A DNA stretch of 64,000 bases from an uncultured Thermotogae bacterium (GTDB taxonomy: Bacteria > Bipolaricaulota > Bipolaricaulia > CAYUCE01), in assembly GCA_964443275.1 (NCBI GenBank), contig CAYUCE010000002.1, positions 358 to 64,357 on the forward strand. Reading direction: 5' to 3'. The notes under the pieces are model-generated. The model did no database searches and was not told the origin of the DNA. It saw nothing but the letters and a program-made list of their open reading frames with translations. How positions within the stretch are numbered: position 1 is the stretch's first letter; every line of letters begins with the position of its first letter. A program made the translations under genes and the position numbers. This document shows, in pieces, positions 1 through 64,000 of this stretch.

Positions 1-1003
1 CTGTAAAATCGTCCGTCTCCCCCGGTTGGGTCATTAAATTGCACACGTAGAACTTTAAAGCTTTTGCTTTTTCTATTAGTTGGGGGACCGAGTCAACCAA
101 GAGGTTGGATATCAAGCTGGTAAACAAGCTACCCGGGCCTAAGACAATGATATCTGCCTTGTTAATCTCTTCAACCACTTTTTGATAGGGCCTCACTTTA
201 TCTTGGGATAGATAAATCTTTTTTATCCGGCCCGGTTTTTCGGCCAGTTTAGCTTCCCCCACCACCTTGGCACCGCTTTCTAATTCGCCCACTAAATCCA
301 CGTTCTCCAAAGTGGCCGGCAGTACCTGACCCTGTATATTTAAGATGTGGCTGGTTTCCTCAATGGCGGTGTCAAAGCTTCCGGTAAGCTCCTGCATCCC
401 GGCGATAAAAAGATTGCCCAGGGAGTGATTTTTTACCCTTCCGTTTTTGAACCTATATGAGAAAATTTTGGAAATTCTCGATTCATCTTCGGCCAGCGCT
501 ATCAGGCAGTTTCTGATATCTCCCGGGGGGAGCATTTCCAGCTCTTCCCGTAAGATCCCCGAACTTCCTCCCGAATCCATGACCGTTACCACTGCGGTGA
601 TATTGGAGGTATATTTTTTCAGTCCCCGCAGGGATTGTGAAAGCCCGGTCCCGCCGCCTATAGCTACAATACGGGGGCCGCGAGATAAGCGCCTTTTGGC
701 ATACAGCACCTCTGAGGCCCGGCCTTCGTGATCAGGGGAGATACCCCGAACCAAAGAGTGGACAACCTGTTTTATCCCTACCCCAAGTCCGATAACCCCG
801 AGTAGCAAAAGTATAAAGCTAAGCAAATAAGAAATGAATTGGTTGGGGGCAAGATGGGCGTACAAAAATCTTACTATGTCCTGTCCTACCAAGACGAGAA
901 TACCCAAGACTATAAGTAGGGCGGATAAGGCAGCCAAAACACCCCAGCGCTTGATCTTCATTCCGGGATAAAGCCATTTTAGAGCTCGTTTAAACTTTTC
1001 CAT
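1..1003 (-). CDS. YvcK/CofD-like gluconeogenesis factor family protein (UPF0052) with two N-terminal TM helices. The C-terminus runs off the window edge.
   Basis: Minus-strand translation from the ATG at 1001-1003 gives MEKFKRALKWLYPGMKIKRWGVLAAL..., then IVAIGGGTGLSQSLRGLKKYT and VLGPGSLFTSLISNLLVDSVPQLIEKAKALKFYVCNLMTQPGETD. These are typical YvcK/CofD-fold motifs. The +strand ORF 447..731 lies antisense inside this gene. Confidence 0.6.
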   Translation of the reverse strand, partial: MEKFKRALKWLYPGMKIKRWGVLAALSALLIVLGILVLVGQDIVRFLYAHLAPNQFISYLLSFILLLLGVIGLGVGIKQVVHSLVRGISPDHEGRASEVLYAKRRLSRGPRIVAIGGGTGLSQSLRGLKKYTSNITAVVTVMDSGGSSGILREELEMLPPGDIRNCLIALAEDESRISKIFSYRFKNGRVKNHSLGNLFIAGMQELTGSFDTAIEETSHILNIQGQVLPATLENVDLVGELESGAKVVGEAKLAEKPGRIKKIYLSQDKVRPYQKVVEEINKADIIVLGPGSLFTSLISNLLVDSVPQLIEKAKALKFYVCNLMTQPGETDDFT

Positions 1004-1028
1004 CTAGCTTAGCACCTACCTTGGTAAG

Positions 1029-4000
1029 CTAAATTTGCTTACGCTTTATACTGATTTTCCCGTCCCCTATAAGCCCGTACAGTTTGTCTATATCTTGAGA
1101 TCTTATCTTAAAACTCTCTCCTAATTCTATTACTTCTTTTCTCCCCCCCTCCCGGAGGTGTATATAGATAGGGTGCTGACCGGAACCGCTATTTAGTACT
1201 CCTTTTAACTCTTCTAGGAATCTTTTAGTTAACTCTTCGCAATTTAAGGTGAGGTTAACCTCCAGCCGCATCCTTTTTTCAACTTCATCCAGCCCGAATA
1301 TTTCTTCAGTTATAACCTGTAATTTCCCGTTTCGCTTTTCCGTCCTGCCTTCTAAAAAAATCAATTTATCCTCTTCTAACCAGGCTCGGGATTTTTCAAA
1401 CGAATTGGGAAATACGATCACTTCAAGCTGGTGGGTCAAATCCTCCAAAGTGAGAAAGGCCATCAGCTTGTCATTGCGGGTATTTATCACCTTAACTTGA
1501 TCTACTCTGCCTCCCAGATATAACTTTTGGCCTTCCCGGTTTTGGGAGACCTCCTTTAAACTGCAGGAACCGTAAAGAGATAGGATGTCCTTGTATTCGA
1601 GGAGGGGATGGCCGGATACATAAAGGCCCAAAAGCTCCTTTTCAAATTTGAGGAGCTTGCTTTCTGAAAATTCTTCTTGTAGGTCCTCTTCTTGGGTGGT
1701 TTGGCCCATCATTTCCTCTTTATTGGAGAAAAAAGAGCGCTGTCCGCTTCTCCTTTCCTCTTTTGCCAACTGCCCCAACGCAAGCCCTTTGTCTAACTCG
1801 GCTAAAAGGGCCTTTCTGGTGGCAAACTGATCGAATGCCCCCGTCTTGATCAGGCTTATAATTACCTCTCGGTTCACCTTTTCTACGTCAACCCGACGGC
1901 AAAAATCATAAAAGTTTTCAAACTTTCCGCCCTGGGATCTTTTTTTCAAGATGGATTGCACCGCACTCCTGCCCACATGTTTAATGGCGAACAGACCAAA
2001 CCTAATTTGATCTCCATGGGGAGTGAAGTCGACATCGGATTGGTTTATGTCCGGAGGAAGAACGTCTAACCCTAGGTCTTTACATTCCTGTATATATTCT
2101 GCCACCTTGTCATTATTTCCGCTTACCGAGGTAAGAAGGGAAGCCATATAAAAGGCGGGCCAGTTGGCTTTAAGATATGCAGTCCAATAAGAAATTAGTG
2201 CGTAAGCAGTGGAGTGGGATTTGTTGAAACCGTAGCGGGCAAATTTTTCCATATTGGCAAAAAGTCCCTCTGCCTTGGCTTCATCTATTCCATTATCTAC
2301 ACACCCTTTGGTAAACTCCTTTTTCATCTTAAGTAAAAGCCGCCTGTTTTTCTTACCGATGGCTTTGCGCAAAACATCGGCTTCCTCTAGGCTAAAACCG
2401 GCTAAAACCCGGGCCATCTGCATCAATTGCTCTTGATAGATGGGAAGGCCATATGTATCCTCCAGGACCTCTTGTAGTTCCGGATGTGGGTACTGGATCT
2501 CTTTGTTCCCTTTTTTTCTGGCTATATAATCATCTGCCATCCCGCTTTCCAGCGGCCCCGGCCGGTAAAGGGCCAACAGAGCTATGATATCTTCGAAGTC
2601 AGTGGGCTGCATGCGCTTGACTAAGTTCTTCATCCCTGAGCTTTCCAGTTGAAAGACACCTTTGGTCTTGCCATCTTTTAGAAGTTGGTAGGTCTTAGGA
2701 TCGGTAAGGGATAGCTCATCTAGGTCTATTTGATCTGCGGTGACTTCTTCAATTTTCTTTACCGTTTCATCGATTACGGTTAGATTTCTAAGCCCCAAGA
2801 AGTCCATTTTAAGAAGCCCCACCGATTCCAGTTCGTCCATGGCAAATTGGGTGAGGATTTCTCCGCTGGAAAGTCTCTGTAGAGGTACGTATTGGGTGAG
2901 CTTGTCCGGGGCGATAACCACTCCCGCTGCATGGGTAGATACGTTTCTAGCCAGCCCTTCCAGCCGTTTGGATATATCTATCAGCTTCTTTATATCTTCA
3001 GATTCCTCATACATCTTCTTTAACTGTCTTACTTTGGAGAGGGCTGCTTGTATGGAGGAACCGAAGGGGATCAACTTGGCTATCTTATCTCCGGTGGAGT
3101 AAGGTTTTCCCATTACCCGGGCGACGTCCCGCACTGCGCTCTTGGCGGCCAGCCGATCAAAGGTGGCTATTTGGGATACCTTTTCCTGACCATATTTGTC
3201 CTTTACGTAATCGATAACTTGGTCTCTTCTCTTCACGCAAAAATCGATATCTATATCCGGGGGGCTGACTCGGGATTTGGATAAAAACCTCTCAAATATG
3301 AGCCCGTATTTAAGCGGGTCCACATCGGTTATACCCAAACAGTAAGATACTAAGCTGCCCACTACCGAGCCTCTGCCCGGGCCTACCGGAATGTGGTTTT
3401 TTTTGGCAAATTGAATGAAATCTCTTACGATCAAAAAGTAAGTCTCATAGCCTATTTCCTTGATAACTGAAAGTTCGTGCTTAAGCCTTTCTTTTACTTC
3501 TGTAGGTAAGTCAGCTTGGTAACGTTCTTTAGCTTTCTTAAAAGTTAAATCTCGTAAGTAAGCCCCCGGATCGTGATAATCGGAAGGAAGCGAGAAGGCG
3601 GGCAGTAAGGTGCGGTCAAATTCCAGATTTACTTCGCAGCGGTCAGCTATCTCCAACGTCCTCTGTAGAGCCTCTTTTTGATTTGGAAAGGCTTCTTCCA
3701 TCTCTTGTGGTGATTTTAAAAAGTATTCCTCACCTTCGTATATCCTTCGGGTGGGATCATCCAGAGTTTTGTTGGTCTGTATATTAAGAAGCACTTCGTG
3801 GGCCAGTTTGTCCTCCCGATCCAGATAGTGTACATCGTTGGTTACTACGGTGGGAATGGATTCTCGTTGGGAGATTTTTTCTAGTTTTTTATTTATAGTT
3901 TGTTGTGCGTCTAAACCGTGGTTTTGTAGTTCCAAAAAGAGATTATTTTGACCGAAGATATCTTGTAACTTGTGAACCGCGGCCCCCGCTTCTTCCATTC

Positions 4001-4451
4001 TTTCTTGTTCAATTAGGGAGGGTACTTCTCCACGCATGCACCCGGTTAGGGCAATTAAACCCTGGTGGTATTCGCGCAGCAGTTCGTCGTCTACCCGCGG
4101 TTTATAATAAAAACCCTCAGTAAAACCCCGGCTGGTAAGTTCGATGAGGTTGCGGTAGCCCTGATTGTTTTCGGCCAGTACCACTAAATGATAGTATTTG
4201 GCGTTGCTTTTAGCTCCTTTTTTCTCAAAGCGACTTCCGGGGGCTACATATAGCTCGGCCCCTATTATGGGTTTTATGCCCGCCTTCTTGGATTTTTGAT
4301 AAAACTCTACAGCCCCTCTTATGGCTCCGTGGTCGGTCAAGGCCAGGGCTTGCATCCCTAACTGTTTAGTTTTATTTAAGAGATCATCAATCTTGCAGGC
4401 TGCATCCAGCAGGCTATATTCCGAATGAGTATGTAGGTGAACAAAGTCCAT
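1029..4451 (-). CDS. dnaE: DNA polymerase III alpha subunit
   Basis: 1140 aa. N-terminal PHP domain (MDFVHLHTHSEYSLLDAACKIDDL) followed by polymerase core, fingers and OB-fold segments. Confidence 0.95.
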   Translation of the reverse strand: MDFVHLHTHSEYSLLDAACKIDDLLNKTKQLGMQALALTDHGAIRGAVEFYQKSKKAGIKPIIGAELYVAPGSRFEKKGAKSNAKYYHLVVLAENNQGYRNLIELTSRGFTEGFYYKPRVDDELLREYHQGLIALTGCMRGEVPSLIEQERMEEAGAAVHKLQDIFGQNNLFLELQNHGLDAQQTINKKLEKISQRESIPTVVTNDVHYLDREDKLAHEVLLNIQTNKTLDDPTRRIYEGEEYFLKSPQEMEEAFPNQKEALQRTLEIADRCEVNLEFDRTLLPAFSLPSDYHDPGAYLRDLTFKKAKERYQADLPTEVKERLKHELSVIKEIGYETYFLIVRDFIQFAKKNHIPVGPGRGSVVGSLVSYCLGITDVDPLKYGLIFERFLSKSRVSPPDIDIDFCVKRRDQVIDYVKDKYGQEKVSQIATFDRLAAKSAVRDVARVMGKPYSTGDKIAKLIPFGSSIQAALSKVRQLKKMYEESEDIKKLIDISKRLEGLARNVSTHAAGVVIAPDKLTQYVPLQRLSSGEILTQFAMDELESVGLLKMDFLGLRNLTVIDETVKKIEEVTADQIDLDELSLTDPKTYQLLKDGKTKGVFQLESSGMKNLVKRMQPTDFEDIIALLALYRPGPLESGMADDYIARKKGNKEIQYPHPELQEVLEDTYGLPIYQEQLMQMARVLAGFSLEEADVLRKAIGKKNRRLLLKMKKEFTKGCVDNGIDEAKAEGLFANMEKFARYGFNKSHSTAYALISYWTAYLKANWPAFYMASLLTSVSGNNDKVAEYIQECKDLGLDVLPPDINQSDVDFTPHGDQIRFGLFAIKHVGRSAVQSILKKRSQGGKFENFYDFCRRVDVEKVNREVIISLIKTGAFDQFATRKALLAELDKGLALGQLAKEERRSGQRSFFSNKEEMMGQTTQEEDLQEEFSESKLLKFEKELLGLYVSGHPLLEYKDILSLYGSCSLKEVSQNREGQKLYLGGRVDQVKVINTRNDKLMAFLTLEDLTHQLEVIVFPNSFEKSRAWLEEDKLIFLEGRTEKRNGKLQVITEEIFGLDEVEKRMRLEVNLTLNCEELTKRFLEELKGVLNSGSGQHPIYIHLREGGRKEVIELGESFKIRSQDIDKLYGLIGDGKISIKRKQI

Positions 4452-4460
4452 GGTTTTTTG

Positions 4461-4778
4461 TTAAGGACCTATAATTATATATTTTTCTTCTCCCGGTTTG
4501 ATTAACCCCAATTCCTTTCTGGCTAAATATTCTATGTATTCCAAATCGTCCTTTTTGCCCAAAAGCTCTCGTAGCTCCTCACTTTCGGTAAGTAATTTAG
4601 CCCGTTTGATTAATTGGTCATCTATTGCTGATTTAATGGAAGATATATGCCTGGACCTAAGATAGAAAACGGAACTGACCAATAAGATTATTAAAATAAG
4701 GACGGATACAAAGGTGATTCTGGCCGTTCTTTTCGCCCGTTCTCTTCGCCTCAGGGTACTTTTCTTTACTGCTCCCAT
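4461..4778 (-). CDS. FtsB/DivIC-like septum formation initiator (small bitopic coiled-coil protein)
   Basis: 105 aa with a basic N-terminus, one TM helix, a coiled-coil region and the C-terminal ARKELGLIKPGE motif typical of FtsB/DivIC. Confidence 0.5.
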   Translation of the reverse strand: MGAVKKSTLRRRERAKRTARITFVSVLILIILLVSSVFYLRSRHISSIKSAIDDQLIKRAKLLTESEELRELLGKKDDLEYIEYLARKELGLIKPGEEKYIIIGP

Positions 4779-4867
4779 TTGATGAGTTTTTAAAGAGGTG
4801 GTTTACCTCAAGTTGGCTTGCGGATTTTACCTATCCCAGCGGGCAAGCCCTGTGGAATAGGTTCAAT

Positions 4868-6166
4868 TTAGGCTTTCATATTATTCCACGGGGCAAGCTC
4901 TAAGTCAAATTCATTTTCTATTCGTAGAAGTTGATTGTATTTGGCTACCCTCTCCGACCGGGAAACAGAACCAGTTTTGATCTGACCGGACCCCACACCT
5001 ACCGCTAGATCGGCAATGGTAGTATCTTCGGTTTCACCCGATCGGTGTGAAATTACGTTGGTGTAGCCGGCTTTTTTTACCATGTTTATAGCCTCAAGGG
5101 TCTCGGTTAAGGTCCCGATTTGGTTGGGCTTTATCAAAACTGAGTTGGCTACCTTTTTCTCTATTCCTTTCTTGATTAGGCGGGTGTTAGTTACGAAAAT
5201 GTCATCTCCCACTAACTGGGTCTTTTCGCCTAATTCTTTAGTCATAAGCTGCCAGCCGTCCCAATCGTCTTGGTCCAACCCGTCTTCGATGGAGATTATC
5301 GGATAATCACCAATCCAGCCCTCGTACAACTGGATAAGTTCCTCGGAGTTAAATGATTTTCCTTCTCCTTTAAAATCATATTGTCCATCGTTTAGAAGCT
5401 CGGATGCCGCCACATCCAGGGCTAGCGATACGTCCTTGCCCGGAGTGTAGTCGCTTTGGCTTATACTGTCTAAAATTAGCTCTATGGCTTCTCGGTTGTT
5501 TTTAAGATCGGGGGCAAATCCTCCCTCATCACCTACGGCAGTAGATAAACCCTTGCTGGCAAGTATCCCTTTCAAAGAATGAAAGACTTCAGAGCAAATT
5601 CGGACGGCTTGTTTGAAGTTGCTTGCTCCTATGGGTACGATCATAAATTCCTGTACGTCCAAGTTGTTGTCGGCGTGAGCTCCTCCATTTAGGATATTTA
5701 CCAGTGGAATGGGAAGATTAGCTCTTTGGACTCCGGCAATATATTTAAATAAGGGTAAATTTAGGCTGGAAGCGGCGGCTTTAGCCACTGCCAGAGAGAC
5801 TCCCAGTAAGGCATTGGCCCCCAAATTGCTTTTGTTTTCGGTTGAGTCCAGTTGGATTAGCTTTTGGTCTATTTCTTCCTGCCACAGGCAGGACATACCT
5901 TCTATACCGGCGGCTATTTTTTCATTGACGTTCTTTACCGCTTTTTTTACCCCTTTGCCGTGAAATCTCTGATCTTTGTCTCGTAATTCTAGTGCTTCTA
6001 ACCTGCCGGTGGAGGCCCCGGAAGGTACGGAAGCCCGGCCCCAAAAGCCATCTTCGGTAATAACTTCCACTTCCACGGTGGGATTCCCTCTGGAATCAAG
6101 GATTTCCAGGCCTCTAACTTCAGCTATGATCAATTTTGCACTCACCTCTCCTTTTCCTTTCACCAC
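4868..6166 (-). CDS. eno: Enolase (phosphopyruvate hydratase)
   Basis: Contains [15 protein letters not shown] and SHRSGETED motifs. The true start is probably the in-frame TTG at about 6133 ([21 protein letters not shown]). A GGAGAGG Shine-Dalgarno sits about 11 nt upstream of that TTG. Confidence 0.95.
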
Positions 6167-6244
6167 TTTTGCAACAAAATTATACGGGCCTCAACTCGCT
6201 AAATCAAACCCCCAGGTAAATTTAATAGGGGACTTTTGTGGGTG

Positions 6245-6781
6245 TTAAAGGCTGGCTACATATTTTTTTCTTACCCGGTTAAAAAAATTTATGTATTCTT
6301 CAGATTTGTAATCCGGATAGGTCCAGGGGAAAGGTACGAAACTATCCCCTTCGAATTTTAAAGTTACTTCCCCGTAGATTCCGCTTTTTAAATAAATGCG
6401 GTGGGAGTAATTTTTGGTAGTGGCCAGTACCAATTTAGCAGGAGCCAGATAACCGGGATCGATGTTAACGGGCCTGGCCACCGGGGGACTTGTTTTTTCA
6501 CGAAAAGATTCCTCCAACTGATTAGTAAAAATCTTTATACTGGGCAGCCGGTCGGGATTTATTAACTCCCGGAAGGCTAAAAACTGCCTCATAAGATTTT
6601 GGCCCATAGTGGATTGGTAATAATCGGTCCAATGGAAGGAAAAGATATCGCTCATTTGATCCACTGGGCCAAATTCTTTTACCAACGAATCCTTAGCTTC
6701 CGAAAGCCAGTTTTTGCGGCCGGCTATCAAACCACTTATTAGCTTCACCGGCGGGGGTTTGCTGATTTTACCCATCTGCAA
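6245..6781 (-). CDS. Hypothetical protein, possibly DUF4416-like
   Basis: 178 aa soluble protein with no catalytic motif recognised. The family assignment is from memory only. Confidence 0.3.
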   Translation of the reverse strand: MQMGKISKPPPVKLISGLIAGRKNWLSEAKDSLVKEFGPVDQMSDIFSFHWTDYYQSTMGQNLMRQFLAFRELINPDRLPSIKIFTNQLEESFREKTSPPVARPVNIDPGYLAPAKLVLATTKNYSHRIYLKSGIYGEVTLKFEGDSFVPFPWTYPDYKSEEYINFFNRVRKKYVASL

Positions 6782-6984
6782 CTTTCCTTTTAGGGGTTAT
6801 ATTTTACATTCAAGGTTATAGTAGGTTATCCACACCGGGTCAATGCAACTAATTTGAATAATAAGACAGGGGGTTACCATAACCAATTACTGGCTGTGAA
6901 TTCACAATTTTTTAGTAATGGCGTAATGGCCGTTACTATTATCACTTTGAACCGGTTATTTAAACTATATAATATTAAGTTGCC

Positions 6985-7755
6985 ATGGCCGATAAGAACC
7001 AAAAGCTTTTGCATTCCCTATCCGAGCTGGACAAAGACAGCCAGAGGGCCAGAAAGATAGAAGAGAAGTTGGTGGAGAAAAATATTGGCCTGGTAAAGTC
7101 TATAGCCAAGGATTATCTTCATTCGGGGGAGGAATTTGATGATCTGGTGCAGGCGGGTTATATCGGCCTGCTTAACGCCATTCATAACTACGATTTTAGC
7201 AAAGGGGCTAAGTTTTCCACCTACGCCACTCATCTCATAAAGGGGGAAATACGCCACTACATCCGTGACAAGCACGGGGAAATCCGTCTGCCAGCTTGGA
7301 TTCAGGAGCTAAACTATAAGGTGAGAAAAGCAGAAGAAGACTTCTTTCACCAGGAAGGTAGGTTACCCACTCTGGCCGAGCTGGCAGATCAACTTGATAT
7401 GGAAGAGGAAGGGGTCAAAGAAATCCTTAAAGCTAGAAAGAGTATGCAATATGTCTCCATTGACCAAGAAAGAAGGAAGCAAGACCCCCGCCCTACATTG
7501 GATTTGAGTAAGATCAAAGGGAAGGAAGAGAAGGGAGATATTCCACTGGAGATAAAGGTAAAGATAGCCGAGGCCATAGAGAAGCTGTCTCAGGTACAGC
7601 AGGAGATAATTAGGGGCCTTTTTTATGAGGAGAAAACTCAAGCCGAGATGGGAGAAAGGGTAGGTTATTCCCAAAGACATATCTCCCGCCTAAAGGATAA
7701 GGCCCTGGATGAGATTAAGAAAGATCTTAATGAAAAAAAGGAAGACAAAGGCTAA
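6985..7755 (+). CDS. RNA polymerase sigma factor, sigma-70 family group 3 (SigB/SigF/FliA-like)
   Basis: Region 2 is DLVQAGYIGLLNAIHNYDF...FSTYATHLIKGEIRHYIRD. The region 4 HTH is QAEMGERVGYSQRHISRLKDKAL. Length is 256 aa. Confidence 0.8.
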   Translation: MADKNQKLLHSLSELDKDSQRARKIEEKLVEKNIGLVKSIAKDYLHSGEEFDDLVQAGYIGLLNAIHNYDFSKGAKFSTYATHLIKGEIRHYIRDKHGEIRLPAWIQELNYKVRKAEEDFFHQEGRLPTLAELADQLDMEEEGVKEILKARKSMQYVSIDQERRKQDPRPTLDLSKIKGKEEKGDIPLEIKVKIAEAIEKLSQVQQEIIRGLFYEEKTQAEMGERVGYSQRHISRLKDKALDEIKKDLNEKKEDKG

Positions 7756-7825
7756 AAAGAGCATGTCTAAAAGTCTTTTAAATATAGAATAATAGGTTTA
7801 AAGGAGCAAGATGTGTAAGTAGATT

Positions 7826-8122
7826 ATGCCTAACGGAAAAGTGCAAGACTGTATAAATCTAGCTTTGACCATAAATCAAGTAATAGATTATCTGGGGAGG
7901 GTAGTATATTGCCTGCACGAGGGGCAGAAAAACAAAGCCGTGCATAATTTGGATGCGGCGGCTTCCCAGGTTAAAAAGCTCATTGGGCAGATTGGAGCAC
8001 CAAAAGGTGAAGTGGCGGCGATTTTAGACCATAAAAGTTCTCAATCAATTTCGGAAAATCTGGAATCAGTCAATCAACTAATTACCGAGATCAAGGAGGT
8101 TTGGGGTACAGACGAGGAGTAG
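7826..8122 (+). CDS. Hypothetical protein
   Basis: 98-aa ORF directly downstream of the sigma factor gene. No recognisable motif. Confidence 0.3.
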   Translation: MPNGKVQDCINLALTINQVIDYLGRVVYCLHEGQKNKAVHNLDAAASQVKKLIGQIGAPKGEVAAILDHKSSQSISENLESVNQLITEIKEVWGTDEE

Positions 8123-8410
8123 AAAGCAAAATGTTCTGAAAAGGTGGTTCAGTAACTTCCTGACTAACCTCATAACTGCAGCGGAGTGAATAGTTGCTTA
8201 AATTTGTAGCAGATGATTTTTTGAAATCCTTGTATGTTTGGGGCAAGACTTTTTGGCCTGAGTTGTCATTTCCACTCCCGGTCTCTTCCAAGAAATCCTC
8301 CTTTCCAGAGCCTTTTTATATGTCCTTTCTATATTTTCATCGGACTCAATTTCCCGGTTTTTGTTTCCTGAAGCTGGTATTTCATTTGCATCGGAAACAA
8401 AAAAGCTAGT
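8091..8410 (-). pseudogene. Decayed fragment of an msrAB paralog (linker plus start of MsrB domain), frameshifted
   Basis: Nucleotides 8287-8322 match 10151-10187 inside msrAB at about 85 percent identity. After restoring a 1-nt deletion the fragment reads YKKGSGKEDFLEET...LRCSYEVSQEVTEPPFQN. The intact gene reads [16 protein letters not shown]...[17 protein letters not shown]. Upstream of the fragment reads ...PAS...YKK, against intact [22 protein letters not shown]. Confidence 0.55.
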
Positions 8411-8573
8411 GTGGGAGGCAAATCCTACACAGAGTAGAATTATGTTTATAGACAGGGCTTTCTCTATTTAATACACTCCTAATTTTTTAAGTTTTGATAT
8501 AAACTTCTGCATCACTTTTTATAGCGAACCTTTGTTAAAGATACTATCCTGTCGACTGATCTTCCTAAAAGAT

Positions 8574-9077
8574 TTACTCATCCCTTGGAAACCAAGGGAT
8601 AAATTTATTGGTCTTTTGGGCATATTGCTGGTATTTTTGGTTATCCTTATATCTTTTCTCAAGAAGTGGGACTCCGGAAACTTTTAGAAGTAAATAATCA
8701 ATAATAATGGGGCTGAAAACCGCCGCCCATCCATACCGAGTGGACAAAACGATAAGAAAGATTCCCCACCACAATAAGGCTTCTCCAAAATAATTTGGAT
8801 GCCGAGAATATCTCCATAATCCCTTTCTCATTATGTCCCCTTTGGACTTTTTTTCATGCTTTATAAACTGGCTTAGTTGATAGTCACCCACAACCTCAAA
8901 GAAAAAGCCCACGAGCCAAATAGCTAGCCCCATGATATCTACTATATTGAACCCCACTTTTGGATAAACGTTTACCAGAATTAAAGGGTAGGCGATAAGT
9001 AAGAGCAGAAAACCTTGCAACATAAATATATTGGTGAAGCTTTTGATCCAGGCAAGACTTCCCCATTTTTCTCTCAT
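8574..9077 (-). CDS. Membrane methyltransferase family protein (isoprenylcysteine carboxyl methyltransferase / DUF1295-like)
   Basis: Contains the RHPNYFGEALLWWG motif in a polytopic membrane protein of 167 aa. Confidence 0.55.
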   Translation of the reverse strand: MREKWGSLAWIKSFTNIFMLQGFLLLLIAYPLILVNVYPKVGFNIVDIMGLAIWLVGFFFEVVGDYQLSQFIKHEKKSKGDIMRKGLWRYSRHPNYFGEALLWWGIFLIVLSTRYGWAAVFSPIIIDYLLLKVSGVPLLEKRYKDNQKYQQYAQKTNKFIPWFPRDE

Positions 9078-9124
9078 CTTTTGATATCTGAAGTCCTCTG
9101 GCTTTTGTTTTAAGTCTTCTGACG

Positions 9125-9415
9125 GTGTCCGCTAATGCTCAGTGTGGATATGGGACTTCATGTCCTGACTGCTGTGCCTATTTAGGCACAGATAAGGATA
9201 GCTATCAAGTGGGCGAGGAAGTTACTTTAATTTTCTCTAATCCATCCAATTTCGACTTTGTGATTGAGAGGGTCTATATCCAGCGGCAGTATTCTCGCTC
9301 CTGGCTATTTTCCAAGGGAGACGTAGTTTATAGCTACGAGTTTCCTGAAACCGTTATCCCTAGCGTTGAATGGACATGGAAGTGGGATCAGAAGGATAAT
9401 TATAGCAAATCTTAA
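9125..9415 (+). CDS. Small hypothetical protein with Cys-rich N-terminus
   Basis: 96-aa ORF starting at GTG, with CGYGTSCPDCC. No homology recognised. It may be non-coding. Confidence 0.2.
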   Translation: MSANAQCGYGTSCPDCCAYLGTDKDSYQVGEEVTLIFSNPSNFDFVIERVYIQRQYSRSWLFSKGDVVYSYEFPETVIPSVEWTWKWDQKDNYSKS

Positions 9416-9651
9416 TTTAGGTTAAGCTAAACAAATCTCACCATCGGGAAATCTCTACTTCAACTGAGTTCTTGGTTATGGGAAGCTATATGGATAACCT
9501 GCTGAGGATAGGGTATATCGATACCGTTTTCATCAAATTCTTTCTTGATTGATTTCCATGGCTATTTACGTACCTATCAGGGTCAAGTTTAGATAATTTG
9601 ATCATCTTGTAAATCCACCTATAAATTTAGAGCTCTTTTATACCTCATTTA

Positions 9652-10782
9652 TTATTCTAAAAATAAATTCAAATATTCACCATATCCTTCTTCTTCAAGC
9701 TTATCTTTAGGTATAAATTTAATAGCCGCAGAGTTAATGCAGTACCTTAATCCAGTCGGTTCAGGTCCATCATTGAATACGTGGCCCAAGTGGGAGTCGG
9801 CGCATCTGCTCCTCACCTCAGTTCTGGTCATACCGTGGCTGCTATCCATATTTTCTACTATGTATTCTGTCTCCAGTGGTTTGATGAAGCTGGGCCATCC
9901 GGAACCGCTTTGGAACTTGTCCGCGGAGCTAAAAAGAGGCTCGCCTGATACTATGTCCACATATATGCCTTCCTCTTTGTTATTCCAGTATTTGTTTTGG
10001 AAAGGGGGTTCAGTCCCGTTTTCCTGGGTAACTTTATATTGTAGCGAAGTAAGCATCTTTCTAAGCTTTTCATCTGAGGGTTTTTGGTAATTTTCACAAC
10101 TTTTGGCTAAATGTCCTTCCCCCGGAGGTTTCGAATTATTCCAAGTCTCCTCCAGAAAATCCTCCCTTCCGGAGCCTTTTTTATATGACCCGTACCGGGA
10201 AGGATTTTTCTTATAGTAATCCTGATGGTATTCCTCTGCCGGGTAGAACTTCCTGAAGGCCAGTATATCAGTCACTATAGGATCATCGAATTTACCTGAT
10301 TTCTTTAACCCCGCCTTCGATTTTTCGGCAATCTCCTTCTGTATTTCATCATGATAGAAAATAGCCGTCCTATATTGCGGGCCCCGATCAGCAAACTGAC
10401 CTCCGGAGTCGGTGGGATCAATATGGCGCCAATAGATGTCAAGGAGTTCTTCATAGCTTATCTCAGTTGGGTCGAAAGTGATTTGAACTGTCTCCCGGTG
10501 GCCGGTCGTTCCAGATGATACTTGCTGGTAAGTGGGATTTTCCACCTCTCCGCCCGTGTATCCGGCTGTAACGTTCTTAACTCCTTCCAAGTTCACAAAT
10601 GGTGGTACCATGCACCAAAAGCAACCCCCAGCGAAGGTGGCTCTTTCCAACCCCTCACCTAGTTCATCTTGGTCCTCTTTATCCTGGGTACTTTGATAGC
10701 CCTTATTAAAAGCAGTTAGATTGGTGTATAGTACAAAACCCAGGCATAGTAAGATTATGGTCATCAGCACAGCCTTCTTCAT
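9652..10782 (-). CDS. msrAB: Bifunctional peptide-methionine sulfoxide reductase MsrA/MsrB with N-terminal signal peptide
   Basis: MsrA motif [11 protein letters not shown] and MsrB motif [11 protein letters not shown] are both present, behind a hydrophobic N-terminus. Confidence 0.9.
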
Positions 10783-11036
10783 TTATTTCACTTCCTATTT
10801 TTTAATAAATATTGTTAAATAATGTTTCTTACTTCTATTATTTATAGCGAATATTTTTGGCAGATGCCAGCTTATAGCTGTACAAAATTTAATTTTTGAA
10901 TATTTGAATCTCGGTTTAAGTGCTGATCAAGCCCCGAACAATTTATTGGAAGAAGATAAGTAGTTTTTACATGAAAAATGGGACTTAACCTAGAAGCAAG
11001 AGCACGTTTATAAATAGGGCCTACTGTCTTTATATT

Positions 11037-13034
11037 CTATTTAACCTTTGAGCCGATTTGCATATCGGAGTCAGTTTGCAAAAGCGAAACCTTGCCCTCC
11101 TTTCCTTCTGCGGCCAGCAGCATGCATTCTGATTTTTGGCCAAACAAAGTAGCCGGTTCCAAATTGGTTAATACTACAGCTTTTTTATTTAGCAAAACTT
11201 CTTTGGAATAGTGGTTTTTCAAACCGGCCACGCTAGATAGCTTTCTGTCCTTACCTACATCCACAGACAGCTTGTAAAGTTTATCAGAACCTTCGATATC
11301 TTCCACTTCCACCACTTTTCCTACTTTAATATCCATCTTCTGGAACTGCTCAAATGGAATCATAGCTTTCTTTTCCTCCTTTGTTTTCTTCAGTTGATCA
11401 TATTGGCTCTTAAGCTGGTCTATATCAATTTTTCCCAAAAGTGCTCTAGCCTTGCCCACCGGTCTTCCAGTCTCTATCTTTTCCATGGCCTCAAATCTAG
11501 TAGGATTGATTTTTAGTAGTTTAAATACCTTTTCAGAAAAGGAAGGCACAAACGGATAAAGCATTATGGAGATGGCTTTTACTAAATGCAGTGCGGAGAC
11601 CACTACCTGGGGTTTGTCCCCTTCCCAGGGCTTTTCCTTCTGGAAGTATTCGTTTCCAACTACCGAAAGTCCGGCAATCTCTTTAAGTGCAGGGGCCAGA
11701 TGGCCATCCTCGATAAGGTTTTCTACTGTGGCTTTGGTTTCCTTTATTTGTTTCAAAATATTCTGTTGAGTGGAAGCCTCAGGGATCATACTTTCATGAG
11801 AGCTATTGATAAATGAAACTACCCGGTTAACGAAGTTACTTATATTATCTACAAAGACCCCGTTTACGGATTTTTCCAGCTCATTCCAGGAAAAGTTGAT
11901 GTCTCTTTTCTCCGGCCGTGAGTAAAGCAGGTAAAACCTCCAATAGACCGGATCTAACAATTGGAGGGCATCATCGCAGTAAAGTCCGATCCCTTTTGAT
12001 TTGGAAAAGGCCTTCCCATCTATCCAGTTCATATACTCAATGGCTGAAATTTGATCGGGCAGATGATAACCCTGGCTGGAAGCAATTAATTGACCGGGAA
12101 AAATTAGAGCATGAAAGGGAATATTGTCTTTAGCTTGCGTATATACCTGCTTGATATCTTCCCCAAACCAGAAAGTTTTCCACTCCTCAGGGTCACCTTT
12201 GTTTTTAAAATATTCTATGGTGGCCGAAACGTAGCCCAGGGCGGCTTCCGCCCAGACATAAATTACCTTACCTTCTGCCCCTTCAAAAGGTGCCGGTATT
12301 CCCCATTTTATATCCCTGGTTATGGCCCGCGGTTTTAGCCCCTGATCTATCATAGATTGGGTAAATCTTTTGACGTTTCCCTCCCAATCTCTAGCCCCCA
12401 CATATTCTTTTAGCTTAGGTGCGAGCTTTTCCAAATCCAGATACCAATGCTTGGTATTCTTAAAAGTTATCTCTTTTCCGTTACAGAAGGCACATCGAGG
12501 ATTTATTAACTCTTCCGGCTCCAGCAGCGCCCCACAATTATCGCATTGATTACCCCGGGCCTCCCGATATCCGCATTGTGGACACTCACCTTCGATAAAC
12601 CTATCAGCGAGGAACTTCTCGCATTCGGTGCAGTAAGCCCTTTTTTCTTCCTTGGATTTAATATAACCGTTTCGGTCCATCTGTTTATGAATTTGTTGGA
12701 CAAACTCCTTATGCACCGGCGATTCGGTGGTAGTGTAATTATCTATCTGGATATTGAAAGCCTCAATTATATTCAAGATTTTTCCGTGTACTTGTGAGGC
12801 AAGCTCCTCAGGTTTAAGGCCGGCTTTTTGGGCTTCGTACTCAATTCTGGTCCCGTGGGCGTCTGTGCCGGATACATGCAACGTATTATATCCTTTCATT
12901 CTATAATAACGAGTAAAGACGCAGCCGGAGAGAAGACAGGCCAGCAAATTCCCTAGGTGAGGTACGTTATGCGCATACGGCCAGGCGCTTGCTATCAAGA
13001 TATTTTTAACTTTGTTTTCCAGAATCATTCTCAC
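11037..13034 (-). CDS. metG: Methionyl-tRNA synthetase with C-terminal tRNA-binding (EMAP-like) domain
   Basis: HIGH-like PYAHNVPHLGN, a zinc knuckle (CPQCG...CDNCG), KMSKS-like KFSKSKG, and a C-terminal DIKVGKVVEVEDIEGSDKLYKLSVDVG. Confidence 0.95.
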   Translation of the reverse strand: MRMILENKVKNILIASAWPYAHNVPHLGNLLACLLSGCVFTRYYRMKGYNTLHVSGTDAHGTRIEYEAQKAGLKPEELASQVHGKILNIIEAFNIQIDNYTTTESPVHKEFVQQIHKQMDRNGYIKSKEEKRAYCTECEKFLADRFIEGECPQCGYREARGNQCDNCGALLEPEELINPRCAFCNGKEITFKNTKHWYLDLEKLAPKLKEYVGARDWEGNVKRFTQSMIDQGLKPRAITRDIKWGIPAPFEGAEGKVIYVWAEAALGYVSATIEYFKNKGDPEEWKTFWFGEDIKQVYTQAKDNIPFHALIFPGQLIASSQGYHLPDQISAIEYMNWIDGKAFSKSKGIGLYCDDALQLLDPVYWRFYLLYSRPEKRDINFSWNELEKSVNGVFVDNISNFVNRVVSFINSSHESMIPEASTQQNILKQIKETKATVENLIEDGHLAPALKEIAGLSVVGNEYFQKEKPWEGDKPQVVVSALHLVKAISIMLYPFVPSFSEKVFKLLKINPTRFEAMEKIETGRPVGKARALLGKIDIDQLKSQYDQLKKTKEEKKAMIPFEQFQKMDIKVGKVVEVEDIEGSDKLYKLSVDVGKDRKLSSVAGLKNHYSKEVLLNKKAVVLTNLEPATLFGQKSECMLLAAEGKEGKVSLLQTDSDMQIGSKVK

Positions 13035-13208
13035 ACCTGCAAACCCTTTTTAAGGCGTAATTTCTCGTAAGTAGTCACGGGTGGGATATAAACAATTTTC
13101 TCAAATAGGTCCCATTTATTGTGCACACTATATCACAAAAATTTTAGCTTAGCAAGAATCCGTTTTGAGTTTTGCTCTCTAGCAGAATTTTATTCACGGC
13201 TCACCCCT

Positions 13209-13217
13209 TGCTATAAT
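13209..13217 (+). promoter_or_regulatory. Candidate TG-extended -10 element (TGcTATAAT) for the zinc-ribbon gene
   Basis: TGCTATAAT lies about 25 nt upstream of the probable ATG at 13246, which has an AGGTGA Shine-Dalgarno. This is a sequence match only. Confidence 0.25.
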
Positions 13218-13563
13218 GGTAAACGGCAAAAAGCCAGGTGATATAATGGGCAGGGTTATAGTCTTTTTTCTGATAATGGGAGGGTTAGGTTTTGGAATTT
13301 ATAAGTTTTTGAAAGGGGCATGGCTATACGATAAGCAGAAAAAGCAAGAATATGAAGCCCTAGATGAGATGAAAAGTCGCACCTGCCCTTACTGCGGCAA
13401 GCAAATTGATTTCGAGAGAGTAATATGCCCTTACTGTTATCAAAATTTAAAAGATAACTGCCCAAACTGTGGGGAGATAATAGATAAAGGCATCTCTTTT
13501 TGTCCTCATTGCGGGGTACAGCTTACCACCCAGAAATCTAAATCCGCCACTAATCCCGACTAA
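13216..13563 (+). CDS. Membrane-anchored double zinc-ribbon protein
   Basis: N-terminal TM helix, then CPYCGKQIDFERVICPYCYQ and CPNCGEII...CPHCG. The likely true start is the ATG at 13246. Confidence 0.5.
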   Translation: MVNGKKPGDIMGRVIVFFLIMGGLGFGIYKFLKGAWLYDKQKKQEYEALDEMKSRTCPYCGKQIDFERVICPYCYQNLKDNCPNCGEIIDKGISFCPHCGVQLTTQKSKSATNPD

Positions 13564-14440
13564 ATATCCTACCGGGAGGAATTAAGGTGATCTTAAAGCT
13601 TAAGTCCAGCTTCTTTAGTTTATTCGAATATTCTTTAAGATCATATTTATATCTTGATGAGATATGAATTCCCAGAAACTCCTTTTTAACTTCGGCCTCC
13701 TTGGCTACTTGCAGGGCTTCTTCCAAAGCGGCATGTTTGTATTCCTTTCTATCTTTTTCATCAAGAAAGGTTACATCGTGGCAGAGGACTTCCGTACCTT
13801 TTATATAATTTGGATTAATAGGAACTGAATCCCCGCCGTAGGTAAAAATCTTTTGCTCATATCCTTCGGTTATGGCTTCTCTTCCTTTTTTTTCGACTAG
13901 TTTTTTAATTTCACTTTGAGCCAAGTCACGATACTCATCTTTTAACCTTTCCCGGTTCTCTATGATATTATAGCCCAAGGACTCTTCCCCTTGAGTGTGT
14001 ACAGTAGGAAAAGCCTCAATGTATCTGTCATTTCTACCCTTAAGCAAAGTTTCTTTATTCCCCTTCACCATAGGTATCCACTCCAGATCGTACTTTAAGT
14101 GACGGTTAGTCCGAGATATATAATTCATAAGTTCGGAGATATAGTAATTGCCTTTGGGGTAATATATATAAAGCGGTTTTTCCTTTTCTCCCATTGCGTT
14201 ATTCCTAATATTGATCAAACTTAAAAGTCCTGCGATGTGATCGGCATGCCCGTGGGAAAGGAATACCCTCTTTATTGCAAAAGACTTGTTTCCCAAAATG
14301 CTGGAGGCGCTCTCTCCGGCGTCAAACAGTATCCGGTCGGGACTGTAGTACAGCCAGGTAGAATATAGAGCTTTGGAATAAGCTATTAATTTCATGTGAT
14401 CACAAAAAACGATTTTACAAATGATGCACTCATACTTCAA
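13550..14440 (-). CDS. rnz: Ribonuclease Z-like MBL-fold hydrolase
   Basis: ILFDAGE...FLSHGHADHIAGL is the HxHxDH motif. The C-terminal GGDSVP...VLCHDVTF...HISSRYK aligns with short-form RNase Z. The likely start is the internal Met (MKLIAYSK). Confidence 0.65.
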   Translation of the reverse strand: MKYECIICKIVFCDHMKLIAYSKALYSTWLYYSPDRILFDAGESASSILGNKSFAIKRVFLSHGHADHIAGLLSLINIRNNAMGEKEKPLYIYYPKGNYYISELMNYISRTNRHLKYDLEWIPMVKGNKETLLKGRNDRYIEAFPTVHTQGEESLGYNIIENRERLKDEYRDLAQSEIKKLVEKKGREAITEGYEQKIFTYGGDSVPINPNYIKGTEVLCHDVTFLDEKDRKEYKHAALEEALQVAKEAEVKKEFLGIHISSRYKYDLKEYSNKLKKLDLSFKITLIPPGRIFSRD

Positions 14441-14507
14441 CGAATAATTGATCCTACTGAAGGTTATACTATTGGATGAGCAAATAAAGGCTGCGGGGTA
14501 AGACTAA

Positions 14508-15962
14508 CTATCCATCAAACTTCCAGATAGTAGCTTTTTCCTTGTCTTTTAGAGTTATTCCCATCTCTTTTAGCTTTGTCCGGATTTCATCCGCCAGATC
14601 CCACTCTTTTTTTTCTCTAAGTTTGTTTCTCACTTCGATCAGAAGATCGATCATATCCTCTTCCAATCCAATCCTTCCCTTTTCACCCGGGGCTTCTTGA
14701 AAAAGGCCCAGAGGTTCGCCCAAATCTCTTATTCTGTCCACAGCCGCCTTCATCAAGGGAAGATCGGGCTTTTGAATATCCTGACGGAACCTATTAGCTC
14801 TTTTAACCAGTTCGAATATCACTCCCAACGCGCCGGCAGTATTAAAATCGTTGTCCATCTCCTTTTCGAACTGGTCCCTTACTTCGTTTAGATATTGGTG
14901 AAATTGCTCGCCCGCTTGAGAAAACTTACTTTCTGCAGGCTCCGGATTATCACCAGCCAGCTTTTCTAATTCTAACTCCGCTTCTTCCAGCAAGTTGTAT
15001 ACCCGACTCACCGCACTTTGGGCCTCCCTTAAGTTGCGGTGACTGAAGTTGATCGGCTTCCGGTAGTGCTTGGAAAGGTAGAAATACCTTACTGCCTCTT
15101 TTCCGTATTTTCCCACTATATCTCTTGCGTATTCAAAATTGCCCAGGGATTTGGACATCTTCTCGCCTTCAAAATTAAGCAGCGCGTTATGCAGCCAGTA
15201 TTTGACAAAAGGCTTACCAGTTTTTGCCTCCGTTTGGGCAATTTCGTTTTCGTGATGGGGAAATATTAAGTCCTCACCACCGGCGTGGATATCGATAGTT
15301 TCACCTAAAGTGGAAGTGGCCATCACTGAACACTCTATATGCCAGCCGGGTCTACCTTGCCCCCAAGGGCTGTCCCACTTGGGCTCTCCCGGCTTGGCTT
15401 TCTTCCACAGGGCAAAATCAAGCGGATCTTTTTTCTTCTCACCTACATGAATCCTCTGACCCGTTTCTAAATCCTCGATTCTTTTGCCCGATAGTTTCCC
15501 ATATTGGTCGAATTTAGCAACTGAGAAATACACATCGCCATCTGTTGGATAAGCATAACCTTTATCTACCAAATCTTGGATAAAAGATATCATCTGGTCA
15601 ATTCTTTCTGTCGCCTTAGGTTGGAAATCGGCCTGCTTTATCCCTAAGTTTTTAAGGTCCTCCCAATAGCTTTCCGTAAACCGCTCGGCTACTTCTTGTG
15701 GGGTGGTCTCTTCGGCAGCAGCTTTATTTATTATCTTATCATCGACGTCAGTTATATTTTGTACGTAGGTGACTTCATAGCCTTTGAAACTTTCCAGATA
15801 GCGCCGGAAAACGTCAAAGACTATAAAAGGTCTAGCATTTCCTATATGAAAATAATCATAAACAGTGGGGCCGCAGACGTACATCTTTACGCGGCCTTCA
15901 TCCTGCGGTTTAAACTCCTCTTTTTTCTTGGTCAGAGTGTTATAGACTTTTAATGTACTCAT
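14508..15962 (-). CDS. cysS: Cysteinyl-tRNA synthetase
   Basis: MYVCGPTVYDYFHIGNARP is the HIGH region and KMSKSLGN is the KMSKS motif. Length is 484 aa. Confidence 0.95.
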   Translation of the reverse strand: MSTLKVYNTLTKKKEEFKPQDEGRVKMYVCGPTVYDYFHIGNARPFIVFDVFRRYLESFKGYEVTYVQNITDVDDKIINKAAAEETTPQEVAERFTESYWEDLKNLGIKQADFQPKATERIDQMISFIQDLVDKGYAYPTDGDVYFSVAKFDQYGKLSGKRIEDLETGQRIHVGEKKKDPLDFALWKKAKPGEPKWDSPWGQGRPGWHIECSVMATSTLGETIDIHAGGEDLIFPHHENEIAQTEAKTGKPFVKYWLHNALLNFEGEKMSKSLGNFEYARDIVGKYGKEAVRYFYLSKHYRKPINFSHRNLREAQSAVSRVYNLLEEAELELEKLAGDNPEPAESKFSQAGEQFHQYLNEVRDQFEKEMDNDFNTAGALGVIFELVKRANRFRQDIQKPDLPLMKAAVDRIRDLGEPLGLFQEAPGEKGRIGLEEDMIDLLIEVRNKLREKKEWDLADEIRTKLKEMGITLKDKEKATIWKFDG

Positions 15963-16822
15963 TTTGCTTTATTTGATTTAATCCATACATCATGCTGGGG
16001 AAAAGGTATTTGTATTCCGCTCTCTTTAAACTTCTCTTTTATCTTAAACCGAGCTTCGCTAGCTACGTTGATGCGGTATTCGGATGAAGGGATCCAAATC
16101 CTAAGTTCAAAATCAAGTGAAGAATCACCAAACTCCTTAAAATAAACATAAGGCTCCGGTTCCTTTAATACGTCCGGCAATTCTTCTGCCACTTCCAGTA
16201 GTTTCTCTCGTACCAAATCCACATCTGTACCATAGGCCACCCCTACCGGTATCCTTAATCTCAAAGTGAGATCTTGATATGACCAGTTGATTACTTCCTT
16301 ACTTATTAAATCGGAGTTGGGAACTATGATGGTTTCATTGTCCAAAGTATTTACTATGGTTACCCTCATCTTTATATCCACCACCGTACCCACCGTCTGG
16401 CCAATCTTGACTACGTCACCTATTTTAATGGGCCTTTCTAAGAGCACAATTAACCCGGAAGCAAAATTGGAGATAATATTTTGCAGGCCAAATCCTATAC
16501 CCACCCCGAAAAGACCCGCAAACACGGTAAGAGCTGATAGGTCAAAGCCGACCATCTGCAGGCCAATGATTACACCTAAGGTGATTAAAACGTATCTAAT
16601 CAGACGAGCCAGGGCATACTGCAAGCCCTTGTCTACCTGAGTGCGGGGGAAGACTTTCCTCTTCAAAGTTCCCACTATGAATTTGGACGCCCATATGGCA
16701 ATCAGCACGGCCACCACCAGGTAGACAAAAGACATCAGGGTGACCGAGCTTTCCCCGATCTTAAAAAGGGGCATAGTTAAAATATGCCCGACGGAGTCAA
16801 AAAAGTTCATTATCACCATCAA
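15959..16822 (-). CDS. Mechanosensitive ion channel, MscS family
   Basis: Three TM helices followed by the conserved MscS beta domain (IKIGDVVKIGQTVGTVVDIKMRVTIVNTLDNETIIVPNS). Confidence 0.85.
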   Translation of the reverse strand: MMVIMNFFDSVGHILTMPLFKIGESSVTLMSFVYLVVAVLIAIWASKFIVGTLKRKVFPRTQVDKGLQYALARLIRYVLITLGVIIGLQMVGFDLSALTVFAGLFGVGIGFGLQNIISNFASGLIVLLERPIKIGDVVKIGQTVGTVVDIKMRVTIVNTLDNETIIVPNSDLISKEVINWSYQDLTLRLRIPVGVAYGTDVDLVREKLLEVAEELPDVLKEPEPYVYFKEFGDSSLDFELRIWIPSSEYRINVASEARFKIKEKFKESGIQIPFPQHDVWIKSNKAK

Positions 16823-16895
16823 CTATATCTAGCTTAACAAACGATTTAAATGGGTGTTGTTTAGTATAGCTTTCATTCCCTAGAATATCAATAAT

Positions 16896-17372
16896 ATGAG
16901 ACTTGAACCCCTTTTAGTTGTGTTTGTAGCCATCTTACCGGTAAGTGAATTGAGAGGAGCCATACCCTTAGCCATAGCTAAATTTCACATGTCTCCAATC
17001 TCGGCTTACTTTTTAGCGGTTGTAGGAAACGTAATCCCCGTGATTCCCCTACTGCTCTACCTACCTAAAATAACCGACCTTCTTAGAAAGGTGCCCATCC
17101 TGGATCGATTCTTTCAGTGGTTGTTTGCACGCACCCGACGAAGACATCACCAAAAATTCAATAAATTCGGTGCCCTAGCCTTGGTTTTGCTGGTAGCCAT
17201 CCCCTTTCCGGCCACCGGTGCTTGGACAGGCAGTCTGGCTGCTTATCTGTTCAAAGTCAAGTTTCGATACGCTTTCTTGTTAATATTTTTAGGAATTTTG
17301 ATTGCGGGAATAATCGTAACCTTAGCTCATCTGGGGACAATTAGCTTTCTTGGTTTACTTAAAGGGGGGTAA
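16896..17372 (+). CDS. Small polytopic membrane protein, possibly of the putative small multidrug export family
   Basis: 158 aa with four predicted TM helices. The N-terminal LPVSELRGAIPLA motif resembles the PF06695-type family as remembered. Confidence 0.4.
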   Translation: MRLEPLLVVFVAILPVSELRGAIPLAIAKFHMSPISAYFLAVVGNVIPVIPLLLYLPKITDLLRKVPILDRFFQWLFARTRRRHHQKFNKFGALALVLLVAIPFPATGAWTGSLAAYLFKVKFRYAFLLIFLGILIAGIIVTLAHLGTISFLGLLKGG

Positions 17373-17404
17373 TCACCATCCATCGACAAGCTGATAGTTT
17401 AATC

Positions 17405-18064
17405 ATGGGAATTGACGAAGCCGGCCGGGGACCGGTTATCGGACCCTTAATTATTGCAGCGGTAACCATAAAATCCTCCCAGCTAACTTGTTTAAAAGAT
17501 TTGAATCTAAAAGATTCCAAACTGGTCCCCAGGCCAGAAAGAGAAAAACTTTGCCGGATTATCAAAAAACATACTGAGCAGGTGCAGTTGGCTACCATTT
17601 CCCCTAAGCAAATAGATAATGATAACATCAACCGCATTGAAATTCGCACCATAGCCAGTTTTATTAACCAGCTCAACCCGGATCAAGTGTATTTTGACCT
17701 CCCGGTAAACCCTGGCGGCTCTAGCAACTTCCATCGGCAACTTCAAAGGCTGATGGATAATCAATCAATCAAGCTGATCGGTGAAAACAAGGCGGATAAC
17801 AAATACCCGCTCGTGTCAGCCGCTTCAATTTTGGCCAAAGTGGAAAGAGATAGGAAGATAAGGAAACTACACGAAAAATACGGGGATTTCGGTTGGGGAT
17901 ATCCGGCCGAAGAAAGGACCAAAAATTTCCTTATCCGATGTTATAAGATGCAAGGCGGGTTTCCGAGATGTGTAAGAAAAAGGTGGGCCACGGTAAAGAG
18001 AATAGAAGAGAGCTTCAAAAATATATCTTTTCCCTTTAATGAATCCGGCAAGGATGAGGATTAG
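17405..18064 (+). CDS. rnhB: Ribonuclease HII
   Basis: MGIDEAGRGPVIGPL active-site motif. Length is 219 aa. Confidence 0.9.
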   Translation: MGIDEAGRGPVIGPLIIAAVTIKSSQLTCLKDLNLKDSKLVPRPEREKLCRIIKKHTEQVQLATISPKQIDNDNINRIEIRTIASFINQLNPDQVYFDLPVNPGGSSNFHRQLQRLMDNQSIKLIGENKADNKYPLVSAASILAKVERDRKIRKLHEKYGDFGWGYPAEERTKNFLIRCYKMQGGFPRCVRKRWATVKRIEESFKNISFPFNESGKDED

Positions 18065-18113
18065 TCAGGGCCAACTTGAGTGACCTGCCTTCTTTATCCT
18101 AGACTATATCAGA

Positions 18114-21100
18114 ATGCTTAAAACTATAGACCGATACATCTTAAAAGAATTGACTTTCCCTTTCTTTGTAGCTGTGGGAGGATTTATCATTTTTATAACC
18201 CTTAATTTAATCTTGCAGCTATCTGATTTTATGATAGATAGAAGCATCTCCCTTCTGGTCATGGTTAAGCTGCTTTTTTATAAACTGCCCGAATTGTTGG
18301 TGCTTTCCCTTCCGGTAGCCGTTTTATTTTCGGTCTTTTTGGCACTGGGGCGTTTGGTACACGACCGGGAGATAGTGGCCATGCAATCGGCAGGTTTTTC
18401 ATGTAAGCGAATAGTGGTGCCCATACTTATAATCGGCCTTTCAGTGGGATTTTTCGATCTTTTTCTGAATGATCGAGTTGCCCCCTGGGGTAACCATCAA
18501 TATCAGATGCTAATTCGTCAAATAATCTATAGAGGAGAAGCCCCAAGCATAAGGGATAATACATTCTTCAAAGGGGCAGAGAACCGCTTCTTTTACGTAA
18601 GCCACTACGATTCCCAGAAGAAAATTATGGAAAACATCCTGATTTATGACAAGACCGAAGGATTCGAGTTAGAGGAGTTATCAGGTACCTATCCCAAGGT
18701 AATAACTGCAAAAAAGGCGGTGTGGAGAGGCACCACCTGGCACCTTCAAGATGGGGTTATTCACAAATATGATGACAACGGCGATCTGGTCTATAAAGCT
18801 CAGTTTGAAACCATGAAAATAGAGATCGGGAGGGATTTACAAAATCTGCTCACTCAGGAGCGGACCCCCCAGGGAATGAGCCTTTCGGAGTTGGGAGAGA
18901 AGATAAATACCATGCGCCAAAGCGGTTTAAATTACGACAGCTTAGTAGTAGAATATCATTCCAAGATATCAATTCCATTTACGGCTTTTATTTTTGCCTT
19001 ATTCGGGGCTCCCTTAAGCCTTATGTTCGGAAAGCGAAGCAGAGGAGTGGGGATAGTGATCGCTTTACTTCTGGTGGGAACCTTCCAAGGGATACTGCTT
19101 TGGTCACAGACCCTGGGAAGGAGGGGGATCATAAACCCCGTATTGAGCGCCTGGATCCCTAACCTGATATTTGGACTGGTGGGCATTGTATTATTTCTTA
19201 TGATGGATAAGGTCCATATAGACAACATCTGGCAAAGGATAAAAAGAACTATCACTTTAGTGGTCATTTTTCTTATATTATCTATCGGCTTTTCGAACTA
19301 CGCGTGTGCCGAGGAGAAGAGTGAATTTATCCCCCCTATAGATCTTCAAGCAGATTCTATAACCATCTCTCAAAATGAGAGGGAAGTTGAAGGGGCTGGA
19401 CACGTAAATATAACTTACGGCCAAAATCTCATCCAGGCCGACCGAATAACCATGTCCGAAGTCAAAAAAGAGGTTTGGTATATAAAGGCAGAAGGAAATG
19501 TCAGTTTTAAAAACGAAGATTTTACTACCCAAGCTGACCGAATGGAATCCATCTTGGAGTTAAAGGAAGACGGGAACTTAACTTCAAAAGAAATAACTCT
19601 ATCCGACTTTACCGCCGATCTACGCAAAAAAACCAAAACTTCAGAGTTTAAAGTTACCGGCCAGCAAGCAAAGTTTGCAATCGATGAACAAATCAGGCGG
19701 GTAGAAATTAGGGGCGGGGCAAGTTTCCAGTTAGAAAACGTCCACATATCAGCCGACCGAATCATTATCGGCAAGGATGAAAATGGTCAAAAGGAAGCAA
19801 AAAATAACCAAGTTAAAGAAGCGGATTTATGGAAATTAACGGCGGCTGGAAACGTTTTACTTAAAGAAAGGGAAAGGACTACCCGGGCCGGGCAGCTTAC
19901 TACCCACTTTAGATGGCTCAAGGACCAGGAAATAAAGATTTTGGCTTATGAGCTGGCCAATTTTGAGGGAAAATCTTCTTTTATAAATTCCAACCAACAA
20001 GAGCAAACTATACGTTACCAAGGTGAGAAAGCCCGGCTTTCCTACGATAAAAAAGGGGGACTTGAATTAATCGACGTAGGAATAGGGGATTTCACTACCT
20101 GCATAGATTGTGCTTCCTGTATCGAGAAGGAGGCATATTCTATGAAAGCCAATCGGGTACTCATTTACTCCGATTATCTGTTGGTGGCTTTTGATATAAC
20201 CACCCGAATTTTCGGTCTCCCTATTTTCTGGTACCCCATGTACCTGGCGCCCTTACAAGAGACCAGGGAAAGCCCGCTCTTTCCTGAATTTGGAAGAAGT
20301 GAAACAAGGGGATGGTTTGCCAACTGGAAGTTTCCCTTTTTCTTAACCGATGAAAGGCGAACCTACGGCTATTTGCTTGTTGACTACTTTAACCGCTTCA
20401 ACGAGCTGGGTACCGGAGTGGAGCTACATTATACGGTGGGAGAACATGCGGGTAAAATTCATGCCTACCGGCTGGCTGGAAGAAGGGGCGAATACTTGGA
20501 TTTATACGCAACTTATGGTTTGCCAATCACCGAGCACATAAATCTTAATCTGAGAGCCGATTTGAGAGCCGGTTTGTATGAGGAATTAACCAATCGCAAA
20601 CTTCAATCCTACCTGGAATTGATCGGAAGTTACGACCAATGGAGTTGGAATTTCAAACTTTCCAGAGCCCACCATACAGAAGACCCGGAAAGTGAGGAAG
20701 AAAACTATCAAATATTGGAGAGGGTACCCGAAATCATGGTAAAGAAAAACCCAACCTCCGATAACCTATTTCGCTATTCCTACGGGATCAATTGGGGAAA
20801 GTATAGGGAAAAAGACTTTACCCGCCCGGATTTTTTAACCGCCAGCCGCTTTTACGGGTGGTTAGACCTCGATCTAAAACAAATTTCTCTTGGTGAGGAC
20901 CTAATTAAGTTCAACTTACCCTCTATGATTAGATTCTCACTTTACGGAAAAGACAGGCCCCGTTACGTCTTGGGGACATTTCCCACCCTGACTTTGAACC
21001 CTTTACAGAACCTCACGGTAAGAGCAGATTACAAGTTTCAGGCATCGGTTGGGGACACCCCTTTTGAATTCGATAAGTTAACCAAAAAGAACAAGACCTT

Positions 21101-21680
21101 ACTTAACCTCGTGGCTAACGGGGATTGGCTGCGAGTTGATTTACATTCTGGTTTTGATTTTAAAGAAGAACAGTTTGACCCGGTCAAACTCTCCCTATCT
21201 ACCAAATTATTGTTTAACAATTTAATCACCGCCTTTCAGTACGACCTAAATGAGGGCCGGCTGATAGAGGTGGGAATAACCAATTCAATTAACTTAGGTA
21301 ATTTTGCCCTTCAGGCAAACACCGGATACTCATTTGCGGATCAAAAATTCGAAGATTTAGTGATTAAATCCAAGATCGGAAAAGCGTTTGATATAGGATT
21401 GATCTATGACTTAAATCGAGGTTACTTGACCAAGACTAACATGGAAATTGGGTTTAATATGGGTGAGGACTGGAGTATATCGTTAAACGGTGAGTACGAT
21501 TTTGCCCATAGAGAATGGGATAAATTTCAGTACGGTCTGGTAAGAAAGTTCTGCAACTGCTGGCAAGTAGGTATCTTTGCAGATATGGATCGTATATGGC
21601 TCACAGCCGAGATAAGCGCTTTCCCCACGGCTAAAGTTAAATATTCACCTACTGACGAAAGACTATCTTTCGGTGAGTAA
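18114..21680 (+). CDS. LptF/LptG-family permease fused in one 1188-aa ORF to an LptD/OstA-like protein (OstA-N repeats plus C-terminal barrel-like region)
   Basis: Residues 1-370 start with LKTIDRYILKEL and have six TM helices plus a periplasmic insert, the LptF/G hallmark. A seventh hydrophobic helix follows and resembles a signal peptide (KRTITLVVIFLILSIGFSNYACA). After it come OstA-like repeats (ADSITISQNEREVEGAGHVNITYG...). The C-terminal about 550 aa is Tyr/Gly-rich, with FGLPIFWYPMYLAP and a CNCWQVGIF motif resembling the LptD C-terminal Cys pair. There is no stop codon between the two parts. Confidence 0.55.
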   Translation: MLKTIDRYILKELTFPFFVAVGGFIIFITLNLILQLSDFMIDRSISLLVMVKLLFYKLPELLVLSLPVAVLFSVFLALGRLVHDREIVAMQSAGFSCKRIVVPILIIGLSVGFFDLFLNDRVAPWGNHQYQMLIRQIIYRGEAPSIRDNTFFKGAENRFFYVSHYDSQKKIMENILIYDKTEGFELEELSGTYPKVITAKKAVWRGTTWHLQDGVIHKYDDNGDLVYKAQFETMKIEIGRDLQNLLTQERTPQGMSLSELGEKINTMRQSGLNYDSLVVEYHSKISIPFTAFIFALFGAPLSLMFGKRSRGVGIVIALLLVGTFQGILLWSQTLGRRGIINPVLSAWIPNLIFGLVGIVLFLMMDKVHIDNIWQRIKRTITLVVIFLILSIGFSNYACAEEKSEFIPPIDLQADSITISQNEREVEGAGHVNITYGQNLIQADRITMSEVKKEVWYIKAEGNVSFKNEDFTTQADRMESILELKEDGNLTSKEITLSDFTADLRKKTKTSEFKVTGQQAKFAIDEQIRRVEIRGGASFQLENVHISADRIIIGKDENGQKEAKNNQVKEADLWKLTAAGNVLLKERERTTRAGQLTTHFRWLKDQEIKILAYELANFEGKSSFINSNQQEQTIRYQGEKARLSYDKKGGLELIDVGIGDFTTCIDCASCIEKEAYSMKANRVLIYSDYLLVAFDITTRIFGLPIFWYPMYLAPLQETRESPLFPEFGRSETRGWFANWKFPFFLTDERRTYGYLLVDYFNRFNELGTGVELHYTVGEHAGKIHAYRLAGRRGEYLDLYATYGLPITEHINLNLRADLRAGLYEELTNRKLQSYLELIGSYDQWSWNFKLSRAHHTEDPESEEENYQILERVPEIMVKKNPTSDNLFRYSYGINWGKYREKDFTRPDFLTASRFYGWLDLDLKQISLGEDLIKFNLPSMIRFSLYGKDRPRYVLGTFPTLTLNPLQNLTVRADYKFQASVGDTPFEFDKLTKKNKTLLNLVANGDWLRVDLHSGFDFKEEQFDPVKLSLSTKLLFNNLITAFQYDLNEGRLIEVGITNSINLGNFALQANTGYSFADQKFEDLVIKSKIGKAFDIGLIYDLNRGYLTKTNMEIGFNMGEDWSISLNGEYDFAHREWDKFQYGLVRKFCNCWQVGIFADMDRIWLTAEISAFPTAKVKYSPTDERLSFGE

Positions 21681-21754
21681 TAAATGGTTGATAAGTTTGA
21701 AGCCAAGAGATTATTGTAGTTATAATCATCAGCTCATTAAGTCAAAGACTAAAG

Positions 21755-22312
21755 GTGACCAAAACTATGAAATATCGGGAAGAATCCATGGTAGAGTGGA
21801 GTCTGGCTGACACCCTTACCCTGTCTCGATTATTAATGGGGCCGGTAATAGTGGCCTTAAGTTATTGGGGCAAAGATGCCTATATCGTAGTGGTAATTTT
21901 GAGTCTTTCAGGGGCATTTACAGATATATTGGATGGAATGGCTGCCCGGCGGTGGTTAAAGAACGGGGAAAGCTATCTTGGTCAATATGATTTGGAAATT
22001 GATACCTTGTTTATAATGAGCATACTGGCTTATCTATCTTTTTCGCACATTGTGATGCCCCAATTTGTCGGCTTTGGGTGGATAATTCTATGTGCACTGG
22101 TCCTGATCTTTTATAACAGAAGGCGCAAAGTTCTACTATTCTTTGAGATTCCAGCCATCTGCGGAGCGATTATCTGCGCTGGCTTGTACGATTTCCAAAT
22201 TTTTCAAAAGATATTGTTAGTGATTGCAGCCGGGGTTATCCTCAATTTCAAAAGAATTTGGCATCTGATTACTGAGGATTTCCCCCGTTCTTTCAGCAGA
22301 GTAAGGGAATGA
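21755..22312 (+). CDS. CDP-alcohol phosphatidyltransferase family protein
   Basis: DILDGMAARRW...G...D...D fits the D-G-x2-A-R...G...D...D motif in a multi-TM protein. The start may be the ATG at 21788. Confidence 0.5.
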   Translation: MTKTMKYREESMVEWSLADTLTLSRLLMGPVIVALSYWGKDAYIVVVILSLSGAFTDILDGMAARRWLKNGESYLGQYDLEIDTLFIMSILAYLSFSHIVMPQFVGFGWIILCALVLIFYNRRRKVLLFFEIPAICGAIICAGLYDFQIFQKILLVIAAGVILNFKRIWHLITEDFPRSFSRVRE

Positions 22313-22371
22313 ATAGAAATTTGTTTATCTACTGATAGATCAATCATAATTAATCATTAGGAGGAGATAGT

Positions 22372-22650
22372 ATGCGCAAAGTAGAAGCATTCATGAAACC
22401 TTGGCAAGTATCAAAATATTTAGGGATACCCATCGAGGAAGTATATAATATGCTTAAAGAAGGAGAACTGCCGGGCACTAAAATCGACGAAAGATGGAGG
22501 ATAAGAAGAACCAAGTTAGAGAAATGGCTGGATGAGGAAGCTTCCAAAGAGGATCTGATTAAGCTTTCCAAAAGGATAAAAGAGGTAGATGAAGAAACCA
22601 TAGAAGATTTTATTCAGAAAGTGGAAAAACCGTCAGAGCATGGAGATTAA
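22372..22650 (+). CDS. Excisionase-family helix-turn-helix DNA-binding protein
   Basis: MKPWQVSKYLGIPIEEVYNMLKEGELPG is a MerR-superfamily excisionase-type HTH. The C-terminus is acidic. Confidence 0.5.
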   Translation: MRKVEAFMKPWQVSKYLGIPIEEVYNMLKEGELPGTKIDERWRIRRTKLEKWLDEEASKEDLIKLSKRIKEVDEETIEDFIQKVEKPSEHGD

Positions 22651-22705
22651 CCGCTGTTAATTAGCTACTCATTAGTCCGGGTTTTATACTAACTTGAGGG
22701 AAGTC

Positions 22706-23944
22706 TTATTCGAACCTTAGTAGCTCTTCGGTAACAAAACCCCCGTCTGTTATGGTCCATATTTCAAAAGGAGGGTTTACATCGCCGTTTTGGTCAAAAT
22801 CAATCGGACCGGAGGCCCCCTCGTAGTTTATGGGTCCATCCCCATCCATAATATCAAATGCTTTCTTAAATTCACCGGCAAAGATGAGCTCTCCAGGAGG
22901 GTTAGATACCTTTCTTAAGCTATCTCTAATAGCTGCACCATCTAACCTGCCCGCCTTCTGAATGGCCAAAGCAATGGTGGCTATAGCATCATAAGCATTC
23001 TTTATATACTCAGCTTGAGGGCTGGTATTAAATTTGGCTTGGAAATCTTCGATAAAAATACGTTCTGATTGGCCATCTCCAGAGGCTGGGGAGGTGCCCT
23101 TAAGGCCTTCCAATAAGTCCGCTCCTACCCGTTGAATTACCTGAGTGGATTTCATAGTGTGAGAGAAAAAGAAATATCTTGCCCACTTTTTCTGGAGGGC
23201 TTCCTTTAACATTTGGGCTCCTTCTGCCGGATAAGCTATTAGGTTTATAAATTCTGGTTCCCCTTGAAGTGCTTGACCAACTTCATTTTGATAGGAATCT
23301 TTTCCTTCCTCATAGGTCACCATTACAGGAACCTTTCCCCCGTTACTTTCGAAATTTTCCTTAAAGCTTTGGGCAACTTCCTGGCCGTAGGTATCGGGGG
23401 CGTGGATTACGGAGACCCTCTCCAGGCCCCTGCCTAAACCCCGTGCCAACCTGGCTTGTGCCTTTCCTTCTAAGGCATTGGAAGCTACGGTCCGGAAAAG
23501 ATAATCTTTATCTGGAGCCATACTTATATCAATAGTGGTAGAAGCAGGCGAGATTTGCACTACCCGGTTTTTGGCGGTAATTTCTGATACCTTAAGCGTG
23601 ACCTGATCGGATACCGCTCCCACCACAGCCGGGACCTCATCTTCCAAAAGCTCTTTCATCCTGGAAACGGCTACCTGGGGATCGCTTTGCGTATCCGCGT
23701 TTACTAGCTGCACATCCTTACCCAAAAGACCACCGGAATTATTTATCTGTTCTACGGCTAATTCACAGGCACTGGAGAGGGGATCACCTAGATTTGAAAG
23801 CTCACCCGAATGGGGAAACAAGGTGCCAATTTTGATAGGGCCCTTCCTACCGCCACAGCCGGTAAGACCAATTGTAGCGCTAATAGCTACCAGCCCACCC
23901 AGCCCTTTTAGGAACTCCCTCCTGCTTATATTAAGCTCTGTCAG
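22706..23944 (-). CDS. Branched-chain amino acid (LivJ/LivK-family) ABC substrate-binding lipoprotein with Tat-type signal; orphan
   Basis: Peripla_BP_6-like body. The track ORF starts at the TTG at 23821. The upstream in-frame sequence encodes ...NISRREFLKGLGGLVAISATIGLTGCGG, a twin-arginine motif plus lipobox. No ATG, GTG or TTG precedes it before the stop, so the start may be CTG at 23944 or ATT at 23965. Confidence 0.65.
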   Translation of the reverse strand: MTELNISRREFLKGLGGLVAISATIGLTGCGGRKGPIKIGTLFPHSGELSNLGDPLSSACELAVEQINNSGGLLGKDVQLVNADTQSDPQVAVSRMKELLEDEVPAVVGAVSDQVTLKVSEITAKNRVVQISPASTTIDISMAPDKDYLFRTVASNALEGKAQARLARGLGRGLERVSVIHAPDTYGQEVAQSFKENFESNGGKVPVMVTYEEGKDSYQNEVGQALQGEPEFINLIAYPAEGAQMLKEALQKKWARYFFFSHTMKSTQVIQRVGADLLEGLKGTSPASGDGQSERIFIEDFQAKFNTSPQAEYIKNAYDAIATIALAIQKAGRLDGAAIRDSLRKVSNPPGELIFAGEFKKAFDIMDGDGPINYEGASGPIDFDQNGDVNPPFEIWTITDGGFVTEELLRFE

Positions 23945-24133
23945 CCAACCTGTTTGGGATCTAATTCGCTCTCACCACCTCTTTTATGTAAGTGATTTTT
24001 ATGATAAGCAGCGATGAACGTTATCTGCATTACCTTGATCACCTCGGGAGGTGATATTTAGGTACTAGGGGTGGACAGCTAGCCAGCAACTTTATACAAT
24101 TTAAAAAATCCCACTAGGATAGGTGATTTACCA

Positions 24134-24328
24134 ATGGCGGTAAGAGATATAGTCGAAGGTATGACTTCATCTGACGTTCTAGTCAGTATTTGGTTTGATG
24201 AGGAGACAAATGAGGTATTCATCCAGTATGGATATGTGGATTTATCCTTGCCTAAGGAGGATTTTACCGATCTTTTGGATTTTATGGTGGAGGCTGAAGA
24301 GAAGTTGACTGAATCCGAAGTTGACTAA
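24134..24328 (+). CDS. Small acidic hypothetical protein
   Basis: 64-aa ORF with no recognised motif. Confidence 0.2.
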   Translation: MAVRDIVEGMTSSDVLVSIWFDEETNEVFIQYGYVDLSLPKEDFTDLLDFMVEAEEKLTESEVD

Positions 24329-24368
24329 TGATCGAGAAAGTATATAAATTTTCGAGCCCTAAATAATC

Positions 24369-26018
24369 TCAAGCTTTTACCTTAGTTTCCTGTTGATTAG
24401 AGATCGATTGATAAAGTAGATAGATACCGCTGACCACAGCCACGGTGTAAAGTAGGTAAAAGAACGGACCAAATTCTACTTCTAGATAAGAAAGCGGGGA
24501 ATTTCCGAAAAATCCGGCCACCTGAGTCAAAAACCTAAGCAAGCTTTCCTGCAGGGCTGCCACAACCCCGGCCGCTTCAGTTATGGGTAAAACCGCCATA
24601 ATTAAAAACCCCACTCCTAACCATAGGTTCATTATGACCAAGGGAATAATTAAAAGATTTGCCAGGATGGCTAAAAGATAGATCCGGTGAAAATGAAAGG
24701 CTATAAAGGGGATTACGCCTATTTGAGCGGCCAGTGACACTATAAGCAAAGTTAAGCCAAAATTTCTTGTCCATTCAATCGATTTTAAGATCATCCCCAT
24801 AATTCCGTTAGCCTGGTTGTTGGTAAGGTCCGGAAGATGCCTCATAAGCCGTCCGATTAAAGGCAAAGATACCAATATAAGGGCGGTGGCTGAGAAACTG
24901 AGTTGAAAACCTATATCAAAAAGGCTCTGCGGTTCTATTAGTAAAATCACTAAGCAGGCAGCAGCTAGGCCATTGATCGGATCGGTCCATTTTTTGACGA
25001 TCCACCTCCTGTCCGCGCTCAATACCCCTAAAGCTAGAAAGGCAAAAAGTAAAGATGCCCTAAGTAGGCTTATCCTAAATCCCACCATAATTAAGTAAAA
25101 TACCACTAAGGGCAAAATGATAAGATAGGTGCGGGTTGCCGACAGCCGTAAATTTCTCACCAGGTAAGGATGTCTGAAGACTGGAATATCCTTATTTATA
25201 AACCAAGTAATTGAGGCTTCTATTTTCCATAATGTCCACCATAGGATGCCGATTAGAATGCCTAGATGAAGACCGGATACTGCCAATACGTGCATAATTC
25301 CGGCATTTTTAAAGGTGGATTCTATGTTCTCTCCCAGATAGGCCCTTTCTCCAAAAACAAGAGCTTTCAAAAGATGGCTTTCAGGAACAGAAATATATCT
25401 GTCCATAGTTTCAAATAAATGTTCTCTTGCTTGGTAGCCAAATTGCAGTATAGGATTTCCCTTATTTTGATCAATCTTTCGAATTTGGCTTGATCCCCAT
25501 ATACTGACTACTCCCCAAATATGGCGTCGGAGAAGGTACCGACGATAATTGAAATCAGCAAACTCCCAGGGGATATCGAAGTCACCTCCTAACCAAAGTC
25601 TGTCCCCGTAGTTTACTTTAATCCGCGGCGGATGCCCCCGGTGATAGTAAAAGACTTTTAAACGTCCTACTTCACCTTTCGGTTTAATTACAAAAGTGCT
25701 CCGGTCCTGCTTGTGGGTAGGATAATTGACAACCCGCCCCTTTAGGCTCTTTATATCTTCGATTTGGGCATACAACCTGCGGTGGGGTAACCTTGTATTG
25801 CTATATAGATATGCTCCCAAAAGGGCTAAAGCCAGGAAGATTAGGATTTTTCCTGGTCGACTATGTTCATAAGCTATCAAAAAACCGACTGCCCCAATAA
25901 ATAGGGTACCGGTGAAAATTAATAAGATGTATGAAGGAAGCCCCCCGCCTATATAGCGTCCGATGAGTATGCCCAGGATAAGCAGTAAGCAGACTACCAC
26001 TAAGGGGCGTCTTCTCAT
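24369..26018 (-). CDS. comEC: ComEC/Rec2-family competence membrane protein (DUF4131 plus competence domain, no C-terminal MBL domain)
   Basis: HVLAVSGLHLGILIGIL motif in a polytopic membrane region. At 549 aa it is shorter than full-length ComEC. Confidence 0.65.
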   Translation of the reverse strand: MRRRPLVVVCLLLILGILIGRYIGGGLPSYILLIFTGTLFIGAVGFLIAYEHSRPGKILIFLALALLGAYLYSNTRLPHRRLYAQIEDIKSLKGRVVNYPTHKQDRSTFVIKPKGEVGRLKVFYYHRGHPPRIKVNYGDRLWLGGDFDIPWEFADFNYRRYLLRRHIWGVVSIWGSSQIRKIDQNKGNPILQFGYQAREHLFETMDRYISVPESHLLKALVFGERAYLGENIESTFKNAGIMHVLAVSGLHLGILIGILWWTLWKIEASITWFINKDIPVFRHPYLVRNLRLSATRTYLIILPLVVFYLIMVGFRISLLRASLLFAFLALGVLSADRRWIVKKWTDPINGLAAACLVILLIEPQSLFDIGFQLSFSATALILVSLPLIGRLMRHLPDLTNNQANGIMGMILKSIEWTRNFGLTLLIVSLAAQIGVIPFIAFHFHRIYLLAILANLLIIPLVIMNLWLGVGFLIMAVLPITEAAGVVAALQESLLRFLTQVAGFFGNSPLSYLEVEFGPFFYLLYTVAVVSGIYLLYQSISNQQETKVKA

Positions 26019-26030
26019 ACCCTCCTTTGA

Positions 26031-28505
26031 TTAAGCCACCAAATTTACCAATTTATCCGGGACCACAATTACTTTTTTTACCTCTTTATCGCTCAACCGA
26101 TTCTCAATTGGCTCTTGTTTTAAAGCTAGTTGTTTAAGTTTCTCTTGGTTAGAGGATATGGCTTGTGAAACCTTCATCCGGGCTCTGACTACTCCATTTA
26201 CTTGAATGACAATCTCCCTTTCCTCCTTTTGCAGGGCTTTCTCATCATAGGTAGGCCAATTTTCTTCCAACACCCCGCCGCTATAACCCACTATATTCCA
26301 AAGTTCTTCACATACAAAAGGCGCAAAGGGAGAAACAAGCAGGATCAAATCGGGGAGGATTCTACCCAAGAGTTGGGTGTTTATCTGTTCACCCTGCAAA
26401 TAACCGGTGATAGCGTTAACCAGCTCCATTAAGGAACTTACCGCCGTATTGAAGCTAAAAGTTTTAATATCCTCGGTGACCTCTTTGACAGTCAAGTGGT
26501 ATTTATACCAAACTTTCTGATCCCGGCTGGATAAACCGCTTTCAGTTATTTCACCAGTTTTTTTGTCCCTTAAGATATCCGCATGTTCGTTTATCAACCC
26601 CCAGACTTTATTTAAAAACCTAAAAGCACCTCTAACATCTTTGTCGCTCCATTCTATATCCTTATCCGGAGGCCCCATAAATAGGGTATAAAGGCGGAGG
26701 GTGTCATTTCCGTACTTTTGACTAATTTCGCTGGGAGCCACCACGTTTCCTTTCGATGAGGACATAGCCCGACCGTTAAGATAGACCATCCCTTGAGTAA
26801 AGAGCCTTTTAAACGGTTCCTCAAAATCAAGATAACCCATATCATAAAATGCCTTGGTGATAAAACGGGAATAAAGCAAATGGAGGATAGCATGCTCAAC
26901 CCCTCCCACGTATTGGTCCACCGGCAGCCACTTGTTTACCAGATCGGTATCCCAGGCCCTTTTTTTATCATTAGAGGAAATGTATCTCAAATAATACCAG
27001 CTAGAGTCCACGAAAGTATCCATGGTATCCGTCTCCCTTTCCGCTTCTTTCCCACAGCGGGGACACTTCGTCTTTTTAAACTCTTTGATCTCGGCCAGCC
27101 CCTTTTTACCAATAAATTCCACGTCGGGGAGCTTTACCGGTAAATCCTCTTCGGGAACCGGAACCACCCCACAAGTAGGACAATAGATTATAGGGATGGG
27201 AGTTCCCCAATACCGCTGCCTGGATATGAGCCAGTCTCTAAGCTTATAGTTTATGGTTTTCCCACCTAGCCCTTTCCCCTTTAGATATTCACCTATTCTT
27301 TGTCTAGCTTTTTTTGAATCCAGCCCGTTGAACCCTCCAGAATTGATTAGCTTTCCCTCACCGGCGTAGGCTTCGGTCAGCTCGCTCTGGGTGTCGCCGT
27401 CTTTTTGTATGACTTGAATGATGGGAAGCTCGTATTTTTTTGCAAACTCAAAGTCCCTTTGATCGTGGGCGGGAACAGCCATTATAGCCCCAGTACCATA
27501 TTCCATCAATACGTAATTGGCTATCCAAATGGGAACTTTTTCACCGTTTACCGGATTTATAGCATACCTTTCGGTAAAAACCCCCTTCTTTTCCACATCT
27601 AGGGCCTGCCTCTTTATTTCGGATTCTGTTTCCATCTCTTTGACCGCATTTTGAATGGCCTTTTTTTTCTCCCCATCCTCAATAGATTCTAAAATCTCAT
27701 CCACCAGCCGATGTTCGGGGGCCAGCACTAAAAAAGTGGCCCCGTAAAGGGTATCCGGACGGGTTGTAAATGTCTCAATCCAGTCGTTTGAATCCACTAG
27801 CTTAAATTTAGCCCTTACTCCGTGGCTTTTCCCAATCCAATTACGCTGCATTTTCTTAACTCGCTCCGGCCACTCCTTTAACCGATCGAGATCATCCAGG
27901 AGCCTTTCCGCGTAGTTGGTTATGCGGAAGTACCATTGATCCATCTTCTTCTTAGTTACTTTACGGTCACATCTTTCACATTTCCCATCTATAACTTGTT
28001 CATTGGCCAAGACCGTTTCGCAGTCCGGACACCAATTGACTGATGCTTTGGCCCGGTAAGCTAGATCATTTTCATATAGCTTTAAAAATATCCATTGTGT
28101 CCACTTGTAATAATCCGGTTCGCTGGTGGTGACCTCCTGGTCCCAATCAAATTGTATGCCCATCTGATGAAATTGCTTCTTATATGTATTTATTGCCCGG
28201 TAGGTCCACTCTTTGGGATGGGAATTGTGTTTAATAGCAGCGTTTTCTGCCGGAAGGCCAAAGGAATCCCAGCCCATAGGATTTAACACATTAAATCCGC
28301 GCATTTTGTAAAATCGGGTAAGTGTATCGCCGATAATGTAGTTTCTTCCGTGGCCCACGTGCATCTTTCCCGAAGGATAGGGGTACATATTCAGGTAGTA
28401 ATACTTATCCTCTGTGCAATGGATATCTGCCTTGAAGTACCCTTTTTGGGACCAAAAATCCCGCCATTTATCTTCTATTTTCTGAAAGTCGTATTCTTCG
28501 GGCAT
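26031..28505 (-). CDS. leuS: Leucyl-tRNA synthetase
   Basis: 824 aa. N-terminal [16 protein letters not shown] is the HIGH motif, an editing domain follows, and the C-terminal region has KMSKS. Confidence 0.95.
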
Positions 28506-28509
28506 AATT

Positions 28510-29958
28510 TTACCTCAAAACATGCTCTTCCGCCTGGTCAAGCACGTATTCAACTTTCCTCTTGGTGTCCATCTCCGAATAGAGTCTGAGAACCGGTTCG
28601 GTCCCTGAAGCTCTAAACAACAGCCATCCATCTTCAAACCTTAGTTTCACCCCGTCCAGATCCTCCACTTTAACTACTTTCCTCCCCGCGAATTCTTGAG
28701 GAGGACAATCCTTTATGCGAGCTACCACCTGTTTTCTTTTCTCAAGGTGGAGGTCTCGCCGCCCGTAATAGTGATAGCCAATCTCTCTCATCATATCTTT
28801 TATGATCGCCCCTATAGGTTTTTTGTGGGTAGCAGCTATCTCTAAAAGCAACAAGGACATCAGTACCCCATCCCTTTCCGGTATGTAGTTTTTAATACCT
28901 ATCCCTCCGCTTTCTTCTCCTCCTATAAGTACATCTTCCTTGAGGAATAATTCGCAGATATATTTAAAGCCCACCGGAACTTCCTTTAGGGGCAAACTAT
29001 TTCTATCGGCTAGTTTTGTAGCCATATCAGTAAGGGGGAAGGATTTTACTACTTCTCCTTTCCAACCCCGCTCTTCTACCAGGTGCCGCAAGATCAAAGA
29101 ATAAAAACGGTGAGAATCTATATAGTCCCCGTTAGCCGTTATTCCTCCTACCCGATCTCCGTCTCCATCGGTGGCTACACCGATTAAGATATCCTTTTTG
29201 CTTAGCTTCTTCTTCCAGGAGGCAAGTACCGCTTTGGAGGGAATTAGGTTTTCACTCAAAGGTTCAGGCGATTTCCCCCCAAAATAGGGGTTCTCCCTAT
29301 CCCTAATTTGGATGAAAGGTATATTAAGCTCACTAAGCACTTTGGCTACGCAGTCTTTAGCTGCACCGTACATAGGATCAACTACCACCTTAAGGGGGGC
29401 TTTTGAGATAGCTTGTAGATCCACCAATTCTTTTACCTTTTCCAAATGGGGTGTCTTTAAGTCCACCGTTTCAAGCGGGGTGTTTTTAGGATCTGGATTT
29501 CTATAATCCTCGTCCAGATAGCTTTCAATAGATTCGGTTACTTCCGGGGGGGCGGAACTGGCAAACTCCGGCTTGAACTTTATCCCGTTGTAGCGGGGAG
29601 GGTTGTGGCTGGCAGTAATCACAACCCCTCCAGCTTGTTTTAATTTCTTCACCCCATAAGATAAAGCCGGGCTGGTAACTACACTGTCAGCCACTTTCAC
29701 CGGAATTTGATTGGCACGAATGACTCTGGCAAAATGATGGGCAAAATCCCTGGACATAAAACGGGTGTCATAGCCTATAATTATACCCCGGCTGGCCGGC
29801 CTGTAAGGAACTTTCCACTCTGTATAGATAGAAAGCTCCTTTCTCTTTTCGGATTTTAAATAGCACGCTATAGCCTGGGCTACCCTACCTACATTGCGGT
29901 AGGTAAAGTCGTCCGCAATTACCCCTCGCCAGCCGTCGGTTCCAAAATGAATATCCAT
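28510..29958 (-). CDS. Phosphoglucomutase/phosphomannomutase (alpha-D-phosphohexomutase family)
   Basis: Active-site [14 protein letters not shown], metal-binding [10 protein letters not shown], and sugar-binding GGEESGG. Confidence 0.85.
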
Positions 29959-30036
29959 GTTTTTTCATCCCTCCGATGGTGATTATAAATGGGTCTTTAT
30001 ATCTTTGCGATTAAAATATGGGCTAATTATTTTTTA

Positions 30037-30234
30037 TTAGTTAAAGATGACCTTTTTGACGTTCTTAGGGAACTTGATCTGACCACTCTCAATAATCTCT
30101 CTAATGAGATCCTTAGGTAAGGAGGTTTCCACCCATATGGAGTTTAAATCTACGCTTCCGTCTTTAACCGGTATCTCAAGTAGCGTCTCCTCGATAGCTT
30201 TTTTATAGCTTTCTCTAATTTCTTCTAATTCCAT
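30037..30234 (-). CDS. Small hypothetical protein
   Basis: 65-aa ORF immediately downstream of the DUF4139-like gene. No motif recognised. Confidence 0.2.
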   Translation of the reverse strand: MELEEIRESYKKAIEETLLEIPVKDGSVDLNSIWVETSLPKDLIREIIESGQIKFPKNVKKVIFN

Positions 30235-30245
30235 CTTTTCTGCGT

Positions 30246-31604
30246 TTATAGTTTATATCTAACCGTATACCTAATAGTTGACTCCTCATCTGGCTCCACT
30301 TCCACCGTAAAACCTATTCTTTGGGCATCCAATTTCTCAAAGGTGGGATAGGAATGTAAAATCTCCCAGCTTCCCCTTAAATTCTCAATCACTTTGACCG
30401 TGACCTCTTCCTCCTTATGGCTTCTTAGAGTTATCTGATAGGATTCGATGTAAGTTTCCTCATCAACCTTCTGATAGTCAGTTCTCTTTCTTTCACCTAC
30501 AATATCAAAGGCGGCGCCTAAAGTAAGGTTGACCTTTTCATCGGTAGGAGTATGTGATATCCGATCCTCACCAATGAACCTGAGTCCGTCTTCATCCTGT
30601 TGATAAAACTTGACCGTGCCCGCCGGTAAGGGCTTTCCCAGTCCGTTGGATTCAGAGTTGGTAAAGTTTAGGGAAACTTGTACCCCATCTTCAACTTGTC
30701 CTTGATAGGTATATACCTTTTCTACTTTAACTCCGGAGGCGGTGATGAAGGATAGCTGTCTTTGTTCACCATCTTTTAAGCTTACCTTTCGATTCAAGGA
30801 ATATCGATGATATTCAAAAAGTCTTTGTGATTCAAATCCAGCTTCTGCTTCCGGAGCCATAGCTTTAAGGAACGCCGTCCCCCGATTACTTTCCGCTCGA
30901 TGCAGCTCGCCAGCAACCAGTTCTAGGAGTGCGTTTTGGAAAGTCTTCCCGCCTTGGTTGGCTACAGAAATCCAACTGGTAAGATCAGACCTTTGAGGGC
31001 CGGTGAGAACAATTGAGTAATAAGCATTCCAATCAAGCCCTTCAGTCAAATAATTGATCCTGATCTTATATGCTCCCTCTTTTTCCCCATCTGCGATCTT
31101 CCACAATAGATACGGCTCAGGGGCAAAATCTTCCGGGAGGCCGGGAAAACTTAACTCCACCGGGTCTTTGATTAACTCCACCTTTCCCGATTGATCTTTC
31201 AAAATTATTCCTCCAGAGGTGCCAAGAAGGATCCCCTTATAAGTTTTGTATCCCATGCTCCCCTGAGCAATAACTTCAATCTGTTTACCCACAAAACTTG
31301 CCAAGAGATTCTCCTGGGTGACCGGCTTGAAGTGATAGCTTTGTTCGAGTACGGAAAGTTGACCTGGGCCCTCCAAAGTTTTTATCTGTAGAGAGGTAGG
31401 CATAATCCGGCGAGGGATATCTTCTATTTTCACCTCTTGAGTACCTTTTTCAACTTCCAAGAGCCGCACCTCCGATACGGAGGCCAAATTCTGTTGATAG
31501 ATAGCTAAAATTGTTTGGTCCGCTTCCTCCTGATTGAGCCCCTGTAAAGAGGTAAATCCCAATAATACAGCTATCAAAACAACCAGCGTAAATACCTTCT
31601 TCAT
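30246..31604 (-). CDS. Secreted DUF4139-like protein (MuiA-like family)
   Basis: Signal peptide, then TEGLDWNAYYSIVL, which resembles the conserved DUF4139 core as remembered. Length is 452 aa. Confidence 0.4.
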   Translation of the reverse strand: MKKVFTLVVLIAVLLGFTSLQGLNQEEADQTILAIYQQNLASVSEVRLLEVEKGTQEVKIEDIPRRIMPTSLQIKTLEGPGQLSVLEQSYHFKPVTQENLLASFVGKQIEVIAQGSMGYKTYKGILLGTSGGIILKDQSGKVELIKDPVELSFPGLPEDFAPEPYLLWKIADGEKEGAYKIRINYLTEGLDWNAYYSIVLTGPQRSDLTSWISVANQGGKTFQNALLELVAGELHRAESNRGTAFLKAMAPEAEAGFESQRLFEYHRYSLNRKVSLKDGEQRQLSFITASGVKVEKVYTYQGQVEDGVQVSLNFTNSESNGLGKPLPAGTVKFYQQDEDGLRFIGEDRISHTPTDEKVNLTLGAAFDIVGERKRTDYQKVDEETYIESYQITLRSHKEEEVTVKVIENLRGSWEILHSYPTFEKLDAQRIGFTVEVEPDEESTIRYTVRYKL

Positions 31605-31675
31605 TTCACTTCCCCTCCTTATAAAAAGTTGAGTGGTTTAGTGGTTGAGTCGTTAACTTTTTAACTCCCCGCTAC

Positions 31676-32173
31676 TTAACTACTTTTCACGTCCTGGCCC
31701 ATCTTATTCAACTGCGACCTGGCTAGGCCAATCAAATCCAAATCTTGGGTGCCTTCTGCCCGGTTCCATGAATAGATAGTGACCATATTATTTACCCTAA
31801 ATACCAGCTCTCTGGGCTTTCCTTGCCGAGCGGGTTTAATGTAGGCTTGGTCGGCTAAGTCTTCGTCAGGAAGTGCGTTTTCCCCTGCTTCCTCCAATTT
31901 CTGATTGTAGAACGAACTTGCCTCTTTTACATCATCGAACTTAAGTATGGACTGAGCCAAAGTTGAATTATCAGTTTTTTCAAATATAGCGGTAATTCCT
32001 ATCAATGGCTCTTCCGGGGAGCCTTCCGCTACCAGCTCCCATCCTGGGCCCAGTTCTTGAGGTTTAAATAAATAAGCGGCAAGTTCACTTTTTGGGTTAT
32101 CTTCTGCCACTACTAATACTACCATACAAATAAACATAAACAGCGCTACTAACAACAGTACCCAACGTCTCAC
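31676..32173 (-). CDS. Secreted or membrane-anchored hypothetical protein
   Basis: 165 aa with an N-terminal hydrophobic helix. Confidence 0.3.
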   Translation of the reverse strand: MRRWVLLLVALFMFICMVVLVVAEDNPKSELAAYLFKPQELGPGWELVAEGSPEEPLIGITAIFEKTDNSTLAQSILKFDDVKEASSFYNQKLEEAGENALPDEDLADQAYIKPARQGKPRELVFRVNNMVTIYSWNRAEGTQDLDLIGLARSQLNKMGQDVKSS

Positions 32174-32315
32174 TTAAATCACCCCTTGTAACATAACTTG
32201 ACCTGCTAAATTAAGATAATCCAAGACGGGCTTTTTTTCAACTCCTCCCATCGGCTTCCAAGTTAGCCTCTAACCGATTGATGTCCGCATCCTCTTTCGA
32301 TAAAATCAAGTTGCA

Positions 32316-34190
32316 ATGGGTGAAAGATCCGATCTTAAAAATCTTAAAAGTAACCTCGGAGTTTTGCCAAACCAACCGGGAGTCTACTTATTTCGGGACA
32401 AAAGCGGCCGGGTAATATATGTAGGAAAGGCTGCATCGCTTAAGAAGAGGGTCAGTTCCTACTTCAGAAATGGATCACCTGCCGATCCCAAGACGAATTC
32501 TGTGGTAAGCGAGGCTGCCGATTTTGATTACATAGTAGCCAACTCAGAACAAGAAGCCCTAATCTTAGAATGTAACTTGATAAAGGAGTACAAGCCAAGA
32601 TATAACTCCAGACTCAAAGATGACAAGAAGTTCCCCTACTTAAAGCTTACCACCGCAGAATTGTTTCCTCGCTTACTTATAGACCGTCAGGTGGCAAATG
32701 ACGGTAGTAAATATTTTGGTCCCTATACCGATGTTCAAATGATCAGAAATAATTTAAACTTATTGCGGCGCCTGTTTCCGGTAAGGACCTGTAGTGATCG
32801 GATAACCTCCGAGGGTAGTACCAGGCGGGACCGTCCTTGCCTTGATTATTGGATTGATCAGTGCAGCGCCCCTTGCGTCAAAAAAATAGATGTACAAGGA
32901 TACCAAAAAATAATAAAAGACCTGATAAGCTTTCTTTCTGGAGGGAAAAGAAAGGTCCTTTCTCAGCTTAAAAAAAAGATGAAAGAGCATTCCGAAAAAT
33001 TGGAATTTGAGCGGGCGGCAAGGGTAAAGAACCAGATACGGGCTTTCGAGAAACTAACCAGCTCCCAGGTTATAACTACCTCCACCTTAGATAACCGTGA
33101 CTGTATAGGGATGGCCGTAAACCATGACCTTTGTTGTTTGGCTGTTCTTTTTATCCGAGAAGGTAGGGTAAAGGGTAAAGAGACTTTGTTTATGGAGGTA
33201 CCCCCGAAATCTAGGCCGGAAGAGATCCTGTCCTCCTTTGTCAAGCAATTTTATATGGATGCCTCCTTTATACCCAAAGAAATTCTTCTTCCTAATAATT
33301 TGGATGATAAAAAAACTACCGGCAACTGGCTTTCAGGAAAAAAAGGGAATAAGGTGTATTTGAAGGTTCCTCAAAGAGGAGATAAACGAAAAATAGTCAA
33401 AATGGCAAACCGTAATGCCCAATTGACCCTGGGAGAAGAGGAGATTAAGCATAAATCCGACCGTAAAAGGAATCAAATATTAAAGGAGCTGCAGGATGCT
33501 TTAGGTTTAAGAAAAATACCGAACCGAATGGAGGCATATGATATATCCCAGGTAGGGGGAACCAAAGCGGTAGGGTCCATGGTGGTATTTGAAGGTGGAC
33601 TTCCCAAAAAATCTGACTACCGCCGATTTAAAATAGAAACTGTACAGGGGGTCGACGACTACGGAATGATGGAAGAGGTGCTTATGAGAAGATTTAAACA
33701 CGGCCTGCGGGAGCAAAAAGCAACCCCTCAAAGTTTTTCTGAATGGGCACACTGGCCTGACTTGATACTTATAGACGGGGGAAAGGGCCAGCTTAAGGTC
33801 GCTCAAAACGTTCTTACTAAACTTGATTTAACTGAGGTAGAAGCGATGGGGTTGGCCAAGGAAAATGAAGAGATTTTCTTACCCCGGCGGAAGTCACCGC
33901 TAAACCTGCCTTCGGATTCCAAAGTCCTTCACCTTTTGCAACATATCCGAGATGAAGCACACCGCTTTGCACTTAGTTATCATCGCACGCTTAGAAAAAG
34001 GAGCATGAGTAAATCCGCTTTGGATTCAATCCGCGGAGTGGGGCCGGCCAGAAAAAAAGCTATTTTGAACCATTTTGGTTCCCTGGCTAATCTTAAAAAT
34101 GCCTCGCTGGCCGAAATCTCCTCTGTACCCGGCCTTCCGGAAAAAGTTGCTCAAAGAATTTATCGAAATTTCTCCCAAAATGTAAGCTAA
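32316..34190 (+). CDS. uvrC: Excinuclease ABC subunit C
   Basis: GIY-YIG (GVYLFRDKSGRVIYVGKA), a UvrB/C-interacting domain, and C-terminal RNase H-like and HhH domains. Length is 624 aa. Confidence 0.95.
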   Translation: MGERSDLKNLKSNLGVLPNQPGVYLFRDKSGRVIYVGKAASLKKRVSSYFRNGSPADPKTNSVVSEAADFDYIVANSEQEALILECNLIKEYKPRYNSRLKDDKKFPYLKLTTAELFPRLLIDRQVANDGSKYFGPYTDVQMIRNNLNLLRRLFPVRTCSDRITSEGSTRRDRPCLDYWIDQCSAPCVKKIDVQGYQKIIKDLISFLSGGKRKVLSQLKKKMKEHSEKLEFERAARVKNQIRAFEKLTSSQVITTSTLDNRDCIGMAVNHDLCCLAVLFIREGRVKGKETLFMEVPPKSRPEEILSSFVKQFYMDASFIPKEILLPNNLDDKKTTGNWLSGKKGNKVYLKVPQRGDKRKIVKMANRNAQLTLGEEEIKHKSDRKRNQILKELQDALGLRKIPNRMEAYDISQVGGTKAVGSMVVFEGGLPKKSDYRRFKIETVQGVDDYGMMEEVLMRRFKHGLREQKATPQSFSEWAHWPDLILIDGGKGQLKVAQNVLTKLDLTEVEAMGLAKENEEIFLPRRKSPLNLPSDSKVLHLLQHIRDEAHRFALSYHRTLRKRSMSKSALDSIRGVGPARKKAILNHFGSLANLKNASLAEISSVPGLPEKVAQRIYRNFSQNVS

Positions 34191-34225
34191 GACTTGGTCC
34201 TAAAACCTTCAATTCCTCTTTTCTG

Positions 34226-34546
34226 AAGTTTTGATATAAGCAAGAAACTAGATTGTAGGTCGCAAGTGAACAGAAACTTTCGTGATATGTAGGGCATTTC
34301 CTTCGGGAATCCCGAATCGGTGTGACGGGGCTCCCTCGCTTACGCTCGGTCACACATATGCGCGCACCTCTCTCGGAATTCCCTCGGATGCCCAATGGAT
34401 AGGGAGGAGAGGATAAATTTTTCTTGGAGCTTAAGAATCTGTTTGACGAGCGTTAGCGAGGAGTTATGCAGCGAGGAAGAAAATTTTATCCTCTCCCCTA
34501 AGCGAGCAGTATAGCAAAATAGCTGGAAAGCTTATATCAAAATTTT
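34226..34546. other. Highly structured intergenic element with nested and interleaved inverted repeats (candidate structured RNA or MITE-like repeat)
   Basis: Outer inverted repeat ttttgatataagc (34229-34241) pairs with gcttatatcaaaa (34530-34542). A 20-bp inverted repeat has arms at 34406-34425 and 34477-34496. Hairpin gtgtgac (34320-34326) pairs with gtcacac (34349-34355). The hairpin loop segment 34330-34350 is complementary to 34445-34463. There are also short palindromes gggaatccc and ggaattcc. Confidence 0.4.
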
Positions 34547-34632
34547 AGTCCCCTTTTAAGTAACTTGACAGCCCGATAACTATCCGCTATTATTTTATAT
34601 AATGAAATCTTAATTTTATTAAAGGAAATAGC

Positions 34633-35391
34633 ATGGAGAAGACTCGGAAATCACGAACTGTCCTAAAAGCACTTGAAGTCTTAGAAGAGTTATCCAAGCT
34701 CGAGGAAGGGTTAACAAATGCGGAGCTTTCTCGCCGCCTTGGTCTTCATCCCAGCACCAGTTACCGGCTTCTAAATACTCTGGTCAGCAAAAATTATTTG
34801 AGTAAGGAAAATGGCCTTTACCGGCTGGGACATAAGATCCTGCAGCTTAAGTACTTGGCCCGCCGGGAGGAGAATTTGCGCCAGCGGGCACGTCCCTGGT
34901 TAATCAAGCTGGAGAGTGAAACCGGTTTTACCACAAACTTGGCCATCCTTGATATGCTTAATGCTGTACCGATTGAAATTGTAAGCGGTTCAAAGAATTT
35001 AGTAGTAAACAAAAACCTAGGCAAGCCAGTCCCACTTCATGCCACTGCAGTGGGTAAATGTCTGCTTGCATATCTACCCAAATCTGAGAGAAAAAAGCTC
35101 CTGGCTCAACTGAAACTTCAAAAGTTGACTCCGAAAACTATAACTAAGAAGGAGAAGCTACTTGAAGAGCTTAAAACCATCAAAAGACGCGGGTTTGCGG
35201 TAGATGATGAAGAGTTTGTAACCGGAATAAGATGCGTTGGAGCCCCCATATTTTCAAAGAAGGAAGCCCTAGCTGCCATAAGCGTCTCCAGCTTGTCTTC
35301 TCAGCTAGATGACGACCAGATAGGCAAAGTAGCAAAACAGGTCATTAGGACAGCGAAGGAAATCTCCTATCAGGCGGAAAATATTTCCTGA
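34633..35391 (+). CDS. IclR-family transcriptional regulator
   Basis: N-terminal wHTH (LTNAELSRRLGLHPSTSYRLLNTL) and a C-terminal IclR effector domain. A TTGACA-17-TATTAT promoter-like sequence lies at about 34563-34591. Confidence 0.85.
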   Translation: MEKTRKSRTVLKALEVLEELSKLEEGLTNAELSRRLGLHPSTSYRLLNTLVSKNYLSKENGLYRLGHKILQLKYLARREENLRQRARPWLIKLESETGFTTNLAILDMLNAVPIEIVSGSKNLVVNKNLGKPVPLHATAVGKCLLAYLPKSERKKLLAQLKLQKLTPKTITKKEKLLEELKTIKRRGFAVDDEEFVTGIRCVGAPIFSKKEALAAISVSSLSSQLDDDQIGKVAKQVIRTAKEISYQAENIS

Positions 35392-35405
35392 GGAGGCTAT
35401 TACAA

Positions 35406-36722
35406 GTGACTAACTTTATTAACTTAAAAAACGAACTTCCCGGAAAGAAGTCACAAGAAATCGCCCAAAAGAGAAAGATGTATGTGACTCAAGCCGTGGG
35501 CAAACAATCGCTTTGCCCCGGTTATATTGCCAGTGGTGATGGCGCTTTAGTTACTGACGTAGACGGAAATACCTTTATCGATTTTACCGGGGGTTGGGGA
35601 TGTTTAATTGTGGGTCATACTCCAACCAGAGTAGTGAAAGCAATTAAAGAACAAGCTGAGAAATATCTTCACACGGACTTTTCAGCAGTTCCGTACGAAC
35701 CCTACGTCGAGCTTGCCGAGCGATTGGTTAAGCTGGCCCCCGGCGATTGGCCCAAAAAGGCGGCCTTTTTTAATAGTGGAGCAGAAGCGGTGGAAAATGC
35801 GGTAAAGATATCACGTGCTTACACCGGAAGGAAAGCAGTGATAGTATTCGAAAATGCCTTTCACGGCCGGACACTTCTAACTATGACCATGACCCACAAA
35901 GCCAAACCCTATAAGTACAAGTTTGGCCCATTTGCCTCCGATATCTACCGGCTACCCTATCCCAACTCCTATCGTTCTGATGGAAAATCAAAAGACTGGG
36001 AGCGGGAACTTACTTCTCTGGTCAATCCTGAAGAGGTGGCTTGCTTAGTAATAGAGCCCATACAAGGTGAAGGGGGGTTTTTAGTTCCTCCGGATGGATT
36101 CTTAAAACAATTACGGGATCTGTGTGACAAGTACGGTATCTTGTTTGTAGCAGATGAGATTCAAACCGGTATGGGCAGGACGGGGAAGATGTTTGCTATC
36201 CAACATTGGGACATCGAACCGGACATTATTACAGTAGCCAAATCGCTGGCTGCCGGGCTTCCTCTATCCGGGGTAATCGCCAAAAAAGAAGTCATCGATT
36301 CTCTTATCGAGGGAGCCATCGGAGGTACATATTGTGGAAATCCACTTGCCTGCCGGGCAGCCATCGAGGTCTTAAACCTTATCCAGGAAGAAAATCTCCT
36401 TTCACGAGCCGAAAAAATCGGCAAACAAATAAAGGAAAGATTTACTTCGATGAAGGAAAAGTACGAAATCATAGGCCATATACGGGGTATAGGAGCCATG
36501 GTGGGAATGGAATTTGTTAAAGATAGAGATACTAAGGAGCCTGCTTCAGAGGCTACTTCCCAGATCGTTAAAGATTGTGTTTCACATGGACTGCTTGTTC
36601 CCAGCTGCGGAATTTACAATAACGTAATCAGGTTGCTAGTGCCTTTGGTAATTACCGACTCCCAGCTAAGCGAGGGCCGTGACGTATTGGAAGATGCAGT
36701 CGCTAGAGTTGCAGGAATCTAA
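35406..36722 (+). CDS. Class-III PLP-dependent aminotransferase (GabT/ornithine/putrescine aminotransferase-like), copy A
   Basis: 438 aa. The Lys-PLP region is DEIQTGMGRTGKMFA. The central about 1.1 kb is near-identical to copy B at 48598..49917. Confidence 0.85.
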   Translation: MTNFINLKNELPGKKSQEIAQKRKMYVTQAVGKQSLCPGYIASGDGALVTDVDGNTFIDFTGGWGCLIVGHTPTRVVKAIKEQAEKYLHTDFSAVPYEPYVELAERLVKLAPGDWPKKAAFFNSGAEAVENAVKISRAYTGRKAVIVFENAFHGRTLLTMTMTHKAKPYKYKFGPFASDIYRLPYPNSYRSDGKSKDWERELTSLVNPEEVACLVIEPIQGEGGFLVPPDGFLKQLRDLCDKYGILFVADEIQTGMGRTGKMFAIQHWDIEPDIITVAKSLAAGLPLSGVIAKKEVIDSLIEGAIGGTYCGNPLACRAAIEVLNLIQEENLLSRAEKIGKQIKERFTSMKEKYEIIGHIRGIGAMVGMEFVKDRDTKEPASEATSQIVKDCVSHGLLVPSCGIYNNVIRLLVPLVITDSQLSEGRDVLEDAVARVAGI

Positions 36723-36966
36723 GATTTTTAGAATAGGTTGGTAAGTTAAATACGGAGCAACGCAACCTAGTTCCATTATCTTTCCCATTTACATGATCTG
36801 TTCAACCTAGATGAACGACGATCAGGAAGTTAAGATATCGTACTTATTTTGGTAGCTATCTGTAAACCAATCGCTATCATTGAGATATACGGCTTAACTT
36901 AGGATAGTAAACTTTATGAGTTCCTCCTGGAAGACTAGAATGTGAGATCTGAAAGTGATTAATATC

Positions 36967-37878
36967 CTATTTTCTTCCGGAATCTAAATAACTATCGCCA
37001 TAAAAGATCTGGTGATCTTCCCAGAGCTGCTCCAGCTTCTCCAGATATTGTGTAGAGTCCTCCTTTAGCTTAAGGCTCAATGCTGTCCCGATGGCCCCGA
37101 TAAGACTGATAGGGGCAGTGAATGAATCAATGTACGAGAGAATACGACATTTCCCCAGTAACAAATGATCGGCATGTTCAGCCAGAGGAGAGAATTCACT
37201 ATCGGTGATGACCACTGTTGTTATGTCTTCTCGTTTAGCGGCCTGCAAACATTCCACAATCTCTCGGGAGTATCTGGGGAAGTTTAACCCGATAACCAAG
37301 CTGTTCTCCGACAAGCGGGCCAGTTCGCTATAGAAGACCATTGGGGTTGAGGTTATTGCTTTTACCCCATCTCGGACCCAGCGAAGAACTGTCTCCAAGT
37401 ATTCAGCTAAAGGGGAGAAGATCGTAAAAGCAACAATAACAATCTTATCGGCAGCCAGGATCTTTTCGATGACTTCTCCCACTTCTTCAAGGTCCAGGTT
37501 TTGCAAAGTATCTTCAAGGTTGTGAAGGTCAAGCAACAGGGTCTTCACTACCGGATTGGCCTTGTCTTTCACGTGGGGATGGTATTTCTTTAACCGGTTA
37601 ACGGTGGTGAGCTTGCGTTGTACCAGATCCTGAATCTTCTCCTGCAGTTCAGGATATCCTTCAAAACCACAATCCTTGGCAAATCGCACTACAGTGGATT
37701 CACTGACCTCTGTTATCTCTGCCAATTCAGCCGCAGTCATAAAGGCAACCTGGAGAAGATTGTCCAGTATAAACTTAGCGATTCTCCTCTTCTTACCCGA
37801 TAGCTCTCCCCTTTTTTCTCTTATGAGCGAATCTATATCTTTCAACTTTCCACCTTCCCTATTTAGTTGCAAGTTCAA
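36967..37878 (-). CDS. RpiR/MurR-family transcriptional regulator (HTH_6 plus SIS domain)
   Basis: ITEVSESTVVRFAKDCGFEGYPELQ is the HTH, followed by a SIS phosphosugar-binding fold. It is divergent from the ABC substrate-binding protein gene. Confidence 0.85.
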   Translation of the reverse strand: MNLQLNREGGKLKDIDSLIREKRGELSGKKRRIAKFILDNLLQVAFMTAAELAEITEVSESTVVRFAKDCGFEGYPELQEKIQDLVQRKLTTVNRLKKYHPHVKDKANPVVKTLLLDLHNLEDTLQNLDLEEVGEVIEKILAADKIVIVAFTIFSPLAEYLETVLRWVRDGVKAITSTPMVFYSELARLSENSLVIGLNFPRYSREIVECLQAAKREDITTVVITDSEFSPLAEHADHLLLGKCRILSYIDSFTAPISLIGAIGTALSLKLKEDSTQYLEKLEQLWEDHQIFYGDSYLDSGRK

Positions 37879-37942
37879 TTAAGATTAGCACGTTGTTACA
37901 TGGCTTTCAAGGTTCTACCAACCTATCCACCAATCGCCTTTA

Positions 37943-37958
37943 TGCAAGGAATCTTGCA
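37943..37958. promoter_or_regulatory. Perfect 6-4-6 palindrome TGCAAGgaatCTTGCA (candidate operator)
   Basis: Located 13 nt upstream of the -35 of the consensus promoter, in the RpiR/substrate-binding protein divergent region. Confidence 0.3.
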
Positions 37959-37970
37959 CTCTCCCTAAAC

Positions 37971-37999
37971 TTGACAGAAAAGTTGAATTATGTTATAAT
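37971..37999 (+). promoter_or_regulatory. Consensus sigma-70-type promoter TTGACA-17 nt-TATAAT driving the substrate-binding protein/permease operon
   Basis: Exact TTGACA at 37971-37976, a 17-nt spacer, and exact TATAAT at 37994-37999. It lies about 175 nt upstream of the ATG at 38176. Confidence 0.45.
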
Positions 38000-38175
38000 A
38001 ATTAAAACTATTTTCCAAGAAATTTAAGTCAAGTAAGGATATAGACCCAAGGGAAGTGTAACTTGGCTGATTTTGTAGACGGAGGTGATATATAGTAGAG
38101 ACCTTACTCAACTTATGAGATGTATCAAGACAGAGGAACTAGAATTACAAAAGAAATATAAGGAGGTAGACAGAA

Positions 38176-39750
38176 ATGGCAAAACGTCTAATCACATTTT
38201 TTGTGCTAATTAGTTTACTTGCATTCGCAAATTCTGTTGGTACGCCTCAGTCAGAAAAATATGGCGGAACGGTTCACTTCGGAATTTCCACAACACTTCC
38301 GTCGTTGAACCCCCTTAAAGGAGTAGCACCCTCAACTCGAGGTGGGACTCGGACTATTCTCACAGTTTATCGAGGCTTACTTGGATTTAATTCTGACAGT
38401 GAGTTAGTCCCTGAATTGGCAGAAAGTTACGAAACCTCAGATAATAAAACTTGGGGTTTTCGTCTGCGTGAAAACGCGAAATTTCATAATGGTGAACCGG
38501 TAATAGCCGAAGATGTTAAATTTACATTTGACTGGATTCGTGACCCTGATAATGGTGCTTTTGGCTATCAGTACTTAAAGAGAATTAAAAACACCACAAT
38601 AGTTGATAAGCATACCATAGAAATTGAACTTAAATCTCCAGATGCAACTTTTGCTTCACTGCTAACTCAAGCTTGCGCGGTTATTGTTTCAAAAGACTGG
38701 TGGCAAGATCCCGAAACTAATCCAGACATTGAAATGATGGGTGCAGGACCTTTTAAGTTTGAAGATTTAGTCGAAGGAGTAAAAGTTGTGACCAAGCGAT
38801 TTGACGATTTCTACAAAGAGGGGTTCCCGTACCTAGATAAGATGGTTGTTCACTTCTATCCCGATGAAGAAAGTAGAATTAATGCCTTGCTGGCTGGTGA
38901 TTTGGATATTATAGGTTATCCGCCTTGGAGATACATGAAGAAGATAGATGCTGACCCAAATTATGAATTGGAACTTGCCTCAGGCGTTTTAATGACCGTA
39001 GCTTTCAATCTAACGGTGGAACCTTGGACTAACATAAAAGTTCGAGAGGCCATCAGTTACGCTCTAAAACGCGATGACTACGTAGAAGGTGTTTTCTATG
39101 GCTATGCGGAGCCAATACGGGGCCCTTTGACACCTCCTGACATGAAACAGTGGTATCATGAGGGGCTAGCTGAGTTCTTTGAATACAATCCAGAAAAGGC
39201 AAAGAGACTACTTGCTGAGGCAGGTTATCCTGATGGCTTTAAGACAACAATCTTCTCAAACTATACATATGGGATGTACAAAAGAACCGCAGAAATTCTG
39301 CAAAGACAATTAAAAGAAGTGGGAATTGAAGGGGAACTTGAGCTAGTCGATTGGCCCGAGCAGGTAGAGAGATCCTGGAGCGGTAACTTTACAGGTCTAA
39401 AAGTAATAGGTACACTTTTCTTTTATCCAGATCCTGACTCTTATGTGACCACAATAGGTATTTCTGCAAAGCCTACGTTCGCATCATATGGTATAGAATC
39501 TGGAGATGTCAAAGTTCCGCTAATGAAACAAGCCCTAGAGGAAGCTCGAACTGCCGTAACAACAAAAAAAAGAGACGAATGGTATCGTGCATTCGAAGGA
39601 CTTTTCCTTGCTAAGTTTCTACAGATACCTCTCGTTGGTAGATATGATGGGACTGCTCTGAGTAAACGAGTTCAAAATTACGATCCTCCTTGTGGACAAC
39701 TCACCGGCTTTAGTGCTTTTGCACATGATTATATCTGGCTGGAACATTAA
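38176..39750 (+). CDS. ABC transporter substrate-binding protein, family 5 (peptide/nickel/opine type)
   Basis: Signal peptide, then an SBP_bac_5-like body. Length is 524 aa. Confidence 0.85.
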   Translation: MAKRLITFFVLISLLAFANSVGTPQSEKYGGTVHFGISTTLPSLNPLKGVAPSTRGGTRTILTVYRGLLGFNSDSELVPELAESYETSDNKTWGFRLRENAKFHNGEPVIAEDVKFTFDWIRDPDNGAFGYQYLKRIKNTTIVDKHTIEIELKSPDATFASLLTQACAVIVSKDWWQDPETNPDIEMMGAGPFKFEDLVEGVKVVTKRFDDFYKEGFPYLDKMVVHFYPDEESRINALLAGDLDIIGYPPWRYMKKIDADPNYELELASGVLMTVAFNLTVEPWTNIKVREAISYALKRDDYVEGVFYGYAEPIRGPLTPPDMKQWYHEGLAEFFEYNPEKAKRLLAEAGYPDGFKTTIFSNYTYGMYKRTAEILQRQLKEVGIEGELELVDWPEQVERSWSGNFTGLKVIGTLFFYPDPDSYVTTIGISAKPTFASYGIESGDVKVPLMKQALEEARTAVTTKKRDEWYRAFEGLFLAKFLQIPLVGRYDGTALSKRVQNYDPPCGQLTGFSAFAHDYIWLEH

Positions 39751-39837
39751 CAGGATTTCAAAAGGAAATATGCTTTAACACATGTGTAAACTTTGTACTT
39801 GATATTTTCGGAGCGGAAACTAGAAATAAATACACAT

Positions 39838-39870
39838 ATTCACAGGAGCTTTTCAAAAGCTCCTGTGAAT
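39838..39870. promoter_or_regulatory. Perfect 33-bp palindrome ATTCACAGGAGCTTTT-c-AAAAGCTCCTGTGAAT (intercistronic hairpin or operator)
   Basis: Two 16-nt perfectly complementary arms lie about 90 nt after the substrate-binding protein stop, inside a 430-nt gap before the permease gene. There is no downstream T-run. Confidence 0.35.
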
Positions 39871-40181
39871 ATGTCCTATCGCAAAATTCTTACTAGTGTG
39901 CGAGGCAGACTACTTCCACATTTACACATCGGACCAAAGGTTATTGTAAATACCATCTATACTATGCGGTATTTGACAAGATTACGTTGCCCATTGTTTC
40001 TGTATTCTTTTCTTAAAAGAAATAGATTTAAGAAATGCCAACCTCTGGTATTTTCACCTTTGGAAGGTCCGCTTTCCCAAGAGAAGTTAGCTTTTAAGCC
40101 ACGACTTGTAAGTAAAAAGGAAACCTGCAAAATTCGCTTAAAAATATAGCATTTACATTCGCAAAATGAGGCTGTGAAGCA

Positions 40182-41147
40182 ATGTCGATATATGCATTCA
40201 TAGTTAGACGTTTATTTGTAAGCTTCGGTACAATACTTATCATTACTGTTGTGGTATTTTCCTTTTTACACCTACTTCCTGGTGATCCCGCTCAGATGAT
40301 CCTCGGTGGTGGTACAGAAGGAGGCACTATAAATGAAGAGCAACTACAACGTATCAGACAGGAATTAAATTTAGATAAACCACTGCATATTCAATATTTT
40401 CTCTTTCTAAAAAACGCTCTCCAAGGTAATTTGGGGAAATCCTATTACAACGATCAGCCTGTTTCCAATGTGTTATTAATACGCTTCCAGAGATCATTCG
40501 AATTGGTCATATTGAGTTTTCTACTCGCGGTACCAGTTGGTATATCTCTTGGCGTATTAGCAGGCATACATAGTGGAAGATACCTTAGCACGATTATTGT
40601 TCTACTCTCTGTTTTAGGCATATCTCTTCCTGTTTACGTACTGGGTCCGCTTTTTATAAAAATATTTTCCTTGCAATTAAGTTGGCTGCCAACATCAGGA
40701 TATGTTCTCATAAGTGAGAGTACTGTGAAGCATATACAATCTCTTGTACTTCCGGTAACCACACTGTCTTTGGGCCTAATAGCAATGATTAGTAGAATAC
40801 AGCGATCAAGTCTTTTAGAAGTTCTCCACTCCGAATATATAACCACCGCAAGATCAAAAGGGCTTAATGAAGGGATAGTAATGACCAAACATGCGCTTCG
40901 GAATGCTGTAATCCCCGTTATCTCAATAGGTAGTGTACAATTAGCCCGTTTAGTAGGAGGGACTGTGGTTTTAGAAACCGTTTTTACCTACCCCGGATTA
41001 GGATTGCTACTGAAGGAATCTATTATGAGACGTGATCTACCTGTTATCCTAGGTATTGCACTTCTGGTTGGAATTACTTTTAGCATCATTAACTTACTCG
41101 TTGACTTGGCTTATTGTTTCTTGGATCCCAGGATTAGGTATGATTAA
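40182..41147 (+). CDS. ABC transporter permease (DppB/OppB-like), set 1
   Basis: 321 aa with six TM helices and the EAA-like loop region of the BPD_transp_1 family. Confidence 0.85.
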   Translation: MSIYAFIVRRLFVSFGTILIITVVVFSFLHLLPGDPAQMILGGGTEGGTINEEQLQRIRQELNLDKPLHIQYFLFLKNALQGNLGKSYYNDQPVSNVLLIRFQRSFELVILSFLLAVPVGISLGVLAGIHSGRYLSTIIVLLSVLGISLPVYVLGPLFIKIFSLQLSWLPTSGYVLISESTVKHIQSLVLPVTTLSLGLIAMISRIQRSSLLEVLHSEYITTARSKGLNEGIVMTKHALRNAVIPVISIGSVQLARLVGGTVVLETVFTYPGLGLLLKESIMRRDLPVILGIALLVGITFSIINLLVDLAYCFLDPRIRYD

Positions 41148-41997
41148 TCTTAAACAGGAATTATGCAATAAAATGAAACTTTTACGTGATTTCCGTGTTA
41201 CTATAAGCTCGATAATTATCCTCGCCTTGCTACTGTTATCTCTCTTGGCACCAGTTCTTCCAGTAAGAGATCCCTTTGAGATGAATTTCTCGAATATGTT
41301 AGAGGGACGAAGCAGCAGTTTTTTACTAGGTACAGACGAATACGGTCGTGATTTGTTAAGCAGGATACTATACGGCACAAGAGTAACCCTTTCAGTAGCT
41401 TTTGCAGCTACCACTATTGCGGCAATTCTTGGTTGCTTACTTGGTATATGTTCAGCATATTTTAGAGGATGGTCAGAAACATTCCTTATGCGAATTACAG
41501 AAGTTCTGGTATCATTTCCTCCCGTTTTACTGGCAATGATAGTGGTTGGACTTTGGGGACCGGGGATGAGAAATTTAATTCTAAGTATAGGAGTAATTCA
41601 TTCTCCTATGTTTGCCCGACTGAGCTACGGAGTAACCAAATCAGAGCGAGAGAGAGAGTACGTTAAAGCCAGCAAATCATTGGGAGCATCAAATACTTGG
41701 ATAATTGCTAAAGTGTTGTTACCCAACATCGCAGCACCTATCATTGTGCAATTTGCAGTCAACTTTGCTTGGGCAGCTCTTCTTGCTGGAGGCCTGAGTT
41801 TCCTTGGATTAGGGATCATTCCTCCCCGGCCTTCGCTTGGAAATATTCTTGCAGGTGCTCGCAGTTATATGGCCTTGAACTGGTCATATTTTCTCTGGCC
41901 TGCTGTTGTACTTGGCACTCTAATAACGGCTGTGAATATTTTAAGTGAAGGGTTGCGCGAAGCGCTGGATCCAAAGCAGCGGGGGTCAATTGTCTGA
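41140..41997 (+). CDS. ABC transporter permease (DppC/OppC-like), set 1
   Basis: Track ORF is 41056..41997. The likely start is the ATG at 41140, which overlaps the upstream stop. It has an OppC-type N-terminal domain and TM helices. Confidence 0.8.
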   Translation: MINLKQELCNKMKLLRDFRVTISSIIILALLLLSLLAPVLPVRDPFEMNFSNMLEGRSSSFLLGTDEYGRDLLSRILYGTRVTLSVAFAATTIAAILGCLLGICSAYFRGWSETFLMRITEVLVSFPPVLLAMIVVGLWGPGMRNLILSIGVIHSPMFARLSYGVTKSEREREYVKASKSLGASNTWIIAKVLLPNIAAPIIVQFAVNFAWAALLAGGLSFLGLGIIPPRPSLGNILAGARSYMALNWSYFLWPAVVLGTLITAVNILSEGLREALDPKQRGSIV

Positions 41998-42090
41998 TAA
42001 ATGCATAAAGGTAGATGCGTGGTATTTATAGATGTAGTGGGGAAAGCAGGCGAAGATTAGATATGAACGTAAAGATAAAAGGAGGTAGAC

Positions 42091-42771
42091 ATGCAAAATC
42101 TCAAGGAAAAACGAGGAGATCAAACCTACGAGACATATCAATCGATTTCAGTAGATTACATAAAAGGTGGATATCTTGATGGCACAATCGGCTTTGGAGC
42201 AAAGCCAGCAATTATTGTTATTGATTATCAAAAGGCGTTTACTACTTTTGAAGCGACTCTAGGCACAAGTGACTTAATCCAACAAGGAGTTGAAAATACA
42301 GCCATTCTTCTAAAAGAAGCTAGGAAAAAAGGAGTGCAGATTTTCTTTACCAATGTTGCCTGGAGAGAAGATAGGAAAGATTTTGGGATGTGGAAGGGTA
42401 AAATGACACAATGTCTAAAAGAGGCTACTTTGGGTACTTGGGGCGTAGAAGTAGATGACAGACTAAAAATGGAAGACGGCGATATTTTCTTCTACAAAAA
42501 GTGGCCCTCAGCTTTCCATGGCACGCCTCTCAGCACTTATTTAACCACAAAGGGAATTGATACTTTAATCGTAACTGGCTGCACCACCTCCGGATGTGTT
42601 AGGGGAACAATCTATGATTCTTTCTCTAGTGGTTTTAGAACCATCGTTCCTTATGGCTGCGTAGGTGACATAATTCAATCTGCACATGAGCAAAATCTTG
42701 CAGATATCCATAAGAGATATGCCGATGTTCTCCCATTAGAAAAGGTTATTACCTATATACGTGAGCTTTAG
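42091..42771 (+). CDS. Isochorismatase-family cysteine hydrolase (N-carbamoylsarcosine amidase / RutB-like)
   Basis: Catalytic-triad context IIVIDYQKAF ... LIVTGCTTSGCVRGTIYD. Length is 226 aa. Confidence 0.75.
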   Translation: MQNLKEKRGDQTYETYQSISVDYIKGGYLDGTIGFGAKPAIIVIDYQKAFTTFEATLGTSDLIQQGVENTAILLKEARKKGVQIFFTNVAWREDRKDFGMWKGKMTQCLKEATLGTWGVEVDDRLKMEDGDIFFYKKWPSAFHGTPLSTYLTTKGIDTLIVTGCTTSGCVRGTIYDSFSSGFRTIVPYGCVGDIIQSAHEQNLADIHKRYADVLPLEKVITYIREL

Positions 42772-42957
42772 TAATTTCTAGCAATTTCTCTGTAAAGATG
42801 TTTAAATCATGTCTTTGAATCCATGATTATAGTAAGAATATATAGAAGTTGAGAAGTGAGACAATAAGTTTTCGTAAAGGAAAGTCATGTATGATTATAC
42901 TTTTGCAGAATTTTTGCTTCCAACTGAGAATTTTAAGATCTAGCGAAAGGAATATTT

Positions 42958-44421
42958 ATGTATGGAGAAAGAAACTTCTTATCCTCTGAGCGGCCCTATC
43001 TCCGTGTTCTCTCAGAAAAACAGTTAGAGAATCTCCATTTTGCTTCTCTGCGCGTGCTGGAGAGAACGGGGATGATTTTTAACTCTTCTCAAGCTGTTGA
43101 CCTGCTTCTTTCGGCCGGTGGCCGAAGAGTTGAAGGAAATAGAATTTCGATTCCTTCTCATTTAATTGATAAATCTCTCAAGAGCGCGCCTAAGCAAATA
43201 AGGATTAGTGATCGAGAGGGTGATTCCATGATGCTCCTATCGGGCCACAATGTCTATTACGGTACTGGGTCCGATCTTCCTAGTGTCATTGATCCATATT
43301 CCGGTGAGAAGCGTGCCTCATTAGCAAAAGATGTGGGTAACTTCGCCAGGGTCTGTGACTATTTACCAAACATTGATTTTGTGATGTCTATGGCACTGGC
43401 TTCCGATCACCCTGTGGAAGTAGCCGATTTATATCATTTTTTACAGATGGTTAGCAATACGACGCTGCCCATACTCTTTACTGCTTCTAATCGTGAAAGT
43501 TTAGAATACATTTACCAAATGTGTCTGGCCATAAGGGGTAGCGAACAAGCATTGACAAAAGAGCCCTTTATAATTCACTATGCCGAACCTAGCAGTCCAC
43601 TACAGCATAGTAAAGATGCTGTTGACAAACTTCTTTTCTGCGCGAAGCACGGAATTCCGGTCACTTATCCATCCGGAACTTCTCTCGGAGTTACCGCCCC
43701 AGTCACTATCGCCGGTGCTATGGTTATGGCAAACGCAGAGTTTCTTGGTGGACTCGTTTTAAGTCAACTAACACAGGAAGGGGCTCCCATCATTTACGGT
43801 GGTGGGAATTCAGCGATGGATATGCGCACCATGGCGTATCTCTATGCAGCCCCCGAAAATTGGCTTAATGGAATGATAGTCCGGGAACTATCCTCCTACT
43901 ATAGGTTACCATGTTTTGGGGAAGGTGGCTGCGGTGATGCTAAGACCTTCGACCAACAAGCAAGTAGTGAGGCCACAAGCACATTGTTAGTTACTAGTCT
44001 GATTGGTACAAACCTTATACATGATGTGGGATACATCGAGTCAGGCAAGACAGGTTCCTATGGAATGCTTTTGCTATCTGATGACGTTATTGGACAAATT
44101 AAACGTTTTCTCCGTGGGGTCGAGGTATCGAATGAAACCCTAGCAGTAGAAGTATTAGACAGAGTTGGACCAGGAGGTAATTTTCTCACCGATCAACATA
44201 CTCTAAACCATTTTAAGGATTCAATTTATAATCCAAATTATTTTGATCGCCAAACCTTTAGTCAGTGGGTAAAACAAGGCAAAAAAGCACTTGGTCAAGT
44301 ATTGAACGAGAAAGCTAGATGGATTTTGGAAAATCATGAACCTAAACCTTTACCAGAAGGAGTTAAGCAGAAGATAAATACCATCATTCAAAAAGCCGAG
44401 GAACAAAGGGAAAGAACGTAA
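42958..44421 (+). CDS. MttB-superfamily (trimethylamine/quaternary-amine:corrinoid methyltransferase-like) protein, non-pyrrolysine
   Basis: The N-terminus LSEKQLENLHFASLRVLERTGMIF matches the family start. The core GIPVTYPSGTSLGVTAPVTIAGAMVMANAEFLGGLVLSQLT...YGGGNS...DAK...VSNETLAVEVLDRVGPGGNFL aligns along MttB/MtgB. A Cys/Gly sits at the position of the UAG/Pyl residue of true MttB. No corrinoid protein or RamA-like activase is in the window. Confidence 0.7.
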   Translation: MYGERNFLSSERPYLRVLSEKQLENLHFASLRVLERTGMIFNSSQAVDLLLSAGGRRVEGNRISIPSHLIDKSLKSAPKQIRISDREGDSMMLLSGHNVYYGTGSDLPSVIDPYSGEKRASLAKDVGNFARVCDYLPNIDFVMSMALASDHPVEVADLYHFLQMVSNTTLPILFTASNRESLEYIYQMCLAIRGSEQALTKEPFIIHYAEPSSPLQHSKDAVDKLLFCAKHGIPVTYPSGTSLGVTAPVTIAGAMVMANAEFLGGLVLSQLTQEGAPIIYGGGNSAMDMRTMAYLYAAPENWLNGMIVRELSSYYRLPCFGEGGCGDAKTFDQQASSEATSTLLVTSLIGTNLIHDVGYIESGKTGSYGMLLLSDDVIGQIKRFLRGVEVSNETLAVEVLDRVGPGGNFLTDQHTLNHFKDSIYNPNYFDRQTFSQWVKQGKKALGQVLNEKARWILENHEPKPLPEGVKQKINTIIQKAEEQRERT

Positions 44422-44467
44422 TAACATTCTTGTATGATTTTGTGAACAACTAAAAGGAGGATATAAA

Positions 44468-45451
44468 TTGGAAAATGCTTTTGATTTTGTGAAACTTCAT
44501 GCAGGTTGGGATGAGTGTATATTGATTTTTGGGGAGCAATTGCCCAAAGGTGAAGAGCTTAACATTAGCTTATCTCTATTAAAGAAACCAAGCATTGGTG
44601 GAACGGAGGTTGGAATCCTCTATCCTCCTAACGATTCAGGGGATATCAGGGTTAAGATAGTTGATGCTACCAGCAATAGCTATATACGAATGTGTGGAGG
44701 ACTCACACAATCTTTAGGAAAAGCCATTGTTGAAACCAATATCGGTGAAAAGCTAGGGATAACGATACCTGATGGAACGCAAGAAGTCCTATTAGAAACA
44801 GATGCCGGGCTTATTCCCATTGAAATCGAGGTTCAAAATCACATCACCCGGAAGGTAGTCACTAAAATGGATTCTTACCTTACTGATTGTTATGAACGTG
44901 GAGTTGAGTTGGAAAAACTAGATGGAATGTCCGTGGTAGATGTCGGTATTAATGAGGAAGAAAAGGAGTTTTTGGTTATCGATATTGAAGAGCTATCGAG
45001 ACGGTTCTCTAAAGTTAATTTTTTTAAGAGGGAAGAGGCTGCTCTGAATATCTTAGAAGAGGTTTACCGCAAGTTTCTCAGTTCACGCGAAATGTCTTTG
45101 AAATATTTATATGGTGCCCTATATCAGCTTAAAGAGTCAGGGGCAGAAAAGAGGATTCAAACTGTATTCCGCTTCTTTCCATGGGATTATTCACCAGGGG
45201 ATAATTTGGAGTTCGCTTGCGGTACTGGGACAATAGCCATTGGTATCGCCATGTATGAGCGCGGACAGATAGATTTTTCTGATGGAACTGAAAACTTATT
45301 TTTAACCGTTGGTGGAAAACACCTTCCCTCAGGAACAAGAGCGAAAACTCACTTACAACTGGAGGGTACGAAGCAGGGGATAACAAGTGCCCGATTTAGC
45401 CATGACCGTATTGAAATAGTAGCCAGTGGCAAGATCTACATTACTGCATGA
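44468..45451 (+). CDS. DapF-fold PLP-independent amino-acid racemase/epimerase family protein
   Basis: N-terminal FDFVKLHAGWDECILIF matches DapF FSKMHGLGNDFMVV. Two catalytic-Cys motifs are present: RMCGGLTQS and EFACGTGTIAIGIA. The second matches the SPCGTGTSA motif of proline racemase. Confidence 0.5.
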   Translation: MENAFDFVKLHAGWDECILIFGEQLPKGEELNISLSLLKKPSIGGTEVGILYPPNDSGDIRVKIVDATSNSYIRMCGGLTQSLGKAIVETNIGEKLGITIPDGTQEVLLETDAGLIPIEIEVQNHITRKVVTKMDSYLTDCYERGVELEKLDGMSVVDVGINEEEKEFLVIDIEELSRRFSKVNFFKREEAALNILEEVYRKFLSSREMSLKYLYGALYQLKESGAEKRIQTVFRFFPWDYSPGDNLEFACGTGTIAIGIAMYERGQIDFSDGTENLFLTVGGKHLPSGTRAKTHLQLEGTKQGITSARFSHDRIEIVASGKIYITA

Positions 45452-45577
45452 TTTTTCCCTCTAGACGCTGCTAAGACTGAGTTAGTAGCATGGCTATTAA
45501 CAAATCCGAAATAAATATTAGTAGAAAGAAACGATGCTCAGTAACTGCTAGAGCGATAGCAAAGTGTAGGTGATCAA

Positions 45578-46504
45578 ATGGGGATCACCCAATATTTCAT
45601 AAGACGTTTACTGTTAATCATTCCAGTAATACTGGTGGTTTCAGTAGTTAATTTCTCGATGCTCCATTTGGCCCCAGGTGATCCTGTACGGGTAATGGTT
45701 AACCCTCGAATGGGTGAGGAGGCCATTCAACAAAAACGCAAAGAGTTGGGATTGGACAAACCACTCTTTATTCAATATTTGAACTTTATGAAGAGGATAA
45801 TTACAGGCAACCTGGGACGCTCAATCTACACCAGGGAGCGTATCGAAGCTATGATACTGCGGCGTCTATCAAACACATTAATCTTGGGAATCACTGCTCT
45901 CACTCTGGCTTTTCTTATTGCAATACCTTTTGGTACTTTGGCTGCGAAATACCGTGGAAGGTTACTAGATTACGCTTCTATGTTTGCAGCCCTTGTTGGC
46001 CTTTCTATGCCCCAATTTTGGCTGGGGCTAGTACTAATGCTGGTGTTTGCAATAAAACTTGGGTGGTTCCCAGTGGCTGGTTACGGAGACTTAAGACATC
46101 TTGTGCTTCCCGCTATCACCCTTGCTGCATATTTTACAGGTCTTATGACCCGATTGAACCGTTCTAGCTTGCTGGAAGTGATGGGAAAAGACTACATGTT
46201 TACCGCCCGAGCCAAGGGACTTTCTGAGGTAACTGTGCTTTTCAAACACGGACTGCGTAACTCTTTGACTACCGTAATTTCCTTCTTGGGATTACAGGTT
46301 GGCTGGCTAGTAGGGGGAGCGGTAATGGTGGAATTCGTTTTTAATAGGCCGGGGTTGGGAAGATTGATCGTACAATCCCTTTATCGGCGGGATTATCCGG
46401 TAATACAGATTCTTTTACTTATTCTGGTTACCTCAGTTATATTGGGAAATTTACTAGCCGATCTATGCTATGCAACGGTCAACCCAAAAATTAGATATAA
46501 ATAG
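45578..46504 (+). CDS. ABC transporter permease (DppB/OppB-like), set 2
   Basis: 308 aa paralog of the set 1 permease, with six TM helices. Confidence 0.85.
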   Translation: MGITQYFIRRLLLIIPVILVVSVVNFSMLHLAPGDPVRVMVNPRMGEEAIQQKRKELGLDKPLFIQYLNFMKRIITGNLGRSIYTRERIEAMILRRLSNTLILGITALTLAFLIAIPFGTLAAKYRGRLLDYASMFAALVGLSMPQFWLGLVLMLVFAIKLGWFPVAGYGDLRHLVLPAITLAAYFTGLMTRLNRSSLLEVMGKDYMFTARAKGLSEVTVLFKHGLRNSLTTVISFLGLQVGWLVGGAVMVEFVFNRPGLGRLIVQSLYRRDYPVIQILLLILVTSVILGNLLADLCYATVNPKIRYK

Positions 46505-46515
46505 GGTCAGTTGCC

Positions 46516-47334
46516 ATGCGAGTACTTAAACATAAGCAGATAATTTTTGGAGGCGGGGTAATACTGGTCTTTTGCACGATAGCGATACTCGCTCCTTATA
46601 TTATCCCTTATCACTATTGGGAGCAGGATTTAATGGAGTCCCTACACGAGCCTAGTGGAGAGCACTTCTTTGGTACGGATAATTTCGGGCGTGATGTCTT
46701 TAGCCGAGTTGTTTATGGAACACGAATATCACTTATTTCCGCGCTGGGAGCTGCAGGAGTTGCTTCTATAGTGGGATTAACTCTGGGGTTGTTGGCCGGT
46801 TATTTAGGAGGAGCGGTGGATCGAGTTGTCCAAACGGCAATTGACGTATCCTGGTCGTTCCCCACAGTACTATTGGCTATTTTGATTGCATCAGTAGCAA
46901 GCCCGGGATTGAGCTCCACTATTATCGCCATTGCAGCCGTGTATTGGGCACAATATGCGCGGGTAATCCGGGGAGAGGTTTTATCAGTAAGGGAGGAAGA
47001 GTACGTACACGCCGCCAAGAGTATCGGCTGTACGGAGGTCAGGGTAATGGCTCGCCATGTGTTTCCCAACGTGGTCCCCCCGATGATAGTGATGATAAGT
47101 ATCACCATGGGATACGCTATATTACTAGAAGCAATGCTAAGTTTTTTAGGTGTCGGAGTTCAACCTCCCACTCCTAGTTGGGGAATCGTTCTCTCCGAAG
47201 GGCGTGATTTTCTGACCAGAGCCCCCTGGATAACCCTCTTTCCAGGCATGATCATTTCCCTAGCCGTTCTAGCTTTCAATTTCCTTGGTGATGGACTGAG
47301 GGATTACCTCGATCCATATATGAAGCGGATATGA
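46516..47334 (+). CDS. ABC transporter permease (DppC/OppC-like), set 2
   Basis: 272 aa with an OppC-type TM arrangement. Confidence 0.85.
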   Translation: MRVLKHKQIIFGGGVILVFCTIAILAPYIIPYHYWEQDLMESLHEPSGEHFFGTDNFGRDVFSRVVYGTRISLISALGAAGVASIVGLTLGLLAGYLGGAVDRVVQTAIDVSWSFPTVLLAILIASVASPGLSSTIIAIAAVYWAQYARVIRGEVLSVREEEYVHAAKSIGCTEVRVMARHVFPNVVPPMIVMISITMGYAILLEAMLSFLGVGVQPPTPSWGIVLSEGRDFLTRAPWITLFPGMIISLAVLAFNFLGDGLRDYLDPYMKRI

Positions 47335-47571
47335 GAGATAGCACTTGAAAACGTAGATAACTTGGTTAGGAAACGGGGGCTTAGAGTTTTATAACCCAGT
47401 AAGTGATATAGGCGATATCATTTGGGATCGATCTTTCACGAGTATAGCTTCTTAATTAAGTCTATTTTATTTCTGGCAGTTGAACAGTTGTTTAAAGATG
47501 AGGATATGAAAAAACCGTGGGATTTCTTGAAAGATAAATCAAATTAGGTTCTAAAAAGGAGTAAATATAGA

Positions 47572-48504
47572 ATGAAAAACAGAATGAAAGGTAGAGATTT
47601 TTTAACTTTAATGGATTACACTAAAGAGGAGATAACCTGGATTTTAGAGTGCGCAGATGAATTAAAACGTTCTTGGGCTAAGGGTGAACCTCATGAATAT
47701 CTTAGGGGAAAAACTGTTGCCGCTCTGTTTGAGAAGCAGTCCACCAGAACCCGTACCTCCTTTCAAGCTGGAATGGCTCATTTAGGAGGTCAAAGCTTCT
47801 ATATGAGACCTGATGAGCTTCAGCTAGGACGTGGGGAGCCCATTAAGGACACAGCTAGAGTAATTGATCGCTACTGTGATGCCCTGTTTATTAGAACTTA
47901 TGGACAGGAGATAGCGGAGGAGTTTGCAGAGTACATGAAAAATCCGGTTATCAACGCCTTGACCAATTTAACTCATCCTTGCCAGGGGCTTGCGGATCTT
48001 TTAACTATTAAGGAAAAAAAGGGAGGATTTAAAGATCTAAAGTTAGCTTACACGGGCGCTGTCTCTAACGTATGTCATAGCCTCATGATAGGAGGAACCA
48101 TTATGGGGATAGATGTTTACGTGGCTAGACCAGAAGGTTATGATCCTGACCCCCGCCCGTTAAAATTTGCTGAAGAGAAGGCCAAAGGCTCGGGGAAAAA
48201 TCTTATTGTTACAGATGATCTAAACGAAGCAGTAAACAACGCGGATATAGTTTATGCCGATGCTTGGCATGCTATGGGAACTAAGGATAAGGAGCAAAAA
48301 GAAGAGAATTTTTTGCCTTTTCAGATAAATGAAGAAGTGTTAGCCCTGGCAAAAGATGACTTTATCTTTATGCATTGCCTGCCTGCATATAGAGGGAAAG
48401 AGGTAACTGAGATGGTAATCGAAGGTCCGCATTCAGTGGTTTGGGATCAAGCGGAAAATAGGATGCACACGGAGAAGGCGATATTAGCGTTGCTTGTTCA
48501 ATAA
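47572..48504 (+). CDS. Carbamoyltransferase of the OTC/ATC family (ornithine or putrescine carbamoyltransferase, catabolic context)
   Basis: STRTR motif (FEKQSTRTRTSFQAG) for carbamoyl-phosphate binding, plus HPCQ and HCLP motifs. Length is 310 aa. Confidence 0.85.
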   Translation: MKNRMKGRDFLTLMDYTKEEITWILECADELKRSWAKGEPHEYLRGKTVAALFEKQSTRTRTSFQAGMAHLGGQSFYMRPDELQLGRGEPIKDTARVIDRYCDALFIRTYGQEIAEEFAEYMKNPVINALTNLTHPCQGLADLLTIKEKKGGFKDLKLAYTGAVSNVCHSLMIGGTIMGIDVYVARPEGYDPDPRPLKFAEEKAKGSGKNLIVTDDLNEAVNNADIVYADAWHAMGTKDKEQKEENFLPFQINEEVLALAKDDFIFMHCLPAYRGKEVTEMVIEGPHSVVWDQAENRMHTEKAILALLVQ

Positions 48505-48597
48505 CCGGAGGGTAAGTTATTTATTTACAGTTATATTAATCGTAATTGGTTATGGAATTGGGAACTACCAATGAAGAAGATCGAAAGGAGGATTTAG

Positions 48598-49917
48598 ATG
48601 TCTACTCGACCTAGTTTTATCTCTTTTAGCACCTGTTCCCCTGGCCCAAAGTCAAAGGAAATTGCCAAGAAGAGAGAGAGGTTTGTAACTAATGCATTGG
48701 GCAGGCAATCTCTTTGTCCCGGTTATATTGCCAGTGGTGATGGCGCTTTGGTCACCGACATAGACGGAAATACCTTTATCGATTTTACCGGGGGTTGGGG
48801 ATGTTTAATCGTCGGTCATACTCCAACCAGAGTAGTGAAAGCAATTAAAGAACAAGCTGAGAAATATCTTCACACGGACTTTTCAGCAGTTCCGTACGAA
48901 CCCTACGTCGAGCTTGCCGAGCGATTGGTTAAGCTGGCCCCCGGCGATTGGCCCAAAAAGGCGGCCTTTTTTAATAGTGGAGCAGAAGCGGTGGAAAATG
49001 CGGTAAAGATATCACGTGCTTACACCGGAAGGAAAGCAGTGATAGTATTCGAAAATGCCTTTCACGGCCGGACACTTCTAACTATGACCATGACCCACAA
49101 AGCCAAACCCTATAAGTACAAGTTTGGCCCATTTGCCTCCGATATCTACCGGCTACCCTATCCCAACTCCTATCGTTCTGATGGAAAATCAAAAGACTGG
49201 GAGCGGGAACTTACTTCTCTGGTCAATCCTGAAGAGGTGGCTTGCTTAGTAATAGAGCCCATACAAGGTGAAGGGGGGTTTTTAGTTCCTCCGGATGGAT
49301 TCTTAAAACAATTACGGGATCTGTGTGACAAGTACGGTATCTTGTTTGTAGCAGATGAGATTCAAACCGGTATGGGCAGGACGGGGAAGATGTTTGCTAT
49401 CCAACATTGGGACATCGAACCGGACATTATTACAGTAGCCAAATCGCTGGCTGCCGGGCTTCCTCTATCCGGGGTAATCGCCAAAAAAGAAGTCATCGAT
49501 TCTCTTATCGAGGGAGCCATCGGAGGTACATATTGTGGAAATCCACTTGCCTGCCGGGCAGCCATCGAGGTCTTAAACCTTATCCAGGAAGAAAATCTCC
49601 TTTCACGAGCCGAAAAAATCGGCAAACAAATAAAGGAAAGATTTACTTCGATGAAGGAAAAGTACGAAATCATAGGCCATATACGGGGTATAGGAGCCAT
49701 GGTGGGAATGGAATTTGTTAAAGATAGAGATACTAAGGAGCCTGCTTCAGAGGCTACTTCCCAGATCGTTAAAGATTGTGTTTCACATGGACTGCTTGTT
49801 CCCAGCTGCGGAATTTACAATAACGTAATCAGATTACTGGTGCCTTTGGTAATTACCGACTCCCAGCTAAGCGAGGGCTTGGACGTGTTAGAGGAGGCGA
49901 TCTCCAGTATTGCTTAA
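48598..49917 (+). CDS. Class-III PLP-dependent aminotransferase, copy B
   Basis: 439 aa. Identical to copy A between QSLCPGYIASGDG and VITDSQLSEG. The termini are divergent. Confidence 0.85.
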   Translation: MSTRPSFISFSTCSPGPKSKEIAKKRERFVTNALGRQSLCPGYIASGDGALVTDIDGNTFIDFTGGWGCLIVGHTPTRVVKAIKEQAEKYLHTDFSAVPYEPYVELAERLVKLAPGDWPKKAAFFNSGAEAVENAVKISRAYTGRKAVIVFENAFHGRTLLTMTMTHKAKPYKYKFGPFASDIYRLPYPNSYRSDGKSKDWERELTSLVNPEEVACLVIEPIQGEGGFLVPPDGFLKQLRDLCDKYGILFVADEIQTGMGRTGKMFAIQHWDIEPDIITVAKSLAAGLPLSGVIAKKEVIDSLIEGAIGGTYCGNPLACRAAIEVLNLIQEENLLSRAEKIGKQIKERFTSMKEKYEIIGHIRGIGAMVGMEFVKDRDTKEPASEATSQIVKDCVSHGLLVPSCGIYNNVIRLLVPLVITDSQLSEGLDVLEEAISSIA

Positions 49918-50037
49918 CTCAGCACCAAACGTAGAAGTCTCCGGTTGGGCACAGAGGCCCAACCATATGACCCTATAGGTACGACCAAACGTAGGGAATG
50001 GCCTCTGTGCCATTCCGAAACCGCGCTAGTAACTACT

Positions 50038-50997
50038 ATGGCAAATAAAAATAAGGCTCAAGATAGGATAGTGATAGCTGTAGGAGGAAATGCCATCCTT
50101 AAGCCCGATCAACCGTGGTCGGCTAAAAGGCAACTGGACAATATAAAGACTACCTGCAAGCAACTGGGAGAGATAATCATAAAGGATGGATACCAACCAG
50201 TCCTCACCTACGGAAACGGCCCCCAGGTAGGCAACATCCTTCTTCAAAACGAAATTGCCAAACAGAAAGTTTCGCCGATGCCTCTGGATATTTGCGGAGC
50301 CCAGAGCCAGGGGCTTTTGGGTTATCTGCTAAGTAAGGAACTAAGAGGTGTTTTGGAAGAAAACGGCTTGCGAGATTTTCAAGTGATCTCGGTGATAACC
50401 CAAACTTTGGTAAGCTCAGATGATCCCGCCTTCACCAATCCCACCAAACCTATTGGTCCTTTCTACTCCCGAAAGGAAGCTGAAAAGCTAAAAAAAGAGA
50501 GAGGTTATCAAATTACCCAAGATGCTAACCGCGGTTGGCGTCGGGTGGTCCCCTCCCCCGATCCCATAACAATTGTGGAAAGTCCGGTGATAAAGCATCT
50601 GGTGGATAAAAAAGTCATAGTCATTGCTTCCGGTGGAGGAGGTGTACCGGTTACCAAAGAAGATGGGCAACTTATAGGTAAAGAAGCAGTTATAGATAAA
50701 GACCTGGCTGCCTGTAAGTTAGCTTGTGACATCAAAGCCAGAACCCTGCTTATTTTAACCGATGTCCAGCAGGTGATGCTCGATTACGGCACCAGCAAGG
50801 CGAGGGGAATCGAGCGGATGAACCTAGAGGAAGCAAGAAAATATCTGGATGAGGGCCACTTCGCCGCAGGCAGCATGAAACCCAAAGTAAAAGCCTGTAT
50901 TAAATTCGTTGAAAATGGCGGTCAAAAAGCGATAATTACTTCTTTGGATAAAGCCATACAAGGACTTTCCGGAAAAGCTGGTACCACTATTTATTAA
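50038..50997 (+). CDS. arcC: Carbamate kinase
   Basis: Likely start is MANKNKAQDRIVIAVGGNAIL at 50038; the track ORF begins at 49945. Carbamate-kinase/amino-acid-kinase fold, 319 aa. Confidence 0.8.
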   Translation: MANKNKAQDRIVIAVGGNAILKPDQPWSAKRQLDNIKTTCKQLGEIIIKDGYQPVLTYGNGPQVGNILLQNEIAKQKVSPMPLDICGAQSQGLLGYLLSKELRGVLEENGLRDFQVISVITQTLVSSDDPAFTNPTKPIGPFYSRKEAEKLKKERGYQITQDANRGWRRVVPSPDPITIVESPVIKHLVDKKVIVIASGGGGVPVTKEDGQLIGKEAVIDKDLAACKLACDIKARTLLILTDVQQVMLDYGTSKARGIERMNLEEARKYLDEGHFAAGSMKPKVKACIKFVENGGQKAIITSLDKAIQGLSGKAGTTIY

Positions 50998-51017
50998 ATT
51001 TAAGTTTTCATAATTTT

Positions 51018-51728
51018 CTAACCGGCAGTGGGAATTTTAAAACTATCCTCTGAAATTTTCCCATCCTCCAGATATATGACCCGTTTTACCCTTTCTAAAA
51101 GTCGGGTATCATGGGTAGCAAATAGAAAGGTCACCTGTTGGTTTTCATTTAATTTTCGCATCAAATCGATCAAATTAAGGCTGGCCTCAGTATCCAGATT
51201 GGCAGTTGGTTCATCGGCCAATACTAAAGATGGGCCAGCGGCTACCGCTCTAGCTACAGCCACCCGTTGCTGTTGACCCCCGGAGAGCTGATTGGGACGG
51301 CGATCTGCTAATTGGTCCACATCCAGGGCTTCGAGAACGGACATGGCCCTATCTTTGCGCTTGGATTTTGCCTGCCCTTGAAGTTCCATGACAAACTCGG
51401 CATTCTCCAAGGCGGTGAGTACTGGAAGCAGATTATATGCCTGAAATACAAAACCCAACTCGTACAAGCGAAATTCCGCCAGTTGACCTTTAGACAGTTG
51501 GTTTAGCTCTTTTCCGTTTACCCAGATCTTTCCCCCCGTAGGCTGAAGCAAACCGCCAACAATATGAAGCAGGGTGGATTTACCCGATCCGGACGGTCCG
51601 GCCACGCTCGCATACTCCCCTTTTTCTATCCTTAGATCAATCCCCCGTAAGGCCGGAGTCTCTACCGAATCCACCTTGTAGGTCATCTCTAACTTCTCAC
51701 AACGTACAATTTTTTTTCGATCTTCCAT
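51018..51728 (-). CDS. ABC transporter ATP-binding protein (LolD/MacB-type)
   Basis: Walker A GPSGSGKST, signature LSGGQQQRVA and Walker B LVLADEPT. Length is 236 aa. Confidence 0.9.
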   Translation of the reverse strand: MEDRKKIVRCEKLEMTYKVDSVETPALRGIDLRIEKGEYASVAGPSGSGKSTLLHIVGGLLQPTGGKIWVNGKELNQLSKGQLAEFRLYELGFVFQAYNLLPVLTALENAEFVMELQGQAKSKRKDRAMSVLEALDVDQLADRRPNQLSGGQQQRVAVARAVAAGPSLVLADEPTANLDTEASLNLIDLMRKLNENQQVTFLFATHDTRLLERVKRVIYLEDGKISEDSFKIPTAG

Positions 51729-51928
51729 ATTAACTCCTTATTTATCAGTTAATGGTCTATTTCTAAACTTCACATTTAATTTTAAGTTAGACTTTGTAGA
51801 GGAAGGCTTCAGCCTTCCATGTTAATTGATTTCGATACAAAAAAACATCATGGAACTCTAAAACTTTGCGCTACCCACAAACAACCGGAATATATTCTCT
51901 CCAATTGCAATTTTTTTTGTAGCGGAAA

Positions 51929-52006
51929 CTCTACTATGCTGCTTCGCAGCTCTCTGCTTCGCAAGCTTCGCAGAAGCGTAGAAGAGGTCGTAGAAGCGAA
52001 GAAGAG
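51929..52006. repeat. Left copy of an inverted repeat of about 79 bp (cttcgc/gcgaag-rich) flanking the Lol-like cassette
   Basis: ctctactatgctgcttcgcagctctctgcttcgcaagcttcgcagaagcgtagaagaggtcgtagaagcgaagaagag equals the reverse complement of 56138-56216, apart from one indel and a few mismatches. Confidence 0.6.
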
Positions 52007-52048
52007 CCTTTAGGTTTTCATCTTATCTGGGATATCCTCCATATTTGT

Positions 52049-53302
52049 TTACTCATACCGCATGGCCTCCACCGGATCTAGCCCGGCCGCCTGCCTGGCT
52101 GGCCACCAGGCGGCCACCAAAGCAATAAACATCATGGTCACCGCCGAAATCACCATGTCAAAGGTAGTTATTCGTAAGTACATAACGGATTGAAAGCCTA
52201 CTGCTGACAGCTCTTCTTGATATTCTTGATATACTGGTAGTGCCAGTCCTTGACTTCCCCACAGTACCAGTCCAACCCCAATTCCAGTGCCCACTGCAGC
52301 CCCAATTATAGTTAGGAGTAAAGCTTCTGTGCTGATCATACCCATGATACGGCGCTTGGACGCTCCCAAAGCGCTAACTACCCCCAATTCACGGATTCTC
52401 TCCAACACCGATAAGTATAAGGTATTTAACACTACTAAGCCGGCTAGAAGATAGAAAATAGCAGCAAAAACAGCATACAGTGGTCTTAAAATTCGTAAAA
52501 TCCCTGCTCTCTGGGGGGCCAATTCCTTCCAAGTCTCCACCAGGAATTCTTCCCCCAGTTTACTTTGCAGCCGGTTTGCTACCTGGTCGATCTTAGCGCT
52601 GTCCCAGGGACCGGTTACCCCTTTCACCATGGCCACCGCAGTAGTGGCAGCAGTGGAGGATTTTATAAGCTGCCGGGCATCTTTTAAGGTTATCTGTAGT
52701 AGCGATCGGTTAAGCTCCGAAGAAGGGGCATCCAACTCCCCTACAATTTTAGGCACTAAGACACTTGATCCTATCTGGGGATGGGAAACTAAAAGTATAA
52801 TTGATTGTCCCGACTCTACTTTTAGATTTTCAAGCAGTAACTTTCCGGCCACCGCTTTGTTACTATCATCAGCTTTTAGATACCGTCCCTCTTTTACCCA
52901 ATTATCGACGGGGCTAATCTTTGTGGATTCTTCCGGTTCCACCCCTTGAATCATTATGGGTTTTGATCTATCTTGGTTAGCTGCCAGAGCTGGAAGCTCA
53001 AGCTTTAGAGTAAACCATTCAATATCCGGATCTCTAGATAGGGCATTGGTAATGGGCCCGGTATCCCACATTATGGGATAAGCTTCACCTGTGGTCTTGG
53101 ATCGATAATCGGCAGGGTGAATTTGAATATGTCCAGTTTCTAGTTTCACTGTATTATCAAACAGGCTTCTTTCAAACGCTCCGGAAAAACCCCACATTAA
53201 ATCTAGTATAAGCACCGGAATGAGAACCGCCATCAGGGTAAGAATACTCCTGCGTTTGTTTCTCAAAAGATTTCTAAAAGCTAGTCTCAAGAGGAGCCGC
53301 AA
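52049..53302 (-). CDS. ABC transporter permease, FtsX/MacB/LolE-like
   Basis: 417 aa with an N-terminal TM helix, a large periplasmic domain and a C-terminal FtsX four-helix bundle. Confidence 0.8.
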   Translation of the reverse strand: MRLLLRLAFRNLLRNKRRSILTLMAVLIPVLILDLMWGFSGAFERSLFDNTVKLETGHIQIHPADYRSKTTGEAYPIMWDTGPITNALSRDPDIEWFTLKLELPALAANQDRSKPIMIQGVEPEESTKISPVDNWVKEGRYLKADDSNKAVAGKLLLENLKVESGQSIILLVSHPQIGSSVLVPKIVGELDAPSSELNRSLLQITLKDARQLIKSSTAATTAVAMVKGVTGPWDSAKIDQVANRLQSKLGEEFLVETWKELAPQRAGILRILRPLYAVFAAIFYLLAGLVVLNTLYLSVLERIRELGVVSALGASKRRIMGMISTEALLLTIIGAAVGTGIGVGLVLWGSQGLALPVYQEYQEELSAVGFQSVMYLRITTFDMVISAVTMMFIALVAAWWPARQAAGLDPVEAMRYE

Positions 53303-54132
53303 AACTCATCTCCTTTCACTAAACAGTCCAGGGTAAACCTTTCCGGCGGTATATCGATTCCAAAATCATAGCTTTCTATCTCTTCTATCGTATAGCGGCC
53401 TTCCCGCTTAAGGTCGGTAACTTCCGTTTTTAAAGGGATAACTCTTTTTTCATCTACCCGAGTGAAATCAGAAAATTCCGCCTCCCGGATTAAGGAGTCC
53501 CTTTGATCGAAGTAGTGGATAGTCAAAACAGAACAATCAGATCCTCTGATATCGATCTCCAATTTTCCAAATACCACTGGGGCTTTTGGCTTAGGGGTTA
53601 ACTTAAGTCGGGAGATTTTAATTTCTTCGTTCTCATCTCCCTTTTTTGTTTTAGTACCCAACAATTGAACATCGTAATTTTCGTTCAGGGTACCCCTGTA
53701 GACATCTTCCAAATACAAATCCGAACCTAAAAATTCCGAGGTCATGGTGGTTTGAGGTAGCGAAATAGCTTGTCCGGCGGCTGGTTTAAAATACCAAAGC
53801 TTTTCATCTTTCAATAAGTATCCGGACCCCGCTTCATCTTCCGGAGCCAGAATCCGGATAAAAGCGGGGTCTCCTCCTTCCTCGCTCCATACTTCTAGCC
53901 TATAGTTTTGCGTATAATCAGGTCGATAAATCTGAATGGAAACAACGCTGTAAAACGCAGTTTCTACCCAGTTTGCCCGGGCACAATCCAGAAGTTCCAT
54001 GGCTTTATTATCTGATGAAGATTGGGAGTAACTTATTCCAGTCAACGAAACTGCCAAAATACATATAAAAACAAACGTCTTAAACTTTAAATCGTAATTT
54101 CTAAACATGATGCATAGCCTCCGTTGGTTCAA
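53287..54132 (-). CDS. LolA-like outer-membrane lipoprotein-sorting family protein (periplasmic)
   Basis: Signal peptide, then a beta-rich body resembling the LolA-like family found between FtsX permeases. Length is 281 aa. Confidence 0.45.
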   Translation of the reverse strand: MNQRRLCIMFRNYDLKFKTFVFICILAVSLTGISYSQSSSDNKAMELLDCARANWVETAFYSVVSIQIYRPDYTQNYRLEVWSEEGGDPAFIRILAPEDEAGSGYLLKDEKLWYFKPAAGQAISLPQTTMTSEFLGSDLYLEDVYRGTLNENYDVQLLGTKTKKGDENEEIKISRLKLTPKPKAPVVFGKLEIDIRGSDCSVLTIHYFDQRDSLIREAEFSDFTRVDEKRVIPLKTEVTDLKREGRYTIEEIESYDFGIDIPPERFTLDCLVKGDEFCGSS

Positions 54133-55315
54133 TTTTTGCGGTTCTTCTAGCCGGGTACCAAGCGGCCATAATTCCAGCTAATATCACCACTGAAAGGCTG
54201 TATAGCCAATACCAGCCTGAGGCTTCTGGATATACCACGGTGGGAATGCCAAAACCTGCGGTAAGTTCGGAAAAAGCCCCAAAATCTAGTCCTACCTGAG
54301 AAAGCCAGTAATTAAAAACATATCCCACCCCTCCCCCCAAAGCGAACCCAAAGCCGGAGGATATTATAGATTCAGCAATCACCATCCGGGCTAGTTTCTT
54401 AGGCTTCATCCCCAAAGCAATCATTACTCCAAATTCCCTGGTCCTTTCTAAAACTGTAAACATGACCGTATTGGCTACTCCAAATCCTGCTAAGATAGCT
54501 AATAACAACATTATGGGGATCATTTCGATACGCTCGACAACCATCATCTCTCTTAGCAAAGGGTTTAAATCCATAAAGGAGGAGATTATCAATTTATCGT
54601 TTAATCTTTCTTTTAGCTCAGTTGCAACCCGGTTAGGGACTGAGCCATCTTTAACTGAGATTATTACTTCAGTGGCTCCGTTTATTCCGCTCAGTTTTTG
54701 GGCATCCTCCAGCGAAATATAAATCACGCTCTGATTTAATTCAGCTAAGCTAGTATGGTATAATCCCACTACATTAAAAGCCAGGGATTTCGGGCCCTCT
54801 TTTCCCTGCAGGTCGATCACCACTCGTTCACCAACTCGTGCATCCAGATCCTGGGCTATTTTCTGACTAAGGAGGATCTCACCAATTGACTTTATAAACT
54901 CTCCCTTCACCACCGCCTGGTCAATAATAGTAACCTCTAATTCCTGGATAGGATCAACCCCCCTTAGTTGCATACCCGAAGTCCCGTAAGCAGTGCTTAA
55001 AAGTCCCTCTAACTCCATTCTAGGAGCCCATCCTTCAATGGCACCAAATTCTTTCAAATTATCCTCTATAGTTTTTATTTGATCGCTGGATAAGGCATTA
55101 TCCAAGCTGGGGTCCTCTAGATAACCTGATTTATGAATTTGCAAATCACCGGTATTAATATTTTTCTGGGAATTAACAGTAGTGGTCAGAAAGCCTTCCA
55201 CCAACCCCCAAAGAACCACAATAGCCCAGGTTCCCACAGCTACGATAGCTATCATTAGCAGAGTACGCTTTTTATTCCTCCATAAATTTCGCCAAGCCAA
55301 ACGAAGTGTAGTCAT
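54101..55315 (-). CDS. ABC transporter permease, FtsX/MacB/LolC-like
   Basis: 404 aa with the same architecture as 52049..53302. Confidence 0.8.
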   Translation of the reverse strand: MTTLRLAWRNLWRNKKRTLLMIAIVAVGTWAIVVLWGLVEGFLTTTVNSQKNINTGDLQIHKSGYLEDPSLDNALSSDQIKTIEDNLKEFGAIEGWAPRMELEGLLSTAYGTSGMQLRGVDPIQELEVTIIDQAVVKGEFIKSIGEILLSQKIAQDLDARVGERVVIDLQGKEGPKSLAFNVVGLYHTSLAELNQSVIYISLEDAQKLSGINGATEVIISVKDGSVPNRVATELKERLNDKLIISSFMDLNPLLREMMVVERIEMIPIMLLLAILAGFGVANTVMFTVLERTREFGVMIALGMKPKKLARMVIAESIISSGFGFALGGGVGYVFNYWLSQVGLDFGAFSELTAGFGIPTVVYPEASGWYWLYSLSVVILAGIMAAWYPARRTAKIEPTEAMHHV

Positions 55316-55365
55316 TTGTTATTCCATCCTTTCATGCTCCCGTTATTCACGGACTTCTCTTTCTA

Positions 55366-55983
55366 TCATTGTTTTATTCCGTTTTTTATTACGTATAGCA
55401 TTTCATCTACCATTCGCATGAATTCCTTTTCTCTTGGTGCTTCCTTATCTTTAAAAAGATAATTTATGATAGACAAATTAAATGAAATAAGCATCTGGGT
55501 TACTACATCTTTATCTATCTCGGGATTTAAATTACCACTATCGATACCTCTTTGCAATAATTCCTTCAAAAATTCTTCGCTTCTCGGTAAGGCATCATCG
55601 AATATTTCACCTTTTAGATCAACATCACCTGCATTTAAAATTCTTTGTCCTATGAGAGCAAGCTGGGGATTTTTTCGAGCAAACTCAATTGCAGCTAAAT
55701 AAAGATCTCTTAAAGTTTGGAAAAAATCAAAACCGGCCCTTTCCCGTATTACCTCGCTCATAACTTGAAGTTTCTTCTTCCCGGCTATATTCAAGATATG
55801 CTTAAATAGATCCTTTTTATCCTGAAAATACTGATAAAAACTTCCCTTGGGAATATCGGCCTTTTGGACAATTCTGTTTACAGTTGCCTGGTGGAAAGGA
55901 TGATTCACAAACTCATCTATAGCCGCATCCAGTATTCTCTGTCGTTTCTCTTCTGCTAGGTTAAAAAACGTATCCGTAGGCAT
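55366..55983 (-). CDS. TetR/AcrR-family transcriptional regulator
   Basis: N-terminal HTH RILDAAIDEFVNHPFHQATVNRIVQKADIPKGSFYQYF. The likely start is the ATG at 55983 (MPTDTFF); the track uses a GTG at 55995. Confidence 0.85.
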   Translation of the reverse strand: MPTDTFFNLAEEKRQRILDAAIDEFVNHPFHQATVNRIVQKADIPKGSFYQYFQDKKDLFKHILNIAGKKKLQVMSEVIRERAGFDFFQTLRDLYLAAIEFARKNPQLALIGQRILNAGDVDLKGEIFDDALPRSEEFLKELLQRGIDSGNLNPEIDKDVVTQMLISFNLSIINYLFKDKEAPREKEFMRMVDEMLYVIKNGIKQ

Positions 55984-55992
55984 TTTGCATAT

Positions 55993-56030
55993 CACATGAC
56001 TAAGTAGTCATGTGACCATTGAGTCACATT
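55993..56030. promoter_or_regulatory. Two overlapping operator-like palindromes upstream of tetR
   Basis: CACATGACTA-ag-TAGTCATGTG (55993-56014) and ATGTGAC-cattga-GTCACAT (56010-56029) lie immediately upstream of the tetR start. Confidence 0.4.
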
Positions 56031-56137
56031 ATATACCAAAGTCGGGGGGTTGTCAAGGCTCGCTTGATTTGAATTCTACCTCAATTCTGATGTAGCCTGT
56101 TTTCGTATTTGAATTTCTCGTACTTCGCTTCTTCGAA

Positions 56138-56216
56138 CTCTTCTCCGCTTCTACGACCTCTTCTACGCTTCTGCGAAGCTTGCGAAGCAGAGAGCTACTG
56201 AAGTAGCATAGTAGAG
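56138..56216. repeat. Right copy of the inverted repeat of about 79 bp
   Basis: Reverse complement of 51929-52006 at about 94 percent identity. It is intergenic between tetR and the 56277 gene. Confidence 0.6.
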
Positions 56217-56276
56217 GCTACGTAGTAGCGTAGAAGAGTATGCTTTGATTAAGACTAAGTAGAGGAGGAATATTAT

Positions 56277-58943
56277 ATGAAAAGAAACTTATTTATTATC
56301 GGTTTTCTCGGCTTGCTTATTTTTATTTCCCTTTCTATAAACGTGTTTGGATGGTCGGATTGGAAGACTATTAAGACCGAACATTTCACCATTTTATATA
56401 AATCCGAATATGAGAACCAGGCCTGGGAAGTCCTAAAAACTATGGAACATTACCGGCCCCAAGTGGAAAAGCTTACCGGTAATAAAGCCAAACACCTACC
56501 CATGGTGATCGAAGATGTGGGAACTTTGACCAACGGTATGGCTAATCCAATTTTCTACAACATTCATCTTTTTACCTATCCTCCCTCCGGCTCTTTGGCT
56601 TTTACCCAAAACTGGTGGTCGCTGGTGGGGGTTCACGAATACACTCACCTGCTACATTTAACTAAAGCCAGCGGAATTCCAAACCTTTTGTCCTCCCTTT
56701 TTGGCAATATCTATGCCCCTAATTTATGGTCTCCGGGATGGGCGGTTGAGGGCATAACCGTTTACAGCGAGTCACAAATTTCTCCCTATCAGGGAAGGCT
56801 AAACGATGGGTACTTTGATGCCTATATGGGGGCAAGAGTGGCTGCTAATCGCTTCCCCTCCCTTCTAACCGCCACCTACGGGCCGCTGGAGTTTCCCTCT
56901 GGTTCAATCTACCTTTACGGCGGGAAATTCTTTAACTATTTAGCTAGGACTTATGGAGAAGATAAATTCGCCCAATTTTTTGAAAATTACGGTTCCTCGA
57001 CCCTCTCCCTTTACTCATCGCTTCTTCCCTTCATAGGCATTGATCAATCAGCCAAAAAAGTCTACGGGAAAGCATTCCCTCAGTTGTGGAGGGAGTGGGG
57101 AAAATACGAATCTGATAGGTTCAAAGACTTTCGCCTTGAAGGTGAGCGAATAACTGATCACGGCTGGTACGTAGAGAATCCAGCAATTTACGGAAACAAA
57201 ATATATTATCAAAGACAATATCCGGTAAAAACCGGCCCGTTTAATCAATTTGATTTCAGCAAAATTGTGGCTAAAGACCTAACCAGCGGCGAAGAGCGGA
57301 CTGTGGTTTCTACCACTTCCTTTTTTACCACCCCAATGCGGTTTCAGGAAGATAAGCTTTATTACGGAATTGGTGAAATCAAACCCGGTTATGCCAATGC
57401 TACTTTAAACACCTTTGGTTATTACAGCCTAATTTATCAAAAAGACTTATCGACCGGGGAAGAGGAAGTGCTCTTTGAGGACGAACTGCGTGCATTTGAG
57501 GTAACGGGGGACGGGAATATCCTCTATTCGAAAGATTTAAGAGATTCTTTTGGCTCCCAGCTTTACTTATATCATCCGGACATTCAAGGTAAAGAGCTGC
57601 TTTTTAAAACCGACTATTTAATTAATGAGATAGTGGCAGATGGCGATAAAGTAATCGTCTCTGCCCGCAAGGATTGGGAGAATTTTAGCCTCTATAGGTT
57701 GGATCTAAATACGGGTGACTTTACGGCCCTGGTTAAGACTCCCTATGTAGAAAGTAATCTTTCCATGGGGGTGGACAAACTGTTTTACACCGCAAATTAT
57801 GAAGGCAAATATTCCCTGTATTGCTATGATTTTGCTGAAAGTAGGATTTATAGGCTTACCGAAGATGGATTTGCTGGCTCGCCCACCTATGATAAGGCTC
57901 ACGGGACCATCTATTTTATAGGACTTAACACGGATGGCCAGGACGTTTACGCAAAATCGGCGGAATTTATGGAATTTGACCTTCCTGACTTTGAGCCGTC
58001 CGCCCCTCCACAACTTGAACTTGCCAAAAGCGAAGTTAAGGAAGGCGGATACGGTGATAACCTGGCTACTTTGACCCCTAAAATCCGGTTTCCCATAGCC
58101 TCCTATGACGAAAACCCTTCGGCCGGGCTTCTTTTAGTGGGAGGGGATGCGGTGGGAGATTTTTTATATACAGGTATTCTTGGTTACGATTTTGAGGATA
58201 AGCAGCCTAAATTTTTTCTCAACCTAATAAACAATTTCTTTGCCCCCCTCAGCTCTAATATCAGCTTCGGTAATACTGAGGGGACGTTTTTAGCTAATGA
58301 GTGGTCTTTTAACTTGGATGTAAGCTATCCACTTAACAGAAGCCTAGTGACTGGAATGTCCGAACTTAGGTTAGGGACGACCCTTGATTTATCGGAAAAT
58401 TTCACAAGAAAAGTACTGACCCCATATATTTACCTGGGTTATCAATTTCTGGCTACCCGGGGATGGATAAATATCTCCACGCCCTTGGAACGAAAGTCCG
58501 TGGGAAGCAGTATGGACAGGACCGGCCTGTATGCCGAGCTTAGACTACGCCATTTCCTCCCTCCAGAAAAAGAAGTGTTCATAAACCTCAAGGATATTTA
58601 CGATCCGGATAGTCCCAATCCCGTATTTCCAAAAATTAGAGGCTACAGGGAAGCTTTGGACACCAGGTTTGGAGCTACTCTTTCTTTTGATTATTCCAGC
58701 CCCTTACTCCGTATAAGAGATGGTCTGTGGAATCCCAGCATATACTTTGAAGACTTATGTGGAAACTTTTTTATAGACGGTGCGTTTTCATTCCAAGGTC
58801 AGTGGCAGTTGTCAACCGGAATTGAGTTTCATATAGAAACTAGGATCTTAAACGCCATGTCCTCACTTCCTATAGATTTGGGAATTAGGCTAGTATTTAA
58901 TAAGGACGGCGGTTTTGGAATTGAACCTACTTTATATATTTAG
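56277..58943 (+). CDS. Large secreted protein with HExxH zinc-peptidase-like motif and beta-propeller (TolB/WD40-like) repeats
   Basis: Signal peptide, then WSLVGVHEYTHLLHL (HEYTH), repeated DG..(I/L)Y-type propeller blades, and a Tyr/Gly-rich C-terminus. Length is 888 aa. Confidence 0.4.
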   Translation: MKRNLFIIGFLGLLIFISLSINVFGWSDWKTIKTEHFTILYKSEYENQAWEVLKTMEHYRPQVEKLTGNKAKHLPMVIEDVGTLTNGMANPIFYNIHLFTYPPSGSLAFTQNWWSLVGVHEYTHLLHLTKASGIPNLLSSLFGNIYAPNLWSPGWAVEGITVYSESQISPYQGRLNDGYFDAYMGARVAANRFPSLLTATYGPLEFPSGSIYLYGGKFFNYLARTYGEDKFAQFFENYGSSTLSLYSSLLPFIGIDQSAKKVYGKAFPQLWREWGKYESDRFKDFRLEGERITDHGWYVENPAIYGNKIYYQRQYPVKTGPFNQFDFSKIVAKDLTSGEERTVVSTTSFFTTPMRFQEDKLYYGIGEIKPGYANATLNTFGYYSLIYQKDLSTGEEEVLFEDELRAFEVTGDGNILYSKDLRDSFGSQLYLYHPDIQGKELLFKTDYLINEIVADGDKVIVSARKDWENFSLYRLDLNTGDFTALVKTPYVESNLSMGVDKLFYTANYEGKYSLYCYDFAESRIYRLTEDGFAGSPTYDKAHGTIYFIGLNTDGQDVYAKSAEFMEFDLPDFEPSAPPQLELAKSEVKEGGYGDNLATLTPKIRFPIASYDENPSAGLLLVGGDAVGDFLYTGILGYDFEDKQPKFFLNLINNFFAPLSSNISFGNTEGTFLANEWSFNLDVSYPLNRSLVTGMSELRLGTTLDLSENFTRKVLTPYIYLGYQFLATRGWINISTPLERKSVGSSMDRTGLYAELRLRHFLPPEKEVFINLKDIYDPDSPNPVFPKIRGYREALDTRFGATLSFDYSSPLLRIRDGLWNPSIYFEDLCGNFFIDGAFSFQGQWQLSTGIEFHIETRILNAMSSLPIDLGIRLVFNKDGGFGIEPTLYI

Positions 58944-58956
58944 GTTTGGGGGGATT

Positions 58957-59361
58957 ATGGTTGTCCCAAGACGAAAGAGGTTAAATAGAAAACAAAGGTT
59001 ACAAGCTGCAAAGAAATGGATACCAACTTATAACGGTAAGAATTTAGTAAGAGGGTATAGAAAATGGTTTGGAGTGGATTTTATATGTGCGATGACCGAA
59101 TTAGAAATGTTGGGTTATGAGATTGATCCAAAATATAAAGGACAGATTTTAAAGCAGGAAGAAGCCAGAAGAAAAGCTGCTATAGAAAGAAATCAGCGTA
59201 AAGAAGAGAGATTTAATGACAAAGTACCTTGGCAAGATGAGAATTTTTATTTTATAGCGGGATATACATCTGGTGGAGTTCCATATGGTATTACATGGGA
59301 GGAGTATGAAAAAGAGTATAAGGAGACTGATGAAGGATTTTATGTTGAAGAAGATGAATGA
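58957..59361 (+). CDS. Hypothetical protein (basic N-terminus, acidic C-terminus)
   Basis: Track ORF is 58915..59361. The likely start is MVVPRRKRLN. The region is AT-rich with atypical codon usage. Confidence 0.3.
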   Translation: MVVPRRKRLNRKQRLQAAKKWIPTYNGKNLVRGYRKWFGVDFICAMTELEMLGYEIDPKYKGQILKQEEARRKAAIERNQRKEERFNDKVPWQDENFYFIAGYTSGGVPYGITWEEYEKEYKETDEGFYVEEDE

Positions 59362-59511
59362 TATAGATTTTTTGATGGCGATATTCCGTTTTAAGTCCAA
59401 CTTCAGATAGCAAGGTGTTTTCGTGATCACCAAAAAATTGAAAACGGTACAGTACATCTATTAAGCTTCTTATGATTTGAAATCTCATAGATTTAGAATG
59501 GAGGAAAGCTT

Positions 59512-60177
59512 GTGAAGACCTATATCTTCCATGTCTCCCTTCCCGGTACCGGAAGGGTGTGGAGAAAGATCCAGATCCGAGCCGACCAAACCTTGGAGGA
59601 TCTACACTTTGCCATCCAGAAAGCCTATCATTGGGATGCCGATCACCTATACTCCTTTTTTATGAGCGGAAAAGTCTGGGACAAAAAGACCGAATACTGC
59701 CTACCAGAAGGTTACAGTCCATGGGGCAAGCCCATAGATGATATAGGAAGAGCGGAAGATAAAAGTGAAAAAGTGGAAAAACCAGATTCCCACCCACAAA
59801 GGCAGGTCGAGGGACTGGAAGCTAAAAGGAGAGAATGGATGGATAAATTTATGGGAATTGACCGAATCCAAGAGATCCAGGGAGTATCTGAAAAAATTGA
59901 AGAAAAAATTAGGGAGGAAATGGGATCGTTTCTAGGAAGAAAGCTTACCTCAACATGGCGCCGCCCCGTAGAGCCCGGTGATGTGCGCAAAACGAAGATA
60001 GAAGACCTAAAGCTTGAGAAAGGCGATGAGTTTATGTATCTTTTCGATTACGGTGATGACCATCGGTTCAAGGTAAGGGTTCACGGCATCCAAGAAGGTA
60101 GTGAAACCACAGATTATCCTACCGTGGTACAGTCAGTAGGAAAGGCCCCCAAGCAATATCCAGGTTGGGATGGATAA
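59512..60177 (+). CDS. Plasmid pRiA4b ORF-3-like family protein
   Basis: YIFHVSLPGTGRVWRKIQIRADQTLEDLHFAIQKAYHWDADHLYSFF, then a C-terminal YLFDYGDDHRFKVRVHGI. This matches the remembered PF07929 architecture. Confidence 0.5.
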   Translation: MKTYIFHVSLPGTGRVWRKIQIRADQTLEDLHFAIQKAYHWDADHLYSFFMSGKVWDKKTEYCLPEGYSPWGKPIDDIGRAEDKSEKVEKPDSHPQRQVEGLEAKRREWMDKFMGIDRIQEIQGVSEKIEEKIREEMGSFLGRKLTSTWRRPVEPGDVRKTKIEDLKLEKGDEFMYLFDYGDDHRFKVRVHGIQEGSETTDYPTVVQSVGKAPKQYPGWDG

Positions 60178-60243
60178 CCGGCTGCTCCTATAATCGTTGG
60201 AGACCGATCCCAGGTTAGCTAAAATGAATGTCTTATCCCTCGT

Positions 60244-60573
60244 TTACCGGATTTTCCGATGAGTGGGTGGCTCTCCGCCTTTTAGCGGTTGCACATAAGT
60301 TTGATAAAGCTCGCTTTCTGGATTTAGAAGCTCATCAAGCTGGTCCCGGTGGGCAATCCGTTCGTATTTTTTCTCTTCTTTTAGCATCTTAAATATGACT
60401 TGGCTTAGGACCGCGGTCAGCGCATGGATGGCCGCGTGAGGATGCAATTGATGCTTGGATTGTAAGTCCTTAAAGGTTTCTCTTACTTCCTTAACCTCTT
60501 CGATCTGTCCCAGGACCGCTGCATGCATTGCCAGGTGTAACCTGGGATTCCATTCATTTCCCTCTTCATCCAC
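60244..60573 (-). CDS. Hypothetical protein
   Basis: 109 aa, helical and His-rich (HLAMHAAV...HPHAAIHALTAV). No confident family assignment. Confidence 0.3.
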   Translation of the reverse strand: MDEEGNEWNPRLHLAMHAAVLGQIEEVKEVRETFKDLQSKHQLHPHAAIHALTAVLSQVIFKMLKEEKKYERIAHRDQLDELLNPESELYQTYVQPLKGGEPPTHRKIR

Positions 60574-61023
60574 TGCCTTGCTTGTCTCCTGATATTGGTC
60601 AGGATGCTCCCCGCAAGCTCGCTGAAAGTTCTTCTCCCCTTGGATAATTATCCGCCTCCTTTTTTAAAAACTAGCTAAACGAATTCTATGCTCCCCCTAG
60701 ATGACCTATCCTCTCCGACTTATTAAAACACCGCCGTTGCCACCCATATTAGAAAGAAGGTAGATTTAAAGTGTATACGGAAGTTTTCGGTTACAAAAGT
60801 AGCATGGCAACAGAGGTCCATATAACACCTGAACAAAGTAAATCTAATAGATTTTCATAAAAGCCTCTCCTGGGGGTATGAGGACTTGTTGCAGGAAGGA
60901 AAGAGAAAATTTGTAAGGAAATTATCGCCGTATTATGAGATAATCTTGTTCTGTTAGACCTTGGGTAATGGGTAAAAGTTACTTATGTGTTAACTGGTAA
61001 TTTAAAGCTATATAACCATTGGC

Positions 61024-62013
61024 TCATCTGCTGATCCTCACTCTCCCCCCTCCCTGGGCCAGGCTCTCCACCTCTTCCAATGTGGCCCAGTTTATGTCTC
61101 CCGGGTTAGTCTGTTTTATGGCCGAGGTGGCATTTCCGTATTTTACGCCTTTTTGGACGTCACCGGTTAGGTAGCCGTATAAGAAACCGGCAGTGAAAGA
61201 ATCTCCTCCCCCTACCCTATCCACAAGCTCCAGTTCATAGGTCATGTCATCATAGATGGTACCATCCGCATAAGCTATAGCCGTCCAGTTGTTTCGCCAC
61301 ATGGATATGTTCTCTCGTAAAGTAATAGCCACCGCTTCAAAGCCAAATTTGGCCGCCAACTTGTGGGCAACCTCTTCGTAATCTTCTCCCACTATGTCAA
61401 AGACCCTCTCTGTATCCTCTTCCGTAGTCACCAGTATATCAGTATAATCCATCAGACGGGTCATGCATTCTTTAGCTTCTTGTTGGCTCCACAGCTTGGA
61501 ACGATAGTTTAAATCTATACTCACCTTTACTCCCGCACTTTGGGCTGCCTTCAAGGCTTCCTCGGTTACTTCCTCTGTCGACTTACTTAAAGCCGGGGTT
61601 ATACCGCTGGTGTGAAACAGCCGGGTGTCTTTAAAGACCTTTTCCCAATCTACCATGCCCGGTTTTATCTTGCTTATAGCTGAATCTTTCCTATCATAAA
61701 TTACTGCGCTGGGCCTGGGGTTGGCTCCATGTTCTAAAAAATACGTCCCTACCCGATCACCATCCGTCCAAACGATATGCGAGGTATCCACCCCGTGTTC
61801 TCTTACCTTATTTTCCACCATCCGACCTAGGGGGTTGGAAGTAAGTCGAGTAACAAATGCAGTAGTAAGACCTAAACGACGGATAGCAATAGCCACACTC
61901 GATTCACTACCACCTACATTCACATTCATAGTCTCTGTCTGCTCCAGCCTTTTATAATCAGGCGCGGATAACCTGATCATAGTCTCCCCAAAGGTTACTA
62001 TATCATAGCTCAT
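61024..62013 (-). CDS. kdgK: 2-dehydro-3-deoxygluconokinase (PfkB-family sugar kinase)
   Basis: N-terminal DIVTFGETMIRL and the C-terminal GGGDSFTAGFLYG anion-hole motif. It is adjacent to eda. Confidence 0.85.
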   Translation of the reverse strand: MSYDIVTFGETMIRLSAPDYKRLEQTETMNVNVGGSESSVAIAIRRLGLTTAFVTRLTSNPLGRMVENKVREHGVDTSHIVWTDGDRVGTYFLEHGANPRPSAVIYDRKDSAISKIKPGMVDWEKVFKDTRLFHTSGITPALSKSTEEVTEEALKAAQSAGVKVSIDLNYRSKLWSQQEAKECMTRLMDYTDILVTTEEDTERVFDIVGEDYEEVAHKLAAKFGFEAVAITLRENISMWRNNWTAIAYADGTIYDDMTYELELVDRVGGGDSFTAGFLYGYLTGDVQKGVKYGNATSAIKQTNPGDINWATLEEVESLAQGGGRVRISR

Positions 62014-62032
62014 CTTTTCATACCTCCTATTG

Positions 62033-62683
62033 TTACTTTCTGCCTGTCTTTACTGCCTGGATTAATTCTTCAGCATTCTCAGTTAAGACACCAAAATTTC
62101 CTTCCGCTATTGCTTTCTTATCTATCAATGCCGATCCTACGCAAACTACGTCTGCCCCCTTTCTGATAAACTCAGTAGCGTTCTCCTGACTCACTCCCCC
62201 AGTGGGCATAAGCTTAACCTGTGGCAGTGGCGCCTTAACGTCAGATAAAAACTTAGGGCTTAACCTGGCGGCCGGAAATACTTTCACTATGTCCGCCCCC
62301 GCCTGCCAGGCGGTCATTATCTCCGTAGGTGTAAAAGCTCCCGGGGCCACTACCTTACCGTAACGCTTGCACATCTTGATCATCTCTAAGTCAGTGGTTG
62401 GGGATACCAAATATTCCGCCCCTGCCAATATAGCTGACCGAGCAGTCTCCGCATCCAGTACCGTCCCGGCACCGATCAGAACATCTTCTACGTTTCCTGC
62501 CACTTCTTTTATAACCTCTAAGGCATTAGGAGTAGTCATAGCCACTTCAATACACTTAACGCCACCTTCCTGAACGGCCTCGGCCACCTTGAGAAGTTTC
62601 TCTGAACTCTTTGTCCTTATTACCCCCACTACTCCGGTTTCCATCATTAATTCAAAATTATCTTCATTTCCAGATAAATTCAT
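62033..62683 (-). CDS. eda: 2-dehydro-3-deoxyphosphogluconate / 4-hydroxy-2-oxoglutarate aldolase
   Basis: 216 aa TIM-barrel aldolase with VKVFPA and KLMPTGGV motifs. Confidence 0.85.
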   Translation of the reverse strand: MNLSGNEDNFELMMETGVVGVIRTKSSEKLLKVAEAVQEGGVKCIEVAMTTPNALEVIKEVAGNVEDVLIGAGTVLDAETARSAILAGAEYLVSPTTDLEMIKMCKRYGKVVAPGAFTPTEIMTAWQAGADIVKVFPAARLSPKFLSDVKAPLPQVKLMPTGGVSQENATEFIRKGADVVCVGSALIDKKAIAEGNFGVLTENAEELIQAVKTGRK

Positions 62684-62755
62684 GCTTTACCTCCCTTATA
62701 AAATAGTCAATTTCCAAACGGGTATCTTTTTTATCTCCCAGCATCAATTCGTATC

Positions 62756-63667
62756 TCAGGCACCTTCGTTAACTTCACTGAGGAGCTTTTGCAGTTTTTC
62801 TTGAATCAATTGACGTTTATGCCCAGTAGGTACTGGAAGAGGTTTGGTAACAATTGGTTTACATAGACCAAGAGAACTTAGAGCCACTTTTAGGCTCCCC
62901 ACTATTGAGCTTATATTGAAATAGACCTCGGTAAAATCGCAAATTGACCTCTGTAATCGATTTACTTTCTTATACTCTTTGTTGAGAAATTTTCTATATA
63001 GCTCAACATGTAGCTTGGGAACCACGTTAGCAGATCCTGGCATTGTCCCATCAGCTCCCATGAATAAACTGGCTGCTAGCAATGATTCCCAACCTTGGAA
63101 AATCCTGAATTTTTTCCCTCTATAACTTAAAAGCTGTTGGAAGTAAGAAAAATCACCTGAGCTGTCTTTTATTCCTAATACCTTTTCGCTGGAAGAGATT
63201 TTCTCGATAGTCCCTCCCGTAACTTTACTACCAGTGGTCTGAGGAATATTATAGATTATGAGTGGAAGGTTCGTTTTTTCAAGGATCTCCTGGTAATGAT
63301 AAGTAATGCTTTTCTCATTTAAGGGAAAGTAGTATGGGGGAGGGACCACTGCTACATCAACCCCTTTTTTCTCTGCAGTATTTACCATATTAATTGCTTT
63401 TTCAGTGCTTATTGCATCAATACCTGATAAGATTGGAGTAGATTCATCTACCGCTTTAACGGCAATCTCCATTAATTTAATCCTTTCTCCTTCTTCTAAA
63501 GTTGGACATTCACCTACTGATCCTAAGATAAATACAGCACTTACCCTTTCTCCAATAACGTGCTGAATAAGCTTTTGGGTACTCCTTACATCTATGCTCC
63601 TCTCCTTAGTTAAGGGAGTTACCAAAGGGGGTATTACCCCCTTTAATTTATCGGTTTTTTGAAGCAT
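62756..63667 (-). CDS. DapA/NAL-family class-I aldolase (dihydrodipicolinate synthase-like lyase)
   Basis: VIPPLVTPLTKERSIDV...FILGSVGECPTL is the DapA-family N-terminus. It sits in a KDG-cluster context. Length is 303 aa. Confidence 0.7.
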   Translation of the reverse strand: MLQKTDKLKGVIPPLVTPLTKERSIDVRSTQKLIQHVIGERVSAVFILGSVGECPTLEEGERIKLMEIAVKAVDESTPILSGIDAISTEKAINMVNTAEKKGVDVAVVPPPYYFPLNEKSITYHYQEILEKTNLPLIIYNIPQTTGSKVTGGTIEKISSSEKVLGIKDSSGDFSYFQQLLSYRGKKFRIFQGWESLLAASLFMGADGTMPGSANVVPKLHVELYRKFLNKEYKKVNRLQRSICDFTEVYFNISSIVGSLKVALSSLGLCKPIVTKPLPVPTGHKRQLIQEKLQKLLSEVNEGA

Positions 63668-63685
63668 TCTGATTTACTCCTTACC

Positions 63686-64000
63686 TTATAATAAAGTACC
63701 TACTTTCATGTTGCGCAAACTCTGACCTACTTTTATTTTGCACCCCTTTTCCCTCAGCGCTTCCTCAATACCAAATAGAACTGGTATTACTGAGTTGTAA
63801 TTTGCCCCAGGCCCCATATGTCCAACTCTAAAGATCTGCCCACTTAACTCCCCTGGGCTGCCAGAGATTTTTATTTTGTGATGCTTATTTAAAAACTCAA
63901 GCAGCTCATTAACAGAGATTCTCGAATCCGCTCGTACAGAAGTAAGAGTGGGAGAATAATAACCCTCTTTAGGGAAGAGTTTGAAACCGAGATTTTTTAT
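63686..64000 (-). CDS. Class-V aminotransferase (serine-pyruvate/alanine-glyoxylate type), C-terminal part only; N-terminus outside window
   Basis: Minus-strand translation gives ...GSPGELSGQIFRVGHMGPGANYNSVIPVLFGIEEALRE..., with a stop at 63686-63688. Confidence 0.5.
   Translation of the reverse strand: MKNLGFKLFPKEGYYSPTLTSVRADSRISVNELLEFLNKHHKIKISGSPGELSGQIFRVGHMGPGANYNSVIPVLFGIEEALREKGCKIKVGQSLRNMKVGTLL

Follow-up and report, generated by a model that had tools for sequence, protein, structure and literature searches.

A single open reading frame (ORF) in the 64,000-nucleotide stretch of DNA analysed here (the window) raises the question of whether one gene can encode both an inner-membrane permease of the LptF/G type and an LptD-like outer-membrane protein, and of how its product might span the cell envelope. 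As the earlier note on this locus had stated, no stop codon separates the two parts, and the ORF listing gives one ORF of 1188 amino acids. A protein identical to its product is present in NCBI. The features of the locus are as follows.

18114..21680, + strand: whole fused ORF, a putative LptF/G-LptD precursor of 1188 aa plus stop, with an ATG start
18114..19211, + strand: LptF/G-type ABC permease module, aa 1-366, with six TM helices and a periplasmic beta-jellyroll at aa ~150-237
18348..18401, + strand: coupling-helix region GRLVHDREIVAMQSAGFS, aa 79-96, with D84 and E86 invariant
19206..19247, + strand: short cytoplasmic linker DKVHIDNIWQRIKR, aa 365-378, with the basic n-region at its end
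19248..19301, + strand: h-region and start of the c-region of the putative internal signal peptide, or "TM7", TITLVVIFLILSIGFSNY, aa 379-396
19302..19310, + strand: predicted signal peptidase I site A-C-A, aa 397-399, with the predicted cut at A399|E400, nt 19310/19311
19311..20099, + strand: flexible N-terminus, aa 400-407, followed by an extended beta-jellyroll of the OstA/LptA type, aa ~408-662
20100..20111, + strand: cysteines C663 and C666, both conserved, in the motif FTTCxxC that closes the jellyroll
20211..20318, + strand: LptD hinge and first barrel strands FGLPIFWYPMYLAPLQETRESPLFPEFGRSETRGWF, aa 700-735
20286..21677, + strand: large beta-barrel that forms the C-terminus, aa ~725-1188, composed of about 26-30 strand segments according to DSSP
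21549..21578, + strand: C-terminal motif FCNCWQVGIF with the invariant C1149, a likely disulfide partner of C663/C666
21755..22312, + strand: CDP-alcohol phosphatidyltransferase-family membrane protein, 185 aa (PF01066, 35.7 bits, cut-off 22)

The N-terminal half is of an undifferentiated LptF/G type. The six-TM LptF/G module that had been proposed for it was recovered with Pfam LptF_LptG (PF03739), the entire model of which is covered at aa 7-362 (E 1.3e-93, 314.3 bits, cut-off 27.9). Its six TM helices, with a periplasmic beta-jellyroll inserted after TM3 and before TM4, show the arrangement of the LptF/LptG family. The NCBIfam equivalog cut-offs were missed for both LptF (201.1 bits against 230) and LptG (188.7 bits against 240). 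An AlphaFold2 model of the whole ORF (mean pLDDT 86.8), for which structure comparison returned LptD and LptF/G as fold matches, placed TM1-6 with a confidence of 85-97. Furthermore, several positions of the coupling-helix region are invariant or nearly so in the family alignment, with D84, E86, A89 and G94 present in 66/66 sequences and R80 in 65/66, and the invariant Glu is presumably the counterpart of the Glu through which E. coli LptF/LptG contacts LptB.

The homology of the C-terminal half to LptD is genuine and extends over both the jellyroll and the barrel, in agreement with the LptD/OstA-like character first ascribed to it. The HMM searches that the earlier note had suggested gave a divided answer, with a match to Pfam LptD_N/OstA at aa 412-556 (27.5 bits, gathering cut-off 20.4) and no match to LptD_C in the fused ORF at E <= 1. 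Likewise, the NCBIfam LptD model matched the jellyroll only, with 28 bits against 683; the sequences have diverged too far for Pfam LptD_C and for the NCBIfam equivalogs. It was the fold comparison of the model that identified the barrel, the best structural relatives of which are LptD proteins, collinear with the jellyroll. A profile of the whole protein (A1) matched LptD in the PDB at 3.6e-5, and a C-terminal profile built from the locus translations (A4) gave no PDB match at E <= 0.01 and LptD only at E 0.015.

Several conserved positions could also be related to LptD. The hinge and first strands contain P708, P721 and G727 in 66/66 sequences and W706 and P724 in 65/66, and the hinge prolines were aligned by HMMER with the P...P positions of LptD. 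The three cysteines are almost equally constant (C663 and C1149 in 66/66, C666 in 65/66), and members of the short clade have these three and no other Cys in the predicted mature portion. HMMER aligned the FTTCxxC cysteine with the "TRC" of the solved LptD structure 8h1r and, in a weak second segment, FCNCWQVGIF with the LptD "CC". We take C173 in the "FTSC" of E. coli LptD to be the counterpart of FTTCxxC. From these alignments, a disulfide between C1149 and C663/C666 that ties the jellyroll to the barrel is likely.

The same architecture runs continuously through 65 further relatives from independent assemblies, which show 22-60% identity. Both halves were found in one frame in 41/41 loci with enough upstream sequence, the remaining 3 of the 44 related loci being cut by a contig end. 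These loci were collected with search patterns (A3) that replaced a first scan alignment (A2), which was too diverse for a pattern search, and were derived from fused proteins only, so that the lack of split cases among the 44 loci describes that subfamily. In a cultured Pseudothermotoga, a 1102-aa YjgP/YjgQ permease (P0072) is also fused; it was matched at E 2.9e-66, aligns end to end in A1, and has the junction and Cys motifs of the 1188-aa ORF. The fused ORF is a real gene, vertically conserved in the Bipolaricaulota, Fraserbacteria and Thermotogota group, and neither chance nor error could plausibly account for the fusion. The choice between a genuine fusion and a lost stop codon, which the earlier note had left to a comparison of relatives, is thereby settled in favor of the fusion.

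The architecture was published in 2023 for the "fusion pABC permease" G4FGC1 of T. maritima (Sexton et al., PNAS, PMC10160955). Our ORF likewise unites the three parts, LptF/G, LptA-like jellyroll and LptD-like barrel, and is homologous to a Thermotogota member, P0072; both proteins come from diderms with a toga-like outer membrane that reportedly lack LPS, and the fusion is conserved across the phylum. Since the family includes the 1102-aa Pseudothermotoga permease, G4FGC1 and the 1188-aa ORF are orthologous at the family level, although the Thermotogota member has only ~22% identity to our ORF and a jellyroll of 126 as compared to 263 aa. The term "signal peptide" has 0 occurrences in the main text of that article, which mentions neither cleavage nor split relatives (PMC10160955).

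Relatives with separate lptG and lptD genes, the finding that had been named as a refutation of the fusion, do occur, but in one sister lineage only. This lineage of Bipolaricaulota (loci L046-L048), which surfaced only in an exhaustive phmmer search, has a split lptC-lptB-lptF/G-lptD operon, and in rough trees (crude NJ, with long branches) it is nested among the fused clades, so that its separate genes do not turn our ORF into an artefact. The homologous LptF/G and LptD-like proteins (37% and, over the full length, 25% identity to the 1188-aa ORF) are kept in the same order. The genes differ from the fused ORF in having a stop and a new start between them, with a 1-nt stop/start overlap or a 2-nt gap and a change of frame, and in being adjoined by LptC and LptB, neither of which was found next to the fused genes. 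The split LptF/G gene ends about 20 aa past TM6, and the stand-alone LptD-like proteins of 770-808 aa start with an ordinary N-terminal signal peptide at the position where the junction segment of the fused proteins is located. The existence of this lineage indicates that the halves can work as separate polypeptides and that LptF/G needs no seventh helix. The split operon with its signal-peptide-bearing LptD appears to be a new point.

What, then, is the hydrophobic segment KRTITLVVIFLILSIGFSNYACA at the junction (aa 377-399, nt 19242-19310)? Judging from its alignment with the N-terminal signal peptides of the split lineage, it is by ancestry an LptD signal peptide, as the earlier note had suspected. 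Furthermore, it still has the features expected of a Sec signal peptide: a basic n-region, an h-region, small residues at positions -1 and -3 and no Pro at +1. The column of K377 contains R or K in 65/66 sequences and that of R378 in 42/66, and the distance from the last K/R of the n-region to position -1 is 14-31 residues, with a median of 18 (66 sequences). Position -1 is occupied by A in 48, G in 13, S in 3 and T in 2 of the 66 sequences (A/G/S in 64/66), and position -3 by A in 27, G in 22, V in 7, S in 4 and T in 4 (small in 64/66), while position -2 is variable with a maximum frequency of 0.14, and Pro at +1 was seen in 1/66. In a control, only 10/961 column triplets fitted the small-x-small pattern, and the junction triplet had the most variable middle column among them; the rarity of the pattern supports the signal-peptide features at the junction. 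The AlphaFold2 model gave the junction helix a confidence of only 55-67, and the sole disordered stretch follows directly after the site. By these features, the junction is a Sec signal peptide of textbook form, the small-x-small site of which is conserved, and this also appears to be a new point. Since the segment keeps a signal-peptidase-type site, it may be cleaved and not act solely as the lasting TM7 tether that had been suggested.

The conserved site and the split sister lineage lead us to favor the hypothesis, with a probability of roughly 0.55, that the ORF encodes a precursor that is cut by signal peptidase I into a seven-helix permease and a free outer-membrane LptD. The six LptF/G helices would insert into the inner membrane and leave the C-terminus in the cytoplasm, after which LptD's own Sec signal peptide would insert with its N-terminus in and its C-terminus out, carrying the jellyroll and the barrel across the membrane. 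Signal peptidase I would then cut past the small-x-small site (ACA|EE, A399|E400), a step that we infer from the sequence pattern only, and with the junction cleaved, the mature proteins would be separate. The inner membrane would keep a seven-helix permease, probably as a homodimer powered by an LptB-like ATPase, and the freed LptD-like protein would fold into a toga-like outer membrane with its jellyroll disulfide-locked to the barrel. Together, the two may deliver an amphiphilic lipid to the outer membrane.

There is a precedent for such a gene in an unrelated family. The FbcH precursor of cytochrome b/c1 in Bradyrhizobium is cut at an internal signal peptide, as has been shown experimentally. 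There too, a multi-helix inner-membrane protein that ends in the cytoplasm is followed by the signal peptide of its periplasm-facing partner, and one gene gives rise to two proteins; the difference is that cleavage was demonstrated by experiment in FbcH, whereas here we infer it. As for why the fusion is retained in dozens of lineages if the halves separate, stoichiometry or co-localised insertion would be our guesses.

We also considered the possibility that the junction is not cleaved and serves as a seventh TM helix like the anchor of LptC, so that one chain resides in both membranes. The jellyroll would then dock on the periplasmic domain of LptF/G to form a covalently continuous lipid slide, as is implied by the Thermotoga paper. 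We regard such a one-chain trans-envelope lipid bridge, with seven alpha-helices and a barrel of LptD size, operating at tight membrane contact sites, as possible but rather doubtful. It is structurally coherent, because the uncleaved helix with the jellyroll would resemble LptC, which consists of a TM anchor plus a jellyroll, and this counts against cleavage. The continuous ORF in all informative loci suggests that the covalent link matters, and the jellyroll is ~100 aa longer in the clade of the 1188-aa ORF, as if tuned to a distance. Sexton et al. proposed that a fusion permease transfers lipid out of the inner membrane and into the toga (PMC10160955), and MlaD of Veillonella has been proposed to span both membranes with one chain (PMC10665443). 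However, a permanent anchor has no evident need for a small-x-small site, a variable -2 position or an h- and c-region of down to 14 residues, the junction helix is poorly packed in the model, and the split lineage manages with a six-helix LptF/G and a free LptD. In T. maritima, enrichment of the homolog was seen in the toga fraction and was not shared with the inner membrane, and the lateral periplasm of this species is ~70 nm wide (PMC10160955). A jellyroll of 126-260 aa, for which we estimate a length of roughly 4-9 nm, is far too short to bridge such a distance, and it has only 126-140 aa in most clades.

A third possibility, which we consider unlikely, is that tethered and free forms coexist, because cleavage is partial or conditional or because an internal start yields the LptD part as well. 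In some family members, a Met directly follows the basic residues (for example RRMFPF, RRMVHF), exactly where the start codon of the split lineage is located, and slow processing by signal peptidase is well documented for viral polyproteins. But the Met is not conserved, there is no ATG at this position in the 1188-aa ORF, and the sole in-frame GTG (V383) lies 19 nt past an AGGA, which is poor spacing. An internal translation start was considered, but a conserved Met is lacking and the window offers neither a good start codon nor a good Shine-Dalgarno sequence for it. Finally, it is highly improbable that a sequencing or assembly error near 19210-19250, through loss of a stop or a frameshift, merged adjacent lptF/G and lptD genes: although the sister lineage has the split arrangement with a 1-nt overlap and, given the TAA (GGATAA) that the junction contains in its +1 frame, one indel might in principle produce or abolish a stop, the in-frame junction, including the basic n-region, is kept residue by residue in 66 proteins from independent projects, the informative loci are all fused, as is the closest relative (60% identity, from another data source), and the junction DNA has an ordinary GC content (0.42-0.43) and no long homopolymer. 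The site first suspected of a lost stop, 19210-19215, is aa 366-367, where TM6 and the LptF/G module end.

Partners were sought in the surroundings of the fusion genes. No LptB, LptC/A or BamA was found in the 64-kb window or within 8 kb of the 44 fused loci, which counts against the cleaved-precursor hypothesis. LptB adjoins lptF/G in the split lineage only, and none of the best 120 matches in the LptB search came from a fused lineage; the matches with at least 59% identity were all from the split lineage, and the next ones, at only ~45%, were canonical LptB. A search for LptC/LptA-like proteins in the fused lineages returned only 4 close relatives of the query. An ABC ATPase near the fusion gene in locus L034 was rejected as LptB because it is of the DrrA/NodI type, and the only ABC ATPase of the window was rejected as a partner because it is LolD-like and belongs to a Lol/MacB-type operon. 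A homolog of the CDP-alcohol phosphatidyltransferase gene follows the fusion gene directly on its downstream side in Ca. B. sibiricus and in 7/31 informative loci, whereas none adjoins the Pseudothermotoga fusion gene. It is a recurrent neighbor whose membership of the system is uncertain, and being recurrent but not universal it is too weak an indication to name the cargo.

The cargo is probably a lipid other than LPS, a glycolipid or phospholipid being more plausible. LPS genes have been reported to be absent from T. maritima (PMC10160955) and from Ca. Bipolaricaulis Ran1, the first closed genome of the Bipolaricaulota (PMC6092417), and no lpx or kds genes were found within the 64-kb window. 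It is because of these reported absences that we doubt the term "LPS bridge."

The family shares with the canonical Lpt system (LptB2FGC-LptA-LptDE) the LptF/G fold, the coupling-helix Glu, the OstA jellyroll and the LptD barrel, as well as the hinge prolines and the inter-domain cysteine pair in the 1188-aa ORF and a recognisable LptC and LptB in the split sister operon. It differs in that the Proteobacteria have a separate gene for each part and a heterodimer of LptF and LptG where our family has one LptF/G type, and in that LptE, to which no protein of the fused family is assigned, plugs the canonical machine, the cargo of which is LPS. A homodimeric LptF/G has been reported in another Terrabacterium, and LptE is reported to be missing in other Terrabacteria (PMC13018214). 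Borrelia burgdorferi resembles our system in having kept Lpt homologs without LPS, with a glycolipid as the proposed cargo (PMC10353723), and Acetonema longum in having a homodimeric LptF/G and an LptD without LptE (PMC13018214), but both have separate genes, and the LptD of A. longum is reported to have 16 strands, as compared to an LptD-sized barrel here.

Our findings show that a full LptD is hidden in a protein annotated only as "LptF/LptG family permease." In a previous survey, the "atypical diderms" without LPS were counted as lacking lptD (PMC8871954), and the presence and absence of outer-membrane genes near the Thermotogota, Bipolaricaulota and Fraserbacteria will have to be re-read. 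The putative cleavage site and the split operon sharpen the question of whether one gene gives rise to two proteins or one chain resides in both membranes, and either answer bears on the assembly of lipid bridges and on Lpt systems that operate without LPS.

The fusion gene is one open reading frame (18114 to 21680 on the forward strand; 1188 residues, ATG start, no internal stops), in agreement with the earlier note, which had seen no stop codon between the LptF/G module and the downstream protein. The GC content around it, 0.42–0.43, is ordinary for the window. A Pfam search placed the LptF_LptG domain at residues 7–362 (314 bits) and the OstA-type LptD_N domain at residues 412–556 (27.5 bits against a cut-off of 20.4), but gave no match to LptD_C on this protein. 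The NCBIfam models ranked highest were LptF and LptG, both below their equivalog cut-offs. Homologs were sought among 5.8 billion proteins, which yielded one NCBI protein with an identical sequence and over 60 others, 970–1309 residues long (22–60% identity), with the same N-terminal LptF/G domain; those with names belong to Candidatus Bipolaricaulota or Acetothermia. The family alignment of 66 sequences is unbroken over the junction, with invariant residues in both halves, and its most distant member is a cluster annotated as "YjgP/YjgQ permease" from the cultured Pseudothermotoga elfii and P. lettingae (1102 residues). Furthermore, a GTDB scan with one genome per species and two motifs from the LptD-like hinge as probes identified 42 loci, labelled Bipolaricaulota, Acetothermia, Fraserbacteria or "uncultured Thermotogae." Two loci from Ca. 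Bipolaricaulis sibiricus bring the fused family to 44, three of which end at a contig edge; in all 41 loci with upstream sequence the halves share one reading frame. The fusion in the window is thus real. A lost stop codon or sequencing error at about 19210–19215, at the end of TM6, is rejected by the 41 same-frame relatives, the unbroken alignment and the lack of any long homopolymer in the junction DNA, and the first interpretation of the gene was essentially right.

The last 790 residues of the protein make up a complete LptD homolog. When the family profile was compared with solved structures, LptG and LptF were matched at E-values of 6e-18 and weaker. The matches to six different LptD sequences had E-values of 3.6e-5 to 5e-4, and four of them run collinearly from profile positions of about 400–420 to 1025 (LptD residues ~45 to ~740). 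An AlphaFold2 model computed with the alignment as input (mean pLDDT 86.8) has the following segments.

Segments of the AlphaFold2 model of the fusion protein
N-terminal part: six long helices, with a beta domain at residues 150–237
Residues 369–389: helix
Residues 389–407: disordered stretch, the sole segment with pLDDT below 50
Residues 410–661: about 16 long strands
To the C-terminus: very large all-beta region

The six helices and the strong Pfam score bear out the six-TM LptF/G module, and the strands and all-beta region of the model, the LptD_N match and the collinear LptD matches do the same for the OstA-like jellyroll and barrel-like C-terminus that had been read from the sequence. In HMMER alignments to LptD 8h1r, the invariant "TTC" cysteine of the family corresponds to "TRC" in LptD, the hinge "PVFWlPvYvaPL...sPllP" to a 23-residue LptD segment, and the C-terminal "FCdC," in a segment that is weak alone, to "CC." Cysteines C663 and C1149 are conserved in 66 of 66 sequences and C666 in 65, and the equivalents of these three are exactly the cysteines in the mature part of the short clade. 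We take them to be the counterparts of the E. coli LptD cysteines C173 and C724/C725, between which the inter-domain disulfide forms. The LptD-like half is too divergent for Pfam LptD_C, and such divergence is our explanation for a survey that recorded lptD in none of the atypical diderms (PMC8871954).

The hydrophobic segment pointed out in the earlier note (residues 377–399, nucleotides 19242–19310) lies in a region with the same layout in all 66 sequences: TM6 is followed by basic residues, then by a brief hydrophobic segment and a small-x-small motif, with residues otherwise free to diverge.

Residues at the junction, counted in a MAFFT alignment not tuned for the site pattern
n-region column: R or K in 65 of 66
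Position -3: A 27, G 22, V 7, S 4, T 4 of 66
Position -2: highly variable, maximum frequency 0.14
Position -1: A 48, G 13, S 3, T 2 of 66 (background A+G+S 26%)
Position +1: Pro in 1 of 66

The last basic residue precedes position -1 by a median of 18 residues (range 14–31). As a control, all 961 triplets of consecutive well-occupied columns were screened for such small residues at both ends, and only 10 had them. Among the ten, the middle column varies most in the junction triplet, the others being mostly fixed Gly or Ser motifs. In the model, the junction helix has a pLDDT of 55–67 compared with 85–97 for TM1–6, and the disordered stretch starts at the small-x-small site. These features are typical of a Sec signal peptide with a signal peptidase I site, and cleavage is predicted between A399 and E400. 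The proposal of a former signal peptide acting as TM7 is thereby upheld in its origin, but with a predicted cleavable site the LptD part may separate.

Stand-alone relatives of the LptD-like part also exist. Residues 389–1188 were searched exhaustively with phmmer against 1.84 billion representatives, and 259 proteins were retrieved (E ≤ 0.001). Besides fused proteins and fragments, these include eight clusters of 770–808 residues that cover nearly the whole query (about 25% identity, E-values of 1e-35 to 1e-25), with the match beginning near residue 35 in several. They carry an ordinary N-terminal signal peptide followed by "...LEADxLEI...", as after the junction in the fused proteins, and the named members are hypothetical proteins from Candidatus Bipolaricaulota or Acetothermia metagenome-assembled genomes. 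In three assemblies of this sister lineage the genes form a compact operon (L046, 7243–12331; L047; L048, 7312–12331).

Genes of the split operon, in order
Gene 1: LptC/LptA-like, 252–303 residues (three assemblies; LptC model 40.6 bits, cut-off 38)
Gene 2: ABC ATPase, 235–237 residues (LptB model 240.3 bits against 240 in one locus, 233.5 in the other)
Gene 3: LptF/G, 381–382 residues
Gene 4: LptD-like, 776 residues (Pfam LptD_N threshold just reached)

Beyond the lineage itself, where identity is at least 59%, the ATPase most resembles the canonical LptB of LPS-producing phyla (about 45%). In one locus the LptF/G stop and the LptD ATG overlap by one base (TAATG), and in another a 2-nt spacer precedes a GTG start; the two genes are in different frames. 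The split signal peptide "MHYSRRTKAITLSLLLIILTTLLFYPVKPSSGA|TLEAD" aligns with "IKRTITLVVIFLILSIGFSNYACA|EE...DLQAD" of the window protein. The junction segment is therefore either the descendant or the source of a genuine LptD signal peptide, and in the split lineage LptF/G functions with six helices and LptD as a separate secreted protein. Orthologs are accordingly fused in every informative locus of the fused family but separate in its sister lineage. Rough neighbour-joining trees of each half, crude and with long branches, placed a monophyletic split lineage within the fused family, with the fused forms monophyletic in 5 and 2 of 100 bootstrap replicates; this placement suggests secondary fission or repeated fusions. 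In the window, the in-frame AGG ATA AAA at 19236–19241 holds a TAA in the +1 frame (GGATAA), so a single-base indel could switch between the fused and split forms.

A protein of this architecture has been described in Thermotoga maritima, where G4FGC1, detected by mass spectrometry, contains LptF/G, LptA and LptD-like domains and was named "fusion pABC permease" (Sexton et al., 2023, PNAS, PMC10160955). It is significantly enriched in the toga fraction, conserved in all Thermotogae and proposed to transport lipids from the inner membrane to the toga, in an organism without LPS synthesis genes and with a lateral periplasm of ~70 ± 10 nm (PMC10160955). The Bipolaricaulota are a sister group of the Thermotogae with the same OmpAlpha/OmpBeta tether (10.1101/2021.05.31.446380); no LPS genes were reported in their first closed genome (PMC6092417), and the first strain to be isolated is Gram-negative and has an outer membrane of toga-like form (10.1101/2025.11.21.689855).

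Measured between the mature N-terminus and the TTC cysteine, the jellyroll falls into discrete size classes: 126–131 residues in Pseudothermotoga and the B. sibiricus clade, about 140 in the middle clade and 213–330 in the window's clade (263 in the window protein; 19311–20099, residues 400–662). The latter clade seems to have gained an additional LptA-like module. We estimate that the jellyroll spans roughly 4–9 nm, far less than a 70-nm periplasm.

We favor, with a probability of roughly 55%, the hypothesis that the protein is a precursor split by signal peptidase I. The six LptF/G helices would insert first, whereafter the signal peptide would insert N-in/C-out and export the LptD part; a cut after A399 would leave the permease with the signal peptide as a seventh helix, while the LptD part would travel to the outer membrane. 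We base this preference on four points: the cleavage-site pattern is conserved, a split lineage exists, the Thermotoga protein is enriched in the toga, and the jellyroll has a short reach. Alternatively, the chain may stay uncleaved, with the seventh helix and jellyroll imitating LptC and one polypeptide bridging the membranes at tight contact sites. The strongly conserved covalent link speaks for this, as does MlaD of Veillonella, a proposed precedent with domains in both membranes (PMC10665443), but we regard it as the less likely of the two in view of the same site pattern and geometry. Under the favored cleaved precursor, the permease would be a homodimer, since each locus has only one LptF/G-type gene and a homodimeric LptF/G was reported in Acetonema (PMC13018214). 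An LptB-like motor may power it, as the coupling-helix glutamate E86 is invariant; no LptB for the fused lineages was found in the window, within 8 kb of the 44 fused loci or among the 120 best hits of the homolog search. The cargo is probably not LPS, considering the glycolipid proposed for the Borrelia Lpt system (PMC10353723) and the enrichment of the toga in phosphatidylglycerol and glucosyl lipids (PMC10160955).

The neighbours of the fusion gene are housekeeping genes.

Neighbours of the fusion gene
Nearby: MscS-type channel; small multidrug-export-like protein
Upstream: RNase HII
21755–22312, +: CDP-alcohol phosphatidyltransferase-family membrane protein, 185 residues, 75 nt downstream
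Downstream: HTH protein, periplasmic binding protein, ComEC, LeuRS

A CDP-alcohol phosphatidyltransferase homolog also lies directly 3' of the fusion gene in Ca. B. sibiricus and directly downstream in 7 of 31 informative fused loci from several clades (Bipolaricaulota and Fraserbacteria); none adjoins the Pseudothermotoga gene. This hints at a phospholipid link that may relate to the transported lipid. Elsewhere the window contains a Lol/MacB-type operon (51018–55995, reverse strand), lipoprotein-sorting-like in a host with an atypical outer membrane.

Lol/MacB-type operon
55366–55995, -: TetR regulator
54101–55315, -: FtsX/MacB permease
53287–54132, -: LolA-like protein
52049–53302, -: second FtsX permease
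51018–51728, -: LolD-like ATPase

Genes of a peptide/opine-type ABC transporter cluster (38176–47334, +) encode SBP_bac_5 plus four BPD_transp_1 permeases. Interspersed among them are an isochorismatase, a weak proline-racemase-like frame and an MttB-family (trimethylamine methyltransferase-like) protein (42958–44421), so that the region may be an island for the catabolism of quaternary amines or amino acids. An 888-residue frame (56277–58943, +) has no Pfam match at E ≤ 1e-4; a 452-residue frame (30246–31604, -) has DUF4139 below threshold only (23 bits against 31.8), and the adjoining 165-residue frame (31676–32173, -) has no match. A 221-residue plasmid pRiA4b ORF-3-like protein (PF07929; 59512–60177, +) lies in an otherwise chromosomal-looking context.

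The window gene is, at the family level, an ortholog in a neighbouring phylum of the G4FGC1 type and is therefore not a first description of this architecture, which is published for the sister phylum. Our findings add a conserved junction of signal-peptidase type, the hallmark cysteines and the hinge of LptD, a jellyroll lengthened in one clade, and the operon of the split sister lineage, and these make the question of one chain or two proteins directly testable.

Follow-up and report, generated by a model that had tools for sequence, protein, structure and literature searches.

Ends of an IS4-like insertion sequence family flank a hairpin-rich intergenic element, very probably a MITE, between uvrC and iclR of an uncultured bacterium

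Prokaryotic MITEs are shorter than 500 bp, carry terminal inverted repeats (TIRs) of 4–30 bp, are flanked by direct repeats, lie in intergenic DNA and form very stable stem-loops; they are derived from insertion sequence (IS) elements, which mobilise them in trans (PMC10969869). The IS4 family is characterised by the YREK signature Y-(2)-R-(3)-E-(6)-K, by target duplications of about 7–13 bp and by CA or CT ends (PMC2266710). For the ISPepr1 subgroup an end consensus of YT-AA-YTT---A, direct repeats of 7–8 bp and an IS length of 1.5–1.6 kb have been described (PMC2266710 Table 1).

Here we analyzed an element of 326 bp (34223-34548) in a 64-kb stretch of DNA, which we refer to as the window in its whole length. 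The element is located between uvrC (32316-34190, UvrC protein according to Pfam) and iclR (34633-35391, IclR-family regulator according to Pfam), and we consider it very probable that it is a MITE, i.e. a small non-autonomous transposon. Judged from the sequence, its ends are shared with an autonomous IS4-like family. Every MITE feature that we examined was found at this locus, namely the size, the TIRs, the flanking duplication, the lack of a transposase, the ends shared with an IS, and the stem-loops. Compared to described prokaryotic MITEs such as QMITE2 of Coxiella burnetii and MITEAba12 of Acinetobacter (PMC10969869), the element belongs to the same size class and has TIRs, a repeat in the range of 7–9 bp and no transposase; it is likewise intergenic, can form a very stable stem-loop and has ends in common with an autonomous IS. 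However, its interior differs in two respects: it is not AT-rich (48% GC, with a core at 34300-34375 of 56–66% in a genome of 43%) and it is unrelated to that of other short elements with the same ends.

The spacer between uvrC and iclR comprises 442 nt, and the element starts 32 nt behind the stop codon of uvrC. Subtracting the element and one copy of the duplication leaves a compact spacer of 107 nt; were an empty-site allele present, the element-free junction would read AATTCCTCTTTT joined directly to AAGTAACTTGACA. The left TIR (34223-34241, plus strand) has the sequence CTGAAGTTTTGATATAAGC and the right TIR (34530-34548, minus strand) has the reverse complement CTAAAATTTTGATATAAGC. Together they form an outer inverted repeat of 19 nt, which is within the range known for MITEs and longer than the 13 bp given in the preliminary description; 17 of the 19 positions pair, and both mismatches are G.T on the plus strand. 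Directly abutting the left TIR we found a 9-bp sequence, TCCTCTTTT (34214-34222), that matches 8 of the 9 positions of TCCCCTTTT (34549-34557), which abuts the right TIR. This target-site duplication is T/C-rich and imperfect, and 9-mers in the window match at 8/9 or better with a background frequency of 2e-4, which rises to 1e-3 when T-rich 9-mers are considered. Taken by itself, the outer repeat is not unusual: inverted repeats of at least 17/19 at a spacing of 100–1000 nt were observed twice in the window and about once in shuffled sequences. For this reason, the weight of the argument rests on the match to the IS termini and on the flanking duplication.

The interior (34242-34529) is non-coding and holds the internal inverted repeats I1, I3 and I4. 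In its right half a long hairpin spans 34406-34496, with arms of 20 nt (34406-34425 and 34477-34496, 19/20) and a loop of 51 nt. Its score of 17 was not reached in any of 300 dinucleotide shuffles of the interior, which gave 7.7 +/- 1.1 and at most 12; for the second-best internal repeat, the score of 12 was never reached in 300 interior shuffles. In the left half a local hairpin (34313-34362) is formed around a 7-bp core, GTGTGAC at 34320-34326 and GTCACAC at 34349-34355, and this small hairpin (7–8 bp) is marginal compared to shuffled sequences (p about 0.06). The loops of the two hairpins carry the arms of I3 (34334-34348 on the left and 34447-34461 on the right), which are complementary to each other at 14 of 15 positions. 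All of these pairings had been proposed in the preliminary description, and our analysis confirms that the inverted repeats are real and non-random. When the element was aligned with its own reverse complement, we obtained a score of 66, compared to -10.6 +/- 18.7 for shuffled sequences, and therefore the element can be regarded overall as one long imperfect palindrome.

To trace the ends we searched for the end sequence in other genomes. A scan of one genome per species resulted in 39 scattered matches, nearly all of them due to chance; the degenerate pattern used here, with K at position 6, covered the left-end form only and missed the right-end variant, which reduced the sensitivity. Rejected as chance matches were 90-nt tandem repeats in coding sequences of Patescibacteria as well as CTP synthase and a second unrelated ORF in L023. 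The Patescibacteria gene (L003 3170-5600, also L047 and L059) contains more than 20 tandem repeats of 90 nt (30 codons), each with a near-copy of the 19-mer, a chance resemblance. A Chloroflexi MAG (L005) contains a 105-bp element whose inverted ends are identical over the first 15 nt; the 8-bp duplication on its two sides, ATCTCCCT, is perfect. With the exact 19-mer, 15 loci were found in metagenome contigs. Among them were three short elements (428, 314 and 232 bp) that carry the end sequence as an inverted repeat at their boundaries; a 573-bp candidate (L053) is weaker, with 12 of 15 terminal bases. An element of 1802 bp with perfect ends (L055) was found by the DNA-only scan, and a further scan match (L050) encodes a homologue of the L055 transposase, 54% identical, beside the repeat.

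Independently of the DNA pattern, four further IS copies were fetched by protein similarity to the L055 transposase. These homologues are 78, 67, 65 and 61% identical to it, and all four copies are bounded by the same 18-bp termini with 0–3 mismatches, so that five distinct IS copies of ~1.8 kb (L055, L063, L064, L066 and L067) share these termini. At both ends of L064 we found CTGAAGTTTTGATATAAG, which is identical to the first 18 nt of the left end in the window (18/18). An alignment of 20 ends showed that positions 1–18 are conserved and that the similarity breaks off abruptly beyond them; the left TIR of the window element fits the consensus of these 20 ends, and 19 of the 20 start with 5'-CT. 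The right TIR agrees with the family consensus at 16 of 18 positions and deviates at positions 3 and 6, its A at position 3 being unique among the 20 ends. Tn5/IS50 and Tn10/IS10 have ends of 19 bp that start with CTG and a target duplication of 9 bp, and beyond the first bases these ends differ in sequence from those of the window element.

Duplications in the family measure 9, 9, 8, 8 and 7 bp: 8/9 positions match at the window element, the IS L067 has a perfect 9-bp duplication (9/9, TACGGAGAA), L005 has 8 bp and two MITEs on L052 have 8 and 7 bp. No duplication was seen at L046, L055 and L066, three of the eight paired elements of the family. The four other short elements (105, 232, 314 and 428 bp) have the same ends and unrelated interiors, three of them with duplications of 7–8 bp, and a comparison of the interior of the window element with the other short elements of the family and with sampled IS copies showed no similarity. 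On the 104-kb metagenome contig L052 two different MITEs of 314 and 232 bp (4011-4583) with the same ends are located 27 nt apart, each with its own 7–8-bp duplication. In L066 (502-3210) a full-length IS of the family is located ~100 nt upstream of, and divergent from, a gene for an IclR-family regulator, which is probably a coincidence. One more site in the window, TTTAAGTTTTGATATAAAC at 8486-8504, agrees with 15 of the 18 positions of the family end, 14 of them contiguous, and has no nearby partner; shuffled sequences contain 0.17 such sites per window. It is possibly a solitary remnant of this IS family.

The parent element L055 is filled by one ORF of 565 aa, and the family ORFs are single and 562–565 aa long. 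The L055 ORF matches PF01609 (DDE_Tnp_1) with an E-value of 1.2e-10 and 41.9 bits (cut-off 23). Its best NCBIfam model is that of the IS4 family, at 55.5 bits, which is below the curated cut-off of 115. D189, D281 and E421 are invariant in the family transposases, and so is the motif Y414-x2-R417-x3-E421, followed by lysines at E+5 and E+8. A phmmer search against the PDB chains of solved structures gave no informative match, and therefore none to the Tn5 transposase, and a comparison with plasmid records was likewise without an informative match. Since the score is below the NCBIfam cut-off and neither solved transposases nor plasmid records are matched, we classify the parent, by its sequence features, as IS4-like and not as a curated IS4 member. 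At least 1256 related transposases were found at E<=1e-20 in the protein collection, and these relatives are mostly encoded on stand-alone contigs of ~1.8–2.3 kb, which is the behaviour expected of a repeat. The transposase family seems to be an IS4-like group of environmental bacteria that is insufficiently described.

Regarding the described subgroups, the parent IS resembles the ISPepr1 subgroup (PMC2266710) in its single unframeshifted transposase ORF with DDE_Tnp_1, and its 5'-CT ends match the consensus of this subgroup at 8 of 9 positions, with duplications of 7–9 bp compared to 7–8 bp. However, the transposase is longer (562–565 aa) and the IS has a length of ~1.8 kb instead of 1.5–1.6 kb. 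The spacing of the lysine also differs from that in the YREK signature of the IS4 family, with 4 or 7 residues between it and the glutamate instead of 6.

From these similarities the following course of events can be proposed for the MITE. The 18–19-bp TIRs are the predicted binding and cleavage sites of an IS4-like DDE transposase of 562–565 aa encoded by a ~1.8-kb IS. The transposase, made elsewhere and supplied in trans, would bind both ends, and the element would be excised by cut-and-paste, by analogy with the IS4 family (PMC2266710). It would then have been inserted 32 nt past the stop codon of uvrC, a short distance upstream of the promoter of iclR, where staggered cuts 9 bp apart and subsequent repair would have produced the flanking duplication of TCCTCTTTT and TCCCCTTTT. 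The nested and interleaved hairpins would be part of the palindromic interior that is typical of MITEs.

The same hairpins had been interpreted in the preliminary description mainly as alternative folds of a riboswitch or attenuator or as a pseudoknotted ncRNA, with a MITE as the secondary reading. A structured ncRNA at this locus could be a riboswitch or attenuator, a pseudoknotted sRNA or an element of the uvrC 3'-UTR, either independent of the MITE or exapted from its interior; we regard it as improbable. Several observations are in line with it: the RNA folding has an MFE of -113 kcal/mol and z-scores of -3.85 on the plus and -4.5 on the minus strand, two internal repeats are beyond 300 of 300 shuffles, I3 links the left and the right hairpin loop in a pseudoknot-like manner, the core is GC-rich for this genome, and the outer stem has G.U pairs at its two mismatches on the plus strand. 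However, the two strands show the same folding excess, which results mostly from the terminal repeats, as the z-scores change to -1.6 (plus) and -2.5 (minus) without them, and the unrelated interiors of the sister MITEs fold equally well (z between -2 and -5 on both strands). Because the sister interiors are unrelated yet fold alike, and because z drops without the TIRs, we read the interleaved pairings as the palindromic make-up of a MITE. In addition, the termini belong to an IS family, and no homologous sequence that could be used for covariation was found in the databases and relatives searched. Rfam 15 gave no match at gathering scores in the whole window, and at E<=10 on both strands of 33900-34900 no Rfam family was matched apart from chance-level hits of eukaryotic miRNA and snoRNA models.

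The transcription signals around the element point in the same direction. A promoter-like site for iclR, TTGACA-17-TATTAT, is located at 34565-34593 on the plus strand and agrees with the consensus at 11 of 12 positions, the assignment being a consensus match alone. As had been reported for this promoter, it follows the element and does not overlap it, the -35 hexamer being located 7 nt past the right copy of the duplication, which places the element outside the leader of iclR. The region 34000-34800 contains no terminator-like site, and the sole promoter-like site facing into the element (34571-34542, minus strand) is weak, with 9 of 12 matches. Nothing in the data requires an RNA switch, and it is the secondary reading of the preliminary description, a MITE, that agrees with the IS4-like family ends and the flanking 9-bp duplication. 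There is a small chance that the interior of the MITE was exapted later: transcription reading through from uvrC, or starting at the weak promoter on the minus strand, would then yield a structured RNA in which the two loops at 34334-34348 and 34447-34461 could form a kissing or pseudoknot interaction. If so, this RNA could act as a stabiliser or terminator of the uvrC 3' end, or as an sRNA.

Two further explanations concern the ends themselves. The element could be an in-situ remnant of a full-length IS whose transposase gene was lost by internal deletion, so that it never moved as a short unit. The same ends and the same duplication would be expected for such a remnant as for a MITE, and only a single copy is known. 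However, Pfam, tblastn and blastn searches showed no trace of a transposase gene or of subterminal IS sequence in the interior, which instead is an imperfect long palindrome, and the family clearly makes short derivatives elsewhere; in our view the remnant has a slim chance of being the correct explanation. Alternatively, the outer arms could be operator sites of IclR that act by DNA looping, the resemblance to IS ends being coincidental. The right arm is located 17 nt upstream of the -35 hexamer and a related decamer, TTTTATATAA, overlaps the -10 region, which would fit an operator, but the identity to an IS terminus over 18 of 18 positions and the flanking 9-bp duplication would not be expected of one. 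Moreover, the decamer is not clearly enriched, with 19 matches in the window compared to 10.3 +/- 3.6 in shuffled sequences (2 of 100 shuffles reach 19), and we consider the chance of this explanation to be close to negligible.

For the MITE itself, the divergence of this copy gives a hint at its age. Because the right end carries two substitutions, one of them at a position that is conserved elsewhere in the family, and the duplication carries a third, the copy is probably old, an ageing relic that is possibly no longer mobile. As 7 nt separate the right duplication from the -35 hexamer of iclR, the insertion could affect this promoter. Recognizing the element as mobile DNA removes a false lead, as its many hairpins gave it the appearance of a switch in the intergenic DNA of a deep-branching, uncultured bacterium. 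Furthermore, CTGAAGTTTTGATATAAG is the 18-bp end that defines an IS4-like family which is abundant and barely covered by curated models or annotated plasmid records, and which gives rise in several phyla to short derivatives whose interiors are unrelated. Screens for ncRNAs could use this end sequence to mask such elements.

We also looked for coding content, other RNA classes and further copies. Among all open six-frame pieces of the element, Pfam gave only a sub-threshold match to ORC6, and a pseudogene remnant was rejected on these grounds. A retron ncRNA, which had been considered in view of the outer repeat and the long hairpin, was rejected as well, the neighbouring ORFs being without a reverse-transcriptase domain. 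ARAGORN found no tRNA or tmRNA. Within the 64-kb window there is neither a homologue of the family transposase (tblastn) nor a second copy of the element (blastn), and a distant blastn search against plasmids and phages did not find the element. A 76-aa pseudo-translation gave no candidate in the protein database, and six degenerate peptide patterns from the interior had no confirmed match in IMG/VR and the JGI metagenomes. In three close relatives other genes are found downstream of uvrC, and no DNA resembling the element was seen there. A literature search with the end sequence returned nothing relevant, and one with the run accessions SRR7048218 and SRR7048220 was without a result.

The host appears, from its UvrC protein, to belong to a phylogenetically isolated lineage: the nearest relative, from a Candidatus Bipolaricaulia MAG, is 51% identical, and the next relatives, at 45–50%, are named in their sources as Halanaerobiales (Fuchsiella), Chloroflexi and Clostridia. 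On a Bipolaricaulia MAG contig (L042), the contig end downstream of uvrC (about 6390-6600) encodes what we take, by eye, to be similar to the N-terminus of an IS5/IS1182-type transposase (MKRKREAYPTDLTDKEWALLEPLIP...). Elsewhere the exact UvrC and IclR proteins were found only on two Logan contigs of 1–2 kb (SRR7048218 and SRR7048220). These contigs stop at 34301 and start at 34474, so that each breaks off ~75 nt within the element, at roughly symmetric positions; a loss of coverage over the palindrome, a repeat, or chance in an assembly of low coverage could account for these breakpoints. In a side region of the window (8574-9651), a DUF1295 ORF on the minus strand (8574-9077) matches its Pfam model only from position 74 onward and is followed by a stretch of 574 nt that contains no ORF of at least 150 aa. 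This ORF could be a frameshifted or truncated gene or could have a miscalled start.

Follow-up and report, generated by a model that had tools for sequence, protein, structure and literature searches.

The locus studied here raises the question of how two aminotransferase genes on one contig came to be identical over most of their length and yet strongly diverged at both ends. The first-pass annotation of the window (the whole stretch of 64,000 nucleotides analysed) had described positions 35521-36680 and 48722-49880 as essentially identical and had proposed gene conversion rather than whole-gene duplication as the cause. A BLASTN comparison of the window with itself recovers the aminotransferase pair as the sole long repeat, in direct orientation and at an offset of 13,201 nt (35448-36697 versus 48649-49898: 1,250 nt, 97.36% identity, 33 mismatches, no gaps). 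The previously reported limits enclose 12 mismatches in 1,160 nt (98.97% identity; mismatches at 35549, 35552, 35555, 35559, 35609, 35612, 36632, 36635, 36638 and 36678-36680). The near-identity therefore holds, the truly identical part being about 140 nt shorter: direct comparison at the offset of 13,201 gives a longest perfect run of 1,019 nt (35613-36631 = 48814-49832). The features concerned are:

35406 to 36722, forward strand: aminotransferase copy A, 438 aa, GTG start (ORF list, TIGR00700)
48598 to 49917, forward strand: aminotransferase copy B, 439 aa, ATG start (ORF list, TIGR00700)
35448 to 36697, forward strand: repeat arm in copy A (BLASTN self-comparison; partner 48649-49898)
48649 to 49898, forward strand: repeat arm in copy B (BLASTN self-comparison)
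35613 to 36631, forward strand: perfect tract in copy A, 1,019 nt without mismatch at offset 13,201, dS = 0 over 234.7 synonymous sites
48814 to 49832, forward strand: perfect tract in copy B, without mismatch at offset 13,201

The homology is limited to the two coding sequences and spans each of them entirely (1,250-1,317 nt in total). Outside of both, identity is 14-40% per 50-nt window, which corresponds to the random level, and the neighbouring genes are unrelated. When the 33 mismatches were permuted over the 1,250 nt, a gap of at least 1,019 nt appeared in 0 of 200,000 permutations (analytic P ~2e-23). Divergence was estimated by zone (Nei-Gojobori), with zone limits that were set after seeing the data, and it falls in three tiers: saturated outer ends (dS of at least 1), edge zones with a dS of ~0.27 and a core with a dS of 0. 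The zones on either side of the core are:

35406 to 35516, forward strand: 5' end of copy A, taken as unconverted; partner 48598-48717, old divergence, 3-codon length difference
35517 to 35612, forward strand: 5' mosaic edge zone; partner 48718-48813, six mismatches, dS 0.26
36632 to 36677, forward strand: 3' mosaic edge zone; partner 49833-49878, dS 0.29
36678 to 36722, forward strand: 3' end of copy A, taken as unconverted; partner 49879-49917, different C-terminus and stop position

In the outer ends, pS is 0.56-0.79 and dN 0.19-0.32; nucleotide identity is 75% at 35448-35516 (pS 0.56, dN 0.19) and 61% in the 3' outer end (pS 0.79, dN 0.32). The protein termini, already reported to be different, indeed differ over about 37 N-terminal residues (including the 3-codon length difference) and about 13 C-terminal ones. 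In the 5' edge zone, identical patches of 32 and 49 nt lie between clusters of mainly third-position differences, five of them synonymous and one a Val/Ile replacement. In the 3' edge zone, three consecutive codons carry one synonymous difference each, and the next 39 nt are identical. The inner-edge dS is thus alike on both sides, and the edge differences are clustered in adjacent codons (P ~0.003). The core has no difference at all across 339 codons (~235 synonymous sites).

Several scenarios may explain this distribution. One possibility is a recent whole-gene duplication, after which both ends rapidly diverged or were replaced; in this protein family, conservation is lowest in the N- and C-terminal segments, which would agree with such a scenario. 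Yet the ends are saturated while none of the 235 synonymous sites of the core has changed, and mutation cannot vary to that extent within one gene. Moreover, the homology does not extend one base past the coding sequences, unlike in fresh segmental duplications, where uniform identity would continue past the gene borders, and four separate end replacements would be necessary. A recent duplication is thus very improbable, being effectively refuted by the synonymous-site contrast. Alternatively, strong purifying or codon-level selection could have kept the core identical without recombination, a scenario that could appeal to the presence of the cofactor-binding and catalytic regions in the core (alignment to the structure 6wj8). 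The relatives of these genes, which were sought among 5.8 billion proteins and in two collections of contigs, speak against this. The cores of A and B are 100% identical to each other but only 60-81% identical at the nucleotide level (per 90-nt window) to the three nearest relatives, with 74-78% identity in protein. Relatives with such similar proteins therefore differ at 19-40% of the core nucleotides per 90-nt window. As constraint at the protein level cannot freeze ~235 synonymous sites, the core variation in relatives effectively refutes this explanation and leaves it a negligible probability.

The ends of the genes provide information about the age of the duplication. Of the 49 residues in the unconverted ends, A and B have 25 in common, and the ends of either copy share about as much with relatives that have 76-80% protein identity in the core; likewise, over the first 90 aligned nucleotides, A and B are 58% identical, no closer than either copy is to the relatives. 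Since the ends of the two copies are as diverged from each other as from these relatives, the duplication is, on this evidence, old. The reading that we favor, with a probability of roughly 0.8, is that old paralogs have been kept identical in their interiors by ectopic gene conversion, that is, by concerted evolution. Within this genome the paralogs are closer to each other than to any orthologue found, the high-identity tract is nested inside a longer and more diverged homology (1,019 within 1,250-1,317 nt), and the homogenisation reaches synonymous sites that vary in the relatives, which rules out selection at the protein level. The preference for conversion over whole-gene duplication in the first-pass annotation is therefore well founded: with a core dS of 0, saturated ends and cores that vary by 19-40% in relatives, the interior would have been copy-corrected recently in an older duplicate, as the core is not intrinsically invariant. 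If so, the 35613-36631 tract is the most recent conversion tract. The phenomenon is already known; it is an ordinary mark of conversion between duplicated genes and involves no new mechanism.

The way in which this conversion could proceed can be modelled on the tuf genes (PMC5485169). Intrachromosomal, non-reciprocal homologous recombination would mend a break or gap in either copy, with the other one as the template. The tracts would mostly stop short of the limits of homology, and the gene ends would in consequence escape correction and diverge; the diverging ends would then shrink the convertible region stepwise, leading to saturated ends, mosaic edges and a perfect core of 1,019 nt. The inner zones with a dS of ~0.27 could at first be attributed to one older conversion event, an explanation weakened by the clustering of their differences, which is suggestive of mosaic tract ends. 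Clustered edge differences that are separated by identical patches are as expected for ragged or overlapping tract ends. Together with the gene ends, which are no closer to each other than to those of the relatives, they suggest that long-running, recurrent conversion with edge erosion fits better than a single event, although the edge zones hold just 9 differences and were defined post hoc. As for the direction of the conversion, the comparison of the unconverted ends with the relatives gave no preference, the A-ends and the B-ends (only ~50 residues long) being about equally distant from all of them.

A close counterpart is the tufA/tufB pair of Salmonella enterica (Abdulkarim & Hughes 1996, as cited in PMC5485169; Paulsson et al. 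2017, PMC5485169), in which conversion is RecA-dependent, the tracts are more than 96% contiguous and the process is aborted where homology ends (PMC5485169). In both cases, two protein-coding paralogs of ~1.2 kb on one chromosome maintain near-identity, there by non-reciprocal homologous recombination, with contiguous tracts that tend to stop before the ends of homology and with mismatch repair shaping the tract ends. Nevertheless, the tuf genes are 762 kb apart, inverted, essential and highly expressed, and their RecA dependence was shown experimentally, whereas the aminotransferases are direct repeats 13.2 kb apart that encode an enzyme of catabolic type, and their mechanism is deduced from sequence alone. 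In prokaryotes, 26 genes have been shown to evolve in concert (Wang & Chen 2018, PMC6053082), and the multicopy genes concerned include rRNA operons, amoA/amoB, haoA and psbD (PMC6053082; PMC8022953). As in the aminotransferases, the paralogs within a genome are closer to each other than orthologues between genomes, at synonymous and non-synonymous positions alike. Most of the cases in PMC6053082, which names no aminotransferase, differ from this pair in involving subunits of stable complexes, and they were shown to recur across many genomes.

An identical interior may also be produced by assembly. In that case, similar but not identical cores would have been merged into one graph edge that was traversed twice, or the path would have been mis-resolved, the true arrangement being an IclR-aminotransferase-carbamate kinase order plus a separate 13.2-kb circle, or another copy number of the block. 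As it comes from an uncultured deep lineage (its leucyl-tRNA synthetase has a best match of 65%), the contig has probably been assembled from a metagenome, and an assembler that collapses near-identical paralogs could turn 99% into 100%. Independent sequence was recovered in the form of two Logan contigs. One of them (L165, run SRR7048220) is 100% identical to 34474-35506 and ends before the perfect core; this independent k-mer assembly thus halts just ahead of the first shared stretch of 32 nt. The other (L164) is 100% identical to the window over 42550-47983, also outside the perfect core. The runs with exactly matching Logan contigs, SRR7048218 and SRR7048220, are candidates for the source samples. 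Look-ups of the exact products of both aminotransferases and of the database protein P0001 gave no contig on record with a complete copy of either gene, and those of the carbamoyltransferase, the carbamate kinase and the RpiR-family regulator gave no record; a single assembly supports the linkage across the core. In addition, composition is more atypical in the block between the copies than anywhere else in the window. Nevertheless, all four junctions between unique sequence and core are present, with the reading frame intact through each, and the sample must consequently contain two or more loci that differ in their 5' ends and in their 3' ends, whatever their linkage. The assembler also kept the copies separate where differences are 30-50 nt apart, and a free circle fits poorly with the lack of replication, integrase and transposase genes in the block. 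Next to flanks with a dS of at least 1, cores that were in reality ~99% identical would also amount to a conversion signature. An artefact thus appears improbable as the source of the pattern.

The first-pass annotation had also pointed to two antisense ORFs with the same translation. They do have it, and both lie fully within the perfect tract:

36161 to 36499, reverse strand: antisense ORF, 112 aa, within the perfect tract; twin at 49362-49700

They were considered as genes and rejected, because the same frame has internal stops in two relatives (L082 and L085); they are by-products of the repeat.

Turning to the genes themselves, both copies match TIGR00700 over their full length (523.7 and 524.1 bits versus a cut-off of 506.65), a full-length PF00202 match is precomputed for the aminotransferase proteins, and the best solved structure is 6wj8, the PuuE GABA aminotransferase (E = 1e-123, residues 18-435 aligned). 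Copy A is identical in sequence to the database protein P0001, encoded on an NCBI contig of 64,518 bp, and copy B belongs to the same 90% cluster as copy A (P0121). Both are, as judged from these matches, class-III PLP-dependent aminotransferases of the GABA-aminotransferase subgroup. They resemble in this the GabT and PuuE of E. coli (PLP fold type I, class III; structures 6wj8 and 1sff), but they score below the stricter equivalog cut-offs (564 versus 676 for NF005376) and their context differs from the classical gab/puu operons. That context, made up of a carbamoyltransferase and a carbamate kinase here and of DDAH-type, MttB and amidase genes in relatives, rather points to a catabolism linked to ornithine, citrulline or other omega-amines. 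The codon usage of both copies is typical of the host (RSCU r of 0.72 and 0.77, GC3 of 0.44-0.45). Copy A comes second in a two-gene unit, after an IclR-family regulator that is preceded by a promoter-like site at 34565-34593, and copy B is located between the ornithine carbamoyltransferase and carbamate kinase genes:

34633 to 35391, forward strand: IclR-family regulator, ending 14 nt upstream of copy A
36723 to 48597, no strand assigned: intervening block, bracketed by both copies (Pfam and NCBIfam assignments)
47572 to 48504, forward strand: ornithine carbamoyltransferase, directly upstream of copy B (TIGR00658, 393 bits versus a cut-off of 281)
50038 to 50997, forward strand: carbamate kinase, downstream of copy B (TIGR00746, 403 bits versus a cut-off of 358)

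The intervening block contains, in this order, an RpiR-family regulator (reverse strand), a family-5 solute-binding protein, two permeases, an isochorismatase-family hydrolase, an MttB-family methyltransferase, a proline-racemase-like protein, two permeases and the ornithine carbamoyltransferase, and includes two peptide-type ABC transporter modules. Its earlier designation as a catabolic block is plausible given these assignments. No paper on the combination of MttB, carbamate kinase and aminotransferase was found in a literature search. The codon usage of the block is atypical (median RSCU correlation of 0.415 versus 0.67, P = 6e-5), its GC3 is 0.375 versus 0.46 (P = 0.002) and its tetranucleotide correlation, 0.88 versus 0.95-0.97, is the lowest in the window. 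On account of this codon usage, the block was probably acquired horizontally. No mobility family (transposase, integrase or recombinase) is present among the block genes scanned with Pfam and NCBIfam, the tRNA and Rfam scans of the window gave no match, and no inverted repeats were found in 30000-55000. The block thus does not look like a mobile-element-bounded island; the repeats that bound it are the aminotransferase genes themselves.

Horizontal transfer could also bear on the origin of the pair, if the block came with its own aminotransferase and entered beside or within the resident gene by homologous recombination, the resident copy later overwriting the one that had arrived. Among the relatives, the aminotransferase heads an MttB/proline-racemase-like module behind a regulator in L085 and L166, and adjoins carbamate kinase or DDAH-type genes in L082 and L081, so each module may have brought one copy. 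The MttB protein also has relatives at 77-90% identity, compared with 65% for the best match of the housekeeping leucyl-tRNA synthetase, and both aminotransferases look native next to the low GC3 and atypical codon usage of the block genes. Nevertheless, a single crossover alone cannot produce the identical core, and this explanation would still need conversion; what it contributes is a source for the second copy and a direction in which the transfer went. The unconverted ends of both copies resemble the same subgroup (L081-L083), including a common two-residue insertion, four membrane-protein genes may explain part of the compositional deviation, and the block is devoid of mobility genes. We therefore regard this addition as rather unlikely. 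Synteny precedents exist in the relatives for the neighbourhood of each copy, and either locus may be the ancestral one; copy B had been considered for this role, a proposal that was dropped after L085 and L166 showed the aminotransferase at the head of the MttB module. No sister genome with both loci was found in genome_contigs or metagenome_contigs, where the best matches have 64% and 67% protein identity.

If interior conversion between old paralogs is accepted, the two predicted enzymes have identical catalytic cores and would differ only in ~37 N-terminal and ~13 C-terminal residues and in their regulation, one copy following an IclR-family regulator and the other lying between the carbamoyltransferase and carbamate kinase genes. 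Phylogenies or substrate predictions based on either of them will mislead, since the history of each gene is tied to that of the other. Moreover, unequal recombination can use the perfect direct repeat as its substrate and could thereby delete the block, leaving one chimeric gene, or amplify it. The potential for deletion or amplification and the assembly risk, both raised in the first-pass annotation, are reasonable expectations from such a repeat. In the predicted deletion product, 13.2 kb would be lost and copy A's N-terminus would be fused to copy B's C-terminus, and the predicted structural polymorphism would be the loss or amplification of the 13.2-kb transporter/MttB/carbamoyltransferase block. 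A comparable situation is known in E. coli B, where the phosphomannomutase paralogs manB and cpsG flank the rfb cluster (Maddamsetti & Orman 2026, PMC13626634); recombination between them deletes the 23,293 bp cluster and leaves a chimeric gene, and it did so repeatedly in evolution experiments (PMC13626634). In both cases highly similar direct paralogs bracket a multigene cluster, but the manB/cpsG deletions were observed whereas the aminotransferase counterpart is a prediction from the repeat. A more speculative and, in our opinion, quite improbable extension is that the two genes at first belonged to separate modules, one an MttB/proline-racemase-like methylated-amine module and the other a citrulline/carbamoyl-phosphate module, that conversion replaced the catalytic core of one enzyme by that of the other and so brought both pathways onto one enzyme, and that the repeat makes the apparently foreign 13.2-kb block reversibly excisable and amplifiable, with a copy number that varies in the population. 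In practice, the 1,019-nt repeat marks a spot where the assembly, the copy number of the block and inferences from binning and coverage need checking. The pair, from an uncultured lineage about which little is known, offers a clean example of a gene for a metabolic enzyme that appears to be under concerted evolution, with its edge erosion visible.

Finally, L082 has, downstream of its aminotransferase, a gene with 79% identity to the carbamate kinase that follows copy B. The mechanical ORF of this carbamate kinase begins at 49945, and its homology to relatives begins at 50038.

Two genes of the window encode full-length class-III PLP aminotransferases of the GABA-aminotransferase subgroup, copies A and B, which enclose a block of other genes:

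14 nt upstream of copy A: IclR-family regulator, with a promoter-like site at 34565-34593
35406-36722 (+): copy A, 438 aa
downstream of copy A, convergent: RpiR-family regulator
37971-37999: sigma-70-like promoter preceding the block, located between the divergent RpiR-family regulator gene and transporter operon (12/12 match: TTGACA, 17 nt, TATAAT, and an extended TG)
36723-48597: the interval between the copies; beyond the RpiR-family regulator gene, the block has, in order, a family-5 solute-binding protein, two permeases, an isochorismatase-family hydrolase, an MttB-family methyltransferase, a weakly proline-racemase-like protein, two permeases and ornithine carbamoyltransferase
48598-49917 (+): copy B, 439 aa, followed by carbamate kinase

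The aminotransferases score 524 bits against TIGR00700 (cut-off 507) and their closest solved structure is PuuE (6wj8, 1e-123, residues 18-435 aligned). In a collection of 5.8 billion proteins, these two constitute their entire 90% cluster and are encoded on one 64,518-bp NCBI contig; the nearest proteins beyond the cluster are 78, 77 and 74% identical. The source organism belongs to an uncultured lineage with poor sampling: matches to its leucyl-tRNA synthetase do not exceed 65%, the named ones being Bipolaricaulota/Acetothermia (55-57%).

The BLASTN comparison of the window with itself that the first-pass annotation had proposed recovers one long repeat, 35448-36697 versus 48649-49898 (1,250 nt, 97.36% identity, 33 mismatches, 0 gaps). 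The near-identity that had been reported for about 35521-36680 and 48722-49880 is thus confirmed (12 mismatches in 1,160 nt), the strictly identical part being slightly narrower: the longest perfect run spans 1,019 nt (35613-36631 = 48814-49832). When 33 mismatches were scattered at random over 1,250 nt, a gap of this length arose in 0 of 200,000 trials (analytic probability ~2e-23). Along a fixed offset of 13,201 nt, identity per 50 nt is 74-96% over 35450-35650, 100% over 35650-36600 and back to random beyond about 36700; the match is confined to the two ORFs, outside of which identity stays at the random level of 14-40%. The antisense ORFs 36161-36499 (-) and 49362-49700 do translate identically, as had been noticed, because both lie inside the perfect tract. 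They were rejected as genes, since the same antisense frame is interrupted by internal stops in relatives.

The divergence between both copies, computed codon by codon in zones defined after inspection, is tiered (copy A coordinates):

35448-35516: outer 5' zone, 75% nt identity, pS 0.56, dN 0.19
35517-35612: inner 5' zone, 94% nt identity, dS 0.26, one Val/Ile change
35613-36629: core, 339 codons, 100% nt identity, dS 0 over ~235 sites, no non-synonymous change
36630-36677: inner 3' zone, 94% nt identity, dS 0.29, no non-synonymous change
36678-36713: outer 3' zone, 61% nt identity, pS 0.79, dN 0.32

The claim that the gene ends are diverged therefore stands: synonymous divergence is saturated in both outer zones and, upstream of 35448, the proteins still align with a length difference of three codons. 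The two proteins are identical between residue 53 of copy A and a point 14 residues short of its end; judging from these sequences, the enzymes most likely share their catalytic properties and would differ in regulation.

Several scenarios were weighed for a perfect centre between saturated ends. Purifying selection could in principle keep the core identical, but the core is not intrinsically frozen: in the three nearest relatives (contigs L082, L083 and L081), identity to it amounts to 60-81% in windows of 90 nt, and this explanation is ruled out. A recent whole-gene duplication is expected to leave uniform identity and normally carries along some flanking DNA. Here the identity is far from uniform and no flanking DNA is homologous, which rules out this possibility as well. 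The duplication is instead old, since the unconverted ends share only 25 of 49 residues, about as many as either copy shares there with relatives that have 76-80% protein identity in the core. The observation is real and, given saturated ends around a core with dS 0 that is variable in relatives, its original interpretation as gene conversion rather than whole-gene duplication is correct.

The nine differences in the edge zones are bunched in adjacent codons, with identical patches of 32, 49 and 39 nt between them (P ~0.003, for zones defined after inspection). Recurrent conversion would homogenise interiors through tracts that seldom extend to the limits of homology, and at steady state it is expected to yield just such an old duplicate, perfect in its centre, mosaic and ragged at its edges and saturated at its ends. 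Conversion between copies already at ~70% nucleotide identity would be very inefficient, so that homogenisation was more likely continuous than the product of a single late event. Tracts that seldom reach the homology limits have been described quantitatively for tufA/tufB (PMC5485169). The process itself is well known as the concerted evolution of bacterial paralogues, including tuf, rrn, amo/hao and psbD (PMC5485169, PMC6053082). The aminotransferase pair is a further example, and aminotransferases go unmentioned in the prokaryotic survey (PMC6053082).

The strict 100% identity, the pairing of flanks across the core and the block copy number of one are based on one assembly; the conversion inference would hold even at a true core identity of ~99%. 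The contig collections searched contained neither a sister genome nor the genome of origin. Two Logan assemblies independent of the window's contig match it at 100% identity, SRR7048218 over 42550-47983 and SRR7048220 over 34474-35506, the latter contig ending 10 nt short of the first shared 32-nt stretch. K-mer assemblers typically break at such repeats, in line with this stop and with the lack of recorded contigs spanning an entire aminotransferase gene. All four junctions between unique sequence and core are present and in frame, and therefore two loci with different ends must exist in the sample.

As a perfect direct repeat of 1,019 nt, the core should lend itself well to unequal homologous recombination. 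This is predicted either to delete 13.2 kb, so that IclR, a chimeric aminotransferase and carbamate kinase remain, or to amplify the block in tandem. Among documented cases, the closest is the recurrent 23,293-bp deletion between manB and cpsG in E. coli B, by which the rfb cluster is lost and a chimeric phosphomannomutase gene remains (PMC13626634). The main value of the repeat lies in this prediction of a specific structural polymorphism and in the warning that it provides for assembly and annotation.

Contigs of relatives offer precedents for both gene positions:

L082: aminotransferase (78%), then carbamate kinase (79%)
L081: permease (52% to the last block permease), two DDAH/ADI-family genes, aminotransferase (74%)
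L085 (JGI contig, 17.3 kb): GntR regulator, aminotransferase (65%), permeases (74%, 71%), binding protein, M20 peptidase, MttB (77%), proline-racemase-like protein (65%), MttB
L166 (GCA_964424795.1): GntR, aminotransferase (67%), FmdA/AmdA amidase, MttB (69%), proline-racemase-like protein

L085 and L166 resemble copy A, with an aminotransferase heading an MttB module behind a regulator, and L082 and L081 resemble copy B, with an aminotransferase beside carbamoyl-phosphate or citrulline-type genes. Two copies bracketing a block were not found in the relatives examined. A conserved module recurs on three unrelated contigs (L085 5981-17292, L166 6015-14382, window 42091-45451): a regulator, a class-III aminotransferase, an amide hydrolase of changing family (M20, FmdA/AmdA or isochorismatase-like), a non-Pyl MttB-family methyltransferase and a ~327-aa weakly proline-racemase-like protein. 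The literature search found no paper on this gene combination. In L085, a metagenome contig, the GntR/aminotransferase/MttB cluster is closely preceded by a carbamoyltransferase gene that lies between genes for a DDE_3 transposase and an rve-type integrase (1890-2480 and 3723-4733), which hints that the module moves between genomes.

In composition, no part of the window departs further from the rest than the block (tetranucleotide correlation 0.88 versus 0.95-0.97 elsewhere), and the block genes deviate in median RSCU correlation (0.415 versus 0.67, P = 6e-5) and GC3 (0.375 versus 0.46, P = 0.002). This composition suggests that the block, or most of it, was horizontally acquired; its four genes for membrane proteins may account for part of the deviation. 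Codon usage is atypical and GC3 low across 36967-48504, most strongly at 38176-45451, with GC3 of 0.32-0.38 in genes between the copies versus ~0.42-0.49 in most other window genes. Copies A and B look native (RSCU correlation 0.72 and 0.77). No mobility-gene families were detected among the scanned block genes, and no tRNA gene was found in the window and no inverted repeats in 30000-55000.

Between the solute-binding-protein and first permease genes, a 19-bp perfect hairpin (39834-39874, -28.9 kcal/mol, z = -10.4), flagged by a simple scan as terminator-like on the minus strand only, sits in a spurious 118-aa ORF (39793-40149); through it, genes of the transporter operon may be expressed at different levels. 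For the second permease, the ORF at 41056-41997 has a 92-nt overlap with the first, and the true start is probably downstream of 41056. The mechanical ORF of carbamate kinase runs from TTG 49945 to 50997; since homology to relatives begins at ATG 50038 (MANKNK...), the latter is probably the true start, 120 nt after copy B. Finally, an inverted pair of 79-nt intergenic repeats (51929-52006 and 56138-56216, 95% identity), which neither fold significantly as RNA (z ~0) nor match Rfam, brackets 52049-55995 (-), from FtsX-like permease genes to a TetR-like regulator gene.

Follow-up and report, generated by a model that had tools for sequence, protein, structure and literature searches.

A conserved MttB homolog–racemase gene pair beside an ornithine carbamoyltransferase module in a putative catabolic locus

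Described systems closest to the locus

In the aerobic catabolism of proline betaine and hydroxyproline betaine, the chiral betaine is epimerised and stepwise N-demethylated, followed by amino-acid catabolism. The demethylases of these routes are oxygen-dependent Rieske or flavin enzymes, the betaine epimerase HpbD belongs to the enolase superfamily, and one ProR-family enzyme, 4-hydroxyproline epimerase, takes part. The characterised systems of the MttB superfamily without pyrrolysine (non-Pyl) comprise MtgB (glycine betaine), MtpB (proline betaine), MtcB (carnitine), MtyB (gamma-butyrobetaine) and MthB (phosphocholine) (PMC13080624, PMC8604678). An arginine, R312 in MtgB, is reported to be conserved in all characterised non-Pyl members (PMC13080624). 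Other systems suited for comparison are the arginine deiminase (ADI) pathway (ArcA, ArcB, ArcC), the creatinine/N-methylhydantoin route, and the superfamily of proline racemase (ProR), hydroxyproline 2-epimerase (HypE) and diaminopimelate epimerase (DapF), which includes histidine racemase and O-ureidoserine racemase.

The locus compared here with these systems lies in a 64 kb stretch of DNA, hereafter the window. Unlike in the aerobic betaine routes, an MttB homolog is the candidate for demethylation and a DapF/ProR-fold enzyme that for epimerisation, in metagenome-assembled genomes (MAGs) of anaerobes. No paper in the literature searched links the gene families of the locus, in agreement with the original remark that no described pathway with such genes was known.

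Gene content and setting of the locus

Open reading frames and Pfam and NCBIfam profile searches place each of the originally named genes at its predicted position and in its predicted family. The proposed co-orientation is true of twelve genes, which are contiguous on the plus strand with no terminator detected, whereas the gene for the RpiR/MurR-family regulator (36967..37878; HTH_6 and SIS in Pfam) is encoded on the minus strand and diverges from the transporter genes. All other genes below are on the plus strand. No marks of an "island" in the sense of horizontal acquisition were seen: at 0.40-0.45, the G+C content of the stretch is no different from the 0.39-0.46 in the rest of the window, and the flanking genes are housekeeping genes (UvrC, LeuRS, MetRS, CysRS, DnaE, enolase and Lpt). 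Two genes just upstream had been overlooked, i.e., an IclR-family regulator gene (34633..35391; IclR_C, 156 bits, and HTH_IclR in Pfam, with no NCBIfam equivalog reached), which is located outside the flagged range, and, directly 3' of it, a second gene for a class-III GABA-transaminase-type aminotransferase (copy A, 35406..36722; Aminotran_3, 418 bits).

The transporter genes start with that of a family-5 substrate-binding protein of a Dpp/Opp/opine-type ABC importer (38176..39750; SBP_bac_5, 297 bits). Its top solved relative is AgaA (6hlx, E 6.6e-72), the ligand of which is the opine agropinic acid, with peptide- and nickel-binding proteins far behind. Upstream of this gene, a sigma-70-like promoter (37971..37999, plus strand; TTGACA-17-TATAAT with TG, 12/12 match) is the sole perfect match in the region; it is a match to the consensus only, total site counts not being above those of shuffles. 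A perfect palindromic hairpin with a 19-bp stem (39834..39874), inside the 431-nt gap 3' of the binding-protein gene, is possibly an intra-operon attenuator or mRNA-stabilising element. The first permease pair consists of a DppB-type (40182..41147; BPD_transp_1 and BPD_transp_1_N) and a DppC-type protein (about 41056..41997; BPD_transp_1, 90 bits), the real start of the latter probably lying downstream of the listed TTG. The second pair, again DppB-type (45578..46504) and DppC-type (46516..47334) by Pfam, is orthologous to the permeases in the MttB–racemase operon of a related locus, L001 (74% and 71% identity, respectively). The whole window contains only one binding protein for the two permease pairs, about 25% identical to those of the L001 and L131 clusters, and no Dpp ATPase for either pair was found within its 64 kb.

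The isochorismatase-family cysteine amidohydrolase (42091..42771; PF00857, 111 bits) resembles N-carbamoylsarcosine and maleamate amidohydrolases. In line with the original mention of N-carbamoylsarcosine amidase, N-carbamoylsarcosine amidohydrolases are closest among the solved relatives (26st_A, 3.6e-40; 1nba, 2.2e-32). The Asp/Lys/Cys triad is retained, with D45, K136 and C169 aligning with positions 51, 144 and 177 of 1NBA, the catalytic triad of that enzyme. The creatinine/N-methylhydantoin route shares these features, and the sarcosine that it would yield is an N-methyl amine. However, the usual creatinine deaminase and N-methylhydantoinase families are not among the Pfam hits of the cluster, relatives do not keep this hydrolase together with MttB, and, since sarcosine is achiral, this route would leave the conserved racemase without a function. 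The nearest hydrolase homolog with a long contig lies in an unrelated amidase neighbourhood, different from that of the window.

The MttB homolog (42958..44421; PF06253, 302 bits) has no in-frame stop and matches the methyltransferase family over its whole length, with a TIGR02369 score of 425 bits, under the cut-off of 525; from its sequence it is presumed to be a substrate:corrinoid methyltransferase. It shares the full-length fold, the family and the absence of a pyrrolysine codon with the characterised non-Pyl systems, but differs from them in several respects. From the MtgB substrate-binding residues Y97, R312, H348 and F356 only the histidine is retained, and F320 replaces the arginine. 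The Pyl position is occupied by a cysteine (C325), the residue that marks the clade of this protein and that is found there in 102 of 137 aligned MttB sequences (the 120 best database hits together with homologs taken from the loci). The protein was rightly called an orphan: neither a corrinoid protein nor a pterin (methyl-corrinoid:THF) methyltransferase nor an activase is encoded within the 64 kb window, and the same holds for the closest relatives, L001, L003 and L131, as far as their sequence is available. In addition, MttB is accompanied here by a racemase, a Dpp-type importer, an aminotransferase and an amidohydrolase. The gene directly downstream (44468..45451, 327 aa) encodes the Cys/Cys racemase/epimerase with a DapF/ProR fold ("Rac"), of a rare unnamed family, which scores 25.3 with Pfam Pro_racemase, under the gathering score of 27. 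It is only 10-17% identical to any solved member of the ProR/HypE/DapF superfamily, belongs to a separate small family with sharp limits, and differs from ProR, HypE and DapF in gene context.

Following a gap of 237 nt, the ornithine carbamoyltransferase (OTC) gene (47572..48504) encodes a short ArgF-like type (TIGR00658, 393 bits vs a cut-off of 281; NF001986, 390 vs 306) with the motifs STRTR, HPCQ and HCLP, and DAWHAMG for DxxxSMG. No strong promoter or terminator was found between the second DppC gene and OTC, so that co-transcription is possible. Next come aminotransferase copy B (48598..49917; TIGR00700, 524 bits vs 507; top solved relatives GabT/PuuE, 1e-123) and carbamate kinase (CK; 49945..50997; TIGR00746, 403 bits vs 358). 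The start of CK is likely the ATG at 50038; the TIGR00746 match begins at residue 41 of the listed reading frame. The proposed combination of a carbamoyltransferase and a carbamate kinase is borne out by these neighbouring genes, which both pass equivalog models, as in the ADI pathway. Unlike that pathway, the window has no arginine deiminase and no antiporter, nor any ADI or DDAH gene supplying citrulline; its OTC is of the short type, and an aminotransferase gene separates OTC from CK.

Conservation of the two gene sets in other loci

Gene neighbourhoods were compared for about 50 racemase loci and 80 OTC loci, ∼130 in total. The MttB and racemase genes are adjacent in all loci that include upstream sequence and whose racemase shares at least 39% identity with the window copy (the window, L001/L002, L003/L004/L013, L005, L006/L007, L011, L012, L014, L015, L131 and L133); at lower racemase identity an MttB gene is nearby in L009, L017 and L031. 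Where MttB directly precedes the racemase, the intergenic distance is 38-52 nt in the window, L001, L003, L131, L133, L011 and L012, and the gene calls overlap by 20 nt in L006/L007. The MAGs behind these loci carry the labels Spirochaetota, Bipolaricaulota and Bathyarchaeia, and no paper describing the pairing was found in the literature search. Dpp-type permeases accompany the pair in most of the loci, and in the closest relatives (L001, L003, L131) the cluster also includes an aminotransferase of the GABA-transaminase type and an amidohydrolase, the latter of varying family. L001 and L131 have the common order GntR, aminotransferase, DppB, DppC, SBP5, M20, MttB, racemase, MttB2, and L003 the order aminotransferase, FmdA/AmdA, MttB, racemase; the M20 or FmdA/AmdA enzyme is the counterpart of the window hydrolase. 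RpiR homologs (42-43% identity) are located near the pairs in L006 and L012. Like the characterised non-Pyl systems, some distant pairs occur with a corrinoid protein (encoded within the cluster in L005, L006/L007 and L012, and near MttB in L009, L017 and L031) and a Pterin_bind methyltransferase (L005, L006/L007, L011 and L012).

OTC relatives of 63-72% identity lie with CK and with ADI/DDAH-like genes of the ADI superfamily, a further likeness to the ADI pathway. Among 78 OTC-relative loci, CK is found within 2.5 kb of OTC in about 18 and a GABA-transaminase-type aminotransferase in about 16, while a 317-aa ADI/DDAH-like gene lies within 6 kb in 22 and an ADI-like gene in 9. OTC, aminotransferase and CK thus form a recurring module of their own, found in metagenomic contigs beside ADI/DDAH-like genes and other transporters, and in this respect the genes do fall into separate sets. 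No OTC, CK or isochorismatase-family gene occurs in the about 50 racemase loci, and no racemase in the 80 OTC loci; as a consequence, the full gene set is unique to the window. Conservation of the neighbourhood therefore holds for the MttB–racemase pair, usually with Dpp-type genes, and not for OTC, CK and the isochorismatase, which occur elsewhere. Looser connections exist: L072 and L074 combine an aminotransferase and OTC with an M20 enzyme and a Dpp-type ABC system, and in L102 and L103 a distant MttB homolog adjoins CK and OTC.

The aminotransferase is common to both sets, as copy B adjoins OTC and CK, yet in a neighbour-joining tree groups with the aminotransferases linked to MttB–racemase in L001, L131 and L003, to which the window enzyme is 64-67% identical. 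Copies A and B have 94.7% protein identity and a 100% identical core of 1019 nt (35613-36631 in copy A).

A patchwork or a single pathway

We favour, with a probability of roughly 0.55, a reading of the stretch as a real chromosomal catabolic locus, a patchwork whose gene sets are each conserved separately, and not as one conserved pathway. The first set comprises the MttB-family protein, the racemase, Dpp-type permeases, the aminotransferase and an amidohydrolase. Judged from the protein families, the Dpp/opine-type ABC system would import a chiral, N-methylated amino compound bearing an amide or ureido group, which the N-carbamoylsarcosine-amidase-like cysteine hydrolase would cleave. MttB may then transfer the N-methyl group to a corrinoid protein, which in this organism would be encoded elsewhere in the genome. 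The racemase would interconvert the two alpha-carbon configurations, D and L, making one stereoisomer consumable, and the aminotransferase would take off the remaining amino group. The missing corrinoid partners and the missing arginine count against this mechanism. The second set, OTC and CK with the shared aminotransferase, would constitute the lower half of an ADI-type route, in which OTC would convert citrulline and phosphate to ornithine and carbamoyl phosphate, and CK would use the latter and ADP to yield ATP, CO2 and NH3.

The originally proposed single ATP-yielding pathway would have an imported ureido or carbamoyl and N-methyl compound, possibly D-configured, decarbamoylated (partly through OTC and CK, with ATP gain), demethylated, racemised and transaminated. 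The uninterrupted run of twelve genes, a hydrolase nearest to N-carbamoylsarcosine amidohydrolase, the aminotransferase family common to both sets and the loose links of MttB or Dpp genes to OTC/CK in L102/L103 and L072/L074 all fit this proposal. Nevertheless, it is supported only in part, and we consider it unlikely, because the combined set occurs in none of the other loci, the OTC passes an ornithine-specific model and has ADI/DDAH-like neighbours in relatives, and the relatives' MttB–racemase loci carry M20 or FmdA/AmdA enzymes, the hydrolase having its closest homolog elsewhere. A coupling of demethylation and racemisation to ATP gain from carbamoyl phosphate is possible but unsupported. 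There is a smaller chance that in this clade MttB acts with the racemase in a two-enzyme system other than a corrinoid-dependent methyltransferase, in which, for example, the TIM barrel only binds or otherwise transforms a cationic amine. Such a system would agree with the absent corrinoid partners, the lost arginine, the frequent cysteine at the Pyl position and the tight gene spacing, but the full-length match to the methyltransferase family argues against it, as do distant pairs (54% / 43% identity) in clusters complete with corrinoid protein and Pterin_bind methyltransferase.

The identical core of the two aminotransferase copies is a repeat at which the contig may have been joined wrongly or homogenised locally, and the diverged ends of both copies in a metagenome-derived contig are compatible with such a partial artefact. 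It is very improbable, since the unique flanks on either side of each copy read through unbroken and an independent Logan assembly exactly reproduces the isochorismatase–MttB–racemase segment; gene conversion between paralogs would also give the same pattern. Least probable is an anabolic role beside a catabolic operon, with an ArgF, an ArgD-like aminotransferase and a CK making carbamoyl phosphate for arginine. The ArgF-like length of OTC suits it, and the aminotransferase scores with acetylornithine aminotransferase models, though under their cut-offs; what it passes is the GABA-transaminase model and not argD. Moreover, ADI/DDAH-like hydrolases, CK and importers flank the OTC relatives, i.e., a catabolic context, and a scan of the cluster genes and the larger flanking ORFs showed no further arg genes.

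In the favoured patchwork, the two sets may still exchange metabolites: the ties of the aminotransferase, the loci L072/L074 and L102/L103 and the missing terminator point towards a shared metabolite or a functional link. The MttB–racemase pairing is of interest as the rare, undescribed conserved core of the cluster.

Gene content and layout

The RpiR/SIS regulator gene at 36967-37878 lies on the minus strand. The twelve plus-strand genes that follow encode, in order, a family-5 binding protein (38176-39750), a first pair of DppB/DppC-type permeases (40182-41997), an isochorismatase-family hydrolase (42091-42771), an MttB-family protein (42958-44421; PF06253), a racemase-like protein of 327 aa (44468-45451), a second DppB/DppC pair (45578-47334), a putative ornithine carbamoyltransferase (OTC; 47572-48504; TIGR00658), a class-III aminotransferase (copy B; 48598-49917; TIGR00700) and a carbamate kinase (CK; 49945-50997; TIGR00746). 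All genes named in the original prediction for 36967-50997 are found there. Its claim of co-orientation holds for the twelve plus-strand genes, but not for the divergent RpiR gene, and its description of the stretch as an island is not borne out, the composition being ordinary and the flanking genes housekeeping genes. Directly upstream lie two genes unlisted in the prediction, for an IclR regulator and for a further aminotransferase (copy A, 35406-36722). Over 1019 nt the two aminotransferase copies are 100% identical (35613-36631 and 48814-49832), with ends that are 75–90% identical, which points to either a recent gene conversion or an assembly or polishing artefact.

Between 38176 and 47334 a single binding protein is combined with two DppB/DppC pairs. 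No DppD/F-type ATPase is encoded anywhere in the 64 kb window, and likewise no ATPase gene is found in the available sequence of the homologous loci L001 and L131. The 431-nt gap between the binding protein and permease genes (39751-40181) contains a perfect palindrome with a 19-bp stem (39834-39874) and an ORF of 118 aa without a Pfam match. A terminator and promoter scan intended to split the operon yielded no more sites than shuffled sequences; its stand-outs are a single perfect promoter, preceding the binding-protein gene, and a hairpin that follows this gene. A search for a riboswitch or other RNA hinting at the ligand gave zero Rfam matches at gathering thresholds and, in a permissive scan, only chance-level matches. 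Elsewhere in the window, an ORF of 1188 aa (18114-21680) has an LptF/LptG permease domain, after which come a weak LptD_N/LptA-like match below threshold and a long C-terminal stretch lacking Pfam matches, and an ORF of 888 aa (56277-58943) has no Pfam matches at all. The presence of Lpt genes indicates that the source is a diderm bacterium.

The MttB homolog, the racemase and their neighbourhoods

The MttB homolog is a full-length member of its superfamily, scoring 302 bits to PF06253 (cut-off 25) over residues 8-482. It does not belong to the pyrrolysine (Pyl)-dependent MttB proteins, as its ORF is uninterrupted and lacks an in-frame stop. The score to TIGR02369 (Pyl-dependent MttB) is 425 bits, under the equivalog cut-off of 525, and in an alignment to Pyl-MttB (7xcl) the pyrrolysine position is occupied by Cys325. 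In the glycine-betaine enzyme MtgB the substrate-binding residues are Y97, R312, H348 and F356, of which R312 is reported to be kept in every characterised non-Pyl member (PMC13080624). Alignment to 9yce and 2qne places S105, F320, H355 and G363 of the window protein at these positions, leaving the histidine as the sole substrate-binding residue of MtgB that is kept. A glycine-betaine methyltransferase identity was rejected because of these active-site residues, and the protein falls outside the characterised non-Pyl group acting on acidic quaternary amines (MtgB, MtcB, MtyB, MtpB and MthB). Among 137 aligned MttB relatives, the MtgB arginine is replaced by Phe or Trp in 129 and the pyrrolysine position is Cys in 102. 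The altered active-site residues assign the MttB homolog to a large uncharacterised clade, with a predicted substrate recognition unlike that of every characterised member. Close to the Pyl-aligned codon within this non-Pyl gene lies a sub-threshold match to PYLIS_3, the mttB pyrrolysine-insertion element (23.5 bits versus 38; 43930-44029), which is probably residual sequence homology.

The racemase shows the DapF/ProR fold, with two domains that each carry a catalytic Cys at a helix N-terminus. Its scores stay below the proline racemase thresholds, at 25.3 bits for PF05544 (gathering cut-off 27) and 24.6 bits against 556 for the NCBIfam model. The motifs C76-G-G and C251-G-T-G are invariant in an alignment of 43 family members, and among 1.84 billion representatives searched with a profile, only 72 clusters reach E<=1e-30, with a sharp drop beyond. 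Judged by its sequence, the protein belongs to a rare, unnamed family of Cys/Cys racemases.

Gene contexts were fetched for close homologs of both proteins, together with 40 racemase loci from representative genomes, and the latter were screened with the window proteins. Wherever upstream sequence is present, racemases at least 39% identical to the window copy all have an MttB neighbour. The MttB gene mostly lies directly upstream, at a spacing between a 20-nt overlap (in the gene calls of L006/L007) and ∼52 nt; the two genes are divergent in L014 and L015, and in L005 a short ORF lies between them. SBP5/DppBC genes are also present in most of the MttB–racemase loci with sufficient flanking sequence. 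The pair occurs in MAGs of anaerobes that bear the labels Spirochaetota, Bipolaricaulota and Bathyarchaeia. In the clade closest to the window, the gene order of L001 and L131 is GntR, aminotransferase, DppB, DppC, SBP5, M20, MttB, racemase and MttB2, and in L003 it is aminotransferase, FmdA/AmdA, MttB and racemase. The amidohydrolase just 5′ of MttB is thus isochorismatase-like in the window and of the M20 or FmdA/AmdA type in relatives, and this exchange of families suggests that hydrolysis of an amide or ureido group is a conserved step beside the MttB–racemase pair. The second permease pair of the window is orthologous to the L001 permeases (74% for DppB2 and 71% for DppC2); the binding proteins are 25% identical and not orthologous. 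The window contains no remnants of the L001-type binding protein, M20, second MttB, FmdA, corrinoid protein, MtmB-like, Pterin_bind or Ldh_2 genes.

More distant MttB–racemase pairs (L005, L006/L007 and L012) are accompanied by a corrinoid protein together with a Pterin_bind methyltransferase; L011 has a Pterin_bind gene. Such neighbours support a genuine role for the pairing in general in what would be corrinoid-dependent methyl transfer. L006/L007 and L011 contain 2-hydroxyacid and Ldh_2 dehydrogenases as well, and RpiR homologs lie near the pair in L006 and L012. The window itself does not encode a full three-component system, in which corrinoid protein, methyl-corrinoid:THF/CoM methyltransferase and activase accompany the substrate methyltransferase: homologs of the corrinoid, Pterin_bind and MtmB-like proteins of L005/L006 are absent from its 64 kb, as is any other corrinoid protein or pterin-binding methyltransferase gene. 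The missing components may be encoded elsewhere in the genome.

Racemase homologs below ∼37% identity mostly have no adjoining MttB gene, with L009, L017 and L031 as exceptions. One or two saccharopine-dehydrogenase-like genes are found near many of them (L016, L020, L033, L039, L045-L050 and others), where an Asp/Glu/hydantoin-racemase-like gene, Amidohydro_3 and SBP5/DppBC also recur; this setting is a second, different uncharacterised context of the racemase family. In L009 a distant racemase homolog (33%; 10001-10858) lies inside a pyrrolysine gene cluster, which comprises a radical-SAM gene (probably pylB), PylC-like and PylD-like genes, a class-II tRNA-synthetase-like gene (probably pylS), a split Dimeth_Pyl (mtbB-type) gene, MttB genes, a corrinoid protein and a RACo activase.

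The OTC–CK module and its relation to the MttB–racemase core

The carbamoyltransferase, carbamate kinase and class-III aminotransferase assignments of the original prediction are all upheld at the family level by NCBIfam equivalog scores: 393 bits versus 281 for ornithine carbamoyltransferase (TIGR00658), 403 versus 358 for ArcC (TIGR00746), and 524 versus 507 for the GABA transaminase family (TIGR00700). The closest structures of the aminotransferase are GabT/PuuE (1e-123). OTC contains the STRTR, HPCQ and HCLP motifs, and its SMG loop reads DAWHAMG, with Ala in place of the Ser of DxxxSMG. In its metagenomic relatives (L051-L130) this canonical loop is mostly replaced by NTWHSMG, with a few other variants. 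The score of OTC to the putrescine carbamoyltransferase model TIGR04384 is far under the exception-level cut-off (286 bits versus 500), and an agmatine deiminase pathway was rejected on this ground. An arginine deiminase pathway operon combines ArcA with OTC and CK, whereas the window encodes no ADI or DDAH homolog.

The survey of OTC relatives covered 80 metagenomic loci, at 63–72% identity to the window OTC. Within 2.5 kb of OTC, CK is present in about 18 loci and a GABA-AT-type aminotransferase in about 16. ADI/DDAH genes adjoin 31 of the 78 OTC relatives counted for them, as a 317-aa ADI/DDAH-like protein (22 loci) or an ADI-like protein (9 loci) within 6 kb. A second carbamoyltransferase, which is ATCase-like, also recurs near OTC, as do sigma-54 activators and importers of the Liv or Dpp type; saccharopine-dehydrogenase-like genes adjoin OTC in several loci. 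The recurrence of OTC, aminotransferase and CK in other loci marks them, at the level of gene content, as an independently conserved catabolic module of predicted arginine-deiminase type.

The original prediction joined all these genes into one catabolic system, and its check by neighbourhood conservation divides them. The MttB–racemase pairing recurs; OTC, CK and the isochorismatase-family gene occur in none of the racemase loci screened, and the racemase occurs in none of the 80 OTC-relative loci. The full gene combination is unique to the window and may be mere juxtaposition. The single element common to both sets is the aminotransferase. In a tree the window copies cluster with the aminotransferases that accompany the MttB–racemase pairs of L001, L131 and L003, with the OTC-linked group as sister, and in L072 and L074 aminotransferase and OTC lie alongside a Dpp system and an M20 enzyme. 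At the DppC2/OTC junction no terminator or promoter clearly separates the two sets. Given the shared aminotransferase, the loose links between loci and the lack of a clear break, a common metabolite, for instance ornithine or another omega-amino acid, is conceivable but unproven. In L102 (3714-9198) and L103 a distant MttB homolog (30–32%) adjoins CK, an unannotated protein of 378 aa, OTC and a class-III aminotransferase; a Snf7-like gene on the same contig makes it possibly archaeal.

Candidate substrate and significance

The closest solved relatives of the hydrolase are N-carbamoylsarcosine amidohydrolases (3.6e-40 and 2.2e-32). Next come three entries of the isochorismatase family with generic names only. 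The conserved triad of the hydrolase, D45/K136/C169, aligns with positions 51, 144 and 177 of 1NBA. Homologs are named maleamate amidohydrolase by JGI; in NCBIfam the protein reaches no equivalog. The nearest homolog on a long contig (65%) adjoins a CN_hydrolase amidase and amide-type binding proteins, with none of the genes of the window cluster beside it. A creatinine/N-carbamoylsarcosine pathway was rejected as the main reading: it would leave the racemase idle, and relatives do not keep the hydrolase together with MttB. Among solved relatives, AgaA resembles the window binding protein much more than the peptide or nickel binders do. The ligand of AgaA is the opine agropinic acid. For the L001 binding protein and M20 enzyme, comparison with solved structures is uninformative (NikA-like and generic ArgE-like matches only).

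In the proposed pathway, the Dpp/opine-type importer would take up an N-methylated chiral amino compound with an amide or ureido group, which the cysteine hydrolase would cut off. MttB would then transfer a methyl to a corrinoid protein whose gene lies elsewhere, the racemase would equilibrate the stereoisomers at the alpha-carbon, the aminotransferase would deaminate the product, and OTC and CK would convert citrulline to ornithine and ATP. Proline-type betaines are a reasonable first guess for the substrate, because of the resemblance to enzymes of proline and hydroxyproline and because Ldh_2 and OCD-type reductases are encoded close to some of the relatives. The Cys-at-Pyl MttB clade with its downstream Cys/Cys racemase might represent an anaerobic route, so far undescribed, for amino compounds that are chiral and N-methylated (candidates include betaines of proline, hydroxyproline or other alpha-amino acids, along with amide or ureido conjugates of these), with Dpp/opine-type uptake and a recognition unlike that of characterised MttB enzymes, here fused to OTC and CK such that a ureido-bearing substrate variant would also yield ATP. 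This reading in full is tentative, and its probability is put at roughly one in five.

The literature search found, among the searchable papers, none linking an MttB homolog with a DapF/ProR-type racemase, proline betaine or OTC/CK, and nothing on an OTC/CK/GABA-transaminase cluster. The OTC/CK part by itself is ordinary; the MttB–racemase core is a new variation on the known methylotrophic systems of MttB type. MttB-superfamily proteins are very numerous in anaerobes, and substrates are known for only a handful, all of them acidic quaternary amines. As conserved partners of MttB, a racemase, an importer of the peptide/opine type, an aminotransferase and an amidohydrolase of exchangeable family provide a testable handle on a large uncharacterised clade, in which Cys stands at the pyrrolysine position and the Arg that all characterised non-Pyl members reportedly share is missing. 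The clade is found in sediment and subsurface lineages (Bathyarchaeia, Bipolaricaulota and Spirochaetota), whose role in the turnover of methylated amines and organic nitrogen is poorly known.
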